Assembly: GCA_036676985.1 (NCBI GenBank)
Contig: JAKFBU010000056.1
Coordinates: 32,001-96,000 of the forward strand
Origin: Candidatus Sericytochromatia bacterium
Lineage (GTDB): Bacteria; Cyanobacteriota; Sericytochromatia; S15B-MN24; UBA4093
Direction: 5' to 3'
Length of the DNA stretch: 64,000 nt
Part shown: positions 1 through 64,000 of the stretch, one piece after another
Position numbering within the stretch: position 1 is the first letter of the stretch
How the letters are laid out: the number at the start of each line of letters is the position of its first letter
The notes under the pieces: generated by a model
Told to the model about the DNA's origin: nothing
Seen by the model: only the letters and a program-made list of their open reading frames with translations
Database searches by the model: none
Program-made: the position numbers and the translations under genes

Positions 1-201
1 CCGGCCGATGGGCAGGGGCTCCTGCACGTGTGCCCAGCCGGACGGCTCACCTGGCGAAGTCACGCTCCCCTGCTCGACGCGCACGGCCGGATCGGCCGCG
101 GGCTGCGGCGGAGCACCGGACAGCTGGGGCGGCGTGCAGCCCGCAAGCCCGGCGAGCGAGAGGCCCAGGGCGAGGGAAAGGTTGCGCAGGCGTCTCGTCA
201 T
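1..201 (-). CDS. Lipoprotein, N-terminal part only (runs off window), probably kelch-repeat
   Basis: Not in the ORF track. Read manually: ATG at 201 with a GGAGG RBS gives MTRRLRNLSLALGLSLAGLAGC... (lipobox LAGC), ending PLPIGR like a kelch blade start. Co-oriented with two kelch lipoproteins. Confidence 0.7.
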   Translation of the reverse strand, partial: MTRRLRNLSLALGLSLAGLAGCTPPQLSGAPPQPAADPAVRVEQGSVTSPGEPSGWAHVQEPLPIGR

Positions 202-211
202 CCCGGCCTCC

Positions 212-1498
212 CTAGGGTGCATAGACTTCGACCACGCGGGTCGCGCGCCCGGCGGCATCCGCGCCGCCCAGGGCGTAGAGACGGCCGTTGTGGGGTACCA
301 GGGCCAGGATCGAGCGGGCCGTTGGCATCGGCGCCAGGGTGGCCCAGGTGTCGGTGGCCGGGTCATAGGCCTCGACCGTACGCAGGGTCGCCCCGAGCTC
401 GTTCTTGCCGCCCACCACGTAGATCTTCCCGTTGAGGGCAGCCACGGCGAAGCCGTACCGCTCGGTGGGCATGCGCGCGGGGCCGCCCGGCTCGCCCGAG
501 ATGAGCCATGCGTTGGTCGCGGGATGGTAGACCTGCATCAGCGTGTCCGCATCCGGCCGATCGGCCGCCGCGCTCGCGAGGGTGTAGCCGCCCACCGCGA
601 AGATCCGACCGTCCACGGCCGCAAGGCCGAGTCCCGCCCGCGGGAAGCGGAGGGAGGCGATGGAGCGGGCCAACCGCACCTGCCGGAAGGGATCCGACGG
701 GTCGGGCGGCTGGAGCGTGTCGAAGACGTAGCTCGCACTCCGGACCGTCTGCAGATCGCGGCCACCCGCGACGTAGACCTTGCCGTCCAGCGAGGTCACG
801 CCCATGGAGTAGACGGGTTGACCGGCAAGCTCCAAAAGGGCGGACGGGTAGTCCGGCTGCTTGGGCATGCCCATGGGGTCCCGGCTCCCGAGCGCGAGGC
901 CCGTGTAGTTGGCGCCCCACTCGTCGCCCGACATGCCGCCGAGCACCGCGACGGTGGAATCCACCATGGCCGCCCCGGCGAAGTAGAGGTTCGTGCCGCC
1001 CTGCCCGAGCCCGCCGAAGGACGAGCGGTAGCGCTGCCACTGGCCCGTCGCGTACGTGAAGGTCTCGTCCGTCAAGGAGCCGTCTCCGGTGAAGACGAAG
1101 AGGCGATCGCCCCCATCGACGGCCACCAGCCCCTGCCGCGCCAGGATCATGGGCGTGTGGGGCGACCACGAGTTGGGAGCCATGTCGAGGGTACGCACGT
1201 CCAGGCCCCCGCTGCCCGAGGGAGCAGTGGTCGGGGTGGGGCTCGGCGTGGGCGTCGGGGTCGGGTCGGCCGAGACGTCCGGCGTGGGCGTCGGATCAAC
1301 CGAGGAGGTGGCCGTGGGGGCTGGGCTCGGCGACCTGGTGGGGGTGGGCGAGGGCGATCGCCGCACCGTGATCGTGCCGTCGCTGCCCACGTTGAGCCCC
1401 GTCCCGCCGAGCCCCGGGCACCCGGTGGTGAAGGCGGCAACGGCCACGCTGAGGGCTGCCATGCCCACTCGAACGGTCGATTGTGCGCGTCGGCTCAT
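212..1498 (-). CDS. Kelch-repeat beta-propeller lipoprotein with Pro/Thr linker
   Basis: Signal peptide ending TTGC, PTPTPSPT linker, kelch motifs (GKIYVVGG...VEAYDPATDTW...MPTAR). Confidence 0.85.
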   Translation of the reverse strand: MSRRAQSTVRVGMAALSVAVAAFTTGCPGLGGTGLNVGSDGTITVRRSPSPTPTRSPSPAPTATSSVDPTPTPDVSADPTPTPTPSPTPTTAPSGSGGLDVRTLDMAPNSWSPHTPMILARQGLVAVDGGDRLFVFTGDGSLTDETFTYATGQWQRYRSSFGGLGQGGTNLYFAGAAMVDSTVAVLGGMSGDEWGANYTGLALGSRDPMGMPKQPDYPSALLELAGQPVYSMGVTSLDGKVYVAGGRDLQTVRSASYVFDTLQPPDPSDPFRQVRLARSIASLRFPRAGLGLAAVDGRIFAVGGYTLASAAADRPDADTLMQVYHPATNAWLISGEPGGPARMPTERYGFAVAALNGKIYVVGGKNELGATLRTVEAYDPATDTWATLAPMPTARSILALVPHNGRLYALGGADAAGRATRVVEVYAP

Positions 1499-1507
1499 GG
1501 CGCTCTC

Positions 1508-3361
1508 CTACGGCACGAACGACTCGACGGTGTCCTGGGGCGCGCCTTCGAGGCCGGCGCTGCCGCCGTCCCCTCCGCCCGCGACCACGATGCGTCCGTT
1601 CACGAGGCCCGCCGTCACGTAGCCGCGCGCCCGGCGCAGGGGCGGCTTGATGGCCCACCGCCCGGTCACCGGATCGAACACCTCCACCGAGTTGAGGGGG
1701 ATGCCCCCGATGGTGCAGCCGCCGATCACGTAGATCTTGCCGTTCGCCGCGACCGCCGCCGCCCCGCCGCGCGCCGTGGGCATGGCGGGCTCCAGCCGCC
1801 ACTGCCCGTTGGCATCCGCGCTCTCGACGGCGTTGGAGGGGAACTGGACGTAGGAGCCCGCGAAGTCCGAGAACTCTTGGCCACCGAAGGCGTAGATCCG
1901 GCCAGCCTGCACGACGGTGGCCATGTCGCCGCGCGCGACGTTCAGACCGGTCGGCAGGGTAGCCCACGTGTTGGCGGTCGGATCGTAGCGGAAGCTCTCG
2001 GTGGCGTTGAACTCGGCCGAGAAGTCCCGGTCGTAGGCTGTGTTGCTCTCGGGATAGCTCCCATACGGCCCCCACGAGGCGTCCCGGAAGCCGCCCACCA
2101 GGTAGAGATGCCCGCCGAGGGCCGCCACCGAGGCCCCTCCGCGCGGTACCGGCAGGCTCGGCAGCGTGGACCAGGCACCGCCGTCGAAGCGATAGACGTC
2201 GCGCGCAAGCGCCAGGCCAAACACCCCCGGGCGGATGCCCCCCGCCACGTAGAAGGATCCCCCGAGGCTCGCTCCCTGGGCGTAGCCGAGGACGGCCGGC
2301 AGTCCGGCCTTCTGGGACCAGGACGCGCCATCGTAGGCCCAGACCTGGTTGTGGAAGTAAAGGGAGTCCGTCGCGCGTCGTAGGCCGCCCGCCTGGATCA
2401 GGAGGTCCTCGCCCCCGACGGTCAGCAGGCCGCAGGCACCCGCCATGCCGGCCACGGGCATGGCGCCCTGCACCTGATCGGGCGGCGCGCCCAGGTTCAC
2501 GGACACGGTGGCCGTCTGGTTGGACGTCAGCGTGAGGGAACGGGTGGCCTCGACGCCCATGCCGAGGCTCCGCGCGTGCAGCACCCACGTGCCCGGCGCC
2601 ACCGGCGTCACGCGGTGCGTCCCGTTGTGCAGGGTGACGTTCTTGGGAGAAAGCGGGTCGTCGAGCCAGACGTCTGCCGGAGCCGGTCCCGGGATGCCCT
2701 CCAGCGTCACGTCCAGGGTCGCGGGATAGCGGACGTAGCGCGTCTCGAAGGAGGGCACCCGGCCCGCCAGCTGGATGTCCGCGGCGATCGCCTCCGCGTT
2801 CACGAGCTCGGGATAGACGGCTCCTTGCCGGATCACCGCCTCGACGAGCCCTTGCAGTGCGGCTTCGTTCAGCGTCTCGGCGAGGTGGCGGTCCTGGGCG
2901 CGATCGCCCGCGAGCACCCGCTCGAAGACCATGCCGCGCGGCGTGGTGACCTTGCCGAGGTCGGCCCGAGCCGAGGTGCCCGCGACGATGTCGACGGTGG
3001 TCTTGAGGGTGCCGCCCGGGACCGGGGCCCCCTGCGCGTCGAGGCGGTCCAGGGTCACGATGCGGTTGGGCCCCGCCGGCAGGTTCGAGACGACCAGCGA
3101 GGCGGTGGCCTCGCTGGAGAGGTCGGCCGTCAGGACCACCGGCGCGCTCATGCCGGGTCCGTCCACCGAGAGGCGCGCCCGCGCGGCCGGGGCGGCCCAC
3201 TGGGTGGCGCGTGCTTCGGCGCCGAGGACGAGGCGCACTTCGCCGCGGGCCGTGGAGGGCAGGGTGGTGGAGGTCGTCAGGGCGCGCGGCGTGCAGCCCG
3301 CGAGGCCCACGCAGGCGGCGAGGGTCAGCCAGCCGATTGTCCGAGGGGTGCATGCCGGCAT
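1508..3361 (-). CDS. Kelch-repeat lipoprotein with N-terminal Ig/transthyretin-like domains
   Basis: Lipobox LAGC; C-terminal kelch repeats (GRIYAFGG, GKIYVIGG, VEVFDPVTGRW). Confidence 0.85.
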   Translation of the reverse strand: MPACTPRTIGWLTLAACVGLAGCTPRALTTSTTLPSTARGEVRLVLGAEARATQWAAPAARARLSVDGPGMSAPVVLTADLSSEATASLVVSNLPAGPNRIVTLDRLDAQGAPVPGGTLKTTVDIVAGTSARADLGKVTTPRGMVFERVLAGDRAQDRHLAETLNEAALQGLVEAVIRQGAVYPELVNAEAIAADIQLAGRVPSFETRYVRYPATLDVTLEGIPGPAPADVWLDDPLSPKNVTLHNGTHRVTPVAPGTWVLHARSLGMGVEATRSLTLTSNQTATVSVNLGAPPDQVQGAMPVAGMAGACGLLTVGGEDLLIQAGGLRRATDSLYFHNQVWAYDGASWSQKAGLPAVLGYAQGASLGGSFYVAGGIRPGVFGLALARDVYRFDGGAWSTLPSLPVPRGGASVAALGGHLYLVGGFRDASWGPYGSYPESNTAYDRDFSAEFNATESFRYDPTANTWATLPTGLNVARGDMATVVQAGRIYAFGGQEFSDFAGSYVQFPSNAVESADANGQWRLEPAMPTARGGAAAVAANGKIYVIGGCTIGGIPLNSVEVFDPVTGRWAIKPPLRRARGYVTAGLVNGRIVVAGGGDGGSAGLEGAPQDTVESFVP

Positions 3362-3533
3362 GCCGTCCGCCTTCCCGCCTGATTGCCTCTAGAGGTTGTT
3401 CCCGCGATCGCCGGCGGCTAATCCGGCCCCCGAGCGCCCAAATTGCGCCACGCTCGGTCGGTTGATATACTGGGGCGCATCACACCCGTCCCCAGGGGGT
3501 GGATGGGGCACTCGAGCCAACAAAGGACGGCCC

Positions 3534-4583
3534 ATGCACGGCGACCTCACGTTCCGGGAAATCCTCGAGCAGCCGGCGGTCTGGCAGCGCGTGCTCGACA
3601 GCCTGCCCCAGCGGCTCGAAGGGCTCGACCTCGAAGGAGTCGAGGAACTCCTCTTTCTGGGCTGCGGCAGCTCCTACCACCTGGCCGAGGCGGGCGCCAA
3701 GATCTTCGCGGACGTCACGGGCGCCCGGGTCCGGTTCGCCCCCGCCTCCGAGGTCTTCCTCGCCCCCCACACGCTCTTCCACAAGGGCGATCGCATCGCC
3801 GTCGTCGCCATCTCTCGCACGGGCACGACCTCTGAGGTCCTCAAGGCCATCGACCTGTTCAAGCGCCTGCGCACGACCGGTGACCTGTCGGGACCGGTCT
3901 ACGGCGTCACCTGCACCCCGGACAGCCCGATCGTCGCCGCCTGCGACCAGAGCGTGCTCGTCCCGGCCACCGAGGAGAGCCTGGTGATGACCCAGGCCTT
4001 CACCGGGACCCTCCTGGCGATCGCCCTCTGGGCCGCGGCCGTGAGCGCGGAAGCAGGCTCCCTGGGGGCCCTGAGCGCCCTCGACGCCGCGGGCCAGCAG
4101 GTCCTCGAACGCGCCTCCATGATTAAAGAACTGGCCTCTTACGCCGAGATCCGACGCTTCGTCTTCCTCGGATCGGGCCCGCTGCACGCGATCGCCGAGG
4201 AGGGCGCCCTCAAGCTCATGGAGATGGCGCTGGTGCCGGACGTCGCCGCCTACCACGCCTTGGAATACCGGCACGGCCCCAAGTCGACCATCGGCCCCGA
4301 CACCCTCGTGGTCATGCTCCTCTCCCAGGCCGCGGGCCGTTACGAGCGGGAGCTCCTCGCGGAGCTCAAGGGGCTCGGGGCGCGCACCCTCGTGCTGGTC
4401 GGCAACGAAGCGGAGGCGGTGGCCCCCCATGCCGATTACCAGGTCGCGGTCGGGGCCTACCCCGACGCCCTGCGCGCCGTGCTCTACACGCCGCTGCTGC
4501 AACTATTGGCCTACCACCGGGCCATCCTGCGCGGGACCGATCCCGACCATCCCCAGCACCTGAGCCGTTCGGTCATCCTCTAA
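3534..4583 (+). CDS. SIS-domain sugar-phosphate isomerase/deaminase (AgaS/GlmS-like)
   Basis: EILEQP, LGCGSS, AISRTGTTSE, EGALKLME, EYRHGPKS motifs; ATG at 3534 after AAGGA. Confidence 0.85.
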   Translation: MHGDLTFREILEQPAVWQRVLDSLPQRLEGLDLEGVEELLFLGCGSSYHLAEAGAKIFADVTGARVRFAPASEVFLAPHTLFHKGDRIAVVAISRTGTTSEVLKAIDLFKRLRTTGDLSGPVYGVTCTPDSPIVAACDQSVLVPATEESLVMTQAFTGTLLAIALWAAAVSAEAGSLGALSALDAAGQQVLERASMIKELASYAEIRRFVFLGSGPLHAIAEEGALKLMEMALVPDVAAYHALEYRHGPKSTIGPDTLVVMLLSQAAGRYERELLAELKGLGARTLVLVGNEAEAVAPHADYQVAVGAYPDALRAVLYTPLLQLLAYHRAILRGTDPDHPQHLSRSVIL

Positions 4584-4594
4584 GGAGTCGCTCC

Positions 4595-5473
4595 ATGCCG
4601 CTGGTCCCCGCCACCTCCGTTCTCGCCGCCGCACGCGCGGGCCGCTACGCCGTGGGCGCCTTCAACGCCCACAACCTCGAGTTCGTCCAGGGCATCCTGC
4701 GCGCCGCCGAGGAGCTGCAGGCCCCGGTCATCCTCCAGCTCACGGCGCGGGCCATCCACTACGCCGGCCTCCGGACGCTCGCGTCCATGGTCCGCGCCGC
4801 GGCCCAGCAGTCGCCGGTGCCCGTGGTCATGCACCTGGATCAGGGCGACTACGAGATGAACATGCGCTGCCTGGTGGCGGGCTTCACGTCCCTCATGTTC
4901 GACGGCTCGGCCCTACCGTTCGCCATGAACGTGGAGGAGTCGCACCGGGTGGCCGAGGCCGCGCACGTCATGGGGATCCCCGTGGAAGGCGAGCTCGGCC
5001 ACGTCGGCGGCCGGCGCCAGGCCGCTCCCGGCGCTCCGGAGGACTTCACGGATCCCGACGCCGCCCAGCGCTACGTGACGCTCTCGGGGGTGGACAGCCT
5101 CGCGGTCACGGTGGGCTCCGTGCCCCGCATGCGCGAGAAGACCGCCCGGCTCGATATCGCCCGCATCCGGGCCCTCTCCCACGCCACGGGCGTTCCCCTC
5201 GTGCTCCGCCACTCCTCGGGGCTCACGGACGACGACCTGCGCCAGGCCATCTCCAACGGCATTGCCAAGGTCGTGGTCGGCACCGAGCTGAACCACGCCT
5301 TCACCGGCGCCCTGCGCCAGGCGGTGGAGCGGGATCCCGAGCAGATCGACCCCAGACCGCTGCTCGGAGCGGGGCGCACGGCGATCGCCGAGGTGGTCCG
5401 CGAGAAGATCCGGCTCTTCGGTTCGGCGGGCAAGGGTCTAGAGGCTGCTTCCCAGGCGATTTCGGGGCGCTGA
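4595..5473 (+). CDS. Class II fructose/tagatose-bisphosphate aldolase homologue with degenerate active site
   Basis: YAVGAFN, GFTSLMFDGS, VEGELG, DPR, KIRLFGSAGK match the fold; Zn-ligand motifs are altered (HLDQ, GSVPR, VLRHSSG). Confidence 0.85.
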   Translation: MPLVPATSVLAAARAGRYAVGAFNAHNLEFVQGILRAAEELQAPVILQLTARAIHYAGLRTLASMVRAAAQQSPVPVVMHLDQGDYEMNMRCLVAGFTSLMFDGSALPFAMNVEESHRVAEAAHVMGIPVEGELGHVGGRRQAAPGAPEDFTDPDAAQRYVTLSGVDSLAVTVGSVPRMREKTARLDIARIRALSHATGVPLVLRHSSGLTDDDLRQAISNGIAKVVVGTELNHAFTGALRQAVERDPEQIDPRPLLGAGRTAIAEVVREKIRLFGSAGKGLEAASQAISGR

Positions 5474-5700
5474 ATCGTTACCTAACTTCAAATTTCGCTT
5501 GGATGTAAACGTCCGCCGGGCTGGTGTATCCACCCGGCGGACGCGGCTATGACTTGCTCAGCAAGAGGGAGCCACCGCAATATCTCGACACGTATCGCAA
5601 GAATATTGCCGATTTGCTGCGGGTAGGAAGGTGTCACGAAGAAAGATTGCGCCATATTTCTCGGCCGCAACCTCTCGCAACGAAAGGACACTTTTTCCGA

Positions 5701-7260
5701 ATGGCTTCCAAGCACCAGACCCTCAAGACCCTCTTCTGCTCGAGCGTGGCCATGGCCGTCCTGGCCGGCTGCGGCACCGGCCCCTCCATGGTGCCGACGA
5801 TCGAACACGGCATGGGCTTCGGCGGCACCGTTCCGTCGATCCAGGCCGGGGCCCCGAACCTGGAAGCAGGAGCAGCCGGTTTCAAGATCTTCGTCAACGA
5901 CGTGACCCACCCCTCGAACAGCTTCGTGCTCGCGACCAACCGCAACCACGTCTCGGACAACTTCCCCAACGGCGCCGCCAAGCTCGCCAAGCTCAAGGAG
6001 CTGCGCCCGAGCTGGGGTCAGGGCCGCTACATGTACCGCATCGGCCATGGTCCGACCGACGGCCGCAACGACTACAACTACATGACGGGCTACCACTTCG
6101 AGCAGCACTGGAACAAGAACGGCGGCTACCCCTACGACGACCTCCGCAACGCGCTCAAGGACGCCAACGACCTCGACGCCGAGCAGCTGCACGTCGTGAA
6201 CTTCGGCACCGGCACCGCCGAGGAGGCCGGCCGCTACGTCAGCTACCTGAACAACCCCAACGACGCGAACCGCAAGCAGTACCCCTTCCCCGTCCAGAAC
6301 GCCAAGTACTTCGAGATCGGCAACGAGATCAGCTGGTCCATGGTGCGCGGCCACGCCGAGCACGCCGCCACCGAGACGCAGTATGCCAAGCGCGCCAAGG
6401 AGTTCGCCCAGGCCATGCGCAAGTCCAGCCCCACGCCCATCAAGATCGGCGCGGTGGCCTCGACCAACTCGGCCTGGCGCTGGGACGGCGGCGGCGCCGA
6501 GGACGAGATCGTCAAGAACATCCTGACGACCATGGGCACGGACGTGGACTTCCTCATCTACCACGGCTATCCCAGCTGGCCGATCAAGAACGAGGGCGAC
6601 CTCAACACCTACATGGCCCAGAACGCCTGGAACGATCGTCTCCTGACCCAGAAGATCGAGCCTGCGATCAAGCAGTACGCCAAGCACAACGTCCAGATCG
6701 CCAACACGGAGTTCTTCACCGAGCAGTACAACGACACCAAGAAGGCGCGTGGCCTCTTCGGCGCCATCTACTCGGCCGACACCGTCAGCCTCGCGCTCAA
6801 CCACAACATGCTCGTCGCGAACCAGTTCTGCCTGGACCACGGCGAGTCGGCGGACGCCGCCTTCTTCTACGGCGACAACCCCGAGCGCGTGACGCCCATC
6901 TTCCAGTTCCAGAAGATGCTCGCCAAGCACTGGGGCGACCAGCAGATCAAGGTCGACGCGCAGGCCATCCCCACCAACCAGGTCGGCGACATCGCGGTGC
7001 CCAAGCTCGGCATCACGGCCTCCAAGGGCCGCAACGGCAAGGTCTACGTGATGGTCACCAACCGCACGCAGTCCGAGGCCGTCAACGCGAAGCTCGCCCT
7101 CGGCTTCACGCCGAAGTCGGCGACCGCCCACGTCCTGTCCGGCACCGCCGGCTGGGACTCGGACGAGAACAACACCAAGGTCGAGACCAAGGCCGTTGGC
7201 CTGAACGGCGCCTACTCGTTCCCCGCAGCCTCGGTCACCATCCTCGAAATCACGCCCTAA
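5701..7260 (+). CDS. Lipoprotein glycoside hydrolase, clan GH-A (GH51 arabinofuranosidase-like)
   Basis: Lipobox LAGC; VVNFGTG..EEA..YVSY, YFEIGNE acid/base motif, IANTEF nucleophile, C-terminal beta-sandwich ending FPAASVTILEI. Confidence 0.75.
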   Translation: MASKHQTLKTLFCSSVAMAVLAGCGTGPSMVPTIEHGMGFGGTVPSIQAGAPNLEAGAAGFKIFVNDVTHPSNSFVLATNRNHVSDNFPNGAAKLAKLKELRPSWGQGRYMYRIGHGPTDGRNDYNYMTGYHFEQHWNKNGGYPYDDLRNALKDANDLDAEQLHVVNFGTGTAEEAGRYVSYLNNPNDANRKQYPFPVQNAKYFEIGNEISWSMVRGHAEHAATETQYAKRAKEFAQAMRKSSPTPIKIGAVASTNSAWRWDGGGAEDEIVKNILTTMGTDVDFLIYHGYPSWPIKNEGDLNTYMAQNAWNDRLLTQKIEPAIKQYAKHNVQIANTEFFTEQYNDTKKARGLFGAIYSADTVSLALNHNMLVANQFCLDHGESADAAFFYGDNPERVTPIFQFQKMLAKHWGDQQIKVDAQAIPTNQVGDIAVPKLGITASKGRNGKVYVMVTNRTQSEAVNAKLALGFTPKSATAHVLSGTAGWDSDENNTKVETKAVGLNGAYSFPAASVTILEITP

Positions 7261-7284
7261 CGCACGTCGCATCCACGCAAATCG

Positions 7285-7315
7285 GCGTCCCCCTGGCTTC
7301 AGGGGGACGCTTTTT
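7285..7315 (+). terminator. Intrinsic terminator
   Basis: gcgtccccctg-gctt-cagggggacgc followed by TTTTT. Confidence 0.85.
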
Positions 7316-7360
7316 CGCTCTGATCGTTTATGATGAGAGCGATCACCCCAGGGAGGTGTC

Positions 7361-7645
7361 ATGTTCGACCACCTACAGACGCCCGAACAAATCGAGGCCT
7401 ACCTCGCCGAGGCCCGCACCCGGCTCGACGAAGCCGCCTGGCGCCAACTGGTCCACCAACTCGCCGACGAGATGGCCAAGCGCGCCGACTCGCCCGGTGC
7501 CGAGCTCTTGCAGCGGATCCGGGTCTACAAGCGGGCCACCGACCAGCTGGAGCTGCCGCCCGAGCTCGAGGCGACCACCGAGTCGCCCAAAGCCAAGGCC
7601 CGCGGCTGGAAGGTCCTCTTGGGCGGACGCACGCGCCCGGAATAG
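7361..7645 (+). CDS. Hypothetical protein (94 aa, helical)
   Basis: GGAGG RBS, typical codon usage. Confidence 0.65.
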   Translation: MFDHLQTPEQIEAYLAEARTRLDEAAWRQLVHQLADEMAKRADSPGAELLQRIRVYKRATDQLELPPELEATTESPKAKARGWKVLLGGRTRPE

Positions 7646-7826
7646 CCGTCCCGGGCCTCGAGCAGGTGTCCTGCGGGACGGCAATACGGCTTGAAGCGCC
7701 CGTCTCGCCGGGGCTTCCGCTTGCCGTTGCGCTGGCTGGGCGCACGCGGTAAGCTTGCTTTGAGTGCGTCGCCCCCAGGCCCCTGACCACGAACCTGACC
7801 TGGTATCCCGACCGAAGGAGAATCCC

Positions 7827-8603
7827 GTGCGCTCCGCTTTCATCGCCGCCATCGCCGTCCTGGGGCTCACTGCCCCGGCTCATGCCTATCCGACCGCGCT
7901 CGTGAACGTGCCGACCGGAGGCGTGACGCCGTACAAGAGCTATCACTTCGGCCTCTACAACTACGTGCAGCCGAGCCTGATCCCCACCATGGACTCGCCG
8001 TACCTCGGCATGGGGTCGCTGTCGGTCGGGCTCGTGCCCTTCTTCGATCTGGCTCCGGGCGTGGCGGCGGGTGCCGTCGAGCTGGGCGTGGACGGGTTCT
8101 ATCCCTTCCCGAGCAGCCTCTATCCGGTCGACGCGGCATGGCCGTCGGGCGGCGGTCCCCTCATGGCGCAGCCGCACTTCAAGATCGGCCTCCTGCAGGA
8201 GACGGACATCCTGCCCGGACTCGCGGTGGGCAGCTACTTCCTCGGCCTGCCGGACATCACCTTGTCGGCCAACATGCTGCATGCGAGCGCCACCAAGTGG
8301 CTCACGCTGCAGGACTGGGATCTGGGCCAGTTCACCGTCACGGCCTACCACGGCAACCCGCTCGCCCTCGGATCCAGCGCGAACGGTCTGATGGCGGGCT
8401 ACTACCGCAACCTGCCCTGGAACCTCTACGTCATGGGCGACTACACGACGGGCTCGAGCCAGATCAGCGGCACCAACCTTGCGCTCGGCTACACCGTCAA
8501 CCGCACGCTCAGTGTCACGGGCGGCGTCTTCGTGTCGGGCCGTGCCGGCAACGAGAACAAGGGCTTCATCTTCCTCGACTGGATCGGCGATCTGCCCATC
8601 TAG
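7827..8603 (+). CDS. Exported protein, probable outer-membrane beta-barrel (YjbH-like N-terminus)
   Basis: GTG after AAGGAG; signal peptide ending AHA; ALVNVPT motif; alternating aromatic beta-strands. Confidence 0.55.
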   Translation: MRSAFIAAIAVLGLTAPAHAYPTALVNVPTGGVTPYKSYHFGLYNYVQPSLIPTMDSPYLGMGSLSVGLVPFFDLAPGVAAGAVELGVDGFYPFPSSLYPVDAAWPSGGGPLMAQPHFKIGLLQETDILPGLAVGSYFLGLPDITLSANMLHASATKWLTLQDWDLGQFTVTAYHGNPLALGSSANGLMAGYYRNLPWNLYVMGDYTTGSSQISGTNLALGYTVNRTLSVTGGVFVSGRAGNENKGFIFLDWIGDLPI

Positions 8604-8609
8604 CCGCTT

Positions 8610-10112
8610 ATGAGCGATCGCCTCTCACGCCGGGATTTCCTCAAGCTCCTGGGCCTGTCGGGCGTCTCGCTCGGTCTTTCGAGCTGGCCGGCCGACGCCT
8701 TCGCCGCCGCCCCTGACGTTAGGGTGCTTGTCGGCGGCGAGGACCTGCGCCTCGGCCACATGCTGCGGGATGGCCACCGTCTTGAGGCCCCTGCCCCGTC
8801 GCTGAAGGTGGACGTCGTGGTGGTCGGCGGCGGCATCAGCGGCCTCACGGCCGCCCACTACCTGCGCGACGCGGACTTGCTCGTGCTCGAGAAGGAAACC
8901 CGCCTCGGCGGCCATGCCCGCAAGGGCACCTGGCGCGACCTGACCTACAGCGAAGGGGCGGCCTACCTCGTGGACGCCTCGGGCCACGTGGGGGACCTGC
9001 TCGGCGACCTGAGCCTGGACCTGCGCCGCATCCGAGAGCCGGGGGACGCCTACTACCTCGCAAAGCGCCATGTGACGGACTTCTGGGGTGAAGGGGCCGA
9101 GCGCCTTCCGCTCTCGGAGGCTGCCCGGCGGGGCTTCCGTGCGTTCATGCGCGACCTGTCCGCCATGAAGGAATTGCCCACCCTTCCGGTGGAAAAGGCG
9201 TCGTCTGCCGCCTTGCGGCTCGATACCCAGTCGTTTGGCGCATCCGTCCGCCGTTATGGGCCGGAGGTCCACCGCTACCTCGATCTCTACTGCCGCTCGG
9301 CCCTGGGGGGACCGGTGGACGGGATCTCCGCCTACTGGGGCCTCAACTTCATGAGCGGCGAGTTCGACCCACGCTACACCATGCCGGGCGGGCTAGCGGC
9401 GGTGGCGGAGGCGCTCACCCGCTCCGTGGATCCCGCGCGCGTCCGGACCGGGGCGCACGTCTTTCGGGTCGAGCCCGTCGGCGACCGGGTCCATGTGAGC
9501 TTCCTGCAGGGAGACGAGCCCGTGACGGTCGCGGCCAGGGCGGCCGTGGTGGCCATGCCCAAGCAGATCGCCAAGCACGTGGTGGTGGGCTTGCCTGACA
9601 AGCAGCGGGCGGCCATGGCGGCCATGCGCTACGAGCCCTACGTGGTGGCGAACGTGCTCCTGACCATGCGGGCGAGTCGCCCGGCCTACGACACCTGGGT
9701 AGCCGGCGAACCCTTTACGGACGTCATCGTCGCCGACTGGGTCAACCCGGATCCGGGCCGGCGCCACTCGGTCCTGACGGCCTACTGCCCGTTGCCGCAG
9801 GCGGAGCGCTTCCGGCTCTTGGACGATCGGTGGGTCCATGGCCTGGGGCGCCGGGTGGTGCAGTCACTCGATCGCATGTATCCGGGTCTGGCGAGCCAGG
9901 TGGTGGAGGTCCGCGCCTATCGGCGGGGGCATGCGATGGTGCAATCGGCGCCAGGGGCGCTCACGACCCTGCGACCCGAGGCGATCAGGCCGCACGGATC
10001 GATCGTCTTCGCGCACTCGGACTCCCAGATGGCTGCGGCCATCGAGTGCGCCATCTGGGAAGGCCAGGAGAGCGCCAAGCAGGTCAAGCGACTCCTCACG
10101 CGTAAGGGGTAA
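8610..10112 (+). CDS. Tat-exported FAD-dependent oxidoreductase (amine oxidase family)
   Basis: SRRDFLK twin-arginine signal; DVVVVGGGISGLTAA FAD motif; LEKETRLGG; IVFAHSD. Confidence 0.85.
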   Translation: MSDRLSRRDFLKLLGLSGVSLGLSSWPADAFAAAPDVRVLVGGEDLRLGHMLRDGHRLEAPAPSLKVDVVVVGGGISGLTAAHYLRDADLLVLEKETRLGGHARKGTWRDLTYSEGAAYLVDASGHVGDLLGDLSLDLRRIREPGDAYYLAKRHVTDFWGEGAERLPLSEAARRGFRAFMRDLSAMKELPTLPVEKASSAALRLDTQSFGASVRRYGPEVHRYLDLYCRSALGGPVDGISAYWGLNFMSGEFDPRYTMPGGLAAVAEALTRSVDPARVRTGAHVFRVEPVGDRVHVSFLQGDEPVTVAARAAVVAMPKQIAKHVVVGLPDKQRAAMAAMRYEPYVVANVLLTMRASRPAYDTWVAGEPFTDVIVADWVNPDPGRRHSVLTAYCPLPQAERFRLLDDRWVHGLGRRVVQSLDRMYPGLASQVVEVRAYRRGHAMVQSAPGALTTLRPEAIRPHGSIVFAHSDSQMAAAIECAIWEGQESAKQVKRLLTRKG

Positions 10113-10241
10113 TCTCAGCCGACAGGCTTACGAATTCCCGGCAGAGGATGTGCCCCCCTTGAGCCCCACAAAAATCCGTTTGTCTTGAGCCAGGTCGAAA
10201 GCATGTCCAGAGCTTGTCGAAGGGGCAAACGGTTCCTTATC

Positions 10242-11990
10242 CTACCGCTTGATGGGCAGTCCAGCTTCCTTGGCCGCCTCGAACAGCTCCTTCAGCGGCC
10301 CCTCGGAGCGCAGCACCGTGATGCCCTCGGCCGCCGTGCGGGGGTTGATGCCACCGTAGACGATGCCCTCCAGGAGGTGGCTCGCCTCCTTGGGGTCAAG
10401 GGCCTCCTTCACGATCCGGTTGATGGTCAGGTGGGGCACGTCGGGCCACGCGAAGCGCACCTGGCTGAAGGCCTCGCGCGGATTCGTGAGCTTCCGCGCC
10501 ATGTAGTTGTGGTTGCCGTCCGAGAAGAGCACGCGGCTCGCCAGGTCCGACTCCTTGTAGCGCATCATCGACTCGCCGTACTTGGCGATGTCCCGGGCGT
10601 ACTTCTTGTTGCCGCCCACCGTGACGTAGAGCGGATTCTCGCCACGCAGGCCGAGGCGCAGGTCGGCGGCGTTGCGGCGCAGCACATAGCCGAGGCCCTT
10701 GTGCTTGATCTGATCCTTCACGGGCAGGTCGTACAACGAGCGGATGCGGCCTTCCTTGATGGCGCTCACGAGCGCGCTGTTGGGGTAGTTCGCCGCGATG
10801 AACATCTCCTTGCGGACGTAGTCGTAGAGCGCGCCGTACTTGCGCTCGGCCACTTCCCGGCTGCCGAACTTCTCGGTGAGGACCTTGAGCGTGTCCTCCT
10901 TGTAGCGGGCGGCATTGGCGCGGCTCTGCGCCCAGGACTCGAGGACGCGGGGGTGCAGCTTCTGGACGGGCTGCAGGCCGACCTTGCGGATGGCGTCCTG
11001 GTGCTGGCCGGCGGCCTCGCCGAGCGCCTCTTCGATGCCCGAGAGGCCCCGCTCCTTGGCGAGCGAATCGTAGAAGCCGAGCATATCCGTGCGCAGGTTC
11101 TGCTTGCGGCGGACGGCCGCATTCACGAACTCATCGGCGGTCTTGTAGCCGGCGAGCGGCTGGCCCTGCTGGTAGCGGGCCGCGGCGTAGGGACGCAGCA
11201 TGTCGCGGAACGTGTCGTCGGAGAGCGCCTCGACCTTGGCGACCTGGTCCAAGCCCTTCTGGAAGTCGAGCTTGACCTTGCCCTCGACGTAGCCCTCCCA
11301 GAGGTTGTTGAAGATGGGCTTCTTGGCGTTGGGCTGGTAGAGGCGATCCAGGGAGTCCGAGGGGAAGAAGCGGTACATCTGGCCGAGGTCGATGGTCTCG
11401 ATGGCGCCGGACTTGTGCACGAGGAAGTTCTCGACCTTGCCGTCGTGATCCGAGATGAGCCACCGAGCGACGTGCGACTGCGTGAGCTCATCGACCTGGG
11501 CCTGGGTCAGCTGGGTCACATCCGAGGTCAGCTTCTCGCCGCTGTGCTCGACCATCTGCTGGATGGTGCCGAAGCGAACCTGGCCGTTGATCGACTGCTC
11601 GGTCAGGTGGACCTTGGGGGTGCGGATGCCGACCGCGCCGAGCACGTCACCGCCGACCTTGTCGCCGAGGGCGCGGAACTCCTCACCCGAGGGAACGGTC
11701 TTGAACATCCAGCGTCGGCCGAACTGGTCCTCCATGATCTGCTTGGGGAGGTGGCCGCCCGACAGACCGCCCTGCTCGGCGGCGCGCTTGAAGACGAGCT
11801 CGGCGAGCTCCGCGTCGGGCTTGAGGGGGATGGCGCGCTTGGCGGCGCTCGAGAGCTGCAGGACGTCCTTGCCGAGGCCCTTGGCGGCGGTCTCGGCGCC
11901 CTGGCGGGCCGCGTCGTCCGAGACGGAGGTGAGCGTGCGACGCACCGCCGCCTGCATCCGGTCCAGTCCTGCGCGAATCATCGAGCCCAT
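10242..11990 (-). CDS. HipA/PI3-PI4-kinase-like domain fused to a DUF3626-like C-terminal domain
   Basis: Gly-rich loop, WMFK lysine, WLISDHDGKVENFL catalytic loop, IDLG; C-terminal part has EGRIRSLYD...RR...NPLY...KYG...RVLFSDG. Confidence 0.6.
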   Translation of the reverse strand: MGSMIRAGLDRMQAAVRRTLTSVSDDAARQGAETAAKGLGKDVLQLSSAAKRAIPLKPDAELAELVFKRAAEQGGLSGGHLPKQIMEDQFGRRWMFKTVPSGEEFRALGDKVGGDVLGAVGIRTPKVHLTEQSINGQVRFGTIQQMVEHSGEKLTSDVTQLTQAQVDELTQSHVARWLISDHDGKVENFLVHKSGAIETIDLGQMYRFFPSDSLDRLYQPNAKKPIFNNLWEGYVEGKVKLDFQKGLDQVAKVEALSDDTFRDMLRPYAAARYQQGQPLAGYKTADEFVNAAVRRKQNLRTDMLGFYDSLAKERGLSGIEEALGEAAGQHQDAIRKVGLQPVQKLHPRVLESWAQSRANAARYKEDTLKVLTEKFGSREVAERKYGALYDYVRKEMFIAANYPNSALVSAIKEGRIRSLYDLPVKDQIKHKGLGYVLRRNAADLRLGLRGENPLYVTVGGNKKYARDIAKYGESMMRYKESDLASRVLFSDGNHNYMARKLTNPREAFSQVRFAWPDVPHLTINRIVKEALDPKEASHLLEGIVYGGINPRTAAEGITVLRSEGPLKELFEAAKEAGLPIKR

Positions 11991-12047
11991 TGTGTCCCCC
12001 TAACCCGACCGTAACTTGACAGCCTATTAACACAACCCGTAGGGGGT

Positions 12048-12074
12048 ATATCGGCCCGGCGGCCGCATACTTTC
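12048..12074 (-). promoter_or_regulatory. Sigma-28 (FliA/SigD)-like promoter for the kinase gene
   Basis: Minus strand reads GAAAGTAT-N11-GCCGATAT versus consensus TAAAGTTT-N11-GCCGATAA/T, about 58 nt upstream of the ATG. Confidence 0.6.
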
Positions 12075-12213
12075 TTAAGTACGCGGTAAGAATCGGAAAA
12101 GGTTGAAGCAAGCAGGTTATGGAGGGTTGGGGAGGGGTTAAATTTAAGCGTTTTTGACAAGTCGTTAACAGGTCTTCTGGATAACCGGTATGTAAGGTCC
12201 GAGGAGGTTGGCG

Positions 12214-12753
12214 ATGATGTTCGATGGCTTGCTGAAGGGACAACCGATCAACCAGGTCTTCAGCAAGGCCGTTCGTCCGTTCGCGGCCTCGGAGGCACAG
12301 GGCCAGCAGGCGCTGCAGGCGAATGCCGTCCAGTCGTCGGCGGTGCTGCCCGCTCAGATCCAGGATTTGAACGAGGGTCAGAGCGCCCAGTTCCAGCGCA
12401 AGAGTGCCGAGTACTTCGGCAAGCTGGTGGCGCAGGGCCGGATCAATCCCCGCACGGTCACCAAGGAAGAGTTCGTCGTCAAGGCGGAGCCTTTGGCGAC
12501 GAAGGACCCGTTTTCGTTTGATTGGTTGGAGACGGCGAAGCGTTTGCTGTCGGCGTTCACGATGGTGGCGGACGTTCGCATCTCGGGCAACCGGGAGCGG
12601 GTGGAGCGCGAGGAAGCGCTGCATCAGCTGCAGCAGGTGCGCGAGATCGGGCTGAAGCAGGTGGAGGCTCGTCGCTCGGTGATGGGCCGGGACCAGATGC
12701 TCATCAGCCCGGCGGCCTTGGCCGTGTCGCGCGAGCGGGCGATCAAGCGCTAG
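12214..12753 (+). CDS. Hypothetical helical protein
   Basis: GAGGAGG RBS at 12201-12207; open frame of about 179 aa. Confidence 0.7.
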   Translation: MMFDGLLKGQPINQVFSKAVRPFAASEAQGQQALQANAVQSSAVLPAQIQDLNEGQSAQFQRKSAEYFGKLVAQGRINPRTVTKEEFVVKAEPLATKDPFSFDWLETAKRLLSAFTMVADVRISGNRERVEREEALHQLQQVREIGLKQVEARRSVMGRDQMLISPAALAVSRERAIKR

Positions 12754-12788
12754 TAACGAACTTACGGTAAAATATCAACCATCACTCC

Positions 12789-12811
12789 ATCCCCCTGCTT
12801 TGCAGGGGGAT
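12789..12811. repeat. Perfect hairpin (10-bp stem), REP-like or terminator
   Basis: atccccctgc-ttt-gcagggggat. Confidence 0.7.
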
Positions 12812-12817
12812 AATTCC

Positions 12818-12869
12818 TTATGCCCCCCTTGCCGAAGGCAGGGGGGGAAGGGGGGGAAGGGGGGGTCAA
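12818..12869 (+). repeat. Left arm of inverted repeat flanking the DUF559 gene
   Basis: ttatgccccccttgccgaaggca(g7aa)2g7tcaa matches the reverse complement of 13202-13242. Confidence 0.85.
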
Positions 12870-13205
12870 ATGGACAGCGTCCGCGTGAGAGCCAGAGAGT
12901 TAAGAAGAGACATGACCGAGCCCGAATACAGGCTCTGGCACGCGCTCAAGCACAACCAGTTAGGCGCCAAGTTCCGCCGCCAGGCACCAAAGGGCCCGTA
13001 CATCTTGGATTTCTACTGCCCGCAACACAAGCTCGTGATCGAAGTCGATGGTGAGTCGCATGCCATGGATTCCCGTGATGAACGGAGAGACGCCTGGCTG
13101 ACGAATCAGGGGTTTCGCGTGCTCCGATTCTGGAACCACGACATCATGCGCAACTTGGACGGAGTGGTGGCGGTGATTTATCGTGAGCTGCGAGGTGGCG
13201 GTTAA
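12870..13205 (+). CDS. DUF559 family (Vsr-like PD-(D/E)xK) endonuclease
   Basis: RARELRRDMTEPE.RLW, KFRRQ, YILDFYC, LVIEVDGESH, RDAWL...GFRVLRFWN. Confidence 0.92.
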   Translation: MDSVRVRARELRRDMTEPEYRLWHALKHNQLGAKFRRQAPKGPYILDFYCPQHKLVIEVDGESHAMDSRDERRDAWLTNQGFRVLRFWNHDIMRNLDGVVAVIYRELRGGG

Positions 13206-13242
13206 CCCCCCCTTCCCCCACTGCTTCGCAAGGGGGGCATAA
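13202..13242 (-). repeat. Right arm of inverted repeat flanking the DUF559 gene
   Basis: Reverse complement is ttatgccccccttgcgaagcagtgggggaagggggggttaa. Confidence 0.85.
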
Positions 13243-13280
13243 AGCGTTTCCCTGTGGGAATATTTTTGGTGGTTTTTTCC

Positions 13281-14477
13281 CTAGAATGCCTTCAACACCT
13301 CGGCCAGGCGCTCGGCGGCGAGGTGCAGCTCCGCCTCCGTGTTCAAGATGTCCGGGCACAACCGCAGATACCCGCTCCGGGCATCCGTGTTCACGCCCTC
13401 GGCATGCAGCGCCTTCGACACGTCCGCCGCCCGCGCATGCCGCACCGTCACGAACGCCCCCCGGTCCGGACGTGCCCCGACCGCTGCGACGCCGCGCTCC
13501 GCGAGCGCCCCCACCAAGATCGACTGCTGGTGCAGCGAGTAGGTCCGCAAACGACCCACCCCCAGCTCCCACACCAGCTCCAGACCCGCCCGGGCCTGGA
13601 ACAACGGCAGGATCGGCGGCGTCGACTCGAGAAAGGCATCCCCGCCCACCCCGAATTCCGGCACCTCCGGACGCCCGTAGCGGAACGGCTCCTTTTTGGC
13701 GAACCAGCCCGTGTCCAGGGTCGACATCCCCGCGTCCAGGTGACGCGGATGTACGTACAGCCAGCACGCCCCCGGCCCGCCGCGCAGGTACTTGTAGCTG
13801 CCCCCGATGGCGAAGTCCGCGTTCAGCGCCCCTACGTCCACCGGCACCGTCCCCACCGCATGGTAGAGATCCACCAACACCCGCGCCCCATGCCGATGCG
13901 CCGCCGCGACCACCCGATCCAGGCCCTCGACCACCTGACCGGTCACGAACATGACCATCGACACGACCACCAGGTCCGTCGCGTCGTCGATGGCCGCCAC
14001 CAGGTCGTCCGCCCGGAACTCCCCGGCCGCGTCCGGCTCCACGTAGACCAGGTCCACGCGCCGATGCTCCCCATACACCTTCAGGATGAAGTCGATGGAG
14101 TCGAACTCGCCCCGGGTCGTGACCACCTTGATCCGGTCCCGGTACGTGTTGAGCACCGCCCGCAGGCCCTGGCCCGCGCTCGTCTTGGGCACGATGCAGT
14201 CCGGACGGGACGCGCCCAAGAGGCCCGCCACCCGGCCCCGGAAGGCCGACATGGCCTCCAACCAAGGCTCCCAGGCCCCGTCCATGTCCCGGTACCACAG
14301 GTCCATAGCCTCCTGGACGTCCTGGGCCGCGCGATCCGGCGGACGACCCAGCGAGTGGTTCGCCAGGTAAACCTCCTCGCGCGCGAGCACCCGCGAGAAC
14401 AGGGGATGCACGTGCTCCTCGAGGGCAGCCTCGGTCAACAGGTGCGGGCCCAGCGCCCGGACGGCCGCATGGATCAT
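13281..14477 (-). CDS. kynU: Kynureninase-like PLP enzyme (class V aminotransferase fold)
   Basis: [32 protein letters not shown]; ATGA overlap with kynA. Confidence 0.75.
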
Positions 14478-15319
14478 CGGACGCCGATCTGCGTGCGCAC
14501 GTCGAACAGCTCCGGGAAGAACGTCAGATCCAGCGCCCGCTTGAGGAAGTCCACCCCCGACGAGCCGCCCGTGCCATGCTTGAACCCGATGGTGCGCATG
14601 ACCGTCCGCATGTGGCGGAAACGCCACTGCTGGAACTGATCCTCGACGTCCACCAGCTTCTCGCACATCTCGTAGGCGTCCCAGTAGCGCTGCGGATCCT
14701 CGTAGATCTGCTTGAAGACGGCGATGAGCTCGGGCTGGCGCTCGTAGGGCTGCGACCAGTCCCGCTCGACGCAGGCGGCCGGGATGGCGAAGCCCCGGCG
14801 GTGCAGATGCCGCAGGAACTCGTCGTACAGGCTCGGCGCCTGGAGGACGGCCTCGAGCTCCGCGTACGTCGCGGCGTCATGGGCGAAGACCTGGATCAGC
14901 TGCGGGTGCTTGTTGCCCAGGAGGAACTCGATGGCCCGGTACTGCGCCGACTGGAAGCCAGAGGCCGGGCCCAGGACGTGCCGGAACTCCATGTACTCGC
15001 TCGGCGTCAGCGTCGCGAGCACGCCCCATTGCTCCGTGAGCTGGTGCTGGATGTTCTTGACGCGGGTGAGCACCTTGAAGCAGGGATCCAGCTGGTCGGC
15101 ACGCACGAAGGCGATCGCCGCCCTCAGCTCGTGCAGGATGAGCTTCATCCACAGCTCCGAGGTCTGGTGCTGGATGATGAAGAGCATCTCATCGTGATGC
15201 GGCGGATCGCTCAAGGGCTTCTGGGCGCTCAGGAGCTCGTCCAGGCACAGATAGCCCGAGTAGGACATGCGATCGCGCAGATCGAGGGCAATGCCGGTTT
15301 CCAGGTCGCGCTTGTTCAT
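14474..15319 (-). CDS. kynA: Tryptophan 2,3-dioxygenase
   Basis: [39 protein letters not shown]. Confidence 0.95.
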
Positions 15320-15424
15320 ACCCCTCCCATAACAAACTGGCGCACCGGAGTCAAACCGCCCCCCGGTGCTATAATCGGGAACATACCTCTTGCCCCAATG
15401 CGTCACACTGCCGGAGTTTTCGCC

Positions 15425-16537
15425 ATGAATTCGCACCCCATCACCCGTACCCAGCTGGTTCCCCGCTATATCGAGCAGCTGGTGCCTTACAAACCCGGTA
15501 AGTCCGTCGAAGAGGTCCAGCGCGAGCTGGGTCTCGAGCGGGTCTACAAGCTCGCCTCCAACGAGAACCCGCTCGGCCCCTCGCCCAAGGCCATGGAGGC
15601 CATCAACGAGAGCCTGCTCTGCATCCACCAGTACCCCGACGCGACGGGCTACCGGCTCCGTCAGGCCCTGGCCGGGCGCTACAAGGTCAAGCCCGAGAAC
15701 GTCATCATCGGAGGCGGCTCCGAGGGCATCATGGCGACCATCGTGCGTACGTTCCTGCACGGTGACGACGAGGTCCTGACCTCCGAGGGCACCTTCATCG
15801 GGTTCATGGTGCTCGCGCGCGCCCAGGGCGTGCCCATCACCACCGTGCCCCTCAAGGACTACGGCTACGACCTGGAGGCCATCGCCGCGGCCGTCACGCC
15901 CTGGACCAAGGTCATCTACCTGGCGAACCCCAACAACCCGACGGGCACCATCTTCCACCGGGCGGCCTTCGAGAAGTTCCTCGAGACCGTGCCACCGCAC
16001 ATCCTCATCATCCTCGACGAGGCCTACTACGAGTTCGTCGGCGACAACTACGACTACCCCGACAGCCAGCTCTACCGCGCGGACAACGTGCTCACGCTGC
16101 GCACCTACTCCAAGGCCTACGGCCTCGCCGGCATCCGGATCGGCTACGGGATCGGGCACGAGAGCCTCATCTCCCAGCTCTGGAAGGTCAAGCTCCCCTT
16201 CGAGCCCAGCACCCCCGCGCAGGCCGCGGGCATCGCCGCCCTCGAGGACGACGAGTTCCTCGCCACGACCCTCGAGATCAACCGCGAGGGCCTCGAACAG
16301 CTCTACGCCGGCTTCGATCGCCTGGGCGTCCGTTACGTGCCCAGCAGCGCGAACTTCGTCATGCTCGACATGGGCTCCGAAGACGAGGTCATGCGCCTAT
16401 TCGACGGCCTGTTGAACCAGGGCATCGTGGTCCGTCCCCTCAAGGGCTTCGGCCTGCCGCACTGCCTGCGCGTCAGCGTGGGCCTGCCCGAGGAGAATGC
16501 GGCCTTCCTCGCGGCCTTCGAGAAGCTCGTCGGCTAG
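15425..16537 (+). CDS. hisC: Histidinol-phosphate aminotransferase
   Basis: [35 protein letters not shown]. Confidence 0.9.
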
Positions 16538-16548
16538 TCCCCAACACG

Positions 16549-16582
16549 AAGCGACCGGGAGGCGTATGCCTCCCGGTCGCTT
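16549..16582. terminator. Hairpin between convergent genes (probable bidirectional terminator)
   Basis: aagcgaccgggaggc-gtat-gcctcccggtcgctt. Confidence 0.8.
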
Positions 16583-16593
16583 GTCGTTCGAGC

Positions 16594-17337
16594 CTACTGA
16601 ACGACGATGGGAATGGGCTTGGTCTGGCCGTAGAAGTTGGGGCCACCGAAGGTGCCGCCCGACTTCCAGTACTTCACGACGTAGTACCGGGTGCCCGCGG
16701 TGACCTGGTTGTTGAGGGTCACCGTGGCCTGGGTGGCCGCAGCGCCTTCCGCGGGGAAGGTCTGGAGCGCGCCCGACTGGGTGTTCGAGGTGCTGAAGAT
16801 GGTCACCTGGTACACCGCGCCGGAGGCGCCGTTCTTCTCGGGCCAGTCGAAGTTGACCTGGCTGCCGGCCGTCACGGTGGCGTTGGGCGCCGGAACCGCG
16901 CTGGTGAAGTCCCAGGCCAGCTCGAGGTTGACCTGCTGAGCTGCGGTCTGGGTGCTGGTCACGGCGACGGGGTCGGCGGCGGCCACGCCCGCCGTGTTGA
17001 AGGTGGTCGCGGCGACCTTGCCCTCGTCGTCGTAGTAGACCTGGTAGTCGGCGGCCGAGAGGCCCGTGAACGAGTAGTTGCCGTTGTTGTCGGTCTGGGT
17101 CGTCTTGTCGGTGACGGCGAAGTTCGCCGAGCTACCGGTGGCGCGGCTGCGCAGCCGGACCGTCAAGGGCTGGCCGGGGTTACTGCCCGAGTTGAGGGCG
17201 AAGGTCAGGCGGCCCTGGAGGGCGCCGCCCGGGCCGCCGGGGGTGGTCCCGGGAGGCGCGGTGGTGGGGCAGCCCGCGATCGCCGTGACCGCCAGGGCGC
17301 CGGCAAGAACGGCGACGAGTTTGGTTTGAAGCTTCAT
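16594..17337 (-). CDS. Lipoprotein with prealbumin/SdrD-B-like domain; paralogue of 18409-19236
   Basis: Lipobox IAGC; TTQTDNNGNYSFTGL..ADYQV; shared C-terminus YYVVKY.K.GG...N.YGQTK. Confidence 0.8.
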   Translation of the reverse strand: MKLQTKLVAVLAGALAVTAIAGCPTTAPPGTTPGGPGGALQGRLTFALNSGSNPGQPLTVRLRSRATGSSANFAVTDKTTQTDNNGNYSFTGLSAADYQVYYDDEGKVAATTFNTAGVAAADPVAVTSTQTAAQQVNLELAWDFTSAVPAPNATVTAGSQVNFDWPEKNGASGAVYQVTIFSTSNTQSGALQTFPAEGAAATQATVTLNNQVTAGTRYYVVKYWKSGGTFGGPNFYGQTKPIPIVVQ

Positions 17338-17562
17338 CGAGTGTTCTCCAATGAGGGGGGGGCAACGGGTTTACAAAGTTTAATATGGAATTCTGAAGCT
17401 AGCAAGCGGACCTCCGGACGCCGCTAGCTCACGCTGGTCATGAACGGCTCGAAACGCGAAACGACAACGGTACCCACGGTAGCCGTTGTCGTTTGCTGAC
17501 TCATTTCAAAAGCAAGAACGCTATCGCGCGACCATTTGATCGGCGCATGGCGCCCAGCCGTC

Positions 17563-18273
17563 TTAGCGGGTCGTCGCGGTCCAATTGCCGGCGCCGACGC
17601 CACCTTCGGTCTTGACGCCAAGGCGAACCTGGGTGGTGCCGCCGGCGAGCGTCGACGGAGTGGCGACGGTCGTGCCGGGGGTCCAGAGGTTGGCGCCTGC
17701 CGCCACGCTCTCGTAGGTCGTGCCCGAGATGCCCCACTGCACGAAGTCCGAGAGGTTCGCCGAGGCGGTTGCCGTCTTGCTGGCGAACAGGGCGAGCCCA
17801 CCCCCGCGATTCAGCTGGGGGGCGAGGCTGACATCGGTCCGGGCCTCGACGGAGGCCAGCGGGTTGGCCCCGGTGAAGAGGTAGACCCGGATCGAACCGG
17901 TCGCGCCCAGGTTGCCGAACGCCGCACCCGCGGCAGTGACGATGGACGCCGTCGCCACGACGTTGCCCGTGCTGCCGCTGGGGTTGACGGCGATCATGTA
18001 GTTGTTGAGGTTGATGGGCGAGGTCGTGAGGTTCTTGATGGTGATGTAATGCTCGCCCGGATTGAGGCTCGCCGTCGCGGCCGTGGTGAAATCGACCGTC
18101 TGGAAGATGAGCTGCTGAGAGCTCGTGCGGGTGTAGGGCGTCGGGGTCGGCGCGGGAGTAGCGGTGGCTCCCGGGGTCGGCGAAGGGGTCGTGGTGGGGC
18201 CGCCCGGGCATCCGGCGATCGCCGCCACTGACGCCGTGGCCGCTGCAGCCAGGTAGAAATGCTTGAACTTCAT
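17563..18273 (-). CDS. Lipoprotein with lamin-tail-domain-like fold
   Basis: Lipobox IAGC, PT linker, YITIKNLTTSPINLNNY and DFVQWG motifs. Confidence 0.65.
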   Translation of the reverse strand: MKFKHFYLAAAATASVAAIAGCPGGPTTTPSPTPGATATPAPTPTPYTRTSSQQLIFQTVDFTTAATASLNPGEHYITIKNLTTSPINLNNYMIAVNPSGSTGNVVATASIVTAAGAAFGNLGATGSIRVYLFTGANPLASVEARTDVSLAPQLNRGGGLALFASKTATASANLSDFVQWGISGTTYESVAAGANLWTPGTTVATPSTLAGGTTQVRLGVKTEGGVGAGNWTATTR

Positions 18274-18357
18274 GGGGGAGATCTCCTTAAGAAATGACTA
18301 AGTTCAGAACAATTAACATAGATTCCTGAACGAAGCAAGCATCCCTTGGCGACATGA

Positions 18358-18390
18358 CGAGGCGCCCGTGGGAAACCCACGGGCGCCTCG
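18358..18390 (-). terminator. Hairpin, probable terminator
   Basis: cgaggcgcccgtggg-aaa-cccacgggcgcctcg, 15-bp perfect stem. Confidence 0.7.
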
Positions 18391-18408
18391 GTTTGGAGCG
18401 TCGCGACC

Positions 18409-19236
18409 TTAGTTGTTCAGCGTGAAGCGGATCATCTTGGTCTGACCGTAGTAGTTGGAGCTCTTGTTGCCCCAGCCGCCGCCGGTCTTGTAGTACTTGA
18501 CGACGTAGTAGTTCACGCCCGTCGGGGTCCCTTCGTAGGTGACTCCGCTCGCCGAGCCCGCATTGGCCGGAATGCCGAAGGTCAGCGTGGTGTTGGCGGT
18601 GCCGACGGTCGCCGAGGGCGAGGAGAGGGTCGCGCTGCCCGGCACGCCGCCGTTGTCCTTGAAGATGGTCACCCAGTAGCTGGCATCCGAGACGCCGGCC
18701 TTCGCCTGCCAGTTGAAGGGCACGTTCTGGCGCGCGATGGTGGTGTCGGTCTTGGGGCCCCAGTTGGCCGTGTTGTTGAAGTTCCAGGCAATCTCCATGT
18801 TCACCTGGGGCACGGCGGTCTGGGTCTTGGAGACAGCCACGGCGTCCGAAACGGCCACGCCAGTGACGTTGAAGCCATCGGTGCCCGTCACCACGGTGCC
18901 GCCATCGTCGTAGACGACCTGGTAATCGGCGTCCTCGAGGTTCTCGAAGGTGTAGTTGCCCTTGACGTCGGTCGAGGTCGTGGCGTTGTTGAGCGTCGTG
19001 AACTCGGTCTCGCCGGCCTTCTTGCGCTTGACCTTGAGGACGAGCTTTTCACCGGGATCCTGCGTCCCATCGGTGTTCAGGGCGAAGGTGATGCGGCCCT
19101 GCAGCTTGCTGGCGGGCGAGACGTTGGGCGTCGGGGTGGGGTTGGTCGAGACGGGGAGCATGTTCGGGCAGCCCGCGATGGCCACGACCGCCAGGGTGCC
19201 GGCAAACGCCAGGCTGATTTTGGTTTGCAGCTTCAT
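18409..19236 (-). CDS. Lipoprotein with prealbumin/SdrD-B-like domain
   Basis: Lipobox IAGC; TTSTDVKGNYTFENL; clear paralogue of 16594-17337. Confidence 0.8.
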   Translation of the reverse strand: MKLQTKISLAFAGTLAVVAIAGCPNMLPVSTNPTPTPNVSPASKLQGRITFALNTDGTQDPGEKLVLKVKRKKAGETEFTTLNNATTSTDVKGNYTFENLEDADYQVVYDDGGTVVTGTDGFNVTGVAVSDAVAVSKTQTAVPQVNMEIAWNFNNTANWGPKTDTTIARQNVPFNWQAKAGVSDASYWVTIFKDNGGVPGSATLSSPSATVGTANTTLTFGIPANAGSASGVTYEGTPTGVNYYVVKYYKTGGGWGNKSSNYYGQTKMIRFTLNN

Positions 19237-19513
19237 TCCTACGAATACTCCTTACATGTTGAGGATCAGAGCCTTCGTAACACGCCGTTACATTGACCCC
19301 AAGACCCATCGGCAACGTTTGGTTCCCCGATCTTAACTAATTACCAGCCATACGACAAGAACACCTGCCTGCTACATTCGGAGGTCAAAGGTTCCAGCCC
19401 CCGCGAAGGCCCACGGTGGGCCCATGCCGCCGGGGTCGGACCAGGCAGTGTGCTATAATCCCATAGCCAGGACCATTACCTGACTAATCCCGCTGGCCTA
19501 GAGAGCAACACAC

Positions 19514-20167
19514 TTGGATCGTCTGGAAAACTTGCCGTCGTACCGCTATCCGGTCGAGGACCTCATCAAGGAAATCTCCGAGCCGCCGCCCCCCGGGGCG
19601 TGCGCTGCCGCCTCGTGGCTGTGCGCCATCGCCGCGGCGCTCGTGACCAAGGCCGCGCGCCTGACACTCGGCCGCGAGGGGTTCGAGCCCGTCTCCGAGG
19701 AGATGCTGCGCGTCGTCTCCCGCGCCTCGACCCTGGGCGAGCAGTGCGAGGAGCTCATCGACCAGGATCCCACGGCCATGAACCGCCTGACGGCCGCCGC
19801 CGCCCTGCCCCAGACCACCGTCGAGGAGACGGAGATCCGCCGGGCCTGCGTCCAGACGGCCCTCAAGAACTCCGCCCAGGTCCCCATGCTGGTGGCCCAG
19901 CACGGCATGGAGGTGCTGGGGCTCGCCGAGACGGTCGCTCGCTACGGAGCACCCGGCGGCGCGAACGAGGCGCTGTTGGCCGTGCGGACGGCCGCGAGCG
20001 CGGTCGAAGGGGCCCTCATCGCGGCTCTGACCAAGCTGCCTAACCTGGACGACGAAGCCTTCGTGGCCGAGACGCGCGAGAAGGCCCGCGCCCTGCGCGA
20101 ACAGTCGGCCGCCCTCGAGGCGGAGCTGTCGGCGAAGACCTGGGACAAGCTGCTCTCGGGAGAATAG
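19514..20167 (+). CDS. Cyclodeaminase/cyclohydrolase (FTCD C-terminal) family, divergent
   Basis: Helical pattern PPPPG..AA, IDQD..A, A.VP, D..F typical of the family; TGnTATAAT promoter element at about 19451-19459. Confidence 0.7.
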   Translation: MDRLENLPSYRYPVEDLIKEISEPPPPGACAAASWLCAIAAALVTKAARLTLGREGFEPVSEEMLRVVSRASTLGEQCEELIDQDPTAMNRLTAAAALPQTTVEETEIRRACVQTALKNSAQVPMLVAQHGMEVLGLAETVARYGAPGGANEALLAVRTAASAVEGALIAALTKLPNLDDEAFVAETREKARALREQSAALEAELSAKTWDKLLSGE

Positions 20168-20203
20168 AAACGCCCGGCCAACCAGCGAGCGTCTCAACGG
20201 AAA

Positions 20204-20226
20204 GGGCGATCGCCGTGCGATCGCCC
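20204..20226. terminator. Hairpin between convergent genes
   Basis: gggcgatcgc-cgt-gcgatcgccc; each arm contains GCGATCGC. Confidence 0.6.
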
Positions 20227-20241
20227 GATTGCTTTTCGAGG

Positions 20242-20733
20242 CTAGGACTGTCCCCCGAACTTGCCGAAGTCGCTGGGCTTGACCTCGTCCAGGAACTTGC
20301 GGAACTGCTCGGCGTCGACCTCCTCTTCCTCCTTGTTGATGGGAATGGAGCTGTTGGCCATGACGTCCTCGGCGACGTCGATGGGCGCGTGGAAGCGGAT
20401 GGCGAGGGCGATGGCGTCGCTCGGCCGCGAGTCGATGACGACCTCCTTGCCGCTCACGTCGAGCACCAGCTCGGCGAAGAAGGTGTTGTCCCGCATCTCG
20501 CTGACGCGGATGCGCGTGAGGGTCGCCCCGAGGGCCGTCAGGGTGTTGCGGAAGAGATCGTGCGTCAGGGGGCGGGGCGTCTTGATCTCCTCGATGCCCA
20601 GGAGAATGGCGTTGGCTTCCGGCTCCCCCACCCAGATGAGCAACGCCCGGCGCTCGTCCGCATCCTTGAGCACCACGATGGGCGACTTGGTCTTCGGCTC
20701 GAGGATGACCCCCGACACGTTCATCTCAACCAT
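20242..20733 (-). CDS. Bifunctional nuclease (DUF151) family protein
   Basis: LLIWVG..EA.AI, RPLTHDL, DSRPSDAIALA. Confidence 0.92.
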   Translation of the reverse strand: MVEMNVSGVILEPKTKSPIVVLKDADERRALLIWVGEPEANAILLGIEEIKTPRPLTHDLFRNTLTALGATLTRIRVSEMRDNTFFAELVLDVSGKEVVIDSRPSDAIALAIRFHAPIDVAEDVMANSSIPINKEEEEVDAEQFRKFLDEVKPSDFGKFGGQS

Positions 20734-20941
20734 GGGCGGCTCCTTTGCTGCACAGTTGTGGGCATTATACGAGCGCCCTCATGGGGAGTAAAGCTGCGTG
20801 CATCGTCCCGGGACGAGACGGGGCAGGCCCCGATCCTAGGCCAACGATCCAGCCTTGGCTTCGGCCAAGTCGACGCTTGCTTTCGGACGGAGTGGCCGGA
20901 AGACGAACCGCCCGCCAGTCAGTGGCGGGCGGGCGAAGGGA

Positions 20942-22120
20942 CTAGCCGGCGGCACCCGTTTGCTGGAGGGCCTGGGCGAGCGTCGTCTGCCAGACGACCT
21001 TGAGGGGCACGCCCTGCTTCTTGGCAGCCGAGACGCAGTCCTTGAACTCGGGCATGAGGTTCGTCACCGAGCCCATCTGGCGGGCGACCTTGACCCGGAT
21101 GGGGCCGAAGTCCGTCTTGACCGAGAGGATCTCGCGATCCAGCACCCGGCGCTCGGTGATGTAGGTGCGCACGCCGATGGAGGGCGTCTCGGCAAAGATG
21201 ATGTCCGTGATGGCTTCCTGCTTCTCGGGCGTCACCAGGGCCGTGAGCTTGATGCCCGGGCGGCCGCGCTTCATGATGATCGGCGTGAGGAAGACGTCGA
21301 CGGCTCCGGCGTTGAACAGGCGCTCGATGACGTACTCGTAGAACTGGGGGTTGGCGTCGTCGATGTTGGTCTCGACCACCCCGATGCTCTCGCGAGTCTC
21401 GCCCTCGGCGGTCGCCTCCTGGCTGAGGAGCACCCGGCAAAGGGCCGGCTGCTTGCCGGTGCCCGCCCCCCAGCCCTGGGAGGCGAGGCGCATGGCCGGC
21501 ATGCGGCCGAAGTCCTTGATGAGGGTCGAGAGCATGGCGGCCGCGAGCGTCGTGACCTGCTCGCCCGCTTCGCCGTTGTCGTAGACCGGAACGCCCGCCA
21601 GGAGCTCGACCACCACCGGGGTGGGCACGGGCATGAGGCCCTCCGGCGTCTTGACCGTGCCGCTGCCCATGGGCAGGGCCGAGCAGCTCAGCTGGGCGAG
21701 CCCGAGCTGGTCGAGCAGGAGCACGAAGGCCGTGACCGTGGCGATGGCGGCGAGGCTGCCCGCCTCGTTCATGACCACGGTCTCGGGGGCCTTGTCCTGG
21801 AGGCGGCCCCAGGCCACCGCCAGGCGATGGAAGACGCGCAGCGTCCGCTCCTGGACGGACTTGGAGAGTCGGCTCTTGAGGATGACGGCCGCCACCTCGC
21901 GCATCTCGCGGCGGATGGCGTCGTCCTTGGCCTTGATGGCGATCCGGCTCACGGCGAGGCCCCGCTCCTGCACCTTGGAGACCGAGAGGTGGACAGCGCC
22001 CGGCACCAGATCCTGGAGGTCGTCGCGCAGGCGTTCGAGGTCCGCACCGGCGTCGAGGAGGGCGCCGAGGAGCATGGACTCCGTGGCTCCTTGGTAGCAA
22101 TCGAAATACGCCGTGCGCAT
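20942..22120 (-). CDS. larC: LarC nickel-insertase homologue with divergent N-terminal domain
   Basis: YFDC..G...MLLGALLD, GLMPVP.P, ETNIDD, MKRGRPG, ET.SIGVR, PEFKDC. Confidence 0.85.
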   Translation of the reverse strand: MRTAYFDCYQGATESMLLGALLDAGADLERLRDDLQDLVPGAVHLSVSKVQERGLAVSRIAIKAKDDAIRREMREVAAVILKSRLSKSVQERTLRVFHRLAVAWGRLQDKAPETVVMNEAGSLAAIATVTAFVLLLDQLGLAQLSCSALPMGSGTVKTPEGLMPVPTPVVVELLAGVPVYDNGEAGEQVTTLAAAMLSTLIKDFGRMPAMRLASQGWGAGTGKQPALCRVLLSQEATAEGETRESIGVVETNIDDANPQFYEYVIERLFNAGAVDVFLTPIIMKRGRPGIKLTALVTPEKQEAITDIIFAETPSIGVRTYITERRVLDREILSVKTDFGPIRVKVARQMGSVTNLMPEFKDCVSAAKKQGVPLKVVWQTTLAQALQQTGAAG

Positions 22121-22261
22121 GGTCTTCTCCTCGCGGAAGCGGGTGCTACCAGTTGGATACCATAACGCCGATCGCCAAGACTGTGACGGATGCCGCTCCT
22201 GCGCCCTCCTGGAGGGCCTCTCAGGGCCCGCCGGGCGGCCCGGGAGGGCCCATGGCGGGAA

Positions 22262-23011
22262 TTATGTCGCGCTGCCCGCGATCATGCCGGCCAGGTAGCC
22301 CGCCCCGAAGCCGTTGTCGATGTTGACGACCGAGACCCCGGCGACGCAGGAGTTGAGCATGGCCAGGAGGGCCGCGAGGCCGCCGAAGCTCGCCCCGTAG
22401 CCGATGCTGGTCGGCACCGCGATGACGGGCCGGGGCACGAGCCCGCCCACCACGCTCGGCAGAGCACCTTCCATGCCGGCGACCACCACGAGCACCCGTG
22501 CGGCCTGCAGGACCTCCTGGTGATGGAGGAGCCGGTGCAGGCCCGCGACGCCCACGTCGTAGATCCGTACCACCGTCGAACCGCGCATCTCGGCCGTGAT
22601 GGCGGCCTCCTCGGCGACGGGCAGGTCCGAGGTCCCGGCCGCGAGCACGGCCACCTCGGGCGTACCTTGCCGGGGGGCGTAGCCGAAGGTGAGGACGCGG
22701 GCCTCCGGGTGGTAGCGCAGCTCCGGCACCTCCTGCATGACGGCAGCGGCGACCTCGGGAGCGACCCGCGTGGCCAGGAGGCGGCCATGGGCCTGCACGA
22801 TGGAGCTTGCGATCGCCGCTATCTGCAAGGCCGTCTTGCCCAGGCCGAAGATGACCTCCGGGAAGCCCGTCCGCAGCTCCCGGTGGTGGTCGACCTTGGC
22901 GAAGCCCAGCTCCGAGAAGGGCAGGGCCCTGAGGTGGCCGATGGCCTCTTCCAGGGAGGTCTCGCCCGCGCGGACGCCTTCCAGGAGGGCCCGGAGGTCT
23001 TCCTCGCGCAT
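22262..23011 (-). CDS. larB: LarB NPN-cofactor carboxylase/hydrolase (PurE-like)
   Basis: DHHRELRTGFPEVIF, AGTSDLPVAEEA, AGMEGALPS, VNIDNGFGA. Confidence 0.93.
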   Translation of the reverse strand: MREEDLRALLEGVRAGETSLEEAIGHLRALPFSELGFAKVDHHRELRTGFPEVIFGLGKTALQIAAIASSIVQAHGRLLATRVAPEVAAAVMQEVPELRYHPEARVLTFGYAPRQGTPEVAVLAAGTSDLPVAEEAAITAEMRGSTVVRIYDVGVAGLHRLLHHQEVLQAARVLVVVAGMEGALPSVVGGLVPRPVIAVPTSIGYGASFGGLAALLAMLNSCVAGVSVVNIDNGFGAGYLAGMIAGSAT

Positions 23012-23808
23012 CAGAGGACGGCGTTGAGGCTACCCATGCGGTAGCCCTCGAGGTCGAGCGTGACGAAGTGGTAGCCGAGGGCCTTGAGGGCGGAGGTGAG
23101 GCTTGCGCGGTGGGCGAAGGCCGCCTCCATGTCCTCCGGGCGCACCTCGATGCGGGCGAGGTCCCCGTGATGCCGGACGCGCGCCCCGAGGAAGCCCGCC
23201 TGGGCGAGCACCAGCTCCGCCCGGCCGACCTGGTCGAGGACCTCGAGCGTCACGGGCGTGCCGTAGGGCAGGCGACTCGCAAGACACGCCGCCGCCGGCT
23301 TGTCCCAAATGGGCAGGCCCAGGTGCTTGGCCACCTCGCGGACCTGCGCCTTGGTCATGCCCACCTCGAGAAACGGGCTGTGCACGCTGCGCTCGGTCGC
23401 CGCCTGGAGGCCGGGCCGGTAGTCACCCAGGTCGTCGGCGTTGGTGCCGTTGAGGAGGGCGGCGTAGCCCTCTTCTAGGGCGATCGCCGCGAGGTCCTGG
23501 TAGAGGGTGGACTTGCAGTGGTAGCAGCGATCGGCGTGGTTGGCCGCATAGGCCGGGTTGTCGAGCTCGCGGGTCTCGATGAAGCGGTGCGGAAAGCCCT
23601 GCGCCCGGGCGAACTCCAGGGCCGCCTCGCGCTCGGTGGGGGCGAGGCTCGCGGAGCGGGAGGTGACGGCGAGCATGCGATCGCCGAGGACCCGGTGGGC
23701 GACGACGGCGACGAGCGCCGAGTCGATCCCGCCCGAATAGGCCACGAGCGCCGAGCCGTGGCGCGCGATGGCCGCCTCCAGCTGGCTCAGGAGCGCTGGG
23801 ACGTCCAC
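23011..23808 (-). CDS. larE: LarE ATP-dependent sulfur transferase
   Basis: AYSGGIDS PP-loop, RCYHCK, GTNADD..DYRPG, ACLASR, GYRMGSLN. Confidence 0.93.
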   Translation of the reverse strand: MDVPALLSQLEAAIARHGSALVAYSGGIDSALVAVVAHRVLGDRMLAVTSRSASLAPTEREAALEFARAQGFPHRFIETRELDNPAYAANHADRCYHCKSTLYQDLAAIALEEGYAALLNGTNADDLGDYRPGLQAATERSVHSPFLEVGMTKAQVREVAKHLGLPIWDKPAAACLASRLPYGTPVTLEVLDQVGRAELVLAQAGFLGARVRHHGDLARIEVRPEDMEAAFAHRASLTSALKALGYHFVTLDLEGYRMGSLNAVL

Positions 23809-23809
23809 G

Positions 23810-24151
23810 CTAGGCCTCCTTGGTATTGAGGTAGCGCTCGAATACCACGTACGCCCAGAACAGGCCGCCGCCCACGACGACGAGCGCGACGTCTCCGAGC
23901 ACCACGGCCGCCATGCGGGGCACCAGGCCGAGGTGGAACAGGATGATGACCAGACAGCGCAGCGACAGGGCCCCCGAGGCCACGAGGAAGCTCGTGACGA
24001 CGCCCGAGAGGAGGCCGGAGCCGAGGATGCGCCGCACCCGCGGGGCGATGAGCAGGCCCACGGAGCAGGCGGAGAAGGCCAGGAAGAAGGTGACGAGGTT
24101 CAAGAGGAGGGCGCCCGAGCGCCAGGCCTCTAGGTTGACGAAGGTTTCCAT
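23810..24151 (-). CDS. Small membrane protein (about 3 TM helices)
   Basis: Three hydrophobic stretches; abuts larE. Confidence 0.6.
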   Translation of the reverse strand: METFVNLEAWRSGALLLNLVTFFLAFSACSVGLLIAPRVRRILGSGLLSGVVTSFLVASGALSLRCLVIILFHLGLVPRMAAVVLGDVALVVVGGGLFWAYVVFERYLNTKEA

Positions 24152-24202
24152 GGCCCCATTATAACGGATTGGCGCTGCCCGGGCTGCGGCCGCCTGCGGC
24201 GC

Positions 24203-25594
24203 CTAGGATCCCGCGACGAGGACGAGCGCGTTGTTGACCGAGCGCTCGGACCCGTCCGAAGGGCTGTTGACGAGCTTGCCGCGGACGACCATGGCCGTCG
24301 AGCCGCCCCCGTCGAGGTTGATGGCGTCACGCGCCCCCAGCTCGTGCATGAGCCGTGCGAGCTCGTAGAGCGTCATGCCGACGCTGTGCTGCTGGCGCCC
24401 GTCCACCGTGACCATGACCACCGAGGTGCCGCCCAGGTAGCCGATGGCCGTGCGCGGGGCGCGGCCGCGGGCGATCTCGGGCCCGAAGCGCTCCTCGCGG
24501 GCCGTCACCTTGACCCGGCCGTCGGCCACGAGCGTCGGGCCGCCGCCGATGGCGGACTTCACGCCCTCCCACTCGTTGGAGAGCTGCGAGTAGAGGACGG
24601 CCCTCGAGCCGACCTTGAAGTGCTGCATCAGGCCGGGCAAGGCCTTGCCCTGGCCCGAGACCACGAAGCCGTCCCGGGGGATGACCGAGTTGCCGGTGTT
24701 GGCCGCCATCACCGTCCCGTCGCCGCTCACCGTGAACTCGCGTCGGCTGGGATCGGGCACCGTGCGGGTGCGATCGCCCCAGTGGGGGGTGTAGAGGAGG
24801 ATCTGGTTGCGGACGGCCTGCTGGTTCACGCCGTTGAAGAGGAAGACCTTGTCGTCATCGAGGCGCACGGCCGAGCGCAGCCGGGCGTTGTTGATGAAGC
24901 AGGTGCCGTCGTAGCGGATGCCGAATACCGAGCGGTTGAAGTAGCTGGAGCTCACGATCTGCCCGTCGAGCATCAAGAGGCCGATGGGGTCCTTGCCCTT
25001 GGGCGAGAAGAAGGATCCGTTGATGGCCGCGAGCGCCCTGGAGCGGCGCGCGATGGCCGAGACGGGCTCCGCCGAGAAGCCCCGGCCGCGCCGGGCGAGC
25101 TCCGGCAAGAGGGCGTTGCGGCGCAGGTCGGCCTTGACGACGTTGACGGACACGGGCCCCGCGAGCGTCCAGCGCTTGATGCGCTGGAACTGCACGTCGC
25201 GTCCGAGGGCCGTGACGCTCCGGCGCGTGATCTCGTGCGGGATGAAGAGGACGAAGCGATCGGCCTTGACCTTGGGCGCCATGACGAACGGGAAGCGCCA
25301 GCGCGCGACTACGCGCACGTAGCGCCCCTTCTGCTCGATCTCCACGGTGCTCAGGGGGCCGCGGGCGAGGTGCTTGGTGACGCGGTTCCGCACGCTGTTG
25401 CTCACCTGGATGTCCCAGCGGATGCCGTCCACCAGGGGCACCTTGCGGATGACCTTGGGGTTCTTCAGGCGCACGGTGAAGTCCACGCCCTTCTTAGAAG
25501 CGGTCGTGGACCAGGTCTCGGCCGACGCGACGCCCGCGTGCCCGAGGAGGATCAGCAAGAACAGGAATAGCGGTCGAATGGCTCTCACGGTCAT
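24203..25594 (-). CDS. Exported phosphodiester glycosidase (NAGPA/DUF2233) family protein
   Basis: Signal peptide; AAINGSFF, GGGPTLV, PRTAIG, VDGR, AINLDGGGST, ER.V.NAL. Confidence 0.88.
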   Translation of the reverse strand: MTVRAIRPLFLFLLILLGHAGVASAETWSTTASKKGVDFTVRLKNPKVIRKVPLVDGIRWDIQVSNSVRNRVTKHLARGPLSTVEIEQKGRYVRVVARWRFPFVMAPKVKADRFVLFIPHEITRRSVTALGRDVQFQRIKRWTLAGPVSVNVVKADLRRNALLPELARRGRGFSAEPVSAIARRSRALAAINGSFFSPKGKDPIGLLMLDGQIVSSSYFNRSVFGIRYDGTCFINNARLRSAVRLDDDKVFLFNGVNQQAVRNQILLYTPHWGDRTRTVPDPSRREFTVSGDGTVMAANTGNSVIPRDGFVVSGQGKALPGLMQHFKVGSRAVLYSQLSNEWEGVKSAIGGGPTLVADGRVKVTAREERFGPEIARGRAPRTAIGYLGGTSVVMVTVDGRQQHSVGMTLYELARLMHELGARDAINLDGGGSTAMVVRGKLVNSPSDGSERSVNNALVLVAGS

Positions 25595-25673
25595 CTCAGC
25601 AGCACGGCCCCAGCGCTTCCTATACCCGCCTACCCCTTCCCCTATCAGAGCAGGCGAGTGGACAGGGCCACGC

Positions 25674-25704
25674 AAAAGCGGCCTCCCCGCCGGGGGAGGC
25701 CGCT
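25674..25704 (-). terminator. Intrinsic terminator
   Basis: agcggcctcccc-gccg-ggggaggccgct with a T-run on the minus strand. Confidence 0.75.
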
Positions 25705-25717
25705 CGAAACCGGGTAC

Positions 25718-26011
25718 CTAGGCGATCGCCGCTCGGCTCTTGAGCGCGTCCAAGAGCAGCTGGGCACCGTCCGGCGTGGTGGCCGCGAACATCACCTCGG
25801 CGCTCACCCCCAGCATGCGGCTGAGCTCGGCGACCGACTCGCGGCGCTCGGCCTGGCGGCGATAGTAGCGCAGCGCCGTCACGGCCTCGTCCGGCGCAAA
25901 GCGACGGGTCGCCTCCTCGAAGCCCTCGCCGATGTGGCGGGCGAGCTCCGTGTAGAGCTCATGGTAGGTGATCCCCAGCTCGGGCGACACAAACGCGAGG
26001 ATCTTGCGCAC
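25718..26011 (-). CDS. Hypothetical protein (97 aa)
   Basis: GTG start with AAGGAG RBS, followed by a terminator. Confidence 0.65.
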   Translation of the reverse strand: MRKILAFVSPELGITYHELYTELARHIGEGFEEATRRFAPDEAVTALRYYRRQAERRESVAELSRMLGVSAEVMFAATTPDGAQLLLDALKSRAAIA

Positions 26012-26152
26012 GGGAGGCTCCTTTCGATCTTAACGCAACGTAAAAAGCTTAAGTCGTTATTAACCTTATCGCCATGGCCCCGGTAAACTTGCGTCCGCCC
26101 GGAAAAAAAGTCGCGGGGCCGCCGAGTGGCGACCCCGCGACCGGACATCCGG

Positions 26153-26698
26153 TCAAGGTTCCTTGCGGTCGACGACCCGTTCGTCCGCGGACTGGAAGAC
26201 GTTGATCTCGTCGATCACCCAGTCCTCGGGCAGCGTGCCCCCTTTGAGGGGAGCACCCGTTTCGTCGACCGGGTGGTTGAGAAAGTTGATGCCCATGCTG
26301 TCGTCGGCAAGGCCGTACAGGCCGGGGACCCTGGGCGGCGTGAGGCCCGGGAACATGATGAGGGCGTTGCCGCCCGGTTCGCCGACCTTGAGGCCCGTGG
26401 AGGTGGCGTAGCGGTTGGAGTTGGTGCCGACGAGCACCACCTGCTCGTGCTCGAAGCCCACCACCAGCGAGTGCGCGCGCCACTGCATGAGGGCGTGGTG
26501 CTCGTCGATGGTCCGCACGTCGTCCGGCTGGCCCATGCGGGCCTTGACCTCCTCGAGCGAGTTGCCCAGGGCGACCGGGCCGATGGACTTGCCCGGCACG
26601 ATGAGGTGCGCGGGGTCCGGCCTGGCGATCGCGGTCTGGCTCGTCGCGAGCCAAGCCACGGCAGCTCCCAGGACCAAGAGCTTCCAACGCCCCTTCAT
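26153..26698 (-). CDS. Exported hypothetical protein
   Basis: Signal peptide (AIA); LIVPGKSIGPVALG...G.PD and T..GLKVG repeats. Confidence 0.7.
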   Translation of the reverse strand: MKGRWKLLVLGAAVAWLATSQTAIARPDPAHLIVPGKSIGPVALGNSLEEVKARMGQPDDVRTIDEHHALMQWRAHSLVVGFEHEQVVLVGTNSNRYATSTGLKVGEPGGNALIMFPGLTPPRVPGLYGLADDSMGINFLNHPVDETGAPLKGGTLPEDWVIDEINVFQSADERVVDRKEP

Positions 26699-26778
26699 CC
26701 GTGCCGCCCTCCTCTCAGCTAGCGCTCGACAATCAGGACTTTCCCCATCCTATGCAATTCTAATCGACGCCTGCCGCC

Positions 26779-27288
26779 TCAGTCGACGAGTGCGTCGACC
26801 ACGTACTGGTAGGTCGTGTCCAAAGAGGCGCGATCGCCCAGCGCGAAGCGGCGCAGGAGCGCATGGACGGGGAAGAATTGGAGGCCGACCCGCGGAAAGC
26901 GGATGCTCGCACGCTCCTTGTCGGGACGTACGACCCAGGCCCCGCCAAGGGACTGGATCACGAGCTCGCCCGCATAGGCACCCCAGCCCAGGGCGATCGC
27001 CCCGAGTTCGTCCTCGGACGGCAAGGTGCCGGGCCAGCCGTTGGCGATGAGCATGTCGAGGATCTCGAAGTCCTCCTCGGTCTGCCGGAGAGGGACCTCG
27101 AAGGAGCTCTCGATCTCGGACTGCGAGTCCTCGGCCTGCTCCGTGAGGTCGGCGACGCCCTGGCGCCAGGTCTCGCCGTCGCGCTCGCCGGCCCCGAACT
27201 GGGCGTCGGCCTCGGCGTCGGGCACCAGGACGGGCAGCTTTTCGATGGCTTCCAGGAGTTCTTTAGAGGGTTGCGTTGGTTGATCCAT
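26779..27288 (-). CDS. Acidic hypothetical protein (DUF3806-like C-terminus)
   Basis: GAYAGELVI..LGGAWV motif; in operon with the GT9 gene. Confidence 0.55.
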   Translation of the reverse strand: MDQPTQPSKELLEAIEKLPVLVPDAEADAQFGAGERDGETWRQGVADLTEQAEDSQSEIESSFEVPLRQTEEDFEILDMLIANGWPGTLPSEDELGAIALGWGAYAGELVIQSLGGAWVVRPDKERASIRFPRVGLQFFPVHALLRRFALGDRASLDTTYQYVVDALVD

Positions 27289-28354
27289 CTCGATTCCTTG
27301 CGGGCATCACGCGCCAGACGGCCGCTTCCACGGCCTCGACGCCCAGGGTCTTCATACAGGTGAGCTCGTCGCAGGACGTCTGGCGACGATCCCACAGGCA
27401 GGGCCGGCAGCTCAGGCCCTCGACGTGGATGGCCTGGTGGACCGTTCCAGTGGGCAAGAGCTTGGCGGGATCCGTGGGCCCGAAGAGGGCCACGGTGGGG
27501 GTGCCCACCGCCACGCCGAGATGCATGGGCGCCGAGTCGACGCAGACCAGGATCGAGGCGTTGGCGATGAGGGCGGCAAGCTGACCGAGGCCCTTGGTCT
27601 GGCCGTAGGCCTCAATGGGCTTGAAGGTGAGCTTGGACTTGATGTCGGCGATGACCTCGGCGTCGTCCGGACCGCCCGCGATGACCACGTGCACGCCGTC
27701 GGCATGCAGGCGCGCGGCGAGCTCCGCCCACTTGGCACTCTCCCAGTTCTTGTGGAACTTCTTGATGATCGAGAGCTTGCTGGTGCCCGGGTGGATGACG
27801 ACCACGGGATCTCCGGGCAGCACGCCGTGCTCGGCGAGGAAGCCCTTGGCCCACTCGCGATCGCCCTGCGTGAGCGCCGCCTGCGGCAGGCGGAAGGGGA
27901 TGGGGATCCAGCTGCGGATCAGGTCGTAGTACATCTCCGCCGCGTACTGCTGCGGGTTGCAGGCCGCCTTCTCCGTGAGCGTCCAGCTCAGCTTGTTGGC
28001 GTCGTAGCCCGCCCGGTACCTGGCCCCCGACAGGAGGAGCAGGATCGGCATGATGGGCGAGCGGCCGGACCCGATGGCCAGGTCGAAGCCCTTCGAGCGC
28101 AGCGTCCCCATGACCTCGAGCAGCTCGCCCAACGACGGCTTGCCCTTGACGTCGAGGGTCACGACCTCGTCCACGGCCGGGTTGAAGGTCATGATCCCGC
28201 GGCAGCGGGGCTCTACCAGGGCCGTCAAGTGCGCCTGGGGATAGGCCTCGCGCAGGCTCTGGATCACCGGGAAGAACAGGATCTCGTCCCCGATGCCCCC
28301 GAAGTTGACGACCAGGATGCGCTTGATGCTCGAATCGACGGGAATGCGGCTCAC
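27263..28354 (-). CDS. Glycosyltransferase family 9 (LPS heptosyltransferase-like)
   Basis: GGIGDEIL, IHPG, K.W, DSAPMHL..AVGTPTVALFGPT. Confidence 0.92.
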   Translation of the reverse strand: MSRIPVDSSIKRILVVNFGGIGDEILFFPVIQSLREAYPQAHLTALVEPRCRGIMTFNPAVDEVVTLDVKGKPSLGELLEVMGTLRSKGFDLAIGSGRSPIMPILLLLSGARYRAGYDANKLSWTLTEKAACNPQQYAAEMYYDLIRSWIPIPFRLPQAALTQGDREWAKGFLAEHGVLPGDPVVVIHPGTSKLSIIKKFHKNWESAKWAELAARLHADGVHVVIAGGPDDAEVIADIKSKLTFKPIEAYGQTKGLGQLAALIANASILVCVDSAPMHLGVAVGTPTVALFGPTDPAKLLPTGTVHQAIHVEGLSCRPCLWDRRQTSCDELTCMKTLGVEAVEAAVWRVMPARNRDGSTNATL

Positions 28355-29802
28355 GCGGCGCCTCTTTCACGATGCGGAAGGTGCAGGATCACGGCCAGCG
28401 TGAGCCAGAACAGGATCTGGACGCTGGGACGGTAGAAGACGGTGTCGACCATGCCGTGGACGGACAGGCCGACCAGGACGGCGATCGCCGCCGCGCTCCA
28501 GATTCGATCGACCTTGGCGGCGGCCATGTAGAGAGCCCGGAAGATGGCGGCCAGGATGAACCACAGGAAGAGCAGGAGCCCGAAGACCCCCTTCTCGACC
28601 GCCTCCTCCAGGAAGATGTTGTAGGCGCCGAGCGCCTCGAAGCCGCTCACCATGTAGAGGGCGTAGACCTTGCGGAAGGTGTCGTTGCCGAGGCCGATGC
28701 CCGCCCACCACGAGTCCCGGATCATGCGGATCACGCCGTCCCACACGTTGAGCCGAAAGGAGTTGGACGAGTGCGTGCGGGTGGCCGTGATGGACATGAG
28801 GCGCTCCTGGAGCGCCGGGGAGTGCGCGTAGACGAACACCGCGGCCACCACGCCCAAGAGGAGCACCCCGCCCAGGAGGGCCAGGAGCCAGGGCCGGCGG
28901 CGAATGTGCGGCCACAGCGCGAAGAGGCCCAGGACGCCGAGCACGGCGACCTCGGCCACCAGGCCCAGATAGGCCCCGCGCGAGTACGTGAAGTACAAGC
29001 AGATCGGAGCCGCCAGGGCCGTGGCCAGGGCCAGGGCGCGCAGGGCCCAGTTGCGCCAGGTCAGAGCGGCCGCGATCGCGAACGGGATGATCGGGATCAA
29101 GTAGCCCGAGAGCAGGTTGGGGTTGTTGAGCGTCCCGTAGACGCGGGTCAGCTTGACCTCAGCCTCGGCGTCATCCCAGAGAGCCAGGGGCGGCACCTTG
29201 ATCTGCCACTGGTAGATGCCGTAGAGGGATTGAACCAGGGCCGCCACGAAGAGGGCCGCGAACAGGGGCACCCAGCCCCGCTCGCCGCGCCTCAGCGCCC
29301 CGCGAAAGGCCGCGAAGCTCATCCAGAAGACGAGCATCTTGGCGAGACCCTTGAGGCTCAGAACCAGGTAGGGGGAGAAGCCCACCGCCAGCAGGGAGAT
29401 GACGAAGAGGGCGAGAAACGGCAGATCGAGCGCATCCGCCGGCCGCTCGCGCGGGGGCTCGACGGCCCACTGAAAGAGCAGAGACCCGAAGGCCGCCAGG
29501 ACCAGGAGCGCGTTGAGGCCCGTCCCGACGTAGGGGGAGACGAGCAACAGGAGGCACGCGCAGAACAGCGAGAGCGCCGGGGCGAGCCGCGCCGCCCAGG
29601 ACGTCTCCCGCAGCGGCGCAAGCCATGCGTCGAGGCGCCGGCGCCCCGCGCTCACCAATCGATAGGGCGCGCTCTTCCGGACGGCCGCCTGCCATGCGGG
29701 CTGCAGGGAGACCAAGCCGAGGCTCGCGAGGACGCCCAGCAGGGGACGATCGGCGGCGGCCGGACGTGACGCGGGCATGGCTCCTCCCGTGGGTGCGGCC
29801 AT
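28351..29802 (-). CDS. ictB: IctB-like O-antigen ligase/polymerase family membrane protein
   Basis: TRVYGTLNNPNLLSGYL, TYSRG, SSNSFRLNVW, GIGLGN..F.K.Y.LY, VDTVFYRP match cyanobacterial IctB. Confidence 0.8.
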   Translation of the reverse strand: MAAPTGGAMPASRPAAADRPLLGVLASLGLVSLQPAWQAAVRKSAPYRLVSAGRRRLDAWLAPLRETSWAARLAPALSLFCACLLLLVSPYVGTGLNALLVLAAFGSLLFQWAVEPPRERPADALDLPFLALFVISLLAVGFSPYLVLSLKGLAKMLVFWMSFAAFRGALRRGERGWVPLFAALFVAALVQSLYGIYQWQIKVPPLALWDDAEAEVKLTRVYGTLNNPNLLSGYLIPIIPFAIAAALTWRNWALRALALATALAAPICLYFTYSRGAYLGLVAEVAVLGVLGLFALWPHIRRRPWLLALLGGVLLLGVVAAVFVYAHSPALQERLMSITATRTHSSNSFRLNVWDGVIRMIRDSWWAGIGLGNDTFRKVYALYMVSGFEALGAYNIFLEEAVEKGVFGLLLFLWFILAAIFRALYMAAAKVDRIWSAAAIAVLVGLSVHGMVDTVFYRPSVQILFWLTLAVILHLPHRERGAA

Positions 29803-29805
29803 GGG

Positions 29806-30318
29806 CTAGAGCTTGGGCTGGTCGACGAGGCGGACGTCGACGATGGAGCCGCGCAGGCGGTACTTGAAGCCCTCGATGTCGATGGGCACGCCGACCTTGA
29901 CCTTGTTGCCGCCGAGCACGATGGCGTCGTCGGTGATCTGGGCCTTCTCGCGCAGCGTCAACAGCACGTCCTTGCTGTAGGGCTCGGACGGATCGGGATA
30001 GGCCTTGACGCCGCCCGGCACCGGCATGGTGATGGTGCGGGGGGTGACGCGCACCTTGCGGATCGTGAGGGCCGCATAGGGCTGGTTGCGGATGGTGATG
30101 AAGGTCTTCTCACCTTCCTTGAAGATGGCCGGATCGGCGACCCCGCCGCGGATGAAGAGGTCGAACTCGGCCATGGCCTCGCCCTTGAGCTGCTGGTTGA
30201 CCCCGGCCTTGCCCGCTCGAGCGAGGCCCGCTCCCACCAAAAAGGCCACGAGCACCACCACGACCATGAGGTCGAGGGGGTTGACCTTTCCGAACAGGCG
30301 TCCCTGCTGATCAATCAT
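29806..30318 (-). CDS. DUF4330-like protein
   Basis: MIDQQGRLFGKVNPLD, TM helix, IRNQPY, G.KVKVG.P. Confidence 0.75.
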   Translation of the reverse strand: MIDQQGRLFGKVNPLDLMVVVVLVAFLVGAGLARAGKAGVNQQLKGEAMAEFDLFIRGGVADPAIFKEGEKTFITIRNQPYAALTIRKVRVTPRTITMPVPGGVKAYPDPSEPYSKDVLLTLREKAQITDDAIVLGGNKVKVGVPIDIEGFKYRLRGSIVDVRLVDQPKL

Positions 30319-30718
30319 CGATTGAGTCCCTTTCCACCGCCCCTTCGGGGCGTCTTCACCGTACAGACGAGGTCCCATGATGCCGGGTTTCCCCCGAACA
30401 TGCAAGATTGGCCCCGCTTCCGGTGGGCGTCATGGCGGGCCTTCGCGGCCATTGGGGGCGTTCGCGCCGGGGGGAGCGGGGCGGAGATCGAGGCCCGGCA
30501 TACCCATTACGGGTACCGAAATGCAAGCACGCTCACGATTTGCTCACAAGCCATCCATCCTATCAACCCAATCCCTGATGGTTCAGGATCCAAGCAATCA
30601 TTCACAATCCTCACGGCACGTGACCGGAATACCCTCATCCGTGAAAGTTTTATAAACGGCCTGGCGGGGAATACGTGAAGGGACTGCTTGTCTGTTTTGC
30701 ACCAAAGTAGGGGGTCGC

Positions 30719-31726
30719 GTGCGCCTCACACCTGCCGCCCGCCTCTCGACGGGAATCCTGCTCTTCCTGGGCCTGGTCGGATGCCAATGGCTGCCCGTTT
30801 CGAGCGGCTCGCCGGCCGCCGACCTCAGCGGCACGGTGGATTTTGGGGGCGGGCGCCACGCCCAGGCCTCGTTCGACCAGGTGGCGGACGCCGCGACCAT
30901 CTCCCTCATGGAGACGTCGGGCCCGACCTCCACGACCATCGCCTCGACCATCACCCGGCAGGGTGGTCTGTTCAGCCTTTCCATCCCGCGCTTCGTGCCG
31001 GACCCGACCAAGATCTACATCCTCGAGGCCATCAAGGGGCTCTACGGCAACGCCGTGAACAAGGACGCGGCCCGCGTTCGGACGCTCATCCGCTACACCG
31101 ACGGCAGCTGGACCTCGCTGACGAACCTCGTGCCCGGCCCCATCAACCTCGGGGTGGGCTCGACGGCTCTATGCGTCATGTACGGCCTGCGCTCCGGCGA
31201 GGCGACCATCAACCCCGCGGAGCTCATGGGCAGCATCGCCCTAGGCAACGCCGAGGCCCTGCCCCTGCCGGCCGCCGCGGACACCTTCACGCCGCCGGCC
31301 TCGGTCGCGGCGGTCATGACCAAGCAGGACTTCCACACGGTGAGCGACCTGGTCGGGCGCGCGGTGCAGGGCGACTCGGACCCCATCTCCGCGGTGCAGT
31401 ACACGCTGGCGGACGGCTATTTCGTCAAGACGGCCCAGGACCCCTTCATCGACAACCTGAGCTCGACGGCCGCGGGCTACGGCGCTCCGCTCGTCATCAC
31501 GGGCTACCGCTTCGACCCGGTCATCGCCAACAACACCGTCTACTTCGGCGGGCCCACGGGCACCGTCGCTGCCATCGACTCCTCCAAGCCCAACTCGGCC
31601 AACGTCCTGTACGTCACCGTGCCGGAGGGAGCGCCGAGCGGCGTGGTGATGGTGCGCAACGGAACCGGCCTCAGCAACGGCATCCAGTTCACCGTCGTGC
31701 CGCGCATCGGCGGCAAGCTCAACTAG
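30719..31726 (+). CDS. Lipoprotein: conserved N-terminal domain plus one IPT/TIG domain
   Basis: Lipobox LVGC; ATISL...LEAIKGL...RVRTL; IPT pattern ITG..F......V.F...VTVP.GA.SG.V.V. Confidence 0.8.
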   Translation: MRLTPAARLSTGILLFLGLVGCQWLPVSSGSPAADLSGTVDFGGGRHAQASFDQVADAATISLMETSGPTSTTIASTITRQGGLFSLSIPRFVPDPTKIYILEAIKGLYGNAVNKDAARVRTLIRYTDGSWTSLTNLVPGPINLGVGSTALCVMYGLRSGEATINPAELMGSIALGNAEALPLPAAADTFTPPASVAAVMTKQDFHTVSDLVGRAVQGDSDPISAVQYTLADGYFVKTAQDPFIDNLSSTAAGYGAPLVITGYRFDPVIANNTVYFGGPTGTVAAIDSSKPNSANVLYVTVPEGAPSGVVMVRNGTGLSNGIQFTVVPRIGGKLN

Positions 31727-31739
31727 TCCGGAGGCCCCG

Positions 31740-34121
31740 ATGAACGCCCTGACCCGACTCCTCGTCGCCTCCGTGAGCATCGTGCTGCTTGCCTGCAACC
31801 CCTTGCCCGTGCAGCTGACGGCCTCGAAGCCGGTGCCACGTGACGCCGAGAGTCAGACCCAGCCGATCTCCAGGGCCCACGCCCTGGAGGGGAGCGTCGC
31901 GTTCGACGCCGGCACCCGCGACACCCAGGCGATCTCGGGCGACGTCGTCAACCTCGCGACCATCTCCCTCATCGACACCACCGCGGCCCAGACCCGGGCC
32001 TCGGGCATCACGGATGCCAGCGGCCGCTTCTCACTGCCGTTCTCGAGTTACGTCCCGCCCGTCGGCCAGACCTTCGTCCTCGAGGCGGTCAAAGGACTCA
32101 ACTCGCAGCTGCCCGGCAATGAGGCGCCTCGCTTCCGGACCCTCGTCAAGTACACGGCCACGGGCTGGCAGTCGATCACCAACGGCACGGCCCCCGGCAA
32201 CATCGTCATCAACGCGCTGACCACCGCCATCGCCCTCGTCTCGGGCCTGGATCAGGCCAACGTCCCCTACGGCAACACCATGGGCATGGTCAACGCCGCG
32301 GTCAACCCGCCCGCCCTCAACGCCGCGCCGACTTTCGCCGCCCACCCGAGCATCGAGCTCATCAACCTGAGCAACGACGTGCTCGCCTTGCTCAACCACA
32401 ACCTGGACCCGGTGGCCAACACGCCCGCCATCAAGCCCTCGCTCGCGGCCGTCACCCCGAGCACGGCCGCGGCGAACCTGCCCGTGGTCATCACGGGCTC
32501 GGGCTTCGTCCCGGGCGGTACCACCGTGACCATCGGCGGGGCCACCGCCGCGGTGATGGCCATGTCGAGCACCCGGATCGTGGCGGCCGTCCCGGCCGCC
32601 GCCATCACGGGCACCGTGACCGTCACGACCACCCGGGGCGGCACCAGCAACGCGATCGCCTTCACCAGCCCGGACGGCTCGGCGGTCGCCATCACGACCA
32701 TCAGCCCCAACCCGGCCCGCCCCGGTCAGACCGTCACGATCGCGGGCCAGGGCTTCAGCGGGGTGATCGGCAACAACGACGTCCGCCTCAACGGCCAGGC
32801 GATCGTTCCCATCTTCGCCAACGAGTCGAGCCTCGTCATCAACCTGCCCACCGACAGCACGAGCGGCAACGTCTCGGTGACGGTGGCCGGCGCCAAGAGC
32901 AACAACTTCTTCCTGACGCTGGACGTGCTCGCCACGCCCATCATCACCTCGCTCTTCCCGAACACCGGGGCCGTCAAGAGCATCCTCTCCATCAAGGGAT
33001 CCAACCTGGGCCCCACGGGCAAGGTCGTCATCGGCGGCTACCAGGCCAAGGTCGTCTCCTGGAGCCCCAAGGTGGTCCGCGTCGAGGTGCCCGTCAACGT
33101 CAACCCGGGCGCCACCACCGTCACGGTGTTCGCGCCCCTGGGCGTCGCCACCACCACCTTCACGGTGCTCGCGGGCGACGCCGGGGCCAACTTCATCTCC
33201 GTGGCCCCCATGGTCTCCACGGGCGGCATGGGCATGTACGCCTGGGTCGGGGACGGCAAGCTCTGGACCTGGGGGGGCGGCGACTCCACGGCCGTCAACT
33301 ACATCAACCTGAACGCCGACGGCAGCTTCAAGGATGCCAACTGGTCCGTCTCCTCCATGACCCTGCCCTACGGCACCAACCAGGACGACAACCCGAACGG
33401 CGCGGTGCAAGTGAAGAACCGGGTCTACTACACCGTCTCCAACTCCAGCAACAAGATCAACTTCGCCACCCTGGATCCCTACTCGGGGGACGTGACGGGC
33501 TTCGGCTACGATCCGACCAACGACCTGCCGCCCACCTGGCTCGGCAAGGACCTGGCCCTGGCCGCGAGCGACAAGTATGTCTACATCCTGGGTCAGGGCG
33601 TCAGCTGCTCGAGCGCCCTGGGCGGCACGGGCTGCGGCGGCCGCGCCACGACCACCATGCAGACCCGCATCCTGCCCTCGGGCGGCATCGGCATCTGGTC
33701 GACGGGCCCGGACACCCTCTACTACGGCGAGGACGCCATGCCGCTCTATATCGGCGGCGTGCTGCACCTCATCGGCGGCAACGACAGCGCGGCGGTGGGC
33801 TCGCAGTACTCGGTCATCAAGGCCGACGGCACCATGGGCGGCTGGGTGAAGAACTCGACGCCCCTCATCTCGGGCAACCCCCTCTCCAACCAGATGACCC
33901 GCATCGGGCGCTACTACTACATGTTCGAGTACAGCGGCCGGACCCTGCGCGGCCAGATCATCGACGATCTGGTGCCCAAGCCCCTGGAGACCTATCCCAC
34001 GACCTCGCCGACGCTCGGCTACTACCGGATCACGATTCCCATCGGCAAGTACGTCTACCAGCTCGGAGACAACACGGGCACCGCCACCCAGCGCAGCGTC
34101 TGGCGCTGCACCCTCAACTAG
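31740..34121 (+). CDS. Lipoprotein: N-terminal domain, 3 IPT/TIG domains, C-terminal propeller-like domain
   Basis: Lipobox LLAC; three IPT repeats; kelch-like blades (LWTWGG, YVYILG, LHLIGG). Confidence 0.8.
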   Translation: MNALTRLLVASVSIVLLACNPLPVQLTASKPVPRDAESQTQPISRAHALEGSVAFDAGTRDTQAISGDVVNLATISLIDTTAAQTRASGITDASGRFSLPFSSYVPPVGQTFVLEAVKGLNSQLPGNEAPRFRTLVKYTATGWQSITNGTAPGNIVINALTTAIALVSGLDQANVPYGNTMGMVNAAVNPPALNAAPTFAAHPSIELINLSNDVLALLNHNLDPVANTPAIKPSLAAVTPSTAAANLPVVITGSGFVPGGTTVTIGGATAAVMAMSSTRIVAAVPAAAITGTVTVTTTRGGTSNAIAFTSPDGSAVAITTISPNPARPGQTVTIAGQGFSGVIGNNDVRLNGQAIVPIFANESSLVINLPTDSTSGNVSVTVAGAKSNNFFLTLDVLATPIITSLFPNTGAVKSILSIKGSNLGPTGKVVIGGYQAKVVSWSPKVVRVEVPVNVNPGATTVTVFAPLGVATTTFTVLAGDAGANFISVAPMVSTGGMGMYAWVGDGKLWTWGGGDSTAVNYINLNADGSFKDANWSVSSMTLPYGTNQDDNPNGAVQVKNRVYYTVSNSSNKINFATLDPYSGDVTGFGYDPTNDLPPTWLGKDLALAASDKYVYILGQGVSCSSALGGTGCGGRATTTMQTRILPSGGIGIWSTGPDTLYYGEDAMPLYIGGVLHLIGGNDSAAVGSQYSVIKADGTMGGWVKNSTPLISGNPLSNQMTRIGRYYYMFEYSGRTLRGQIIDDLVPKPLETYPTTSPTLGYYRITIPIGKYVYQLGDNTGTATQRSVWRCTLN

Positions 34122-34137
34122 CGCCGACGAGCCGGAG

Positions 34138-36555
34138 ATGCGCGCGATGAAGAAACTCTTGACCCTCGCCCTGGTGGGCTTCCTGAGCACCGGGCTCTAT
34201 GCCTGCCGCTTTCCGGGCCCGGCGGCCACGCCCACGGCCACCGGGACGTCCGTCGCGGCCAACGCGGCCCTGGCCTCGGTCCTGCGCGGCACGGTGGACT
34301 TCTCGAGCCTGCGATCGAGCCAGGCCGTCCCCGGGGACATCACCAACCAGGCGACCATCGCGCTGATCGACGCCATCTCGGGCGAGACCCGCACCTCGAC
34401 GATCACGGACGCCACGGGCAACTTCACGCTGAGCATGCCGGGCTTCAACCCGGTGCTCAACGGGACCTACGTCCTCGAGGCCACCAAGGGCCTGTTCGCC
34501 CAGCTTCCGGGCAACGTCGCGCCGCGCTTCCGGACGCTCGTGCAGTACACGGCCTCCGGCTGGAAGTCCCTGACGAGCGCCACGGCCGGCGGCGCAAGCG
34601 CCATCAACGCCCACACCACGGCGGTCGCCATCGTCTCGGCCCTGGATCCCATCGGCCTGCCGCCCGGCAACGCCATGGGCAAGGTGAACCCCACCCCGCC
34701 GGGCAGCCTGAATGCGAGCCCCGCCTTCCCCACGCACCCGGACGCCGAGCTGAACGCGCTCGCGACGGACATCGTCAACACCCTGAGCCAGGACCAGGAC
34801 CCCGTCGCCAGCACCAACGCCGTCAAGCCCACCCTCATGGGCATGACGCCCACGACGGCCGCCGTGGCCCAGCCCATCACGCTCACGGGCACGGGCTTCG
34901 TCGCGGGCGGGACGACCGTCAAGGTCGGGGCGGCCACCATCCCGGGCTCCAACGTCCTGCTGGTCACCAAGAGCCAGATCATCTTCACGATCCCCGCGGG
35001 CATCACCACCGGCAACGTCACGGTCACGACCGCCCGGGGCGGCGTGAGCAACGGCATCCCGCTCAGCATCCCCAACTCGGCGGCGGTCTCGGTGGCGGCC
35101 ATCAGCCCCAACCCGGCCCGGCCCAACGCCTCGGTCACGGTCACGGGCACCGGCTTCAGCACCACGCCGGCCGCCAACACCATCACGGTCAACGGCACCA
35201 GCGTCACGCCCGACTTCGCCAACCAGACGTCCCTGGTGTTCCGGGTCCCCTCCAGCGCCGTGAGCGGCAACGTCACGGTGACCGTCGGCGGCCAGACCAG
35301 CAACCAGTACTACCTGACCGTCGAGTCGCTCACCACGCCCCAGATCACGAGTCTCTTCCCGAACGTGCTGCCCACCAAGGCGGTGCTCGCCATCAAGGGC
35401 CAGAACTTCGGGCCGGACGGCTCGGTGCTGGTCGGCGACTACCAGGCCAAGATCATCTCGTGGAGCCCCAACATCATCCGCGTGGAGGTGCCCTGGTACG
35501 TCCCGCCCGGCTCGGCGGTGGTCACGGTCTTCGCGCCCCTGGGCATCACCACCCAGAACGTCACGGTCCTCGAGGCGGGGACCATCAGCCCCTGGGCCAA
35601 GGTCACGGACCTGCCCGGCGACGTGGGCGGCCTCGGCGTCCACGCCTACGTGGGCGGCGAGAAGCTCTGGGTCTGGGGCGGCAACGGCTCCACCAAGGTC
35701 TACTACATGAACCTGAACGCCGACGGCAGCTTCAAGGACGCCGCATGGACGGCCGCACCCTTCAGCCTGCCCGAGGGCACGTACCAGGACGACAACCCCA
35801 ACAGCCGCACGCAGATCAAGAACCGCATCTACTACACGGTCACCAACCAGCTGACGGCCTCGAACAGCAACCACGTCAACTTCGCCTCCCTGGATCCCTA
35901 CACCGGGGACATCACGGGCTTCGCCTACGACCCCATCAACGACCTGCCGCCCACCTGGGTGGGCAAGGACCTGGGCCTCATCGCCGGGGACAAGTACGTC
36001 TACATCATGGGCCACGGCGTCAGCTGCTCGGGCAACGGCGTCAACTGCAACGGCAACCCGGTGGGAACCATGCAGGCCCGCATCCTCGAGTCCGGCAACA
36101 TCGGCCAGTGGGAGATCGGGCCCAACCAGCCGCAGACCTACGGAGAGGACGGGGCTCCCTTCATCATCGGCGACTCGCTGTTCCAGGTCGGCGGCACGGC
36201 CGGCGTCTCCATGCAGTGCGTGATCAACGAGAACGGACAGATGTCGAGCTGGGCGACCATGTCCGTTCCGCTCATCCCGAACGGCGAGTTGCTGTCCACC
36301 CAGGTCATGAAGATCGGACACTACTACTACCTCTTCAACATGTGGAGCAGCCAGCGCTCGTTCCGAGGAGCGATCGTCGACGACCTGGTACCCAAGCCGG
36401 CGGTCGAGCTGCTGGCCAACACGCCCCTGTCCCAGGGCGTCGCGTGCGGCATCGGCCATGTCGACGTGCAGGTCGGCAAGCACCTCTACCTCATCAGCAC
36501 CCACTCGGGCGGCTACGGCGGCACGCAGAACGTCGTGCGCGGCACGATCCAGTAG
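34138..36555 (+). CDS. Lipoprotein paralogue of 31740-34121
   Basis: Lipobox LYAC; collinear similarity (QDDNPN, LDPY.GD.TGF.YDP.NDLPPTW.GKDL). Confidence 0.8.
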   Translation: MRAMKKLLTLALVGFLSTGLYACRFPGPAATPTATGTSVAANAALASVLRGTVDFSSLRSSQAVPGDITNQATIALIDAISGETRTSTITDATGNFTLSMPGFNPVLNGTYVLEATKGLFAQLPGNVAPRFRTLVQYTASGWKSLTSATAGGASAINAHTTAVAIVSALDPIGLPPGNAMGKVNPTPPGSLNASPAFPTHPDAELNALATDIVNTLSQDQDPVASTNAVKPTLMGMTPTTAAVAQPITLTGTGFVAGGTTVKVGAATIPGSNVLLVTKSQIIFTIPAGITTGNVTVTTARGGVSNGIPLSIPNSAAVSVAAISPNPARPNASVTVTGTGFSTTPAANTITVNGTSVTPDFANQTSLVFRVPSSAVSGNVTVTVGGQTSNQYYLTVESLTTPQITSLFPNVLPTKAVLAIKGQNFGPDGSVLVGDYQAKIISWSPNIIRVEVPWYVPPGSAVVTVFAPLGITTQNVTVLEAGTISPWAKVTDLPGDVGGLGVHAYVGGEKLWVWGGNGSTKVYYMNLNADGSFKDAAWTAAPFSLPEGTYQDDNPNSRTQIKNRIYYTVTNQLTASNSNHVNFASLDPYTGDITGFAYDPINDLPPTWVGKDLGLIAGDKYVYIMGHGVSCSGNGVNCNGNPVGTMQARILESGNIGQWEIGPNQPQTYGEDGAPFIIGDSLFQVGGTAGVSMQCVINENGQMSSWATMSVPLIPNGELLSTQVMKIGHYYYLFNMWSSQRSFRGAIVDDLVPKPAVELLANTPLSQGVACGIGHVDVQVGKHLYLISTHSGGYGGTQNVVRGTIQ

Positions 36556-36570
36556 CGAGAAAAGGACGGC

Positions 36571-37155
36571 ATGATGCCCTTCTCTACCCATCACTCGATC
36601 CCCCGAGGAGTCGCCGCGGGCATGCTGATGCTCAGCCTCGCCCTGTGGGGTTGCAGCGGGGACGAACTGACGGGCGTCTCCGGAGGGACCGGCGCCAAGA
36701 AGTCGCCCACCCCCACGCCCACCGAGCTTCTGGGCGGGGTCGGGCCCGGCGGCTCGGCCACCCCGACGCCCACGCCCACGCCGACCCCGTCGCCCACCCC
36801 GAGCAACGGCCTCGCGCCCGACCCCGATCCGACGCCCTTCGCCATCGGCATCACCGTCGCGCTCCAGGACGACACCATCAACCTGGCCCCGTACGACGGC
36901 GGACCCGGGCTCTACCGCTACACTACCCACGTGTCGGGGGTCGTCACGCTGAGCAACGCGCTCACCACCACCGACATCGACTGGCGCTCGTCCAACAACG
37001 CGATCGCCTCGGTGGCGAGCGACGGGACGATCACGGCCGGCTCGGTCGCGGGCGGCACGGTCAAGATCACCGGCACCTCCAAGGACGGCCTGGTCTCCAA
37101 GTCCGTCGATCTCACCGTGACCGCCTTCGGCGACGCCGAAGTCGTCGTCGACTAG
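36571..37155 (+). CDS. Lipoprotein with PT linker and Ig-like (Big_2) domain
   Basis: Lipobox LWGC; WRSSNNAIASVASDGTITA...ITGTSKDG. Confidence 0.8.
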   Translation: MMPFSTHHSIPRGVAAGMLMLSLALWGCSGDELTGVSGGTGAKKSPTPTPTELLGGVGPGGSATPTPTPTPTPSPTPSNGLAPDPDPTPFAIGITVALQDDTINLAPYDGGPGLYRYTTHVSGVVTLSNALTTTDIDWRSSNNAIASVASDGTITAGSVAGGTVKITGTSKDGLVSKSVDLTVTAFGDAEVVVD

Positions 37156-37164
37156 GGAGGCCCC

Positions 37165-38133
37165 ATGCGTCAGCTCACGCTCACCCTCACGGCCCTGTCG
37201 GCCCTCGTCTTCCTGGTGGCCTGCGACCAGGCCTCCGTGCCGTCGGCGGCGGACCCGTCCGCAGGGTCTCCTGCGGCCCTCGAGGACACCCGGACGGGCG
37301 CGGTCTCCCTGCGGGTCAAGTGGCCCGAGCGCACGACCCAGTACATCCCGGAGACGGCCGAGACGATCGTCTTTGGGATCTACAAGCCGGGCATCACGGC
37401 CCCCCTCGCGACCGCGAGCCTCACCCGGCCCGCGAGCGAGCTCTCGCTGCCGCGGCTGCCCATCGGCTCTCTGCGCTTCACGGCGGACGCCCAGGATCCC
37501 GACGGCACCGTCGGGGCGAGCGGCAGCGCCACGGTGACCATCCTGCCCAACGCGACGGTCTCGGTGCCCCTGCACCTGATCTCGGCGCTTCCTGCCCCCA
37601 CCGTCACCGGCTTCAGCCCGTCCAATGGCGTGCCGGGCCAGCAGGTGACGGTCTCGGGCACGAATTTCGGGGCGAGCCGGAACACCCCCTTTGCCATCCA
37701 GTACGGCAACACGACCCTGCCCGGCGATCGGATCTTCCGCCTCAGCGACAGCCAGCTCGCCTTCTTCGTGCCGACCGGCGCCGTCAACTCCACCTTCTCG
37801 GTGACGGTGGGCCCGCACACGGTCGCTTCGACCGCCGCGTTCCAGGTCATCGCCACCGTCTCCGTCACGCCGAGCGCCGTCGCCCTCGACGCCTCCACCC
37901 AGCAGGTCACGCTCACGGTGACGGCCAAGGACGCGGCGGGCTTCGTCATCCCCTCGCCCGTCCTGCCCTGGAACACGCTCAGCGAGAACAAGGCGGGATG
38001 GGGGACGGGCGACCCGCTCCTGTTCTTCAACGGCTCGACCCGGGTGGTCTCGCGCGGGACGGCGACGGGCTCGGCCCTGATCGGCATCGGCCTGACGCCG
38101 ACGCTCGCCACCGTCTCCGTCACGGTGGACTGA
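37165..38133 (+). CDS. Lipoprotein with Ig-like and IPT/TIG domains
   Basis: Lipobox LVAC; PTVTGFSP..G.PGQQVTVSGTNFG. Confidence 0.8.
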   Translation: MRQLTLTLTALSALVFLVACDQASVPSAADPSAGSPAALEDTRTGAVSLRVKWPERTTQYIPETAETIVFGIYKPGITAPLATASLTRPASELSLPRLPIGSLRFTADAQDPDGTVGASGSATVTILPNATVSVPLHLISALPAPTVTGFSPSNGVPGQQVTVSGTNFGASRNTPFAIQYGNTTLPGDRIFRLSDSQLAFFVPTGAVNSTFSVTVGPHTVASTAAFQVIATVSVTPSAVALDASTQQVTLTVTAKDAAGFVIPSPVLPWNTLSENKAGWGTGDPLLFFNGSTRVVSRGTATGSALIGIGLTPTLATVSVTVD

Positions 38134-40100
38134 TGCGCCTCCGTGATACGACCTGGGGCGCCTGGCTCGGCGCCCTCCTGCTCGCGAGTTCGATTGCCGC
38201 CTGCCACTCGACTCAGCTCGTGCCTCTCGGCTCGCCGCCCGGCGGCGCCACGGGTGCGACCGTGACCCAGTCGCCCCGCAGCTTCGGCCAGCTCTCCATG
38301 ACCATTCGCTGGCCCCGGCAGGTGCAGTACATCCCCGTGAGCGCCACGCGCATCGAGTTCAAGGCCTTCGTCGGCGAGAACCCCGTGCCCTACGCCACCC
38401 AGACGGCGACCTCTCCGGGCGTGGGCGGCACGAGCACGGTCAGATTCGAGGCCTTGCCGGCGGGCGAGGTCGTCATCGTCGCGAGCGCCAAAGATGCCGC
38501 CGACCAGGTCGTGGCCGCGGGCAGCATCCGGCTTGCGATCGTCGCAAACGACCTGGTGCGCGGGGCCCTGACGCTGCAATCGACCACCGAGCCGCAGATC
38601 ACGACCTTCGTGCCCCAGGCCGCCGATCCAGGCAGCGAGGTGCACCTGTTCGGGAGCCACTTCGGAGACGAGCCGGGCCGCAACGCGACGTACTCCGTAT
38701 GGGTCGGGGGGCTCGTGGCCCCGAGCGCCACGCTCGTCGACGACGGCACCCTGCGCTTCATCGTCCCGGAAGGGGCCACCAACAGCCTCGTGACCCTGCG
38801 GGTCGACGCGCTGGCGACCCGGAGCGCCCAGGTCTTCACCACGATCCGCGCGTGGACGCTCTCGCCCTCGTCGGCCGAGGTCTTCGTGCCCTACGGCACG
38901 CAGGACTTCGCGGCCACGGCCCGCGACCACGCGGGGGTTCCGGTCGAGACCCCGCCCAGCGACAGCTGGTCGGTGGTGACGGTGAGCGGAGCCACGGGGG
39001 CATCGGTCGTCCTCGAGTCGGACGAGGACGGCTCAGAGCCGTCCGAGCTCGGGGTCGAGTTCCGGGCCCCCGAGGGTCTCGGCACCTACCAGGTCCGGAT
39101 CGGGAAGGGCTCGGCCGCCAAGACCGCGACCGTCACGACCCATCCCATGACCTTCGCGGACTTCGATGACCGGCTGGGGATCCTGCCCGCGGCGGCAAAC
39201 CCCGCGGACAATCCCACGAGCCCCGAGAAGGTCGCCCTCGGCAAGCGGCTCTTCTTCGACTCGGGCATCGGCTCCAACGGCCAGATGTCCTGCGCCAGCT
39301 GCCATCAGCCGGACAAGGGCTGGAGCGACGGGCGCAAGACGTCGCTCGGCAACGACGGCCAGCCCCTCGAGCGCAACTCGCCGACCATCCTCAACGCGGG
39401 GCTCGACGGGCGTGGGCTGATGTTCTGGGACGGGCGGGCGGCCACGCTCGAGGACCAGGCGCGCCAGGTGTTCGGCAACGCCCGCGAACTCAACCGAACG
39501 GGCGATCAGCTGCGTACCTACCTGACGGGCGCCGGATACCAGGCGAGCTTCTCGGCGGTTTTCGGCCCGGCGGGCCTTTCGGACGGCACCACGACCATGG
39601 ACCAGGTGACCAAGGCGATCGCCGCCTTCGAGCGGACGGTCATGACCCAACAGAGCGCCTTCGACCGCTGGGCCGAAGGTGACGCCGGCGCGCTCGGAGC
39701 TGCCGAGAAGCGGGGCCTCGGCGTCTTCGCCACCCGCGGCCGCTGCATCGAGTGCCACAGCGGGCCCATGTTCACGGACGAGAAGTTCCACAACATCTCG
39801 GTCTTCGAGCCCCTGGGGGTCCTCAACCCGGGTCGCAAGGCAGTCACCGGTGCCGCCGGAGACCTCGGGGCCTTCAAGACGCCGACCCTCCGGAACATCG
39901 AGGAGACGGGGCCGTACTTCCACAACGGGTCGGTCGCGAACCTGACGGACGTGATCCTCCATTATGAGGGCGAGTTCGAGGAGACGCCCAACATCGACCC
40001 GTTGCTGGCCGAGCCCATCCAGATCTCGGCCCAGGACCGGGAGGACCTCATCGCCTTCCTGCGGGCGCTCTCGGGCGCCACGCCGAGCGTCACGCCGTGA
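38133..40100 (+). CDS. Lipoprotein: Ig/IPT domains fused to a di-haem cytochrome c peroxidase (bCcP/MauG superfamily)
   Basis: Real start is the ATG at 38133 (TGATG overlap); lipobox IAAC; LGKRLFFD, CASCH, RNSPT, FWDGR, CIECH, FKTPTLRN, PYFHNG. Confidence 0.88.
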   Translation: MRLRDTTWGAWLGALLLASSIAACHSTQLVPLGSPPGGATGATVTQSPRSFGQLSMTIRWPRQVQYIPVSATRIEFKAFVGENPVPYATQTATSPGVGGTSTVRFEALPAGEVVIVASAKDAADQVVAAGSIRLAIVANDLVRGALTLQSTTEPQITTFVPQAADPGSEVHLFGSHFGDEPGRNATYSVWVGGLVAPSATLVDDGTLRFIVPEGATNSLVTLRVDALATRSAQVFTTIRAWTLSPSSAEVFVPYGTQDFAATARDHAGVPVETPPSDSWSVVTVSGATGASVVLESDEDGSEPSELGVEFRAPEGLGTYQVRIGKGSAAKTATVTTHPMTFADFDDRLGILPAAANPADNPTSPEKVALGKRLFFDSGIGSNGQMSCASCHQPDKGWSDGRKTSLGNDGQPLERNSPTILNAGLDGRGLMFWDGRAATLEDQARQVFGNARELNRTGDQLRTYLTGAGYQASFSAVFGPAGLSDGTTTMDQVTKAIAAFERTVMTQQSAFDRWAEGDAGALGAAEKRGLGVFATRGRCIECHSGPMFTDEKFHNISVFEPLGVLNPGRKAVTGAAGDLGAFKTPTLRNIEETGPYFHNGSVANLTDVILHYEGEFEETPNIDPLLAEPIQISAQDREDLIAFLRALSGATPSVTP

Positions 40101-40630
40101 GGGGCGGCGGCGCGTGGGCCGTGCTCCTCGCCCTGGGGCTGATCGGCTGCGTGCCGGGCCGCACCCAGGTCGAGCCGCTCGGCGATGAGGCCTTCGTGCT
40201 GGACGGGCAGATCGTCTTTCCACGCTCCGAGCCCACCCCCACGCCGGCGCCCAATCTCGCGACGCCCACGCCGCAGCCGACCAGCGCCCCGGGAGACGGG
40301 ACCTACGTACCCTTCGCGGTGCAGGTGGTGGTGACGAGCGACCACCCGGATCTCAACGTGGCGCCACCCCCGGGCAAAGCCGCCATCTACCGTGACCAGA
40401 CCTACGTGGCGGCGCAGGTGACCATGAGCAACGGCTACAGGAACAACCAGGTCACCTGGGAGTCCTCTCGCCCGGACATGGTCCGGGTCGACGCGTTCGG
40501 CAACGTCACGGCCACCGGCTCTCAGGCCGGGTGGGCCACCATCACCGCCACCTCCAAGGATGGCAAGGCCTCAGGCTCGGTGATCCTGCAGGTCACCAAC
40601 CATGGGGATGCGGAGCTGGTCGTCGAGTAG
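40097..40630 (+). CDS. Lipoprotein with PT linker and Big_2 domain; paralogue of 36571-37155
   Basis: Lipobox LIGC; VTWESS...RVD..G.VTA...ATITATSKDG; ends GDAELVVE. Confidence 0.8.
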   Translation: MRGGGAWAVLLALGLIGCVPGRTQVEPLGDEAFVLDGQIVFPRSEPTPTPAPNLATPTPQPTSAPGDGTYVPFAVQVVVTSDHPDLNVAPPPGKAAIYRDQTYVAAQVTMSNGYRNNQVTWESSRPDMVRVDAFGNVTATGSQAGWATITATSKDGKASGSVILQVTNHGDAELVVE

Positions 40631-40659
40631 GCGAGCCCGGAAGGCCGCATCACGTGCGC

Positions 40660-40697
40660 AAAAAAAGTCCGCGGAGTGAACACTCCGCGGGCTCTTT
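40660..40697. terminator. Bidirectional terminator
   Basis: A-run, agtccgcggagtg-aa-cactccgcgggct, then cttt, between convergent genes. Confidence 0.75.
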
Positions 40698-40709
40698 GTG
40701 GCGCGATCG

Positions 40710-41192
40710 CTAGATGTGGGCGGACTCGCCCTCGATGATTCGCTCGATGATGGACGTGGTCGAGCGGCCCTCGACGAAGGGCAGCACCACGACCTCGCCG
40801 CCCAGGCTCCGCACCAGGGGCGTCTCGGGGATGGTGTCGGGCTCGTAGTCCCCGCCCTTGACGTAGAGCTGGGGTCGAACGGCCTCGATGGCCCGGTCCG
40901 CCGTGCGCTCGTCGAAGATGACGACGGCGTCCACGCACTTGAGCGCGTCCATGAGCTCGGCCCGCTCGTCCTCGGGGAGGATGGGGCGCGCGGGGCCCTT
41001 CAGCTCGCGGACCGACCGGTCGGAGTTGAGGCCGACGACGAGGCGATCGCCCAGCTCGCGAGCCGCCTGCAGGTAACGCAGGTGCCCCACGTGCAGCAGG
41101 TCGAAGCAGCCGTTGGTGAAGACGGTCTTGCCGCCCTGGGCCTCCCACTCGGCGACGAGCGGAGCGATGGAGTCGACGGTATGGATGCTCAC
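40710..41192 (-). CDS. hldC: ADP-heptose synthase adenylyltransferase (RfaE domain II)
   Basis: [37 protein letters not shown]; GTG start overlapping the upstream stop. Confidence 0.9.
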
Positions 41193-42217
41193 GAGCGCAC
41201 TCCCTGGATGCTCGCCGCATCCTGCTTGGCGAGGGCGTCGGCCAGCTCCTCGACGGTGGTGGTCGCCGTGCCGAAGCGCCGGACGACGATGGAGGCCGCG
41301 AGGTTCGCGAGCAGCGTCGCCTCGACGGGCGAGGCCCCGCCCGCAAGTGCCAGCGTGAGCGTACCCACCACCGTGTCGCCCGCCCCCGTCACGTCGAAGA
41401 CCTCCGTGCGGTTGAAGGCGGGGATCTGGGTGACGGTGCCGTTGGCCTCGAAGATCGCGATGCCGTTCGCGCCCCGGGTGATGAGGACGTTCTGCGCGCC
41501 CGTCTCCGCCAGGAGGATGCGGCCGGCCTCCATGAGGGTGGCCTCGTCCGTGATGGCGAAGCCCACGTTGGCCTCGGCCTCGGGCTGGTTGGGCGTCACG
41601 GCCGCAACGCCGGGGAAGAGGCGCAGGTCGCACTGGGCGTCGACCGTCACGAGCTTGCCGTGGACCTTGGCCAGCTCGAGAATCTTGGCGATGACCCGCG
41701 GGGTGAAGAGCCCGTTGCCGTACTCGGAGACAAGGATGCCGTCCACCTGCGGGATCTTGGCCTCGAGGGCCGCGAAGACCTGGGCCTCGATCTCGGCGCT
41801 GATGGGCTCGCGGCTCTCGCGGTCCACGCGCACGATCTGCTGGGTGACCGACTGCTGGCTCGCGGCCGAGATGCGGGTCTTGGTGGTGGTGGGGCGACTC
41901 GGGTCGACGACCACGCCCGACGAGTCGATGCCCCGCTCGCTGAGGGACTTGGCGAGCGCCACGCCCGAGGGATCGTCGCCGAAGAGGCCGATCACCTGCA
42001 CCTGGGCGCCGAGGCTCGCCATGTTGGCCGCGGCGTTGGCCGCGCCGCCCGGCACCACGTCCGTGTGCTGGTGGTAGAGGACCAGGACCGGGGCCTCGCG
42101 CGAGATGCGGCCGACCTGTCCGGTCAGGAACTCGTCGGCGATGAGGTCGCCGACAACGAGCAACCGGGTCTGGGCGAAGCCCCGGGTCAAGCGGGATAGG
42201 GTTTGCGTGTCGAGCAT
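41189..42217 (-). CDS. hldA: Heptose-7-phosphate kinase (RfaE domain I)
   Basis: [29 protein letters not shown]. Confidence 0.9.
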
Positions 42218-42250
42218 CGGGATGGTGGACTCCGAAAGGTAGGGGCTGAC

Positions 42251-43388
42251 TTATTCTTCCACGCCAACGGCAGTTTGCCACTGGCCGCTTGCCTTGGCGC
42301 GCAGGTAGGCCTCGATGTAGCCGTCCAGGTCACCGTCCATCACCGCCGCGATGTTTCCGACCTCGTGGCTCGTCCGGTGGTCCTTGACCATCTGGTACGG
42401 CTGGAAGACGTAGCTGCGGATCTGGTTGCCCCAGGCGGCCTCGCTGTAACCTCCGCGGATCTCCGCCAGGCGCTTGGCCTGCTCGGCGAGCATGCGCTCG
42501 TAGAGCTTGGCCGTCAGGATGCGCATGGCCGTCTCGCGATTCTGGTGCTGGCTGCGCTCGTTCTGGCAGGCGACCACGATGCCCGAGGGCAGGTGGGTGA
42601 TGCGCACGGCCGTCTCGACCTTGTTGACGTTCTGGCCGCCCGCGCCGCCCGACCGGAAGGTGTCGATCTTGAGCTCGGTGGGGTTGATCTCGACCTCGGT
42701 GGCCTGATCCGAGAGCTCGGGCGTCACGTCCACCGAGGCGAACGACGTCTGGCGCTTGGCGTTGGCGTTGAAGGGCGAGATGCGCACCATGCGGTGTACG
42801 CCCTTCTCGGCCGACATGCGGCCGTAGGCGTAGGGCCCCGTCATGATGATGGTGGCGCTCTTGATGCCCGCCTCTTCGCCCTCGGACATGTCGACGAGCT
42901 CGATCTTGTAGCCCTTGGACTCGGCCCAGCGGGTGTACATGCGCAGCAGCATCTGCGCCCAGTCCTGGGCGTCGGTGCCGCCCGCTCCGGCGTTGATGGA
43001 GACGATGGCGGGCGCCTGGTCGAACTCGCCGCCCAAAAGCTGCTCCATCTCCCAGTCGCCGAGCGTGCCGCGGATGCGCTCCAGACCCGCCTCGATCTCG
43101 GGCAGGACGGAGGTGTCCTGCTCCTCGAGCCCCATCTCGATGAGGACGTCGAGGTCCGAGCTGAGGCTCTCCCAGACGCGCAGGCGCTCGAGCTGGCTAC
43201 GCAGCAAGTTGAGCTGCTGCATGGTGGCCTGGGCGCGGTTGGCGTCCCCCCAGAACTCCGGCTGGGAGGCTTCCGCCTCCAGGGCGCCTAGGCGCCCTTC
43301 CAACCGGTCCGGGTCAAAGATGCCTCCTTGCTTCGGCAATGCGTCCCTTCAGCTCCTCGAGCTGGGTCCGACACTCTTGAAGCGTCAC
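42251..43388 (-). CDS. prfB: Peptide chain release factor 2 with programmed +1 frameshift
   Basis: GTG at 43388 opens 24 codons ending AGGAGG-CAT-CTT-TGA-C (43328-43313); the +1 frame continues with SPF and GGQ motifs. Confidence 0.95.
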
Positions 43389-43401
43389 TTCGGACTCCTT
43401 T

Positions 43402-45999
<2,598 letters not shown>

Positions 46000-46150
46000 A
46001 GGGGGGTTTGCTACCTCTAGTCGTGGGGTGGGGGCCGCGGGGACTCCCTCGTTTCGGTCGCCCGGAAACGCGCTCATGAGGCGCGAGAATACCGGGCATC
46101 TGGTCATTTTTCCAGATATTCGAGTATATCACAACCCGACCGGAGGGCCG

Positions 46151-46180
46151 TTGACCCCTGTTCGGCGCGGGTGCTAGAAT
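46151..46180 (+). promoter_or_regulatory. Sigma-70 promoter for rpmE
   Basis: TTGACC-N18-TAGAAT with extended TG. Confidence 0.55.
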
Positions 46181-46291
46181 AGCGCGATTGAAACTTTCGG
46201 CGAACGTGCCGGACCGTTGACGCCGAGCGGTCCTACAGGTTCGATGGTGTCCCTCGTCGGATACCGGTGCCTGACACCCAATGGAGAGACC

Positions 46292-46510
46292 ATGAAAGCT
46301 GACATCCATCCCCAGTACAACGAAGTGAACGTGACCTGCGTCTGCGGCAACACCTTCAAGACGGGCTCCACCAAGAAGGAGATCCGGACGGAAATCTGCT
46401 CGGCGTGCCACCCCTTCTTCACCGGCACCCAGAAGATCGTCGACACCGAGGGCCGCGTGGAGCGCTTCATGAAGAAGTACAACATGACGGCGAGCGGCAA
46501 GAAGGCGTAA
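46292..46510 (+). CDS. rpmE: 50S ribosomal protein L31 (Zn-binding type)
   Basis: [29 protein letters not shown]. Confidence 0.97.
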
Positions 46511-46525
46511 GCCCCGAACGCTTGC

Positions 46526-46555
46526 GGCGGCTCCGATTCACGGGGCCGCCTTTTT
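46526..46555 (+). terminator. Intrinsic terminator
   Basis: ggcggctccg-attca-cggggccgcc followed by TTTTT. Confidence 0.8.
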
Positions 46556-46588
46556 GTTGACCCGACCCCGTAAAGCGAGCCGCGATCC

Positions 46589-47497
46589 ATGAACGACCTG
46601 ACGCTGAAGTCCACCTCCCGCCCCGTCCCGGCCCAGGACGCCATCCTGCGTGGCGAGCCCATCCCGGTCCTCGACCACGGCTACCTGCGCTACGTGGAGC
46701 ACCTGGGCAGCGACCTGACGCCCCTCGAGGCCGCCCGCATGAGCACGGGCAACCCGACCGGCGTCGACGCCGCCAAGGACACGGCCACCCGCGACTTCCT
46801 GTGGCGCCATGCGCACGCCACCCCCTTCGAGATGGCCGTGCTGCAGATCGAGGTGCAGGTCCCCATCTTCGTCGCGCGCGAGTGGATGCGCCACCGCACC
46901 CAGTCCTTCAACGAGTTCTCGGGCCGCTACGCCGAGATGCCCGCCCTCTACTACCAGCCCTCTGCCGAGCGGGTCCAGGGCCAGTCCGAGACAAACAAGC
47001 AGGCCTCGTCCGACTCGCTCGACACGGGCGTCCGTGACTCTTTCCTCGCGTCCGTCGCCGAAGACCAGGCACTGGTCCGCGACCACTACGAGGGGTACCT
47101 GGAGGCGGGTGTCGCCCGCGAGCTCGCGCGCATCAACTTGCCCCTCTCGCAGTACACCCGCTTTAGGGCCCAGGCCAACCTCCGCAACTGGCTGCACTTC
47201 CTCAACCTGCGCATGGCCCCCAACGCCCAGTACGAGATCCGGGTCTACGCCCACGCGCTCGCGGACCTCATCCAGCTCATCTGGCCCGAGACCTGGGCCG
47301 TCTTCGCCGAGCACACGCTCGAAGGAGCGCAGCTGAGCCGCACCGAGCGCAACCTCGTCACCCGGCTGCTCGGGGAGGCCCTCGGCACCCAGGACCCGGC
47401 CGCTCTAGCTTCGGCCCTCGAGGCCAAGATCGGGTCGTCCCTCAACAAGAGCAAGACGCGGGAGTTCCTCGCCAAGCTCGGCCTGCCCTCCGCCTAG
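46589..47497 (+). CDS. thyX: Flavin-dependent thymidylate synthase
   Basis: H.TPFE, PIFVAREWMRHR..SFNE.SGRY, RELARINLP, AQYEIR. Confidence 0.95.
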   Translation: MNDLTLKSTSRPVPAQDAILRGEPIPVLDHGYLRYVEHLGSDLTPLEAARMSTGNPTGVDAAKDTATRDFLWRHAHATPFEMAVLQIEVQVPIFVAREWMRHRTQSFNEFSGRYAEMPALYYQPSAERVQGQSETNKQASSDSLDTGVRDSFLASVAEDQALVRDHYEGYLEAGVARELARINLPLSQYTRFRAQANLRNWLHFLNLRMAPNAQYEIRVYAHALADLIQLIWPETWAVFAEHTLEGAQLSRTERNLVTRLLGEALGTQDPAALASALEAKIGSSLNKSKTREFLAKLGLPSA

Positions 47498-47533
47498 CGC
47501 CAGCGGCTTTTCCGTTGTGAAAGGATCCCTTCC

Positions 47534-47911
47534 ATGTTCGGCATGCAGATCCCCGGCTTCATGCTCAAGCAGATGTACCGGCATGGCAGCCTCTGCAACC
47601 AACAGGACTGCTTCGAGTTCGGCGTCCACAACCCCTTCATGGATGCGACCATCGTGACGGTCAAGGAGCTGTCGGTGGGCGGCAAGACCTACGGCCTCGA
47701 GGAGCTGGAGTTCACGCAGGGAGGCGTCACGCAGCCCGGCAGCAGCGTCAGCGAGGACACGCCCGTCGCGTTCAGCAAGGGAGACGCCGTCGCCATCCGG
47801 GTCAAGGGCCACCACCTCGCCCCCGGCGAGCACACCCTTACGCTCGAGGTCCACACCGAGGAGTTCGGGACCATCCGGATCGAGGTCCAGGATTCGGTCG
47901 GCCCGGCGTGA
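47534..47911 (+). CDS. Hypothetical beta-sandwich protein
   Basis: IP.FMLKQMY..GSL.N motif; AAGGA RBS. Confidence 0.65.
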   Translation: MFGMQIPGFMLKQMYRHGSLCNQQDCFEFGVHNPFMDATIVTVKELSVGGKTYGLEELEFTQGGVTQPGSSVSEDTPVAFSKGDAVAIRVKGHHLAPGEHTLTLEVHTEEFGTIRIEVQDSVGPA

Positions 47912-48004
47912 GGCGAGGTAAAGCTTGGCAACCCTGCTAGGAGTCACGGGGGATTTGGTATAATTCCCCTGGTTGACCGCCGCATGCCGACCTGAGGACG
48001 CTGC

Positions 48005-49294
48005 GTGAGCGAACGGAAAGTCCTGCCAAACGACCTCGCGCCCGGCATGGTGCTTGCCGAGCCCATTTGCCATCCCTACACGCGGCAGGTCATCTGGACG
48101 AGCGGCACCAAGCTCACCATGCAGCACATCGCCCTGCTCCAGAAGATGGAGCTGCGAGCCATCCAGGTCATCGACCTGGTCGACAAGCCGTCCACCAAGC
48201 CCCTGCCTCAGGGCCCGGCCAAGCGCTCCCTCTCGTCGATCTTCGGTGCTCCGGCCGCCGATCCCGCGCCGAGCACGCCTGCCCCGACGCCCGCTCCCGC
48301 GCCGAACGCCGCTCCGGCCTTCCGCCTGACGCGCCCGGCCGCCCACGGAGCACCTGCGAGCGGCACGTCCCGTCCGGCCGCCGTGCAGCCCGGGGCTCCT
48401 GCCAGGCGCCCCTCCGCCTCGGGCACTCCCTTCAAGCCCCAGGTCATCCGCAACGAGGTGCTGGAGCGCAACGTCCAGACCATCAAGCACATCCAGGACC
48501 AGGTCAAGAACGCCACGCGCATCGACATCCGCGAGGTGGACCAGTCGGTCCAGCAGACCATCCACAAGATCGTCTCCAACAAGGAGCTGCTCAACAGCCT
48601 CATCGACCTGCGGGTCTACGACGAGTACACCTACTCGCACTCCTCCAACGTCATGAGCCTCGCCCTGGTGGTGGGAACGGCCATGGGCTACTCGCCCGAG
48701 ACCCTGCGCATGCTGGGCATCGGGGCCTTGCTGCACGACGTGGGCAAGTCCCTGGTGCCCGAGTCCATCCTCCACAAGCCGGGCAAGCTGACCGAGGAGG
48801 AGTTCAACATCATGGCCACCCACCCGGCCAACGGCATCATGCTGCTGTCCGGCTACAGCTGGGCCAACGCCGAGATCAAGAACATCGTCTTCCAGCACCA
48901 CGAGAAGTGGGATGGCTCGGGCTACCCCATGAAGCTCTCGGGGACGGCCATCTCGGAGTTCGCGCGCATCGTGTCGGTGGTGGACGTGTACGACGCCCTC
49001 ATTTCGACCCGGCCCTACAAGAAGGGCCTGCCGCCGAACGTGGTCTACCAGGCCATCATCAACGGGGCGAACAACCACTTCGACCCGCGCGTGGTGCAGG
49101 CCTTCGTCAAGTTCATCGTGCCCTACCCGGTCAACTCGCTGGTCGAGCTCAACACGGGCCAGATCGCCCGCATCGTGCGCGTCTCGCGCCAGAACCTCAT
49201 GCGCCCGATCATCGAGCTCGAAGGCAGCATGATCGACCTCTCGCGCGACGAGCGCTTCTCGATCGTGACCATGTACCAACCCGCCACCGCCTAG
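48005..49294 (+). CDS. HD-GYP cyclic-di-nucleotide phosphodiesterase
   Basis: YTYSHS, LLHDVGK, HHEKWDGSGYP, DVYDAL..RPYK. Confidence 0.92.
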   Translation: MSERKVLPNDLAPGMVLAEPICHPYTRQVIWTSGTKLTMQHIALLQKMELRAIQVIDLVDKPSTKPLPQGPAKRSLSSIFGAPAADPAPSTPAPTPAPAPNAAPAFRLTRPAAHGAPASGTSRPAAVQPGAPARRPSASGTPFKPQVIRNEVLERNVQTIKHIQDQVKNATRIDIREVDQSVQQTIHKIVSNKELLNSLIDLRVYDEYTYSHSSNVMSLALVVGTAMGYSPETLRMLGIGALLHDVGKSLVPESILHKPGKLTEEEFNIMATHPANGIMLLSGYSWANAEIKNIVFQHHEKWDGSGYPMKLSGTAISEFARIVSVVDVYDALISTRPYKKGLPPNVVYQAIINGANNHFDPRVVQAFVKFIVPYPVNSLVELNTGQIARIVRVSRQNLMRPIIELEGSMIDLSRDERFSIVTMYQPATA

Positions 49295-50035
49295 ATGGAC
49301 CTGCCCCGCTTCTTTTTGCCCCCCGACCAGATCCGCGCGCCCGAAGTCCTGCTCAAGGAGGAGGACGCCAACCACGTCGCGCGCGTCCTGCGCATGCGCG
49401 AGGGGGACGCCATCTTCGTGCTCGACGGGCTAGGAACTCTGTTCACCGTGCGCCTGACGGCCGTGGACAAGCGCGAGACCCGGGGCGAGATCGTCTCCCA
49501 GGAGGCCGCCACGGGCGAGTTGCCCGTCCCTGTGACCCTGGTGCAGGGCATGCCCAAGGGCGAGAAGTTCGACTGGATTCTTCAGAAGGCCACGGAGCTC
49601 GGCGTCGCGCGCATCGTCCCGGTCATCACCGAGCGCTCGGTGGTGAGGCTCTCGGCGGATCGGAGCCAGGACAAGGTGCGACGGTGGCAGGCGATCGCCA
49701 AGGAAGCCGCCGAGCAGTGCGAGCGGGCCAAGGTGCCCGTGGTGGAGGCTCCGGTGGAACTCGGCGCCTGGCTCAAGGCGCCGGTGCCGGACGGCGTCGC
49801 GCGCCTCGCGTGCCTGGAGCGTCAAGGCGGCGTCCCGCTGGCGCGGGCGCTCGAGGGCGAGCCCGCGCAGGGTTACGAGATCGTGGTGGGCCCGGAAGGG
49901 GGCTTCAGTCCGGCCGAGGTCGAGCGGCTGGTCGCGTCGGGGGCGCGCAACGTCTCGCTGGGCGGTCGCATCCTCCGCTCGGAGACGGCCAGCCTCGCAG
50001 CGCTCGCCGTGATGGCGAGTATTTTGGAACGCTGA
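49295..50035 (+). CDS. rsmE: 16S rRNA m3U1498 methyltransferase
   Basis: HVARVLR, QKATELGV, EAAEQC.R, VGPEGGF, LGGRILRSETA. Confidence 0.95.
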   Translation: MDLPRFFLPPDQIRAPEVLLKEEDANHVARVLRMREGDAIFVLDGLGTLFTVRLTAVDKRETRGEIVSQEAATGELPVPVTLVQGMPKGEKFDWILQKATELGVARIVPVITERSVVRLSADRSQDKVRRWQAIAKEAAEQCERAKVPVVEAPVELGAWLKAPVPDGVARLACLERQGGVPLARALEGEPAQGYEIVVGPEGGFSPAEVERLVASGARNVSLGGRILRSETASLAALAVMASILER

Positions 50036-50046
50036 AGAGCGAAAGT

Positions 50047-50072
50047 TGGGACAGGCGCAGAGGCCTGTCCCA
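50047..50072. terminator. Hairpin between convergent genes
   Basis: tgggacaggc-gcagag-gcctgtccca. Confidence 0.6.
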
Positions 50073-50108
50073 CTGGAGAGAGCCGCCGCAAACTTTGAAT
50101 CTCAGTGA

Positions 50109-51530
50109 TTAGCGCTTAGGCCCCGGCCTGGTACCCGGCTTGGCGCCCGGCTTCGCCGGCGGCTTGGCCGCGGGTTTCGCGGGCGGGGCCTCGGGCGCCT
50201 CGGCCGCCGTCTGGGCCGTGCGCTCCTGCGCGCGCTTGGCGATGAGGTCTGCGACCGTCTCACCACCACCGCTGTACGTGGGCTCCGGCTTCTTCGTCTT
50301 CGTCATCCAGGACGAGAACACGCCCGCCGCCGAGTTCAACAGGCCATCGAGTGAAAAGCCGCTCTTCGGCTTCTCCTCCTCATAGACAGGCCGCGGCGTC
50401 GGGGCGCGGAGGGGCTGGGTCGGGGCCGGCTGGCGTGAGGCCAGGCTCAACGTCCCCGCGGCATGCGTCGTCAGAGGAGCGGTGGGCATGGAGCTGTTGG
50501 AGCGCTGCGGGATGGCACTCCGGTCGATCTGCTGCGGCGGCACGAAGTCGCGCGGCAGTTCGGCCGCCGACACCGTGGGCTTGGCGGTGGCGGCAGGCTT
50601 GACCCCCTTGGCCCCCTTCTTCTTCGCGGCTGGAGGCTCGGGCGGCGGAGCGGCGGCTCCCAGCTTCGCGAGCGAATCCGTCGCCATCTGCTGGTACTTG
50701 GGGAAGCGCACGGCCTCGGTCCAGAAGCGCCTCGCCCGGTCGACGTCTCCGATGCGCTCGGCGAGGCGCGCGCCCGCCACGTAGGACATCTCGTGGTCCG
50801 GGTCCAGCGTGATGACGGCCTCGAACGCCTTGAGCGCCTGCTCGAAGTCCTTGAGGTTCGCGAACGCCCGGCCCAGCCCCTCGTAGATCTCGAGGGTCGG
50901 CTCGCTCAATTGCAGCACGCGGCAGTACTCGTAGGCCGCCTGCCGGAAGTCGTTGAGGCGCAGGGCGCAGTGACCCAGCAGCAGGTGGACGGGCGCGAAG
51001 TCCTCCTTCTGCTGGACGATCATGAACGCCTGCGAGGTGGCCCGCTGCAAATCGCCCAGGTCGTAGGCGGCCTGGGCGAGCTGGAAGCGGGCGGCGATCG
51101 CCTTGGGATCGTTGCGCAACGCCAGGTTGAAGGCGAGGATGGCGCCGTCCAGGTTGCCCGCGTTCCGCCGCATGGTCCCGAGCAGGATGTAGGCGTCGGT
51201 GATCTTGGTGTCTTGCGCGACCGCGGCCTCCAGGCGCTCCTCGGCCGTGACGAAGTCGCCCGCGTAGTAGTGGCACTCGCCCAGGAAGTACTCCGTCAGG
51301 GGCGAGGGCGACATCTTGTTGGAGAGTGAGAGGGCCTCCTGGGCCATCTCGTAGTTGGCCTTACGGGTGTGGCAGCGACCGATGACGGCAAGGGCCTGAG
51401 CGAAGACCGCCGGATCGTCGTTGGCGACCTGGCTCAGGACCTCGATGGCCTGATCGTACTGTTGGGCCTTGTAATGCTCCTGGCCAGCCCTGACGAGCTC
51501 GCGGCTATTGGGCAACGGGGCGGTGGCCAT
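50109..51530 (-). CDS. TPR-repeat protein with Pro/Lys-rich disordered tail
   Basis: About 8 TPR motifs, then a low-complexity C-terminus. Confidence 0.85.
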   Translation of the reverse strand: MATAPLPNSRELVRAGQEHYKAQQYDQAIEVLSQVANDDPAVFAQALAVIGRCHTRKANYEMAQEALSLSNKMSPSPLTEYFLGECHYYAGDFVTAEERLEAAVAQDTKITDAYILLGTMRRNAGNLDGAILAFNLALRNDPKAIAARFQLAQAAYDLGDLQRATSQAFMIVQQKEDFAPVHLLLGHCALRLNDFRQAAYEYCRVLQLSEPTLEIYEGLGRAFANLKDFEQALKAFEAVITLDPDHEMSYVAGARLAERIGDVDRARRFWTEAVRFPKYQQMATDSLAKLGAAAPPPEPPAAKKKGAKGVKPAATAKPTVSAAELPRDFVPPQQIDRSAIPQRSNSSMPTAPLTTHAAGTLSLASRQPAPTQPLRAPTPRPVYEEEKPKSGFSLDGLLNSAAGVFSSWMTKTKKPEPTYSGGGETVADLIAKRAQERTAQTAAEAPEAPPAKPAAKPPAKPGAKPGTRPGPKR

Positions 51531-51537
51531 CCGTCAC

Positions 51538-53034
51538 CTACGACTTCGGCTTCGGACGGTTCGGCAGCTGGCCGGTACCGCCGGCTCCGCCCGTCGGAGG
51601 ACGCTTGAGCGCTCCGGTGGCCGGAGGTGCTGGCTTGGCGGGCGCCGGGGGCTCCGCGGCGTCGCGCTTGACCTTGGAGATGAGCCCGCTCTTGAGCTTG
51701 TCGACCATGCCCGCGGCCGAGTCCCCCTTGAAGCGGTTGACGTTGTCCGTTAGGTTGCCCGTCACCTTGTTCATGTTGTCCGAGAGGTTGCCGGTGACGC
51801 GGTTGACCTTGTTGAGCATGGTGTTGGCGAGCTGGCCCATGGCCTTCTTGTCGAAGCTGCCCTTGAGGGGCGTCTTGTCGAGAAACTTCTCGAGGCCGTC
51901 GAGGACGTTGTCGAGGGGCGTGGTGGGGCTCGCGACCGGGCGCGGCGGAGTGGGCGCCTGCGGGCGCACCGGAGCCGTCGGCTTCTCGCCGATGAGGCGG
52001 CCGGTGGTGCGGGTCGGCGCCGTGGTCGGCAACCCCGCACGGTCGATGGACTTGGGAGGCTGGAAGCGCACGGCCGGGCCCTTGGGCTTTGCCGCGGCAG
52101 CAGGCGCTTCTGCCTTGCCCTTGGCGCCCTTCTTGGGCTTCTTGGCCGCAGCAGGCGGAGGCGGGGCGTCCGCCGGCAGGCCGAGGCGGGTCAGGGCCTC
52201 GACGGCCATGTCCTTCGAGCCCTCGAAGCGCAAGAGCTTGCGGAAGAAGTCGCCGGCCTTCTGGGTGTCGCCCATGCGCTCGGCCAGGCGAGCGGCGGCC
52301 GAGCAAGCCATCTCGTTGTCCGGCTCCAGCTCGAAGGCGGCCTCGAAGGCCGACACGGCCTGCGGGTAGTCCTGCAGGTGAGCGAAGGCGCGGCCCAGGG
52401 ACATGTAGACCGTGGCGTCGGGGCCCGAGAGCTCGAGCACCCGGCAGAATTCGACGGCGGCCTGGCGATAGTCGCCGAGCTTCAGCGTGATGTTCGCCAT
52501 CAAGAGGTGGGCAGGCACGAAGTCGTCCGCATGCTGCAGCACGTGGTGGGCCTGGGTGGCCGCCCGCTGCATGTCGCCCAGCTCGTAGGTGACCTGCGCG
52601 ATCTGGAACCGGGCCACGACCGCCTTGGGGTCGTTCTTGACCGCCCGATCGAAGCAGGGGAGGGCATCCTTGGGGCGACCCTGCTCCTTGCGGACCACGC
52701 CCAGCATGATCCAGGCGTCCGTGAGGGTCTCGTCAGCGGAGGTGGCGGCCTCCAGGCACTGCTCGGCACCGGGGCGATCGCCCGACTGGTACAGGCACTC
52801 GCCCAGGTGGAACAGCGTCCGCGCGTGCTTGCGGACGTTGTAGGACTCCTCGAGGCAGATGCGGGCCTGGTCGAACTGCTTCTTGCGGAGATAGCAGCGG
52901 CCCATCAGGAGGAGGGCCTGGCCGTAGATCTGGGGATCGTCGGCGCTGACCGTGCCCAAGACGGCGATCGCCCTGTCGACGTCGCCGGCGTTGAATGCGG
53001 CGTTACCCGCTCCTAGGAGTTCCTGGTTGGTCAT
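51538..53034 (-). CDS. TPR-repeat protein, tandem paralogue of 50109-51530
   Basis: Shared NDPKA..ARFQ.AQ..Y.LGD.QRA..QA and F.PP..IDR motifs. Confidence 0.85.
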   Translation of the reverse strand: MTNQELLGAGNAAFNAGDVDRAIAVLGTVSADDPQIYGQALLLMGRCYLRKKQFDQARICLEESYNVRKHARTLFHLGECLYQSGDRPGAEQCLEAATSADETLTDAWIMLGVVRKEQGRPKDALPCFDRAVKNDPKAVVARFQIAQVTYELGDMQRAATQAHHVLQHADDFVPAHLLMANITLKLGDYRQAAVEFCRVLELSGPDATVYMSLGRAFAHLQDYPQAVSAFEAAFELEPDNEMACSAAARLAERMGDTQKAGDFFRKLLRFEGSKDMAVEALTRLGLPADAPPPPAAAKKPKKGAKGKAEAPAAAAKPKGPAVRFQPPKSIDRAGLPTTAPTRTTGRLIGEKPTAPVRPQAPTPPRPVASPTTPLDNVLDGLEKFLDKTPLKGSFDKKAMGQLANTMLNKVNRVTGNLSDNMNKVTGNLTDNVNRFKGDSAAGMVDKLKSGLISKVKRDAAEPPAPAKPAPPATGALKRPPTGGAGGTGQLPNRPKPKS

Positions 53035-53174
53035 CCTCTACCCGTGAAGCTCGAAGGTCAGGACGGAAGAAGCCAGGTTCCGCCCCACGGCCGCCCGGCC
53101 GCACGTGAAAGTTATACCCCGCCCGACGGACGACCAATCGAGCAGAAAGCGGATGCGGTCCGAGGCCGCTCGGG

Positions 53175-54107
53175 TTACGGGTCCGGTCGCGCGGAGGGCT
53201 CGGTCTCGCCCGCCTCGGCGAGCTGGGCGAGCTTGCGCAGCCGATGGTTCACGGCGCTCTTGGAGATGGGCTCGCTGTGATACTCGGCCAGCTGCGCCAG
53301 GCTCGCGAACGGATGCTCCAGGCGCAGGACGGCCGTCTCTCGGAGCTCGTCGCTGAGGGTCCTCAGCACGCCGCGGGCCTGCAGGGACTCGATCTGGGCG
53401 ATCTGGGACTGGGCCGTCGACACCGTGCGATCGAGGTTCGCCGTCTCGCAGTTGACGGCGCGCTGAACGTTATTCTTGAGGTCGCGGCTGATGAGCAGCT
53501 CCTCGAGGGCCAAGAGGGCGGGTACGGCGCCCACCAGCGTGAGGAAGGTGGCGATGTCCTCGCTCTTCTTGACGTAGGCCGTCCAGTGCTGATGGCCCTG
53601 CCGCTGGTAGTGGCCCGCGCGGATGCCCTCGGCCTGCAAGAGGGAGACGATCCACGAGCTCACCTCGCCGGGGGCCGTAAACTCCATGTGGTAGGCGCGC
53701 TCGGGGTCCACCAGCGACCCGCAGCCGAGGAACGCCCCGCGCAGGAAGGCCCGCCTGCAGCAGGAGCGCTTCTGGATGGAGCGGTGGAGCTCCGAAAGGC
53801 TCATGGCACCGTCCAGCCCCTCCTCGGGCAGGGGCACCACCAGCCGAAAGTGGTTGAGCCGTCCGGTGCCGGCGCCGTTCTGGAGCTGGGGCGTAACGCC
53901 GAAGAGCTCCTTGACCAGCTTGAAGAGCAGGCGCGCCACGGCATAGTTTTCAACGGTCAGGACCAGGTCACGCTCGTCAGGGCGCTGCGTGACGGCCGCG
54001 CACACCGAGAGGAGGGCCAAGAGGAGGGCCTTTTGGCAGCAGGGCTTCCCGTGCTCCAGGTGCGCGAGCTGGGTCCGGACGTCCTGGGAGAAGGTCGGCG
54101 CGGTCAC
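53175..54107 (-). CDS. whiA: DNA-binding protein WhiA
   Basis: AFLRGAFL..GS..DP...YH.EF, NCETANLDRTV, SKSAVNHRLRKL; GTG start overlapping the yvcK stop. Confidence 0.92.
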   Translation of the reverse strand: MTAPTFSQDVRTQLAHLEHGKPCCQKALLLALLSVCAAVTQRPDERDLVLTVENYAVARLLFKLVKELFGVTPQLQNGAGTGRLNHFRLVVPLPEEGLDGAMSLSELHRSIQKRSCCRRAFLRGAFLGCGSLVDPERAYHMEFTAPGEVSSWIVSLLQAEGIRAGHYQRQGHQHWTAYVKKSEDIATFLTLVGAVPALLALEELLISRDLKNNVQRAVNCETANLDRTVSTAQSQIAQIESLQARGVLRTLSDELRETAVLRLEHPFASLAQLAEYHSEPISKSAVNHRLRKLAQLAEAGETEPSARPDP

Positions 54108-55420
54108 AGCCACCCCTTGGTCTTGGCCGAGAGCTCCGCCTCGACCGGAAACGGCAGGATCTTCGCCCCCGACTCCCGGCGCACGCGCAGGAGCCAGTCG
54201 ACGATGGCCCGAGAGAGCGCCTCGGGGTCGTGCCGGACCATGTCGCCCTCGTCCAGGAGCGGCGCCATCAGGACCTTGACGCCCAGCCCCACGCAAGTCT
54301 CGGGGTCGTAATCCACCGGATACTGACCCTTGACCTCGTACTTCTCGAGGAGGCGCTGGGGCAGGTCCTCGTTGACCAGGACGAACTGGACGATGTCCGG
54401 GCCCGCGAGCTGCTGCAGCGCCTTGACGTGATCCGAGACCTTGAAGTCGTCCGTCTCGCCCGGCTGGGTCATGACGTTGCAGATGTAGAGACGGGGCGCG
54501 CGGCTGGACAACAGGGCGTCCGTCAGCTCGGGGATGAGCAAGTTGGGCGCAATCGAGGTGTAGAGGCTGCCCGGGCCGATGATGATGGCGTCCGCCTCCT
54601 GAATGGCGCGGACGGCCTCGGGCAGGGCGGCCGGTTCCTCGGGCTCGCAGCGCACGGCCGCGATCCGGCCCTTGCTCTCGGTGATCTGGGACTCGCCGCG
54701 CACGATGGTGCCGTCCTCGAGCAGGGCCACGAGCTCCAGGGGCACGAGGGTCGCCGGCAGGACCTGGCCGCGAACCGCCAGAACGCGGCTCGAGGCGCGG
54801 ATCGCCTGCTCGAGATCGCCCGTGATGTCGGCCATGGCCGTCAAGAAGAGGTTGCCGAAGGAGTGACCGAGCAAGGTCGTGCCCGCCTTGAAGCGGTAGT
54901 CGAAGAGCTTGGTCATGAGCTCTTCTTCGCCGGACAGGGCCGTCAGGCAGTGGCGGATGTCGCCCGGGGGCAGCACGCCCAGCTCCTCGCGAAGGCGTCC
55001 GCTGGAGCCGCCGTTGTCCGCCATGGCGACGATGGCCGTGATGTTGTCCGAGTACTCCTTGAGGCCGCGCAGGAGCGTCGCGAGGCCGGTGCCCCCGCCG
55101 ATGGCCACGAGCTTGGGGCCGCGCTTGCTACGCTGGCGGTAAAAGGCATCCAGCAGGCGGGGCGGGGCGGGGTGCAGGACGCGCACCACCTCGCGCAGCA
55201 GGCGCCGGGCGCCGAGGGCCGTGAGGACCATGCCCATCAGGACGCAAAAGATGCCGATGGTGGGCAGCTCCCAGGTCGTCGAGCGGCCGCGGATCTCGCG
55301 CACGAAGTAGTAGGTGAGCGCGATGACCCCGCCGTTGACGGTGAGCAGGCCCATGACCGACAGGAAGAGCCAGCGCTTGATCCCCATTCCCGGTGTCAGC
55401 CACCGGAAGAGCGTATGCAT
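54104..55420 (-). CDS. yvcK: YvcK/GlmR (UPF0052) gluconeogenesis factor with N-terminal TM helices
   Basis: W..PG..IKRW TM extension; IGGGTGL, AD.GGSSGRLR, PPGDIR, GPGSLYTS. Confidence 0.9.
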   Translation of the reverse strand: MHTLFRWLTPGMGIKRWLFLSVMGLLTVNGGVIALTYYFVREIRGRSTTWELPTIGIFCVLMGMVLTALGARRLLREVVRVLHPAPPRLLDAFYRQRSKRGPKLVAIGGGTGLATLLRGLKEYSDNITAIVAMADNGGSSGRLREELGVLPPGDIRHCLTALSGEEELMTKLFDYRFKAGTTLLGHSFGNLFLTAMADITGDLEQAIRASSRVLAVRGQVLPATLVPLELVALLEDGTIVRGESQITESKGRIAAVRCEPEEPAALPEAVRAIQEADAIIIGPGSLYTSIAPNLLIPELTDALLSSRAPRLYICNVMTQPGETDDFKVSDHVKALQQLAGPDIVQFVLVNEDLPQRLLEKYEVKGQYPVDYDPETCVGLGVKVLMAPLLDEGDMVRHDPEALSRAIVDWLLRVRRESGAKILPFPVEAELSAKTKGWL

Positions 55421-55427
55421 CCTCACG

Positions 55428-56327
55428 CTAGACCCGGCTCGGCTCCGCACCGTAGTACTCGGCCTGGCGGTCGATGTCGCGGTGCTCCTCGAGCACCGAG
55501 TACCCGTGGTTCTTGAGGTAGCCCGCCAGGTAGCGCGTGATGGCCACCGAGCGGTGGCGGCCGCCGGTGCAGCCGATGCCGATCGCCAGATGCGTCTTGC
55601 CCTCCTTGCGGTAGTGGGGCAAGAGGAACGACGCCAGGTCCAAGAACCGCTCCAGGAACTCGAGGGTGACGGGGTGGGTCAAGACGAAGTCCTGGACCTG
55701 CTCGTGGAGGCCCGTGAAGGGGCGCAGCTCGGGGTCGTAGTGGGGGTTGGGCAGGAAGCGCACGTCGAAGACGAGGTCCGCATCCATGGGCGGGCCGAAC
55801 TTGAAGCCGAAGCTCTTGACGGTGATCTGCATGGAGGCTTCGACCTGGTCGGTCTGGATGAAGCTCGCGATGAGCTTCTCCTTGAGCTGCTTGGAGGTGA
55901 GGTCGGAGGTGTCGATGATGACGTCGGCGGCCGCCCGGATCTCGGCGAGCCGCTCGCGCTCCTGCTTGATCGACTCCATCAGGGTGGACTCGCCCCACAG
56001 CGGGTGGCGCCGGCGCGTCTCGCTGAAGCGCGTGAGCAGCACGTTGTCGGAGGCCTCGAGGAAGACGACCTTGGTGGGGTAGCCCATGGGCTTGAGCTGC
56101 TCCATGACGCCCGTGAGGTCATCCAGGAAGCTGCCGCCGCGAGAGTCCATGACCACCGCGATCTGGCGCATGCGCGGGTAGGTCAGCTCGATGAACTGCG
56201 GCAACAGGGGCGGGATCAGGTTGTCGACGCACAGGAAGCCCATGTCCTCGAAGCAGCGGATCGCGAGGCTCTTGCCGGCGCCGGAGAGCCCGGTGATGAC
56301 GAAGATGGCGTTTTGTCGGGCGCTCAA
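55428..56327 (-). CDS. rapZ: RNase adapter RapZ (YvcJ)
   Basis: ITGLSGAGKS, SETRRRHPL, SFGFK, DVRFLPNP, IGCTGGRHRSV. Confidence 0.95.
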   Translation of the reverse strand: MSARQNAIFVITGLSGAGKSLAIRCFEDMGFLCVDNLIPPLLPQFIELTYPRMRQIAVVMDSRGGSFLDDLTGVMEQLKPMGYPTKVVFLEASDNVLLTRFSETRRRHPLWGESTLMESIKQERERLAEIRAAADVIIDTSDLTSKQLKEKLIASFIQTDQVEASMQITVKSFGFKFGPPMDADLVFDVRFLPNPHYDPELRPFTGLHEQVQDFVLTHPVTLEFLERFLDLASFLLPHYRKEGKTHLAIGIGCTGGRHRSVAITRYLAGYLKNHGYSVLEEHRDIDRQAEYYGAEPSRV

Positions 56328-56485
56328 GGGCGACCTCCCTGTAGTCGGGCAATGCTGCCATGGGGACGAAGCGGCTCATTATACCATACCCCGTTCCGCG
56401 CCGGAGGCCGCGTTGGGCCTGCCTGGAGGACCGCCGGAGGGGCTGAATTTTTGTTAGACTGAGGGGTCCCCTTTTGGAGGAAGCC

Positions 56486-57280
56486 ATGCGGCCCAAGCTC
56501 ATCGCCACCGATCTCGACGGAACCCTGTTCGGACGCGACCTGACGGTCTCCGAGCGCAACAAGCGCGCCGTGCGGCTCGCCCATGACGCCGGCATCCCCG
56601 TGGTCATGGCCACGGGCCGCATGTTCAAGGCGACCGTGCCCTATGCCCGGGAGTGCGGCATCACCACGCCGCTCATCAACTACCAGGGCGCCCTCATCCG
56701 GGACCATCAGACCCAGGAGGACCTCTGGCACCGCACCATCCCGCTCGATCTCGCCCATGAGGCGCTCGAGGCGCTGTTCGAGACGGGGCTGCACGTGAAC
56801 CTCTACGTGAACGACGAGCTGCTCATCGACCGGCACACGCCCGAGGCGGAGCTGTACTGCAGCGTCGCGCGCGTCGAGCCGCGGCTCATCCCGTCCCTGG
56901 CCGAGGGGCTCACCATGGAGCCCACCAAGATCGTGGCCATCGGCACCGTCGAGCAGGTGCGGCACTGGGTGCCCGCGCTGCAGGAGCGCTTCGACACCCG
57001 GCTCTACGTGACGGAGTCCATCCCCATCTTCCTCGAGATCGCCAACCCGACCATCCGCAAGAGCGTGGCCCTGGCGCACGTGGCAGAACGCCTGGGCGTG
57101 CGGCCGGAGGAGATCGTGGCCATCGGCGACGGCATGAACGACCTGGACATGCTGCAGTTCGCGGGGCTGGGCGTGGCCATGGGCAACGCGCCGGCTCCGG
57201 TCAAGGAGGCGGCCGATCGCGTGACCAAGCCCGTCACCGAGGACGGGTTCGCGGCGGTGCTCGAAGAGCTGCTCAACTAG
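56486..57280 (+). CDS. Cof-type HAD IIB phosphatase
   Basis: ATDLDGTL, ATGR, AIGDGMNDLDML, VAMGNA. Confidence 0.93.
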   Translation: MRPKLIATDLDGTLFGRDLTVSERNKRAVRLAHDAGIPVVMATGRMFKATVPYARECGITTPLINYQGALIRDHQTQEDLWHRTIPLDLAHEALEALFETGLHVNLYVNDELLIDRHTPEAELYCSVARVEPRLIPSLAEGLTMEPTKIVAIGTVEQVRHWVPALQERFDTRLYVTESIPIFLEIANPTIRKSVALAHVAERLGVRPEEIVAIGDGMNDLDMLQFAGLGVAMGNAPAPVKEAADRVTKPVTEDGFAAVLEELLN

Positions 57281-57373
57281 GCGCAAATGGCGCTTGGCGG
57301 GCCGACGCGCTCCGGAATCCGGACGTCAGCCCGCCAATGGCGAGGGCGATGGGCCCGCTAGGGGCCGATCCGC

Positions 57374-57727
57374 CTAGTACCGCTTCGACTTCCGCTGCTG
57401 CGTGATGCGGACGTCGACGGTCTGCTGCTCTTGGTTGCTGTCGATGTTGATGCCGTTCTGCTGGTTCAAGCTGAAGATGGTGGTGGCGCTGTTGGACTGG
57501 GAGATCGCGCTGTTGGCGTTCCCGGAATTGTTCTGCGTGGCCGCATTGCTCTGCGTGGTCGTGGTGGTCACGGTGACGTTGCCAACCGCGTTGGTCTGCG
57601 CGGCGTTGACGTTGGTCCGGCTGCCGCCCGACCGTCCCTGGATGTCCGCCTGCTGCGTGGGCAGCGACGCGCAACCCGTCATAAAGGACGCGATCGCAAG
57701 CGCACTCAGAAGCTTCGTGGAAATCAT
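57374..57727 (-). CDS. Small Gln/Asn/Thr/Ser-rich lipoprotein
   Basis: Signal ending MTGC; purine-rich RBS; repeated QxN motifs. Confidence 0.75.
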   Translation of the reverse strand: MISTKLLSALAIASFMTGCASLPTQQADIQGRSGGSRTNVNAAQTNAVGNVTVTTTTTQSNAATQNNSGNANSAISQSNSATTIFSLNQQNGINIDSNQEQQTVDVRITQQRKSKRY

Positions 57728-58103
57728 GGCACCTTCCTCTTTCTCTCTCTCTGGTTCCGGCAGCCAACGACTGGCCGCTCAAGAATGGGTTAACCATAGG
57801 CGATCACCCCCGGACGATCGAACATCCAAACATCAAAACACGCTTGGTCGGTTGAGACGGCTGCGCCCAGCCCCCCGGCAACAACGGGTTCAAACGGCCT
57901 AGCTGCACGGGGGGAGGCCGGACCGTGCCCGGTCCGACCGTGCAAGCAAGCAAGCTGGGGGGGCCTCCTTCCGGAAGCCCGATCAAAATCTTGGTCCGTT
58001 CGATCATTCCGACATCATCGAGCGCCTCCTATCCTTGAAGCACGGTTGGGCGGTTGAGCATGAGGCCAACCCTCAATCTTCAGAGAGGGAGGACCAACAA
58101 ACC

Positions 58104-58868
58104 ATGAATCGCGCGATACTCTGGAGCACCCTGGCGCTGTCGGTGGCGACCGGCAGCGGCTGCGGCGCCGCCCCACCTTCGGTCACCACCGGCAGCCAGG
58201 CCGCCTTCATGTCCGGCGGCAGATCGGCCCCCAAGGCTGAAGTCCGACCTGCGGCCCTGGCCCCGGCCCCCAGCAACCGGGGCCTGAACTTCATCCAGGA
58301 CAACTACCTGGGGGACACGCAGGCCTTTACCGGCTCGAGCGTCTCGGTCCAGCAGACCAACCAGGTCACCACCCTGCTGCTCGACGACCCCAAGGACATC
58401 CTCAAGTACTACGCAGAGCTCCCGGTCCAGGTGCTATGGGACATCACCACCCGCGACTTCTACGTGACCCAGGCGAACCTGGTGGACGGCGTCGTGAGCT
58501 ACTCCGAAGCGGGGCTGGTCCAGCTCAACAAGGTGCTCATCATCGTCGACCCCAACGCCACTTACTACAACGGCACGATCGTGCAGCTGAACGCCGCCGA
58601 CTCGGCCACCGCCCATGAGGGCAGCCAGCTGGCGATCGATCAGCTCAACGACATCACCGTCATCCAGCGGGACGAGGACGCCCCGGACTCCGACGACTTC
58701 GTCGCCGCCCTGCGCGGCTCCGAGAACGTCCCCTTGTCGAGCGCCGCCGTGCTGGCGCAGAAGAACCACCTGCTCATCTACATCGACGTCGCGGGCCGCC
58801 CGCACTTCTACCAGTGGAAGCCCCCCACCGGAAAGAACGGCCTCTCCGGCTATCGCCGCAGGGGGTGA
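58104..58868 (+). CDS. Putative lipoprotein with QxN beta-repeats
   Basis: GGAGG RBS; signal ending GSGC; seven QxN motifs embedded in hydrophobic strands. Confidence 0.7.
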   Translation: MNRAILWSTLALSVATGSGCGAAPPSVTTGSQAAFMSGGRSAPKAEVRPAALAPAPSNRGLNFIQDNYLGDTQAFTGSSVSVQQTNQVTTLLLDDPKDILKYYAELPVQVLWDITTRDFYVTQANLVDGVVSYSEAGLVQLNKVLIIVDPNATYYNGTIVQLNAADSATAHEGSQLAIDQLNDITVIQRDEDAPDSDDFVAALRGSENVPLSSAAVLAQKNHLLIYIDVAGRPHFYQWKPPTGKNGLSGYRRRG

Positions 58869-58873
58869 TCAAC

Positions 58874-58905
58874 AAGCGCCCGGGGCCGATGGCCACCGGG
58901 CGCTT
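58874..58905. terminator. Hairpin between convergent genes
   Basis: aagcgcccgg-ggccgatggcca-ccgggcgctt. Confidence 0.6.
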
Positions 58906-58921
58906 CACGTTTGAAGGCGAG

Positions 58922-60178
58922 CTAGCGGGTGCTCATCTGGACCGCGGCAAGCGCATCCACCACCCCGGCGCCGTACTGGGGATCCCTGCCCGTGGGGCCC
59001 GCATCCCGGGCGCTGCGAACGATCCAGTCCCGGAGCGTCTTGAGGGACGGCGGGCGGCTCGGCGTGATGAGCAATGCCGCAAGCCCGCTCACGTGCGGGG
59101 CGGCGGCGGAGGTACCTCCGAAGCGCCCGTAGCCTCCGACCGAGAGGGCCGGCACGTCGTCCGCGGGGGCCACCACCGTGAGCCAGGGGCCGTAGTTGGA
59201 ATAGGCGGCACGGCGATCGCCGCGATCCGTCGTGCCCACCGCCAGGAGCCCCTCGAAGCCGGTTTCGGCCGCCCATGCGGCCGGATAGTTCGCCACGGGG
59301 CGCCCGGAGATGTTGCCCGCCGCGCAGACGACCATGACGCCCTTCTCGAGGGCATAGGAGACGGCGCGCTGGAGGGTCTTGAGGCCGCCGGGCGTCAGGC
59401 CGTCCTCGCCCTCGGTGAAGCCGAGGCTCATGTTGATGACGTTGGCCTCGTGGTCGACCGCCCAGACGATGCCCGCGGCCGCGTCGGAGGCCCGCACGTG
59501 CCCCGAGTTCGGGACGTTGACCTTGACGGGCATCAGGCCCGCAAACGGGGCCACGCCGATGAGGCCCTCGCCGTTGTCGGCGACCGCCCCCACGATGCCC
59601 GCCGTGGCCGTCCCGTGGCCCATGTCGTCCATGGGCGGCTCGCCGGGCGACAGGATGTCCACGCCCCCCACGAGCTTGGGCGCGAGGTCCGGGTGCCCCA
59701 GATCCACGCCCGTGTCCAGGATGGCGACGACGGTCGAGCTCGCCCCGTCCCGCACGTCCCAGGCCTCGACCGTCCGCATGCGCGCCATGTCCCACTGCTC
59801 GGCGAGCATGGGGTCGGACGGAGCCTCGGTGATCGAGCGCGCGGTGTCGTGGATGGAGCCTGCCACGTCTCGCTCGACGTACTTGACGGCCGGATCCTTG
59901 GAAAGTCGGTGGAGATCCTGGGCCGAGGCGCCCGCGATCGCAAAGACGCCGCACCCGAGCCGCTCCATGGGCGTGACGAGGCGCAGACCATAGCGCTTGC
60001 CCATGGCCTGCAAGTCAGAGGCCGTCAGGCCGGGGGCCGAGACGATGACGCGCGGCGCTCCCGCCCTGGAGGCCGCTAGGAGCGAGCTCGTGGACCCGGC
60101 GGCCGTGAGCGGCACCGGGGCGCTGCAGCCGACCAGGCTCGAGGAGAGGAGGGCGAGGACGACAAGGCGGTTCTTCAT
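58922..60178 (-). CDS. Subtilisin-family (S8) serine protease lipoprotein
   Basis: Lipobox LVGC; triad motifs ILDTG, HGTATAG, GTSAAAPHV; AAGN oxyanion motif. Confidence 0.92.
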   Translation of the reverse strand: MKNRLVVLALLSSSLVGCSAPVPLTAAGSTSSLLAASRAGAPRVIVSAPGLTASDLQAMGKRYGLRLVTPMERLGCGVFAIAGASAQDLHRLSKDPAVKYVERDVAGSIHDTARSITEAPSDPMLAEQWDMARMRTVEAWDVRDGASSTVVAILDTGVDLGHPDLAPKLVGGVDILSPGEPPMDDMGHGTATAGIVGAVADNGEGLIGVAPFAGLMPVKVNVPNSGHVRASDAAAGIVWAVDHEANVINMSLGFTEGEDGLTPGGLKTLQRAVSYALEKGVMVVCAAGNISGRPVANYPAAWAAETGFEGLLAVGTTDRGDRRAAYSNYGPWLTVVAPADDVPALSVGGYGRFGGTSAAAPHVSGLAALLITPSRPPSLKTLRDWIVRSARDAGPTGRDPQYGAGVVDALAAVQMSTR

Positions 60179-60224
60179 ACCGTCCTTATCGGCGATCGTC
60201 CCCCGCGAGTTTCTGTAGGGCTTC

Positions 60225-61544
60225 TTAACGGGACGGCTTGCGCGGGCGAGGCTTGCGCTCCGGCGCCGGTCCGCGTCCCTCTCGTCCGCGCGGCTGCTCC
60301 GCTTCCGGCCGATCCTCGAACCAGCCCAGGTGGCGTCCGATCTTCGGCGGACGCTTGGCGCGGGCTGCCTGGACGTGCACCGGCTCCTCCTCGACGGGCG
60401 GGCGCCAGGGCTGGACGGGGGTCTTGGAGGGCTTCGGCACGACCTTGAGGACGTCCATGGACACGGACTGGCGCAAGCGCTTGAGGTCGTCCGACTCCTC
60501 TCGATAGGAGAGGGTCACGACCCGGCCCAGTCGGCCAGCCCGGCCCGTGCGGCCGGCTCGGTGGATGTACTGGTCGGCACTCGGGGGGACCGAGTAGTTC
60601 ACGACCAATCCCACCTCCGGGATGTCGAGGCCCCGCGAGGCCACGTCGGTCGCGACGAGCACCCGGTACACTCCCTTGCGGAAGCGCTCCATGGTCTCCT
60701 TGCGATTCTCCTGGGGCAGCTCTCCGCTCAGGTAGGCGGCCTCGATTCCGGCGTCCCTCAAGCGCATAGCGAGGCGGCGGGTCTCCTCGATCTTGTGCAC
60801 GAAGACGATGGCCTGCTCGGGATGCTCCTTGAGGAGTTGCTCGACGATGGGACCCTTGCCCGATCGAGGTGCCATGACGAGGCGATGCTCCAGGGTTCCC
60901 GCGGCCTTCGCCTCGGCCATTCCCACCTCTTGCGGCTCGCGCAGGGTCTTGGCGGCGTAGGAGCGCACCTCGGGGCCGACGGTGGCCGAGACCAGGAGCG
61001 TCTGGCGCTCTTCGGGCAGGTGGCCGAGGATGGCGTCGAGATCCGGCTTGAAGCCCCTGAGGAGCATCTCGTCGGCCTCGTCGAGCACCACGGCGTGCAC
61101 GTACTTGAGGACCAGGGCCTTGCGACGCATGAGGTCGAGCACGCGGCCCGGGGTGCCGACGAGAACGGCCACGCCCTTGTCCACGAGCTTGAGCTGGGGC
61201 TCGAGGGGCTCGCCGCCGACGACCGCATGGATGGGCGGGCGCCACTTGCGGGCCGCCGTGCGCAGGACGTCTCGCACCTGCAGCGCCAGCTCGCGGGTGG
61301 GCACCAGGACGAGCACCCGGGGGCGCAGGGGCGTGCCCGCGATGCCCTGCAGGAGGGGCAGCCCGTAAGCGAGCGTCTTGCCGGTCCCGGTCTCCGCCTG
61401 GATGATGACGTCCTTGCCGCCGAGGACGGCCGGAATGGCCGCCTGCTGGACGGGGGTCGGCTCCGCGAAGCCCAGGTGATCGAGTCCTGCGAGCAGCTCC
61501 GGGCGCAGGCCAAGGGCCTCGAATCCGACGGGTGTTGGCGGCAT
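60225..61544 (-). CDS. DEAD-box RNA helicase
   Basis: Q motif, AETGTGKT, PTRELA, DEAD, SAT, RGLD, HRAGRTGRAG. Confidence 0.95.
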   Translation of the reverse strand: MPPTPVGFEALGLRPELLAGLDHLGFAEPTPVQQAAIPAVLGGKDVIIQAETGTGKTLAYGLPLLQGIAGTPLRPRVLVLVPTRELALQVRDVLRTAARKWRPPIHAVVGGEPLEPQLKLVDKGVAVLVGTPGRVLDLMRRKALVLKYVHAVVLDEADEMLLRGFKPDLDAILGHLPEERQTLLVSATVGPEVRSYAAKTLREPQEVGMAEAKAAGTLEHRLVMAPRSGKGPIVEQLLKEHPEQAIVFVHKIEETRRLAMRLRDAGIEAAYLSGELPQENRKETMERFRKGVYRVLVATDVASRGLDIPEVGLVVNYSVPPSADQYIHRAGRTGRAGRLGRVVTLSYREESDDLKRLRQSVSMDVLKVVPKPSKTPVQPWRPPVEEEPVHVQAARAKRPPKIGRHLGWFEDRPEAEQPRGREGRGPAPERKPRPRKPSR

Positions 61545-61654
61545 GGGTCGTTCCTTCCTCGAAATTGAATCGCTACCATCATACCAAGGAATTTAAAATC
61601 GCTTAATGTTGTAGCGGCGCGCTTTCGGGTATAGGGGATCCGTCGGTTCCCTGA

Positions 61655-61682
61655 TTGACATGTCAGGGGCGAATCGTAATCT
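61655..61682 (+). promoter_or_regulatory. Sigma-70 promoter for motAB overlapped by palindrome TGACATGTCA
   Basis: TTGACA-N16-TAATCT; 10-bp palindrome at 61656-61665. Confidence 0.45.
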
Positions 61683-61709
61683 GGCAGCATCCCTCGAAGA
61701 GGTACTGGT

Positions 61710-62609
61710 TTGTTTGCAATCATCGGCCTTCTGATCGTCTTCGGCGGCGTCTTCGGGGGCTTCTTGCTCGAAGGTGGCCCGATCGCCATCATCAATCAGC
61801 CGGCGGAGTTCGTCATCATCGGCGGCGCGGCGCTCGGCGGCTTGCTCGCGGGCACGCCCGCTCCGATCCTCAAGCAGATCGGGCGCGATCTGCCGCGGGT
61901 CTTCGGGGCGACCGCCTACCCGCGGGCGGCCTACGAGGAGATCCTCGGCGCCCTGTATGCGATCTTCAACCGTGCCAAGCGCGAGGGCTTCCTCACCGTC
62001 GAGCAGGACCTGATGAATCCGCACGAGGCCGAGGTCTTCCAGCAGTTCCCGTCGCTCCTCAAGAACCACCACGCGCTCGACTTCATGTGCGACTCCATGA
62101 AGCTCGCCATCAGCTACCAGGCCAAGCCGGAGCACATCGAGCTGGCCATGGACATCTACCTGGAGACGCACCACGAGGAGAGCGCGCTCGGCACGGCGGC
62201 CATCTCGCGCGTGTCGGACGCCCTGCCCGGCCTGGGCATCGTCGCGGCGGTGCTCGGCATCATCATCACCCTGCAGTTCCTGAGCGCGCCGGCCGAGATC
62301 CTCGGTCACCACATCAGCGCGGCGCTCGTGGGCACCTTCCTCGGCCTGTTGCTCTCGTACGGCATGCTGCAGCCCATTGCGGCCAACATCGAGACCCAGA
62401 ACAAGGAAGCGGGACGCTACTTCCAGTGCATCCGCGAGGCGGTCGGCGCCTACTTCAACGGCTGCGACCCCATCGTCGCCGTCGAGATCGGTCGCCAGGC
62501 CATCTACTCGTACAACCGCCCCACGGCCGAGGAGCTCGAGGCCATCCTCTCGGGCAAGAAGGCCGAGGCCGGCGCGACGGGCGCCGAACCGGCGACCGCG
62601 GGAGCGTAG
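61710..62609 (+). CDS. motA: Flagellar stator protein MotA
   Basis: QPAEFVIIGG, REG.L..E, LPGLGIVAAVLG, ALVGTFLG, AVEIGR. Confidence 0.93.
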   Translation: MFAIIGLLIVFGGVFGGFLLEGGPIAIINQPAEFVIIGGAALGGLLAGTPAPILKQIGRDLPRVFGATAYPRAAYEEILGALYAIFNRAKREGFLTVEQDLMNPHEAEVFQQFPSLLKNHHALDFMCDSMKLAISYQAKPEHIELAMDIYLETHHEESALGTAAISRVSDALPGLGIVAAVLGIIITLQFLSAPAEILGHHISAALVGTFLGLLLSYGMLQPIAANIETQNKEAGRYFQCIREAVGAYFNGCDPIVAVEIGRQAIYSYNRPTAEELEAILSGKKAEAGATGAEPATAGA

Positions 62610-62612
62610 GCC

Positions 62613-63365
62613 TTGGGCAGACGCGGCAAAGGCGGCGGCCACGGGGGGCACCATGGCGGCTCGTGGAAGGTGGCGTACGCCGACTTCGTGACCTCGATGA
62701 TGGCCCTCTTCATGGTGCTCTGGCTCATCGGCCTGACGCCCCAGGAGACCCGCGAGGACCTCGCACGGTACTTCAAGGACCCCAACCTGTTCCAGGGCAA
62801 CGGTCAGATGCCGGGCCGGGAGAATCCCATCGACACGACCATCGCGATCATTCCCTCACAGTCGTCGGGCGCCCCGGATCAGACCAGCGTGCTCCAGCAG
62901 GTCTCGCCCAGCGACAGCATCGTCACCCAGCTCCAGCAGTCCATCGAGGAAGGCTCCCTCTGGGCCTTCCGGGATCGGGTGAAGATCACCCAGACCACCG
63001 AGGGCGTCGAGGTCTCGATCATCGAGAAGGCCAACGAGATCATGTTCGACTCGGGCTCGGCCAACCCGAACCCCAAGACCCTGGACATCCTCAAGGCGAT
63101 CGCCAAGGAACTGAAGGGTCACGGCAACCACCTCATGATCGGCGGCCACACGGACGCGCACCCCTTGGTCAACAAGCCGGGCTACACCAACTGGGAGCTC
63201 TCGGCGGACCGCGCCAACAAGGTCCGCAGCATCCTCGAGCACGACGGCGTGGACCCCAAGCGGGTCTCGGCGGTGCGCGGCTTCGCGGACACCAAGCCCA
63301 TCAACGCCAAGAATCCCTTCGCGGCCCAGAACCGGCGCATCACCATCGTGGTGTTGAAGCGGTAG
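62613..63365 (+). CDS. motB: Flagellar stator protein MotB
   Basis: WKVAYADFVTSMMALF, GHTD, NWELSADRA, NRRI. Confidence 0.94.
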   Translation: MGRRGKGGGHGGHHGGSWKVAYADFVTSMMALFMVLWLIGLTPQETREDLARYFKDPNLFQGNGQMPGRENPIDTTIAIIPSQSSGAPDQTSVLQQVSPSDSIVTQLQQSIEEGSLWAFRDRVKITQTTEGVEVSIIEKANEIMFDSGSANPNPKTLDILKAIAKELKGHGNHLMIGGHTDAHPLVNKPGYTNWELSADRANKVRSILEHDGVDPKRVSAVRGFADTKPINAKNPFAAQNRRITIVVLKR

Positions 63366-63380
63366 GTCGTCCCAAGAATC

Positions 63381-63408
63381 GAGCCCCCGTCCAACTGGAC
63401 GGGGGCTC
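63381..63408. terminator. Hairpin between convergent genes
   Basis: gagcccccgtcca-ac-tggacgggggctc. Confidence 0.75.
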
Positions 63409-63412
63409 TTGA

Positions 63413-64000
63413 CTAGTTGACACGCGCGACCGTCAGGCTGCCCTGCCGGGCGTAAGAGAGCCGGTTGAGCGCCAGATGGCGCATGGCCGTTCCGATGGCG
63501 CACGGGGCGTCCTCCCGCTCGTCGAGCGGCACCCGGCGCCAGTGGTACTTGATCTCGTGCACGTGGTCGTGGTGGTGCACCTCGAACACGCGATACTGGT
63601 GCGGATGCTCGACCAGGCTCGGTCCCGTCAGCACCGTCGTCGACTCGAAGGGCGTGCTGCTGCTCAGGTGGTAATGCCCGCACAGCATCAACGGCGCATG
63701 CGTGTGCGGGGCGATCGCCCGCGCCAGCCGCATCCGGTCCTCGTCCTCGAACTTCAACGAGCCCATGAGCGGATAGGGCATGATGGGCGGATGGTGGATG
63801 GCCAGGAGCGCCAGCTCGTCCCGGCTCTCCTTGAGCGTCTCTGAGAGCCAGTCGGCCTGTGCGGCCGTGAAGCGCCCGCGCCAAGTCAGGTAGTGGGGCT
63901 CGTCGGTGTCCGTGGAGTCCAGCACGATGAGGCGGACGCCCGGCGTCGGGCTCACGCGGTAGTACGGGCTGCCGCCGCTGAGGCCATGATCGCCGAGCTC
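63413..64000 (-). CDS. Calcineurin-like metallophosphoesterase (CpdA/Icc-like), C-terminal part; start lies beyond window
   Basis: LIVLDS, Q..WL, HHPP, CGHYH motifs; frame open to the window end. Confidence 0.8.
   Translation of the reverse strand, partial: ELGDHGLSGGSPYYRVSPTPGVRLIVLDSTDTDEPHYLTWRGRFTAAQADWLSETLKESRDELALLAIHHPPIMPYPLMGSLKFEDEDRMRLARAIAPHTHAPLMLCGHYHLSSSTPFESTTVLTGPSLVEHPHQYRVFEVHHHDHVHEIKYHWRRVPLDEREDAPCAIGTAMRHLALNRLSYARQGSLTVARVN

Follow-up and report, generated by a model that had tools for sequence, protein, structure and literature searches.

The window analysed here, a 64,000-nucleotide stretch of a Candidatus Sericytochromatia genome, carries seven co-directional genes (g1 to g7) at positions 30719-40630 of its forward strand. 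Neighbouring genes overlap or are separated by gaps of at most 16 nt, and all operon coordinates given below refer to the forward strand. The host is a non-photosynthetic bacterium related to cyanobacteria. In agreement with the original prediction, all seven genes encode lipoproteins, each with a signal peptide ending at a lipobox cysteine (LVGC, LLAC, LYAC, LWGC, LVAC, IAAC and LIGC, from g1 to g7). The first-strand and R-x-x-Q strings that it had quoted were all found in place, as were the C-terminal tails of g1 (PRIGGKLN), g4 (FGDAEVVVD) and g7 (HGDAELVVE).

Using Pfam with E-values up to 0.01, the seven proteins matched only the families TIG, Big_2, aBig_2, CCP_MauG, Cytochrom_C and RoxA-like_Cyt-c, and neither FimA/Mfa nor any other pilin family. 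IPT/TIG domains were found in g1, g2, g3 and g5, Big_2 in g4 and g7 and CCP_MauG in g6. No SusC/D family was matched by the 15 window proteins scanned. Every gene of the operon could be assigned to one of three lipoprotein families: A, with a transthyretin/CarboxypepD_reg-like N-domain; B, with an N-domain of the RWP-x-R..Q-x-IP type; and T, which combines a Pro/Thr-rich (PT) linker with a Big_2 domain and ends in an extra strand.

The operon had been taken for a single seven-gene system. Instead, it is one instance of a set of modules found throughout the genome and the class. The three families together account for 97 open reading frames in this genome, grouped into about 37 clusters; 92 of the 97 encode a lipobox.

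Class A lipoproteins

The short class A lipoprotein g1 (30719-31726, 335 aa, lipobox C22) begins with a transthyretin-like N-domain reaching to about residue 145, continues with a helical middle domain and a TIG domain (residues 243-326) and ends with the free tail PRIGGKLN (residues 328-335, nt 31700-31723). Strand 1 of the N-domain, LSGTVDF, spans residues 36-42 (nt 30824-30844) and is followed by R46..Q49 (nt 30854-30865) in the arrangement LSGTVDF-GGG-RHAQ. The two long class A proteins have equivalent elements. In g2 (31740-34121, 793 aa, C19), LEGSVAF-DAGT-RDTQ places strand 1 at residues 49-55 (nt 31884-31904) and R60..Q63 at nt 31917-31928. In g3 (34138-36555, 805 aa, C23), LRGTVDF-SSL-RSSQ places them at residues 49-55 (nt 34282-34302) and at R59..Q62 (nt 34312-34323). 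Both g2 and g3 have three TIG domains and a C-terminal domain without Pfam match, and neither has a tail. Both in this genome and in relatives, a short A gene is repeatedly followed by a long one.

The N-domain of class A adopts a transthyretin-like / CarboxypepD_reg fold, a prealbumin-like sandwich of seven strands beginning with φ-x-G-x-φ. Comparison of the g1 N-domain (residues ~34-145) with known structures by VIA-align gave 3e8v (Z 9.1, rmsd 2.5, 79 residues aligned), the transthyretin-like protein YedX, 2igl (Z 7.8, rmsd 4.2, 103 aligned), 4pwe (Z 7.0, rmsd 4.2, 99 aligned) and domain II of carboxypeptidase D, 1qmu (Z 6.9, rmsd 2.7, 75 aligned); the matches span residues 31-149. CarboxypepD_reg (PF13620) was matched by 14 of 43 class A members, with a best E-value of 8.7e-5, and no pilin family was listed for these 43 members at E-values up to 1. 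Class A departs from CarboxypepD_reg by its extended β1-β2 loop, the [R/Y]-x-x-Q-A motif and a short helix. It also differs in that the domain always stands directly after the lipobox and linker and is paired with a strand-copying tail.

In the AlphaFold2 monomer of g1 (mean pLDDT 85.7), residues 41-50 have a pLDDT of 65 and the tail block, which is disordered, one of 53. As had been anticipated, the monomer models of g1 and g4 do not show the tail packed on the protein's own domains. An acceptor domain and a tail occur together only in short class A proteins like g1, and several short class A paralogues, those of the GPW...TVT type, are tail-less.

The original prediction also expected R-x-x-Q and the tails to be conserved across relatives. 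This holds among orthologues: in an alignment of 12 g1 sequences, R46 is invariant (12/12), and Q49, A50 and the tail residue G332 are each conserved in at least 90%. It does not hold for the arginine among class A paralogues of this genome, where R..Q occurs in 20/45 and the loop has no basic residue in 9/45, nor among class B representatives (see below). G38 is found in 44 of the 45 paralogues, Q and A in 38 each, and tyrosine often replaces the missing arginine. The glutamine is better conserved than the arginine, an observation compatible with a structural role no less than with a cleavage site.

T proteins and class B lipoproteins

The T protein g4 (36571-37155, 194 aa, lipobox C28), the proposed donor and tether, consists of a Pro/Thr-rich linker, a Big_2 domain (residues 91-184) and the extra C-terminal strand FGDAEVVVD (residues 186-194, nt 37126-37152). 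In its AlphaFold2 monomer, the Big_2 domain has a pLDDT above 90, and residues 185-194 have one of about 50 and no secondary structure. The second T protein, g7 (40097-40630, 177 aa, C19), is built likewise of a Pro/Thr linker and a Big_2 domain and ends with HGDAELVVE (residues 169-177, nt 40601-40627); an orphan class-A-like strand, LDGQIVF-PR, lies near its N-terminus. Among T paralogues of about 25% identity, the tail stays at the extreme C-terminus, keeps a conserved glycine and ends on an acidic or polar residue; the final residue of most T proteins is E, D or Q.

In the class B lipoprotein g5 (37165-38133, 322 aa, C20), the proposed acceptor, the N-domain reaches to about residue 143 and is followed by a TIG and a Big_2-like domain. 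Its strand 1, GAVSLRVKW (residues 45-53, nt 37297-37323), is followed by P54 and then R56..Q59 (nt 37330-37341), giving GAVSLRVKW-PE-RTTQYIP. The larger g6 (38133-40100, 655 aa, C24) has GQLSMTIRW-P-RQVQYIP, with strand 1 at residues 52-60 (nt 38286-38312) and R62..Q65 at nt 38316-38327. Ig-like domains follow and lead to a C-terminal di-haem cytochrome c peroxidase domain (CCP_MauG, E 4.1e-48). Di-haem peroxidases are usually periplasmic enzymes. Outside the operon, a kelch-repeat lipoprotein (1508-3361, reverse strand, lipobox LAGC) is a distant relative with GEVRLVLG-AEA-RATQ near its N-terminus; it was not picked up by the class B HMM made for this analysis.

In class B, R56 and Q59 are invariant in g5 orthologues (8/8 each), and R56 is invariant in 19/19 when orthologues and paralogues are combined. 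Across 124 class B representatives, 87 have an arginine at most three residues after the WP and then a 3-13-residue loop, and 37 have no arginine in the first three residues.

T and B genes are organised in a recurrent manner. In this genome, 14 of 18 open reading frames with a terminal T-type domain are followed on their own strand by a class B N-domain that starts at most 400 nt downstream; a 15th was set aside, as it does not end in an extra strand. The corresponding count for loci of other Sericytochromatia genomes is 16/19.

Similarity of T tails to class B first strands

The likeness between T tails and B first strands was measured on 24 non-redundant T-B pairs, what was left of 30 once near-duplicates had been discarded; 14 of them are from this genome and 10 from others. 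Aligned in register, tail and strand 1 score +1.22 per position (BLOSUM62), as compared to +0.13 for the best other forward shift and +0.66 for the best reversed alignment. The scores of cognate pairs sum to 183 versus 125.6 ± 16.8 with shuffled partners (z 3.41, p ~0.0007, a permutation value that is too small since the pairs are related by descent). Taken separately, the pairs from this genome gave p 0.0065 and those from other genomes p 0.06. Judged from these alignments, the likeness of the T tail to B strand 1 is register-specific and strongest for the cognate neighbour. The g4/g5 pair itself is among the least alike, with a score of 0 and rank 18 of 24.

Model of the g4:g5 complex

A complex was modelled from g4 residues 88-194 and g5 residues 57-322, i.e. 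g5 with strand 1 removed. Three runs gave ipSAE values of 0.68, 0.72 and 0.68, whereas the best of three controls (unrelated proteins, none with a free strand like that of g4) reached 0.00. In the calibration, the ipSAE mark was reached by 58/80 solved complexes and 2/110 mismatched pairs, figures that hold only roughly here since the g4:g5 modelling used its own alignments. Agreement of contacts between the runs was at least 97% and partner pLDDT at least 92.

As had been proposed, the tail of g4 is predicted to dock in the vacated groove of g5, where the model places residues 185-194; with strand 1 removed beforehand, this groove was on offer. Residues 185-191 run antiparallel to g5 residues 93-100 and parallel to residues 126-134, a place and direction that we take to be those of strand A of a transthyretin-type sheet. 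The modelled tail covers I68, F70, I72, L103, F105 and A107. The g5 interface comprises residues 61, 68, 70, 72, 84, 91-100, 103, 105, 107, 124 and 126-138. Donor-strand complementation in T:B pairs is supported in silico by this prediction with truncated g5. Overall, the idea that a free tail mimics, and could replace, a neighbour's first strand was left standing by the unpacked tails of the monomer models, the transthyretin-like N-domain of class A, the docking of the g4 tail on truncated g5 and the co-variation of T tails with cognate B strands; in g4/g5 itself the likeness is weak.

Discussion

We tentatively favour a reading in which the lipoproteins form two kinds of two-part module, one assembled by donor-strand pairing of T with B and a parallel one made of class A proteins. 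The T protein, encoded just upstream of B, would be a tether, in which a long Pro/Thr linker joins the lipid anchor to a single Big_2 domain that bears an unpaired C-terminal β-strand. The B protein would bring the cargo, behind an N-terminal β-sandwich whose first strand follows the T-tail pattern and is succeeded by W-P-x-R and a variable loop. By analogy with type V pilins, cleavage at the conserved arginine would first remove this strand together with the lipid anchor that it bears. The T tail would then take its place, in parallel with the domain's last strand and over the hydrophobic core, so that the B cargo (Ig domains, propellers, di-haem peroxidase) would hang from the long linker of T. 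In the parallel module of g1 to g3, short g1-type proteins could chain with one another or with the cargo-bearing g2 and g3, the φ-G-G-x-φ of the g1 tail copying the L-x-G-x-V start of class A domains. We infer the proteolysis, the stoichiometry, the cellular location and all steps of class A assembly. If this reading is true, paired lipoproteins may snap together as Bacteroides pilus subunits do.

For T:B, the polymerising pilus of the original prediction is not supported. Because T offers no acceptor groove and B no donor tail, a T:B pair would be limited to a 1:1 unit, and a tether-cargo dimer is the likelier arrangement. The surface location that the original prediction also assumed is not supported, and one cargo is a di-haem peroxidase, a usually periplasmic enzyme.

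According to PMC13655056, type V pilins are lipoproteins with transthyretin-like domains, an anchor strand and an arginine in the β1-β2 loop; they have C-terminal donor strands, their anchor subunit lacks the cleavage site and the pili are called unique to the class Bacteroidia. Set beside that account, the present proteins are alike in being lipoprotein precursors with the first strand of a transthyretin-like sandwich after the lipidated cysteine and an arginine in the next loop, in having a C-terminal strand able to leave its own protein, and in comprising donor-only members (the anchor-like T) and acceptor-only members (the tip-like B, g2 and g3). They differ from it in host, Cyanobacteriota (Sericytochromatia) instead of Bacteroidia, and in having one sandwich domain instead of an NTD and a CTD: the models show a single transthyretin-like domain in g1 (~34-145), followed by the helical and TIG domains, and only Big_2 in g4. 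In addition, the donor strands here extend from TIG or Big_2 domains, the cargos are large (enzymes or propellers), the T:B pair cannot polymerise and the arginine is not universal.

In chaperone-usher pili, a strand supplied by a second polypeptide completes an unfinished Ig-like fold. There, the donor is an N-terminal extension, the groove is that left by a missing last strand, and assembly depends on a periplasmic chaperone together with an outer-membrane usher. Completion by a foreign strand is what we propose for T:B, but with a C-terminal donor, replacement of the first strand and lipoproteins throughout.

Among the alternatives, the one that survives best, though we consider it doubtful, is that these are ordinary, independent multi-domain lipoproteins, a lineage-specific expansion of Ig-like stalks with cargo resembling SusE/F or BT_3476. 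The tails would be vestigial Ig strands or linkers, R..Q a clasp of the β1-β2 loop and T/B adjacency a result of co-duplication. Structural matches of the g1 TIG domain (VIA-align) are indeed lipoproteins of Bacteroides with auxiliary nutrient-binding or surface glycan-binding roles: 3tc9 (Z 12.4, rmsd 1.6, 85 residues aligned), 7k44 (Z 10.2, rmsd 2.2, 82 aligned) and 6d2y (Z 9.1, rmsd 2.6, 82 aligned). SusE/F-like proteins, SGBP-B and BT_3476 share the layout of an IPT/TIG or Ig stalk with a propeller or binding domain; they are not known to carry tails that mimic strands, a paired tether gene or an N-domain of the RWP-x-R..Q-x-IP or L-x-G-x-V..R..QA type. The replacement of the arginine by tyrosine or phenylalanine in many paralogues that keep Q and A also agrees with independent lipoproteins, as does a family size of 97 per genome, typical of adhesin or binding-protein expansions. 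So does the T paralogue L062, whose tail continues into another domain, so that tails may be what is left of Ig domains reduced to their first strand. Against this stand the retention of C-terminal tails between such distant paralogues, the specificity of the tail/strand 1 likeness for register and partner, the T-to-B order maintained between genomes and a g4:g5 model that passes its controls (0.68 vs 0.00).

It is less probable still that the T tail binds without proteolysis, by addition at an edge or with a displaced strand 1 still attached. The conserved arginine would then be a PDZ-like carboxylate clamp for the tail carboxylate or acidic residue rather than a cut mark. The E, D or Q at the end of most T tails and the position of the arginine just past the predicted tail end are consistent with such a clamp. 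Peptidase_C25 (PF01364, the gingipain family) has no match in the genome, yet none was found in any of 14 control genomes either, so this carries little weight. However, tail and strand 1 are alike rather than complementary, suggesting one common site, and the tail is modelled over the hydrophobic core and not at an edge, in a model that lacks strand 1 by design.

A true type V-like pilus, with g1 subunits polymerising head to tail, g2 and g3 as tips and T or uncleaved proteins as anchors, is the least probable reading: g1 does combine a transthyretin-like acceptor and an invariant R46 with a conserved free tail whose φ-G-G-x-φ matches the class A strand 1 start, and the short A-long A order is recurrent, but g1 tail and strand 1 have only three pattern positions in common, several short paralogues are tail-less, the sandwich is single where type V pilins have two and Pfam gives no pilin match.

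The S8 subtilase lipoprotein suggested in the original prediction as the maturase, a role not supported here, is encoded elsewhere in the window, on the reverse strand at 58922-60178, 18 kb from the operon.

Recurrence of the lipoprotein families in the genome and the class

The operon 30719-40630 comprises seven forward-strand genes, g1 (30719-31726), g2 (31740-34121), g3 (34138-36555), g4 (36571-37155), g5 (37165-38133), g6 (38133-40100) and g7 (40097-40630), separated by at most 16 nt or overlapping (by 1 nt for g5/g6 and 4 nt for g6/g7). A signal peptide with a final lipobox Cys was found in 7/7 products. Pfam located IPT/TIG domains in g1, g2, g3 and g5 and Big_2 domains in g4 and g7; in g6 it recognised a C-terminal di-haem cytochrome c peroxidase. 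The sequence check bore out the seven-lipoprotein operon of the original prediction and all the strings that it quoted, including those of the kelch lipoprotein at 1508-3361 on the reverse strand. The genes are grouped below as class A (g1, short; g2 and g3, long), class B (g5 and g6) and T (g4 and g7).

The host belongs to Candidatus Sericytochromatia, the non-photosynthetic sister group of cyanobacteria. Within its 4.68-Mb genome, g1 has 48 matches. Families A, B and T were defined by iterated HMM searches over the six-frame ORFs of the genome, giving 45 class A N-domains, 33 class B N-domains and 26 T domains. In T proteins, the lipobox is followed by a Pro/Thr-rich linker and by one Big_2 domain or two, with an extra strand past the last Big_2 strand. 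The 97 family ORFs lie in about 37 clusters, and a sequence pattern detected the lipobox in 92 of them. The operon of the window is one instance of a genome-wide system.

Gene order is also conserved. In this genome, 15 of the 18 T-ending ORFs lie directly upstream of a class B gene, with the class B N-domain starting at most 400 nt downstream; one of these 15 pairs, ending in an ordinary last strand with no extra strand, was dropped from later tests. Long class A genes are also preceded by T (contigs C23, C42 and C1), and short and long class A genes are neighbours on C41, C53 and C51 and in the window. In other Sericytochromatia, T is followed by B in 16 of the 19 T ORFs found there, and short A is followed by long A at loci L001, L002, L006, L009, L013, L014 and L017. 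Synteny with the window was seen at two of these, L006 and L013, the former including peroxidase-bearing class B proteins.

A profile built from whole g5-like proteins matched 46 of the 47 genomes of the class, matches in distant families being possibly to the TIG part only. Among 1.84 billion representatives, the class B N-domain profile matched 2818 clusters at 50% identity with E ≤0.001, and 747 with E ≤1e-10. The best 148 cluster representatives contain the whole domain near the N-terminus in 124 cases, with a lipobox in 110 of these 124. Where names are given, the sources call class B relatives 'IPT/TIG domain-containing', 'Bacterial Ig-like domain (group 2)' or 'hypothetical'. The initial observation as a whole is confirmed and much extended.

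Two clusters of this genome, C56:254449-263446 and C74:183-7375, have the same order of three or four class A genes (~625 aa) followed by a class B gene. Their C-termini are nearly identical, both class B proteins ending in SPEPAAAVGGETAL. Either the clusters were duplicated recently, or the assembly contains two strains or haplotypes (contamination figure 5.09%).

T tails resemble the first strand of the downstream class B domain

T proteins end in the pattern ...phi-T-phi-T-phi-x-x-G-x-phi-x-phi-x-phi-[E/D/Q], and class B domains start with G-x-phi-x-phi-x-phi-R-W-P. The eight C-terminal residues of T were compared (BLOSUM62) with the eight residues that open the class B domain downstream in 30 T-B pairs, 14 from this genome and 16 from elsewhere, of which 24 remained once near-duplicates were removed. 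In these 24 pairs the in-register mean was +1.22 per position, as compared to at most +0.13 at other forward shifts and +0.66 in reversed alignments. The likeness therefore exceeds the alternating pattern that any beta-strand would have. Cognate neighbours totalled 183 versus 125.6 ± 16.8 for shuffled partners (z 3.41, p ~0.0007), the p-value being optimistic for pairs related by descent, and the signal was absent at shifts of ±2. By subset, p was 0.0065 for pairs of this genome and 0.06 for the others, values that are optimistic because of kinship.

The reading that we favour, at somewhat less than an even chance, is a modular system of tethers and cargo that relies on donor-strand complementation, in which the first strand of the class B protein is probably cut at Arg. 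The lipid-anchored T protein, with its long flexible linker, would hold a class B protein; its last strand would insert at the site of the first, lipid-bearing strand of B, probably removed beforehand by the cut.

The mimicry of first strands by tails, as originally proposed, held for T and class B, where it is in register and cognate-specific. The g4/g5 pair of the window is one of the weakest, ranking 18th of 24 with a score of 0; the orthologues of these two genes in another genome of the family (L074) give the top-ranking pair, with a score of 12. Class A tails (P-R-I-G-G-K-L-N in g1; V-G-G-T-F, L-A-G-S-F, F-S-G-T-F, L-D-G-R-M and similar in relatives) share only three positions, phi-x-G-x-phi, with the class A domain start L-x-G-x-V, and a tail is lacking altogether in four short class A proteins. 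Ordinary, independent lipoproteins with vestigial tails are the leading rival explanation, rather unlikely but with an appreciable share of the probability; the cognate-specific signal of the T-B pairs speaks against it.

Other features of the termini were noted. In the T paralogue L062 (C42:2451-3179), the strand DGELDLSV is not terminal and runs on (TPALSLNE...) into a further domain, an indication that T tails go back to the first strand of an Ig-like domain that was once present downstream and has been lost. In g7, the lipobox is immediately followed by an orphan strand, FVLDGQIVF-PR (residues ~33-43), that fits the class A pattern L-x-G-x-V-x-F followed by Arg; a Pro/Thr linker follows, with no class A domain. 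A homologue search with g7 returned two proteins, g7 itself and P0015 (49% identity), and the genome HMM gave further paralogues. P0015 retains the strand in the form YVLWGQIVLP. This strand may serve as a further donor, N-terminal in this case, or may be left over from recombination. Class A proteins of ~1100 aa (C23:314283-320996, C50:47400-54075, C62:2100-5579 and C69:2086-5475 in this genome; L005:2419-5904) have in common another conserved C-terminal motif, the third kind in these families, G-L-x-x-P-[E/D/M/L]-[L/F], with endings KIGLMAPEL, FGLMQPRF, VGLQQPDF, FGLGGPEL, KVGLNSPMF, KVGLVAPLF and KLGLVTPEL.

Predicted folds of g1 and g4

The AlphaFold2 model of g1 (43 aligned relatives) had a mean pLDDT of 85.7. 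It comprises strand 1 (36-40), residues 41-50 with R46 and Q49 (pLDDT 65), a short helix (52-57), a sandwich up to ~145, a helical domain, the TIG domain (243-326) and a last block with pLDDT 53. With VIA-align, residues 34-145, strand 1 included, matched 3e8v (Z 9.1, rmsd 2.5, 79 aligned). The N-domain also matched the transthyretin-like proteins 2igl (Z 7.8, rmsd 4.2, 103 aligned) and 4pwe (Z 7.0, rmsd 4.2, 99 aligned) and the carboxypeptidase D regulatory domain 1qmu (Z 6.9, rmsd 2.7, 75 aligned), and Pfam CarboxypepD_reg was matched by 14 of 43 class A members. Therefore, the first strand of class A can be ascribed to strand 1 of a transthyretin-type sandwich. In the model, the Arg and Gln of class A are located in an enlarged beta1-beta2 connection. 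The TIG domain resembled Bacteroides auxiliary/glycan-binding lipoproteins (3tc9; Z 12.4, rmsd 1.6, 85 aligned). A Foldseek search of the PDB with the whole g1 model gave mostly TIG/immunoglobulin matches, none informative on the N-domain. Type V pilins were absent among the 50 matches listed by a wide VIA-align search with g1, a result that excludes nothing.

In the AlphaFold2 model of g4 (13 relatives), the Big_2 domain (91-184) had pLDDT >90; the tail (185-194), with pLDDT ~50, had no secondary structure. The monomer models of g1 and g4 thus agree with the prediction that the tails are free and not folded onto their own protein.

A common origin of the N-domains of classes A and B gained no support from hhalign (probability 2.7%, E 0.017), although strand 1, the Arg/Gln motif and strand 2 align in order. 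An ESM Atlas search with the g5 N-domain gave a best score of 0.85, below the meaningful level.

Model of the g4:g5 complex

Donor-strand complementation was modelled with the pair having the strongest genomic link, using g5 57-322, after R56 (19-row alignment), and g4 88-194 (13-row alignment). Three runs gave ipSAE values of 0.68, 0.72 and 0.68, as compared to 0.00 for the best of three controls, which had no comparable free strand. In calibration, 58 of 80 solved complexes attained such values, as did 2 of 110 mismatched pairs, a rough guide here since custom alignments were used. Contacts agreed at ≥97% between runs, and partner pLDDT was ≥92.

The modelled interface involves g4 residues 185-194 and loops 104-109, 113-115, 117 and 158-159, and g5 residues 61, 68, 70, 72, 84, 91-100, 103, 105, 107, 124 and 126-138. 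The g4 tail is antiparallel to g5 93-100 (listed closest pairs 98/186-189, 95/188-189 and 100/185-187) and parallel to g5 126-134 (126/187-189, 131/188-189 and 134/189-191). It covers alternate inward-facing residues on two strands of the other g5 sheet (I68, F70, I72; L103, F105, A107). The transthyretin fold has sheets DAGH and CBEF, with strands A and G parallel. The site and direction of the modelled g4 tail are exactly those of strand A in this fold. The direction of the tail also agrees with the forward in-register sequence likeness, which was found independently. The predicted docking of the g4 tail with g5 truncated at the motif was thus reproduced in the model, the weak point being that the groove had been opened beforehand by deleting strand 1.

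Conservation of the Arg and Gln residues

The motif had been expected to be conserved. The Arg is invariant in orthologues (g1 R46, 12/12; g5 R56, 8/8), and R56 is also kept in 19/19 class B orthologues and paralogues. Conservation was lower further out: among the 45 class A paralogues, the full motif is present in only 20, and Arg lies one to three residues from Gln in 27. The loop has a basic residue in 36 and none in 9, and Tyr occupies the Arg column in 14. Gln is found in 38/45, as is the following Ala. All 124 class B representatives have 'WP'; 106 have Q-x-[ILV]-P, and 87 have an Arg at most three residues after WP. Between WP and Gln there are 3 to 13 residues. The constant unit of class B is strand 1, W-P-x-R, a variable loop and Q-x-I-P.

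A processing site fits these data, because an exposed variable loop follows a frequent Arg. A structural role fits as well, because Tyr or Phe replaces Arg and Gln is better kept than Arg. Binding of the tail without cleavage is a rival to the favoured reading that we regard as improbable. A Peptidase_C25 profile had no match in the genome and was silent in the control too.

Comparison with type V pili and possible architecture

Lipoprotein precursors that are first cut and then complemented by a strand are, to our knowledge, described only for type V pili. A 2026 cryo-EM paper calls these pili unique to class Bacteroidia; in its description, the pilins have a transthyretin-like fold and are cleaved at an Arg of the beta1-beta2 loop (PMC13655056). 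The transthyretin-type fold of class A is therefore no argument against the original prediction of a type V pilus-like system. Part by part, the two correspond in having precursors that are lipoproteins, a transthyretin-like sandwich, an anchor strand, a loop with Arg, donor strands (here putative) at the C-terminus, and members with only the donor or only the acceptor. In contrast, the operon proteins match no pilin family in Pfam, the g1 and g4 models have one sandwich instead of two, and the host lies outside Bacteroidia. A true pilus is very improbable.

Under the tether-cargo reading, the T:B product would be a heterodimer and not a fibre, because T has no acceptor domain and B no donor. 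The original interpretation is partly supported: strand complementation is plausible and passes the tests run, and the pilus, the surface location and the cleavage stay conjectural. A few proteins, that of C39 (141 aa) and the 'BT' proteins of C23, carry both features and could form chains. Class A genes may make up another set, one that could polymerise through g1 as putative link. Surface location was an assumption of the original prediction; one cargo is a di-haem peroxidase, and such enzymes are usually periplasmic.

If the mechanism holds, the Sericytochromatia modules are a non-homologous, new form of donor-strand assembly. Searches of literature listings and abstracts, supplements and subscription journals aside, turned up no description of such modules in Sericytochromatia or cyanobacteria. 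A more speculative and doubtful extension is a protease-primed lipoprotein strand exchange that would have evolved in Sericytochromatia independently of Bacteroidia. T proteins would be lipid-anchored bases that capture, by their C-terminal strand, class B cargo already cut from its own lipidated first strand; g1-type class A proteins would chain into short fibres with propeller-bearing g2/g3 at the tip, and interchangeable, co-evolving strand-groove pairs would provide dozens of tethered enzymes or binders. If true, the same assembly logic would have more than one origin, one of them non-homologous to type V pili and found in uncultured bacteria that are related to cyanobacteria but do not photosynthesise; a very large family without annotation, 2818 clusters for the class B domain by itself, would gain a function; and a natural set of specific strand-groove pairs would be usable as protein connectors.

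Genomic surroundings of the operon

The S8 subtilase gene at 58922-60178 (reverse strand; lipobox LVGC), the suggested maturase, is a genuine lipoprotein protease gene; it lies 18 kb from the operon, and no link to the system was found. A promoter scan of 30000-41300 gave no sigma-70-like site (0.5 expected), and the five terminator-like sites there, versus 3.9 in shuffles, are no excess. A terminator-like hairpin lies at 40669-40690, between g7 and the convergent sugar kinase gene. Envelope-sugar genes flank the operon on both sides, all on the reverse strand (27263-30405 and 41189-42217): they encode a family 9 heptosyltransferase, an O-antigen-ligase-like Wzy_C protein, a DUF4330 protein and a PfkB-type sugar kinase. 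Further on, the reverse-strand ORF 42251-43339 contains SPF and GGQ, which we take to be release-factor-like motifs. Its listed start is TTG, and the true N-terminus may be encoded in a different frame, as when prfB undergoes programmed frameshifting.
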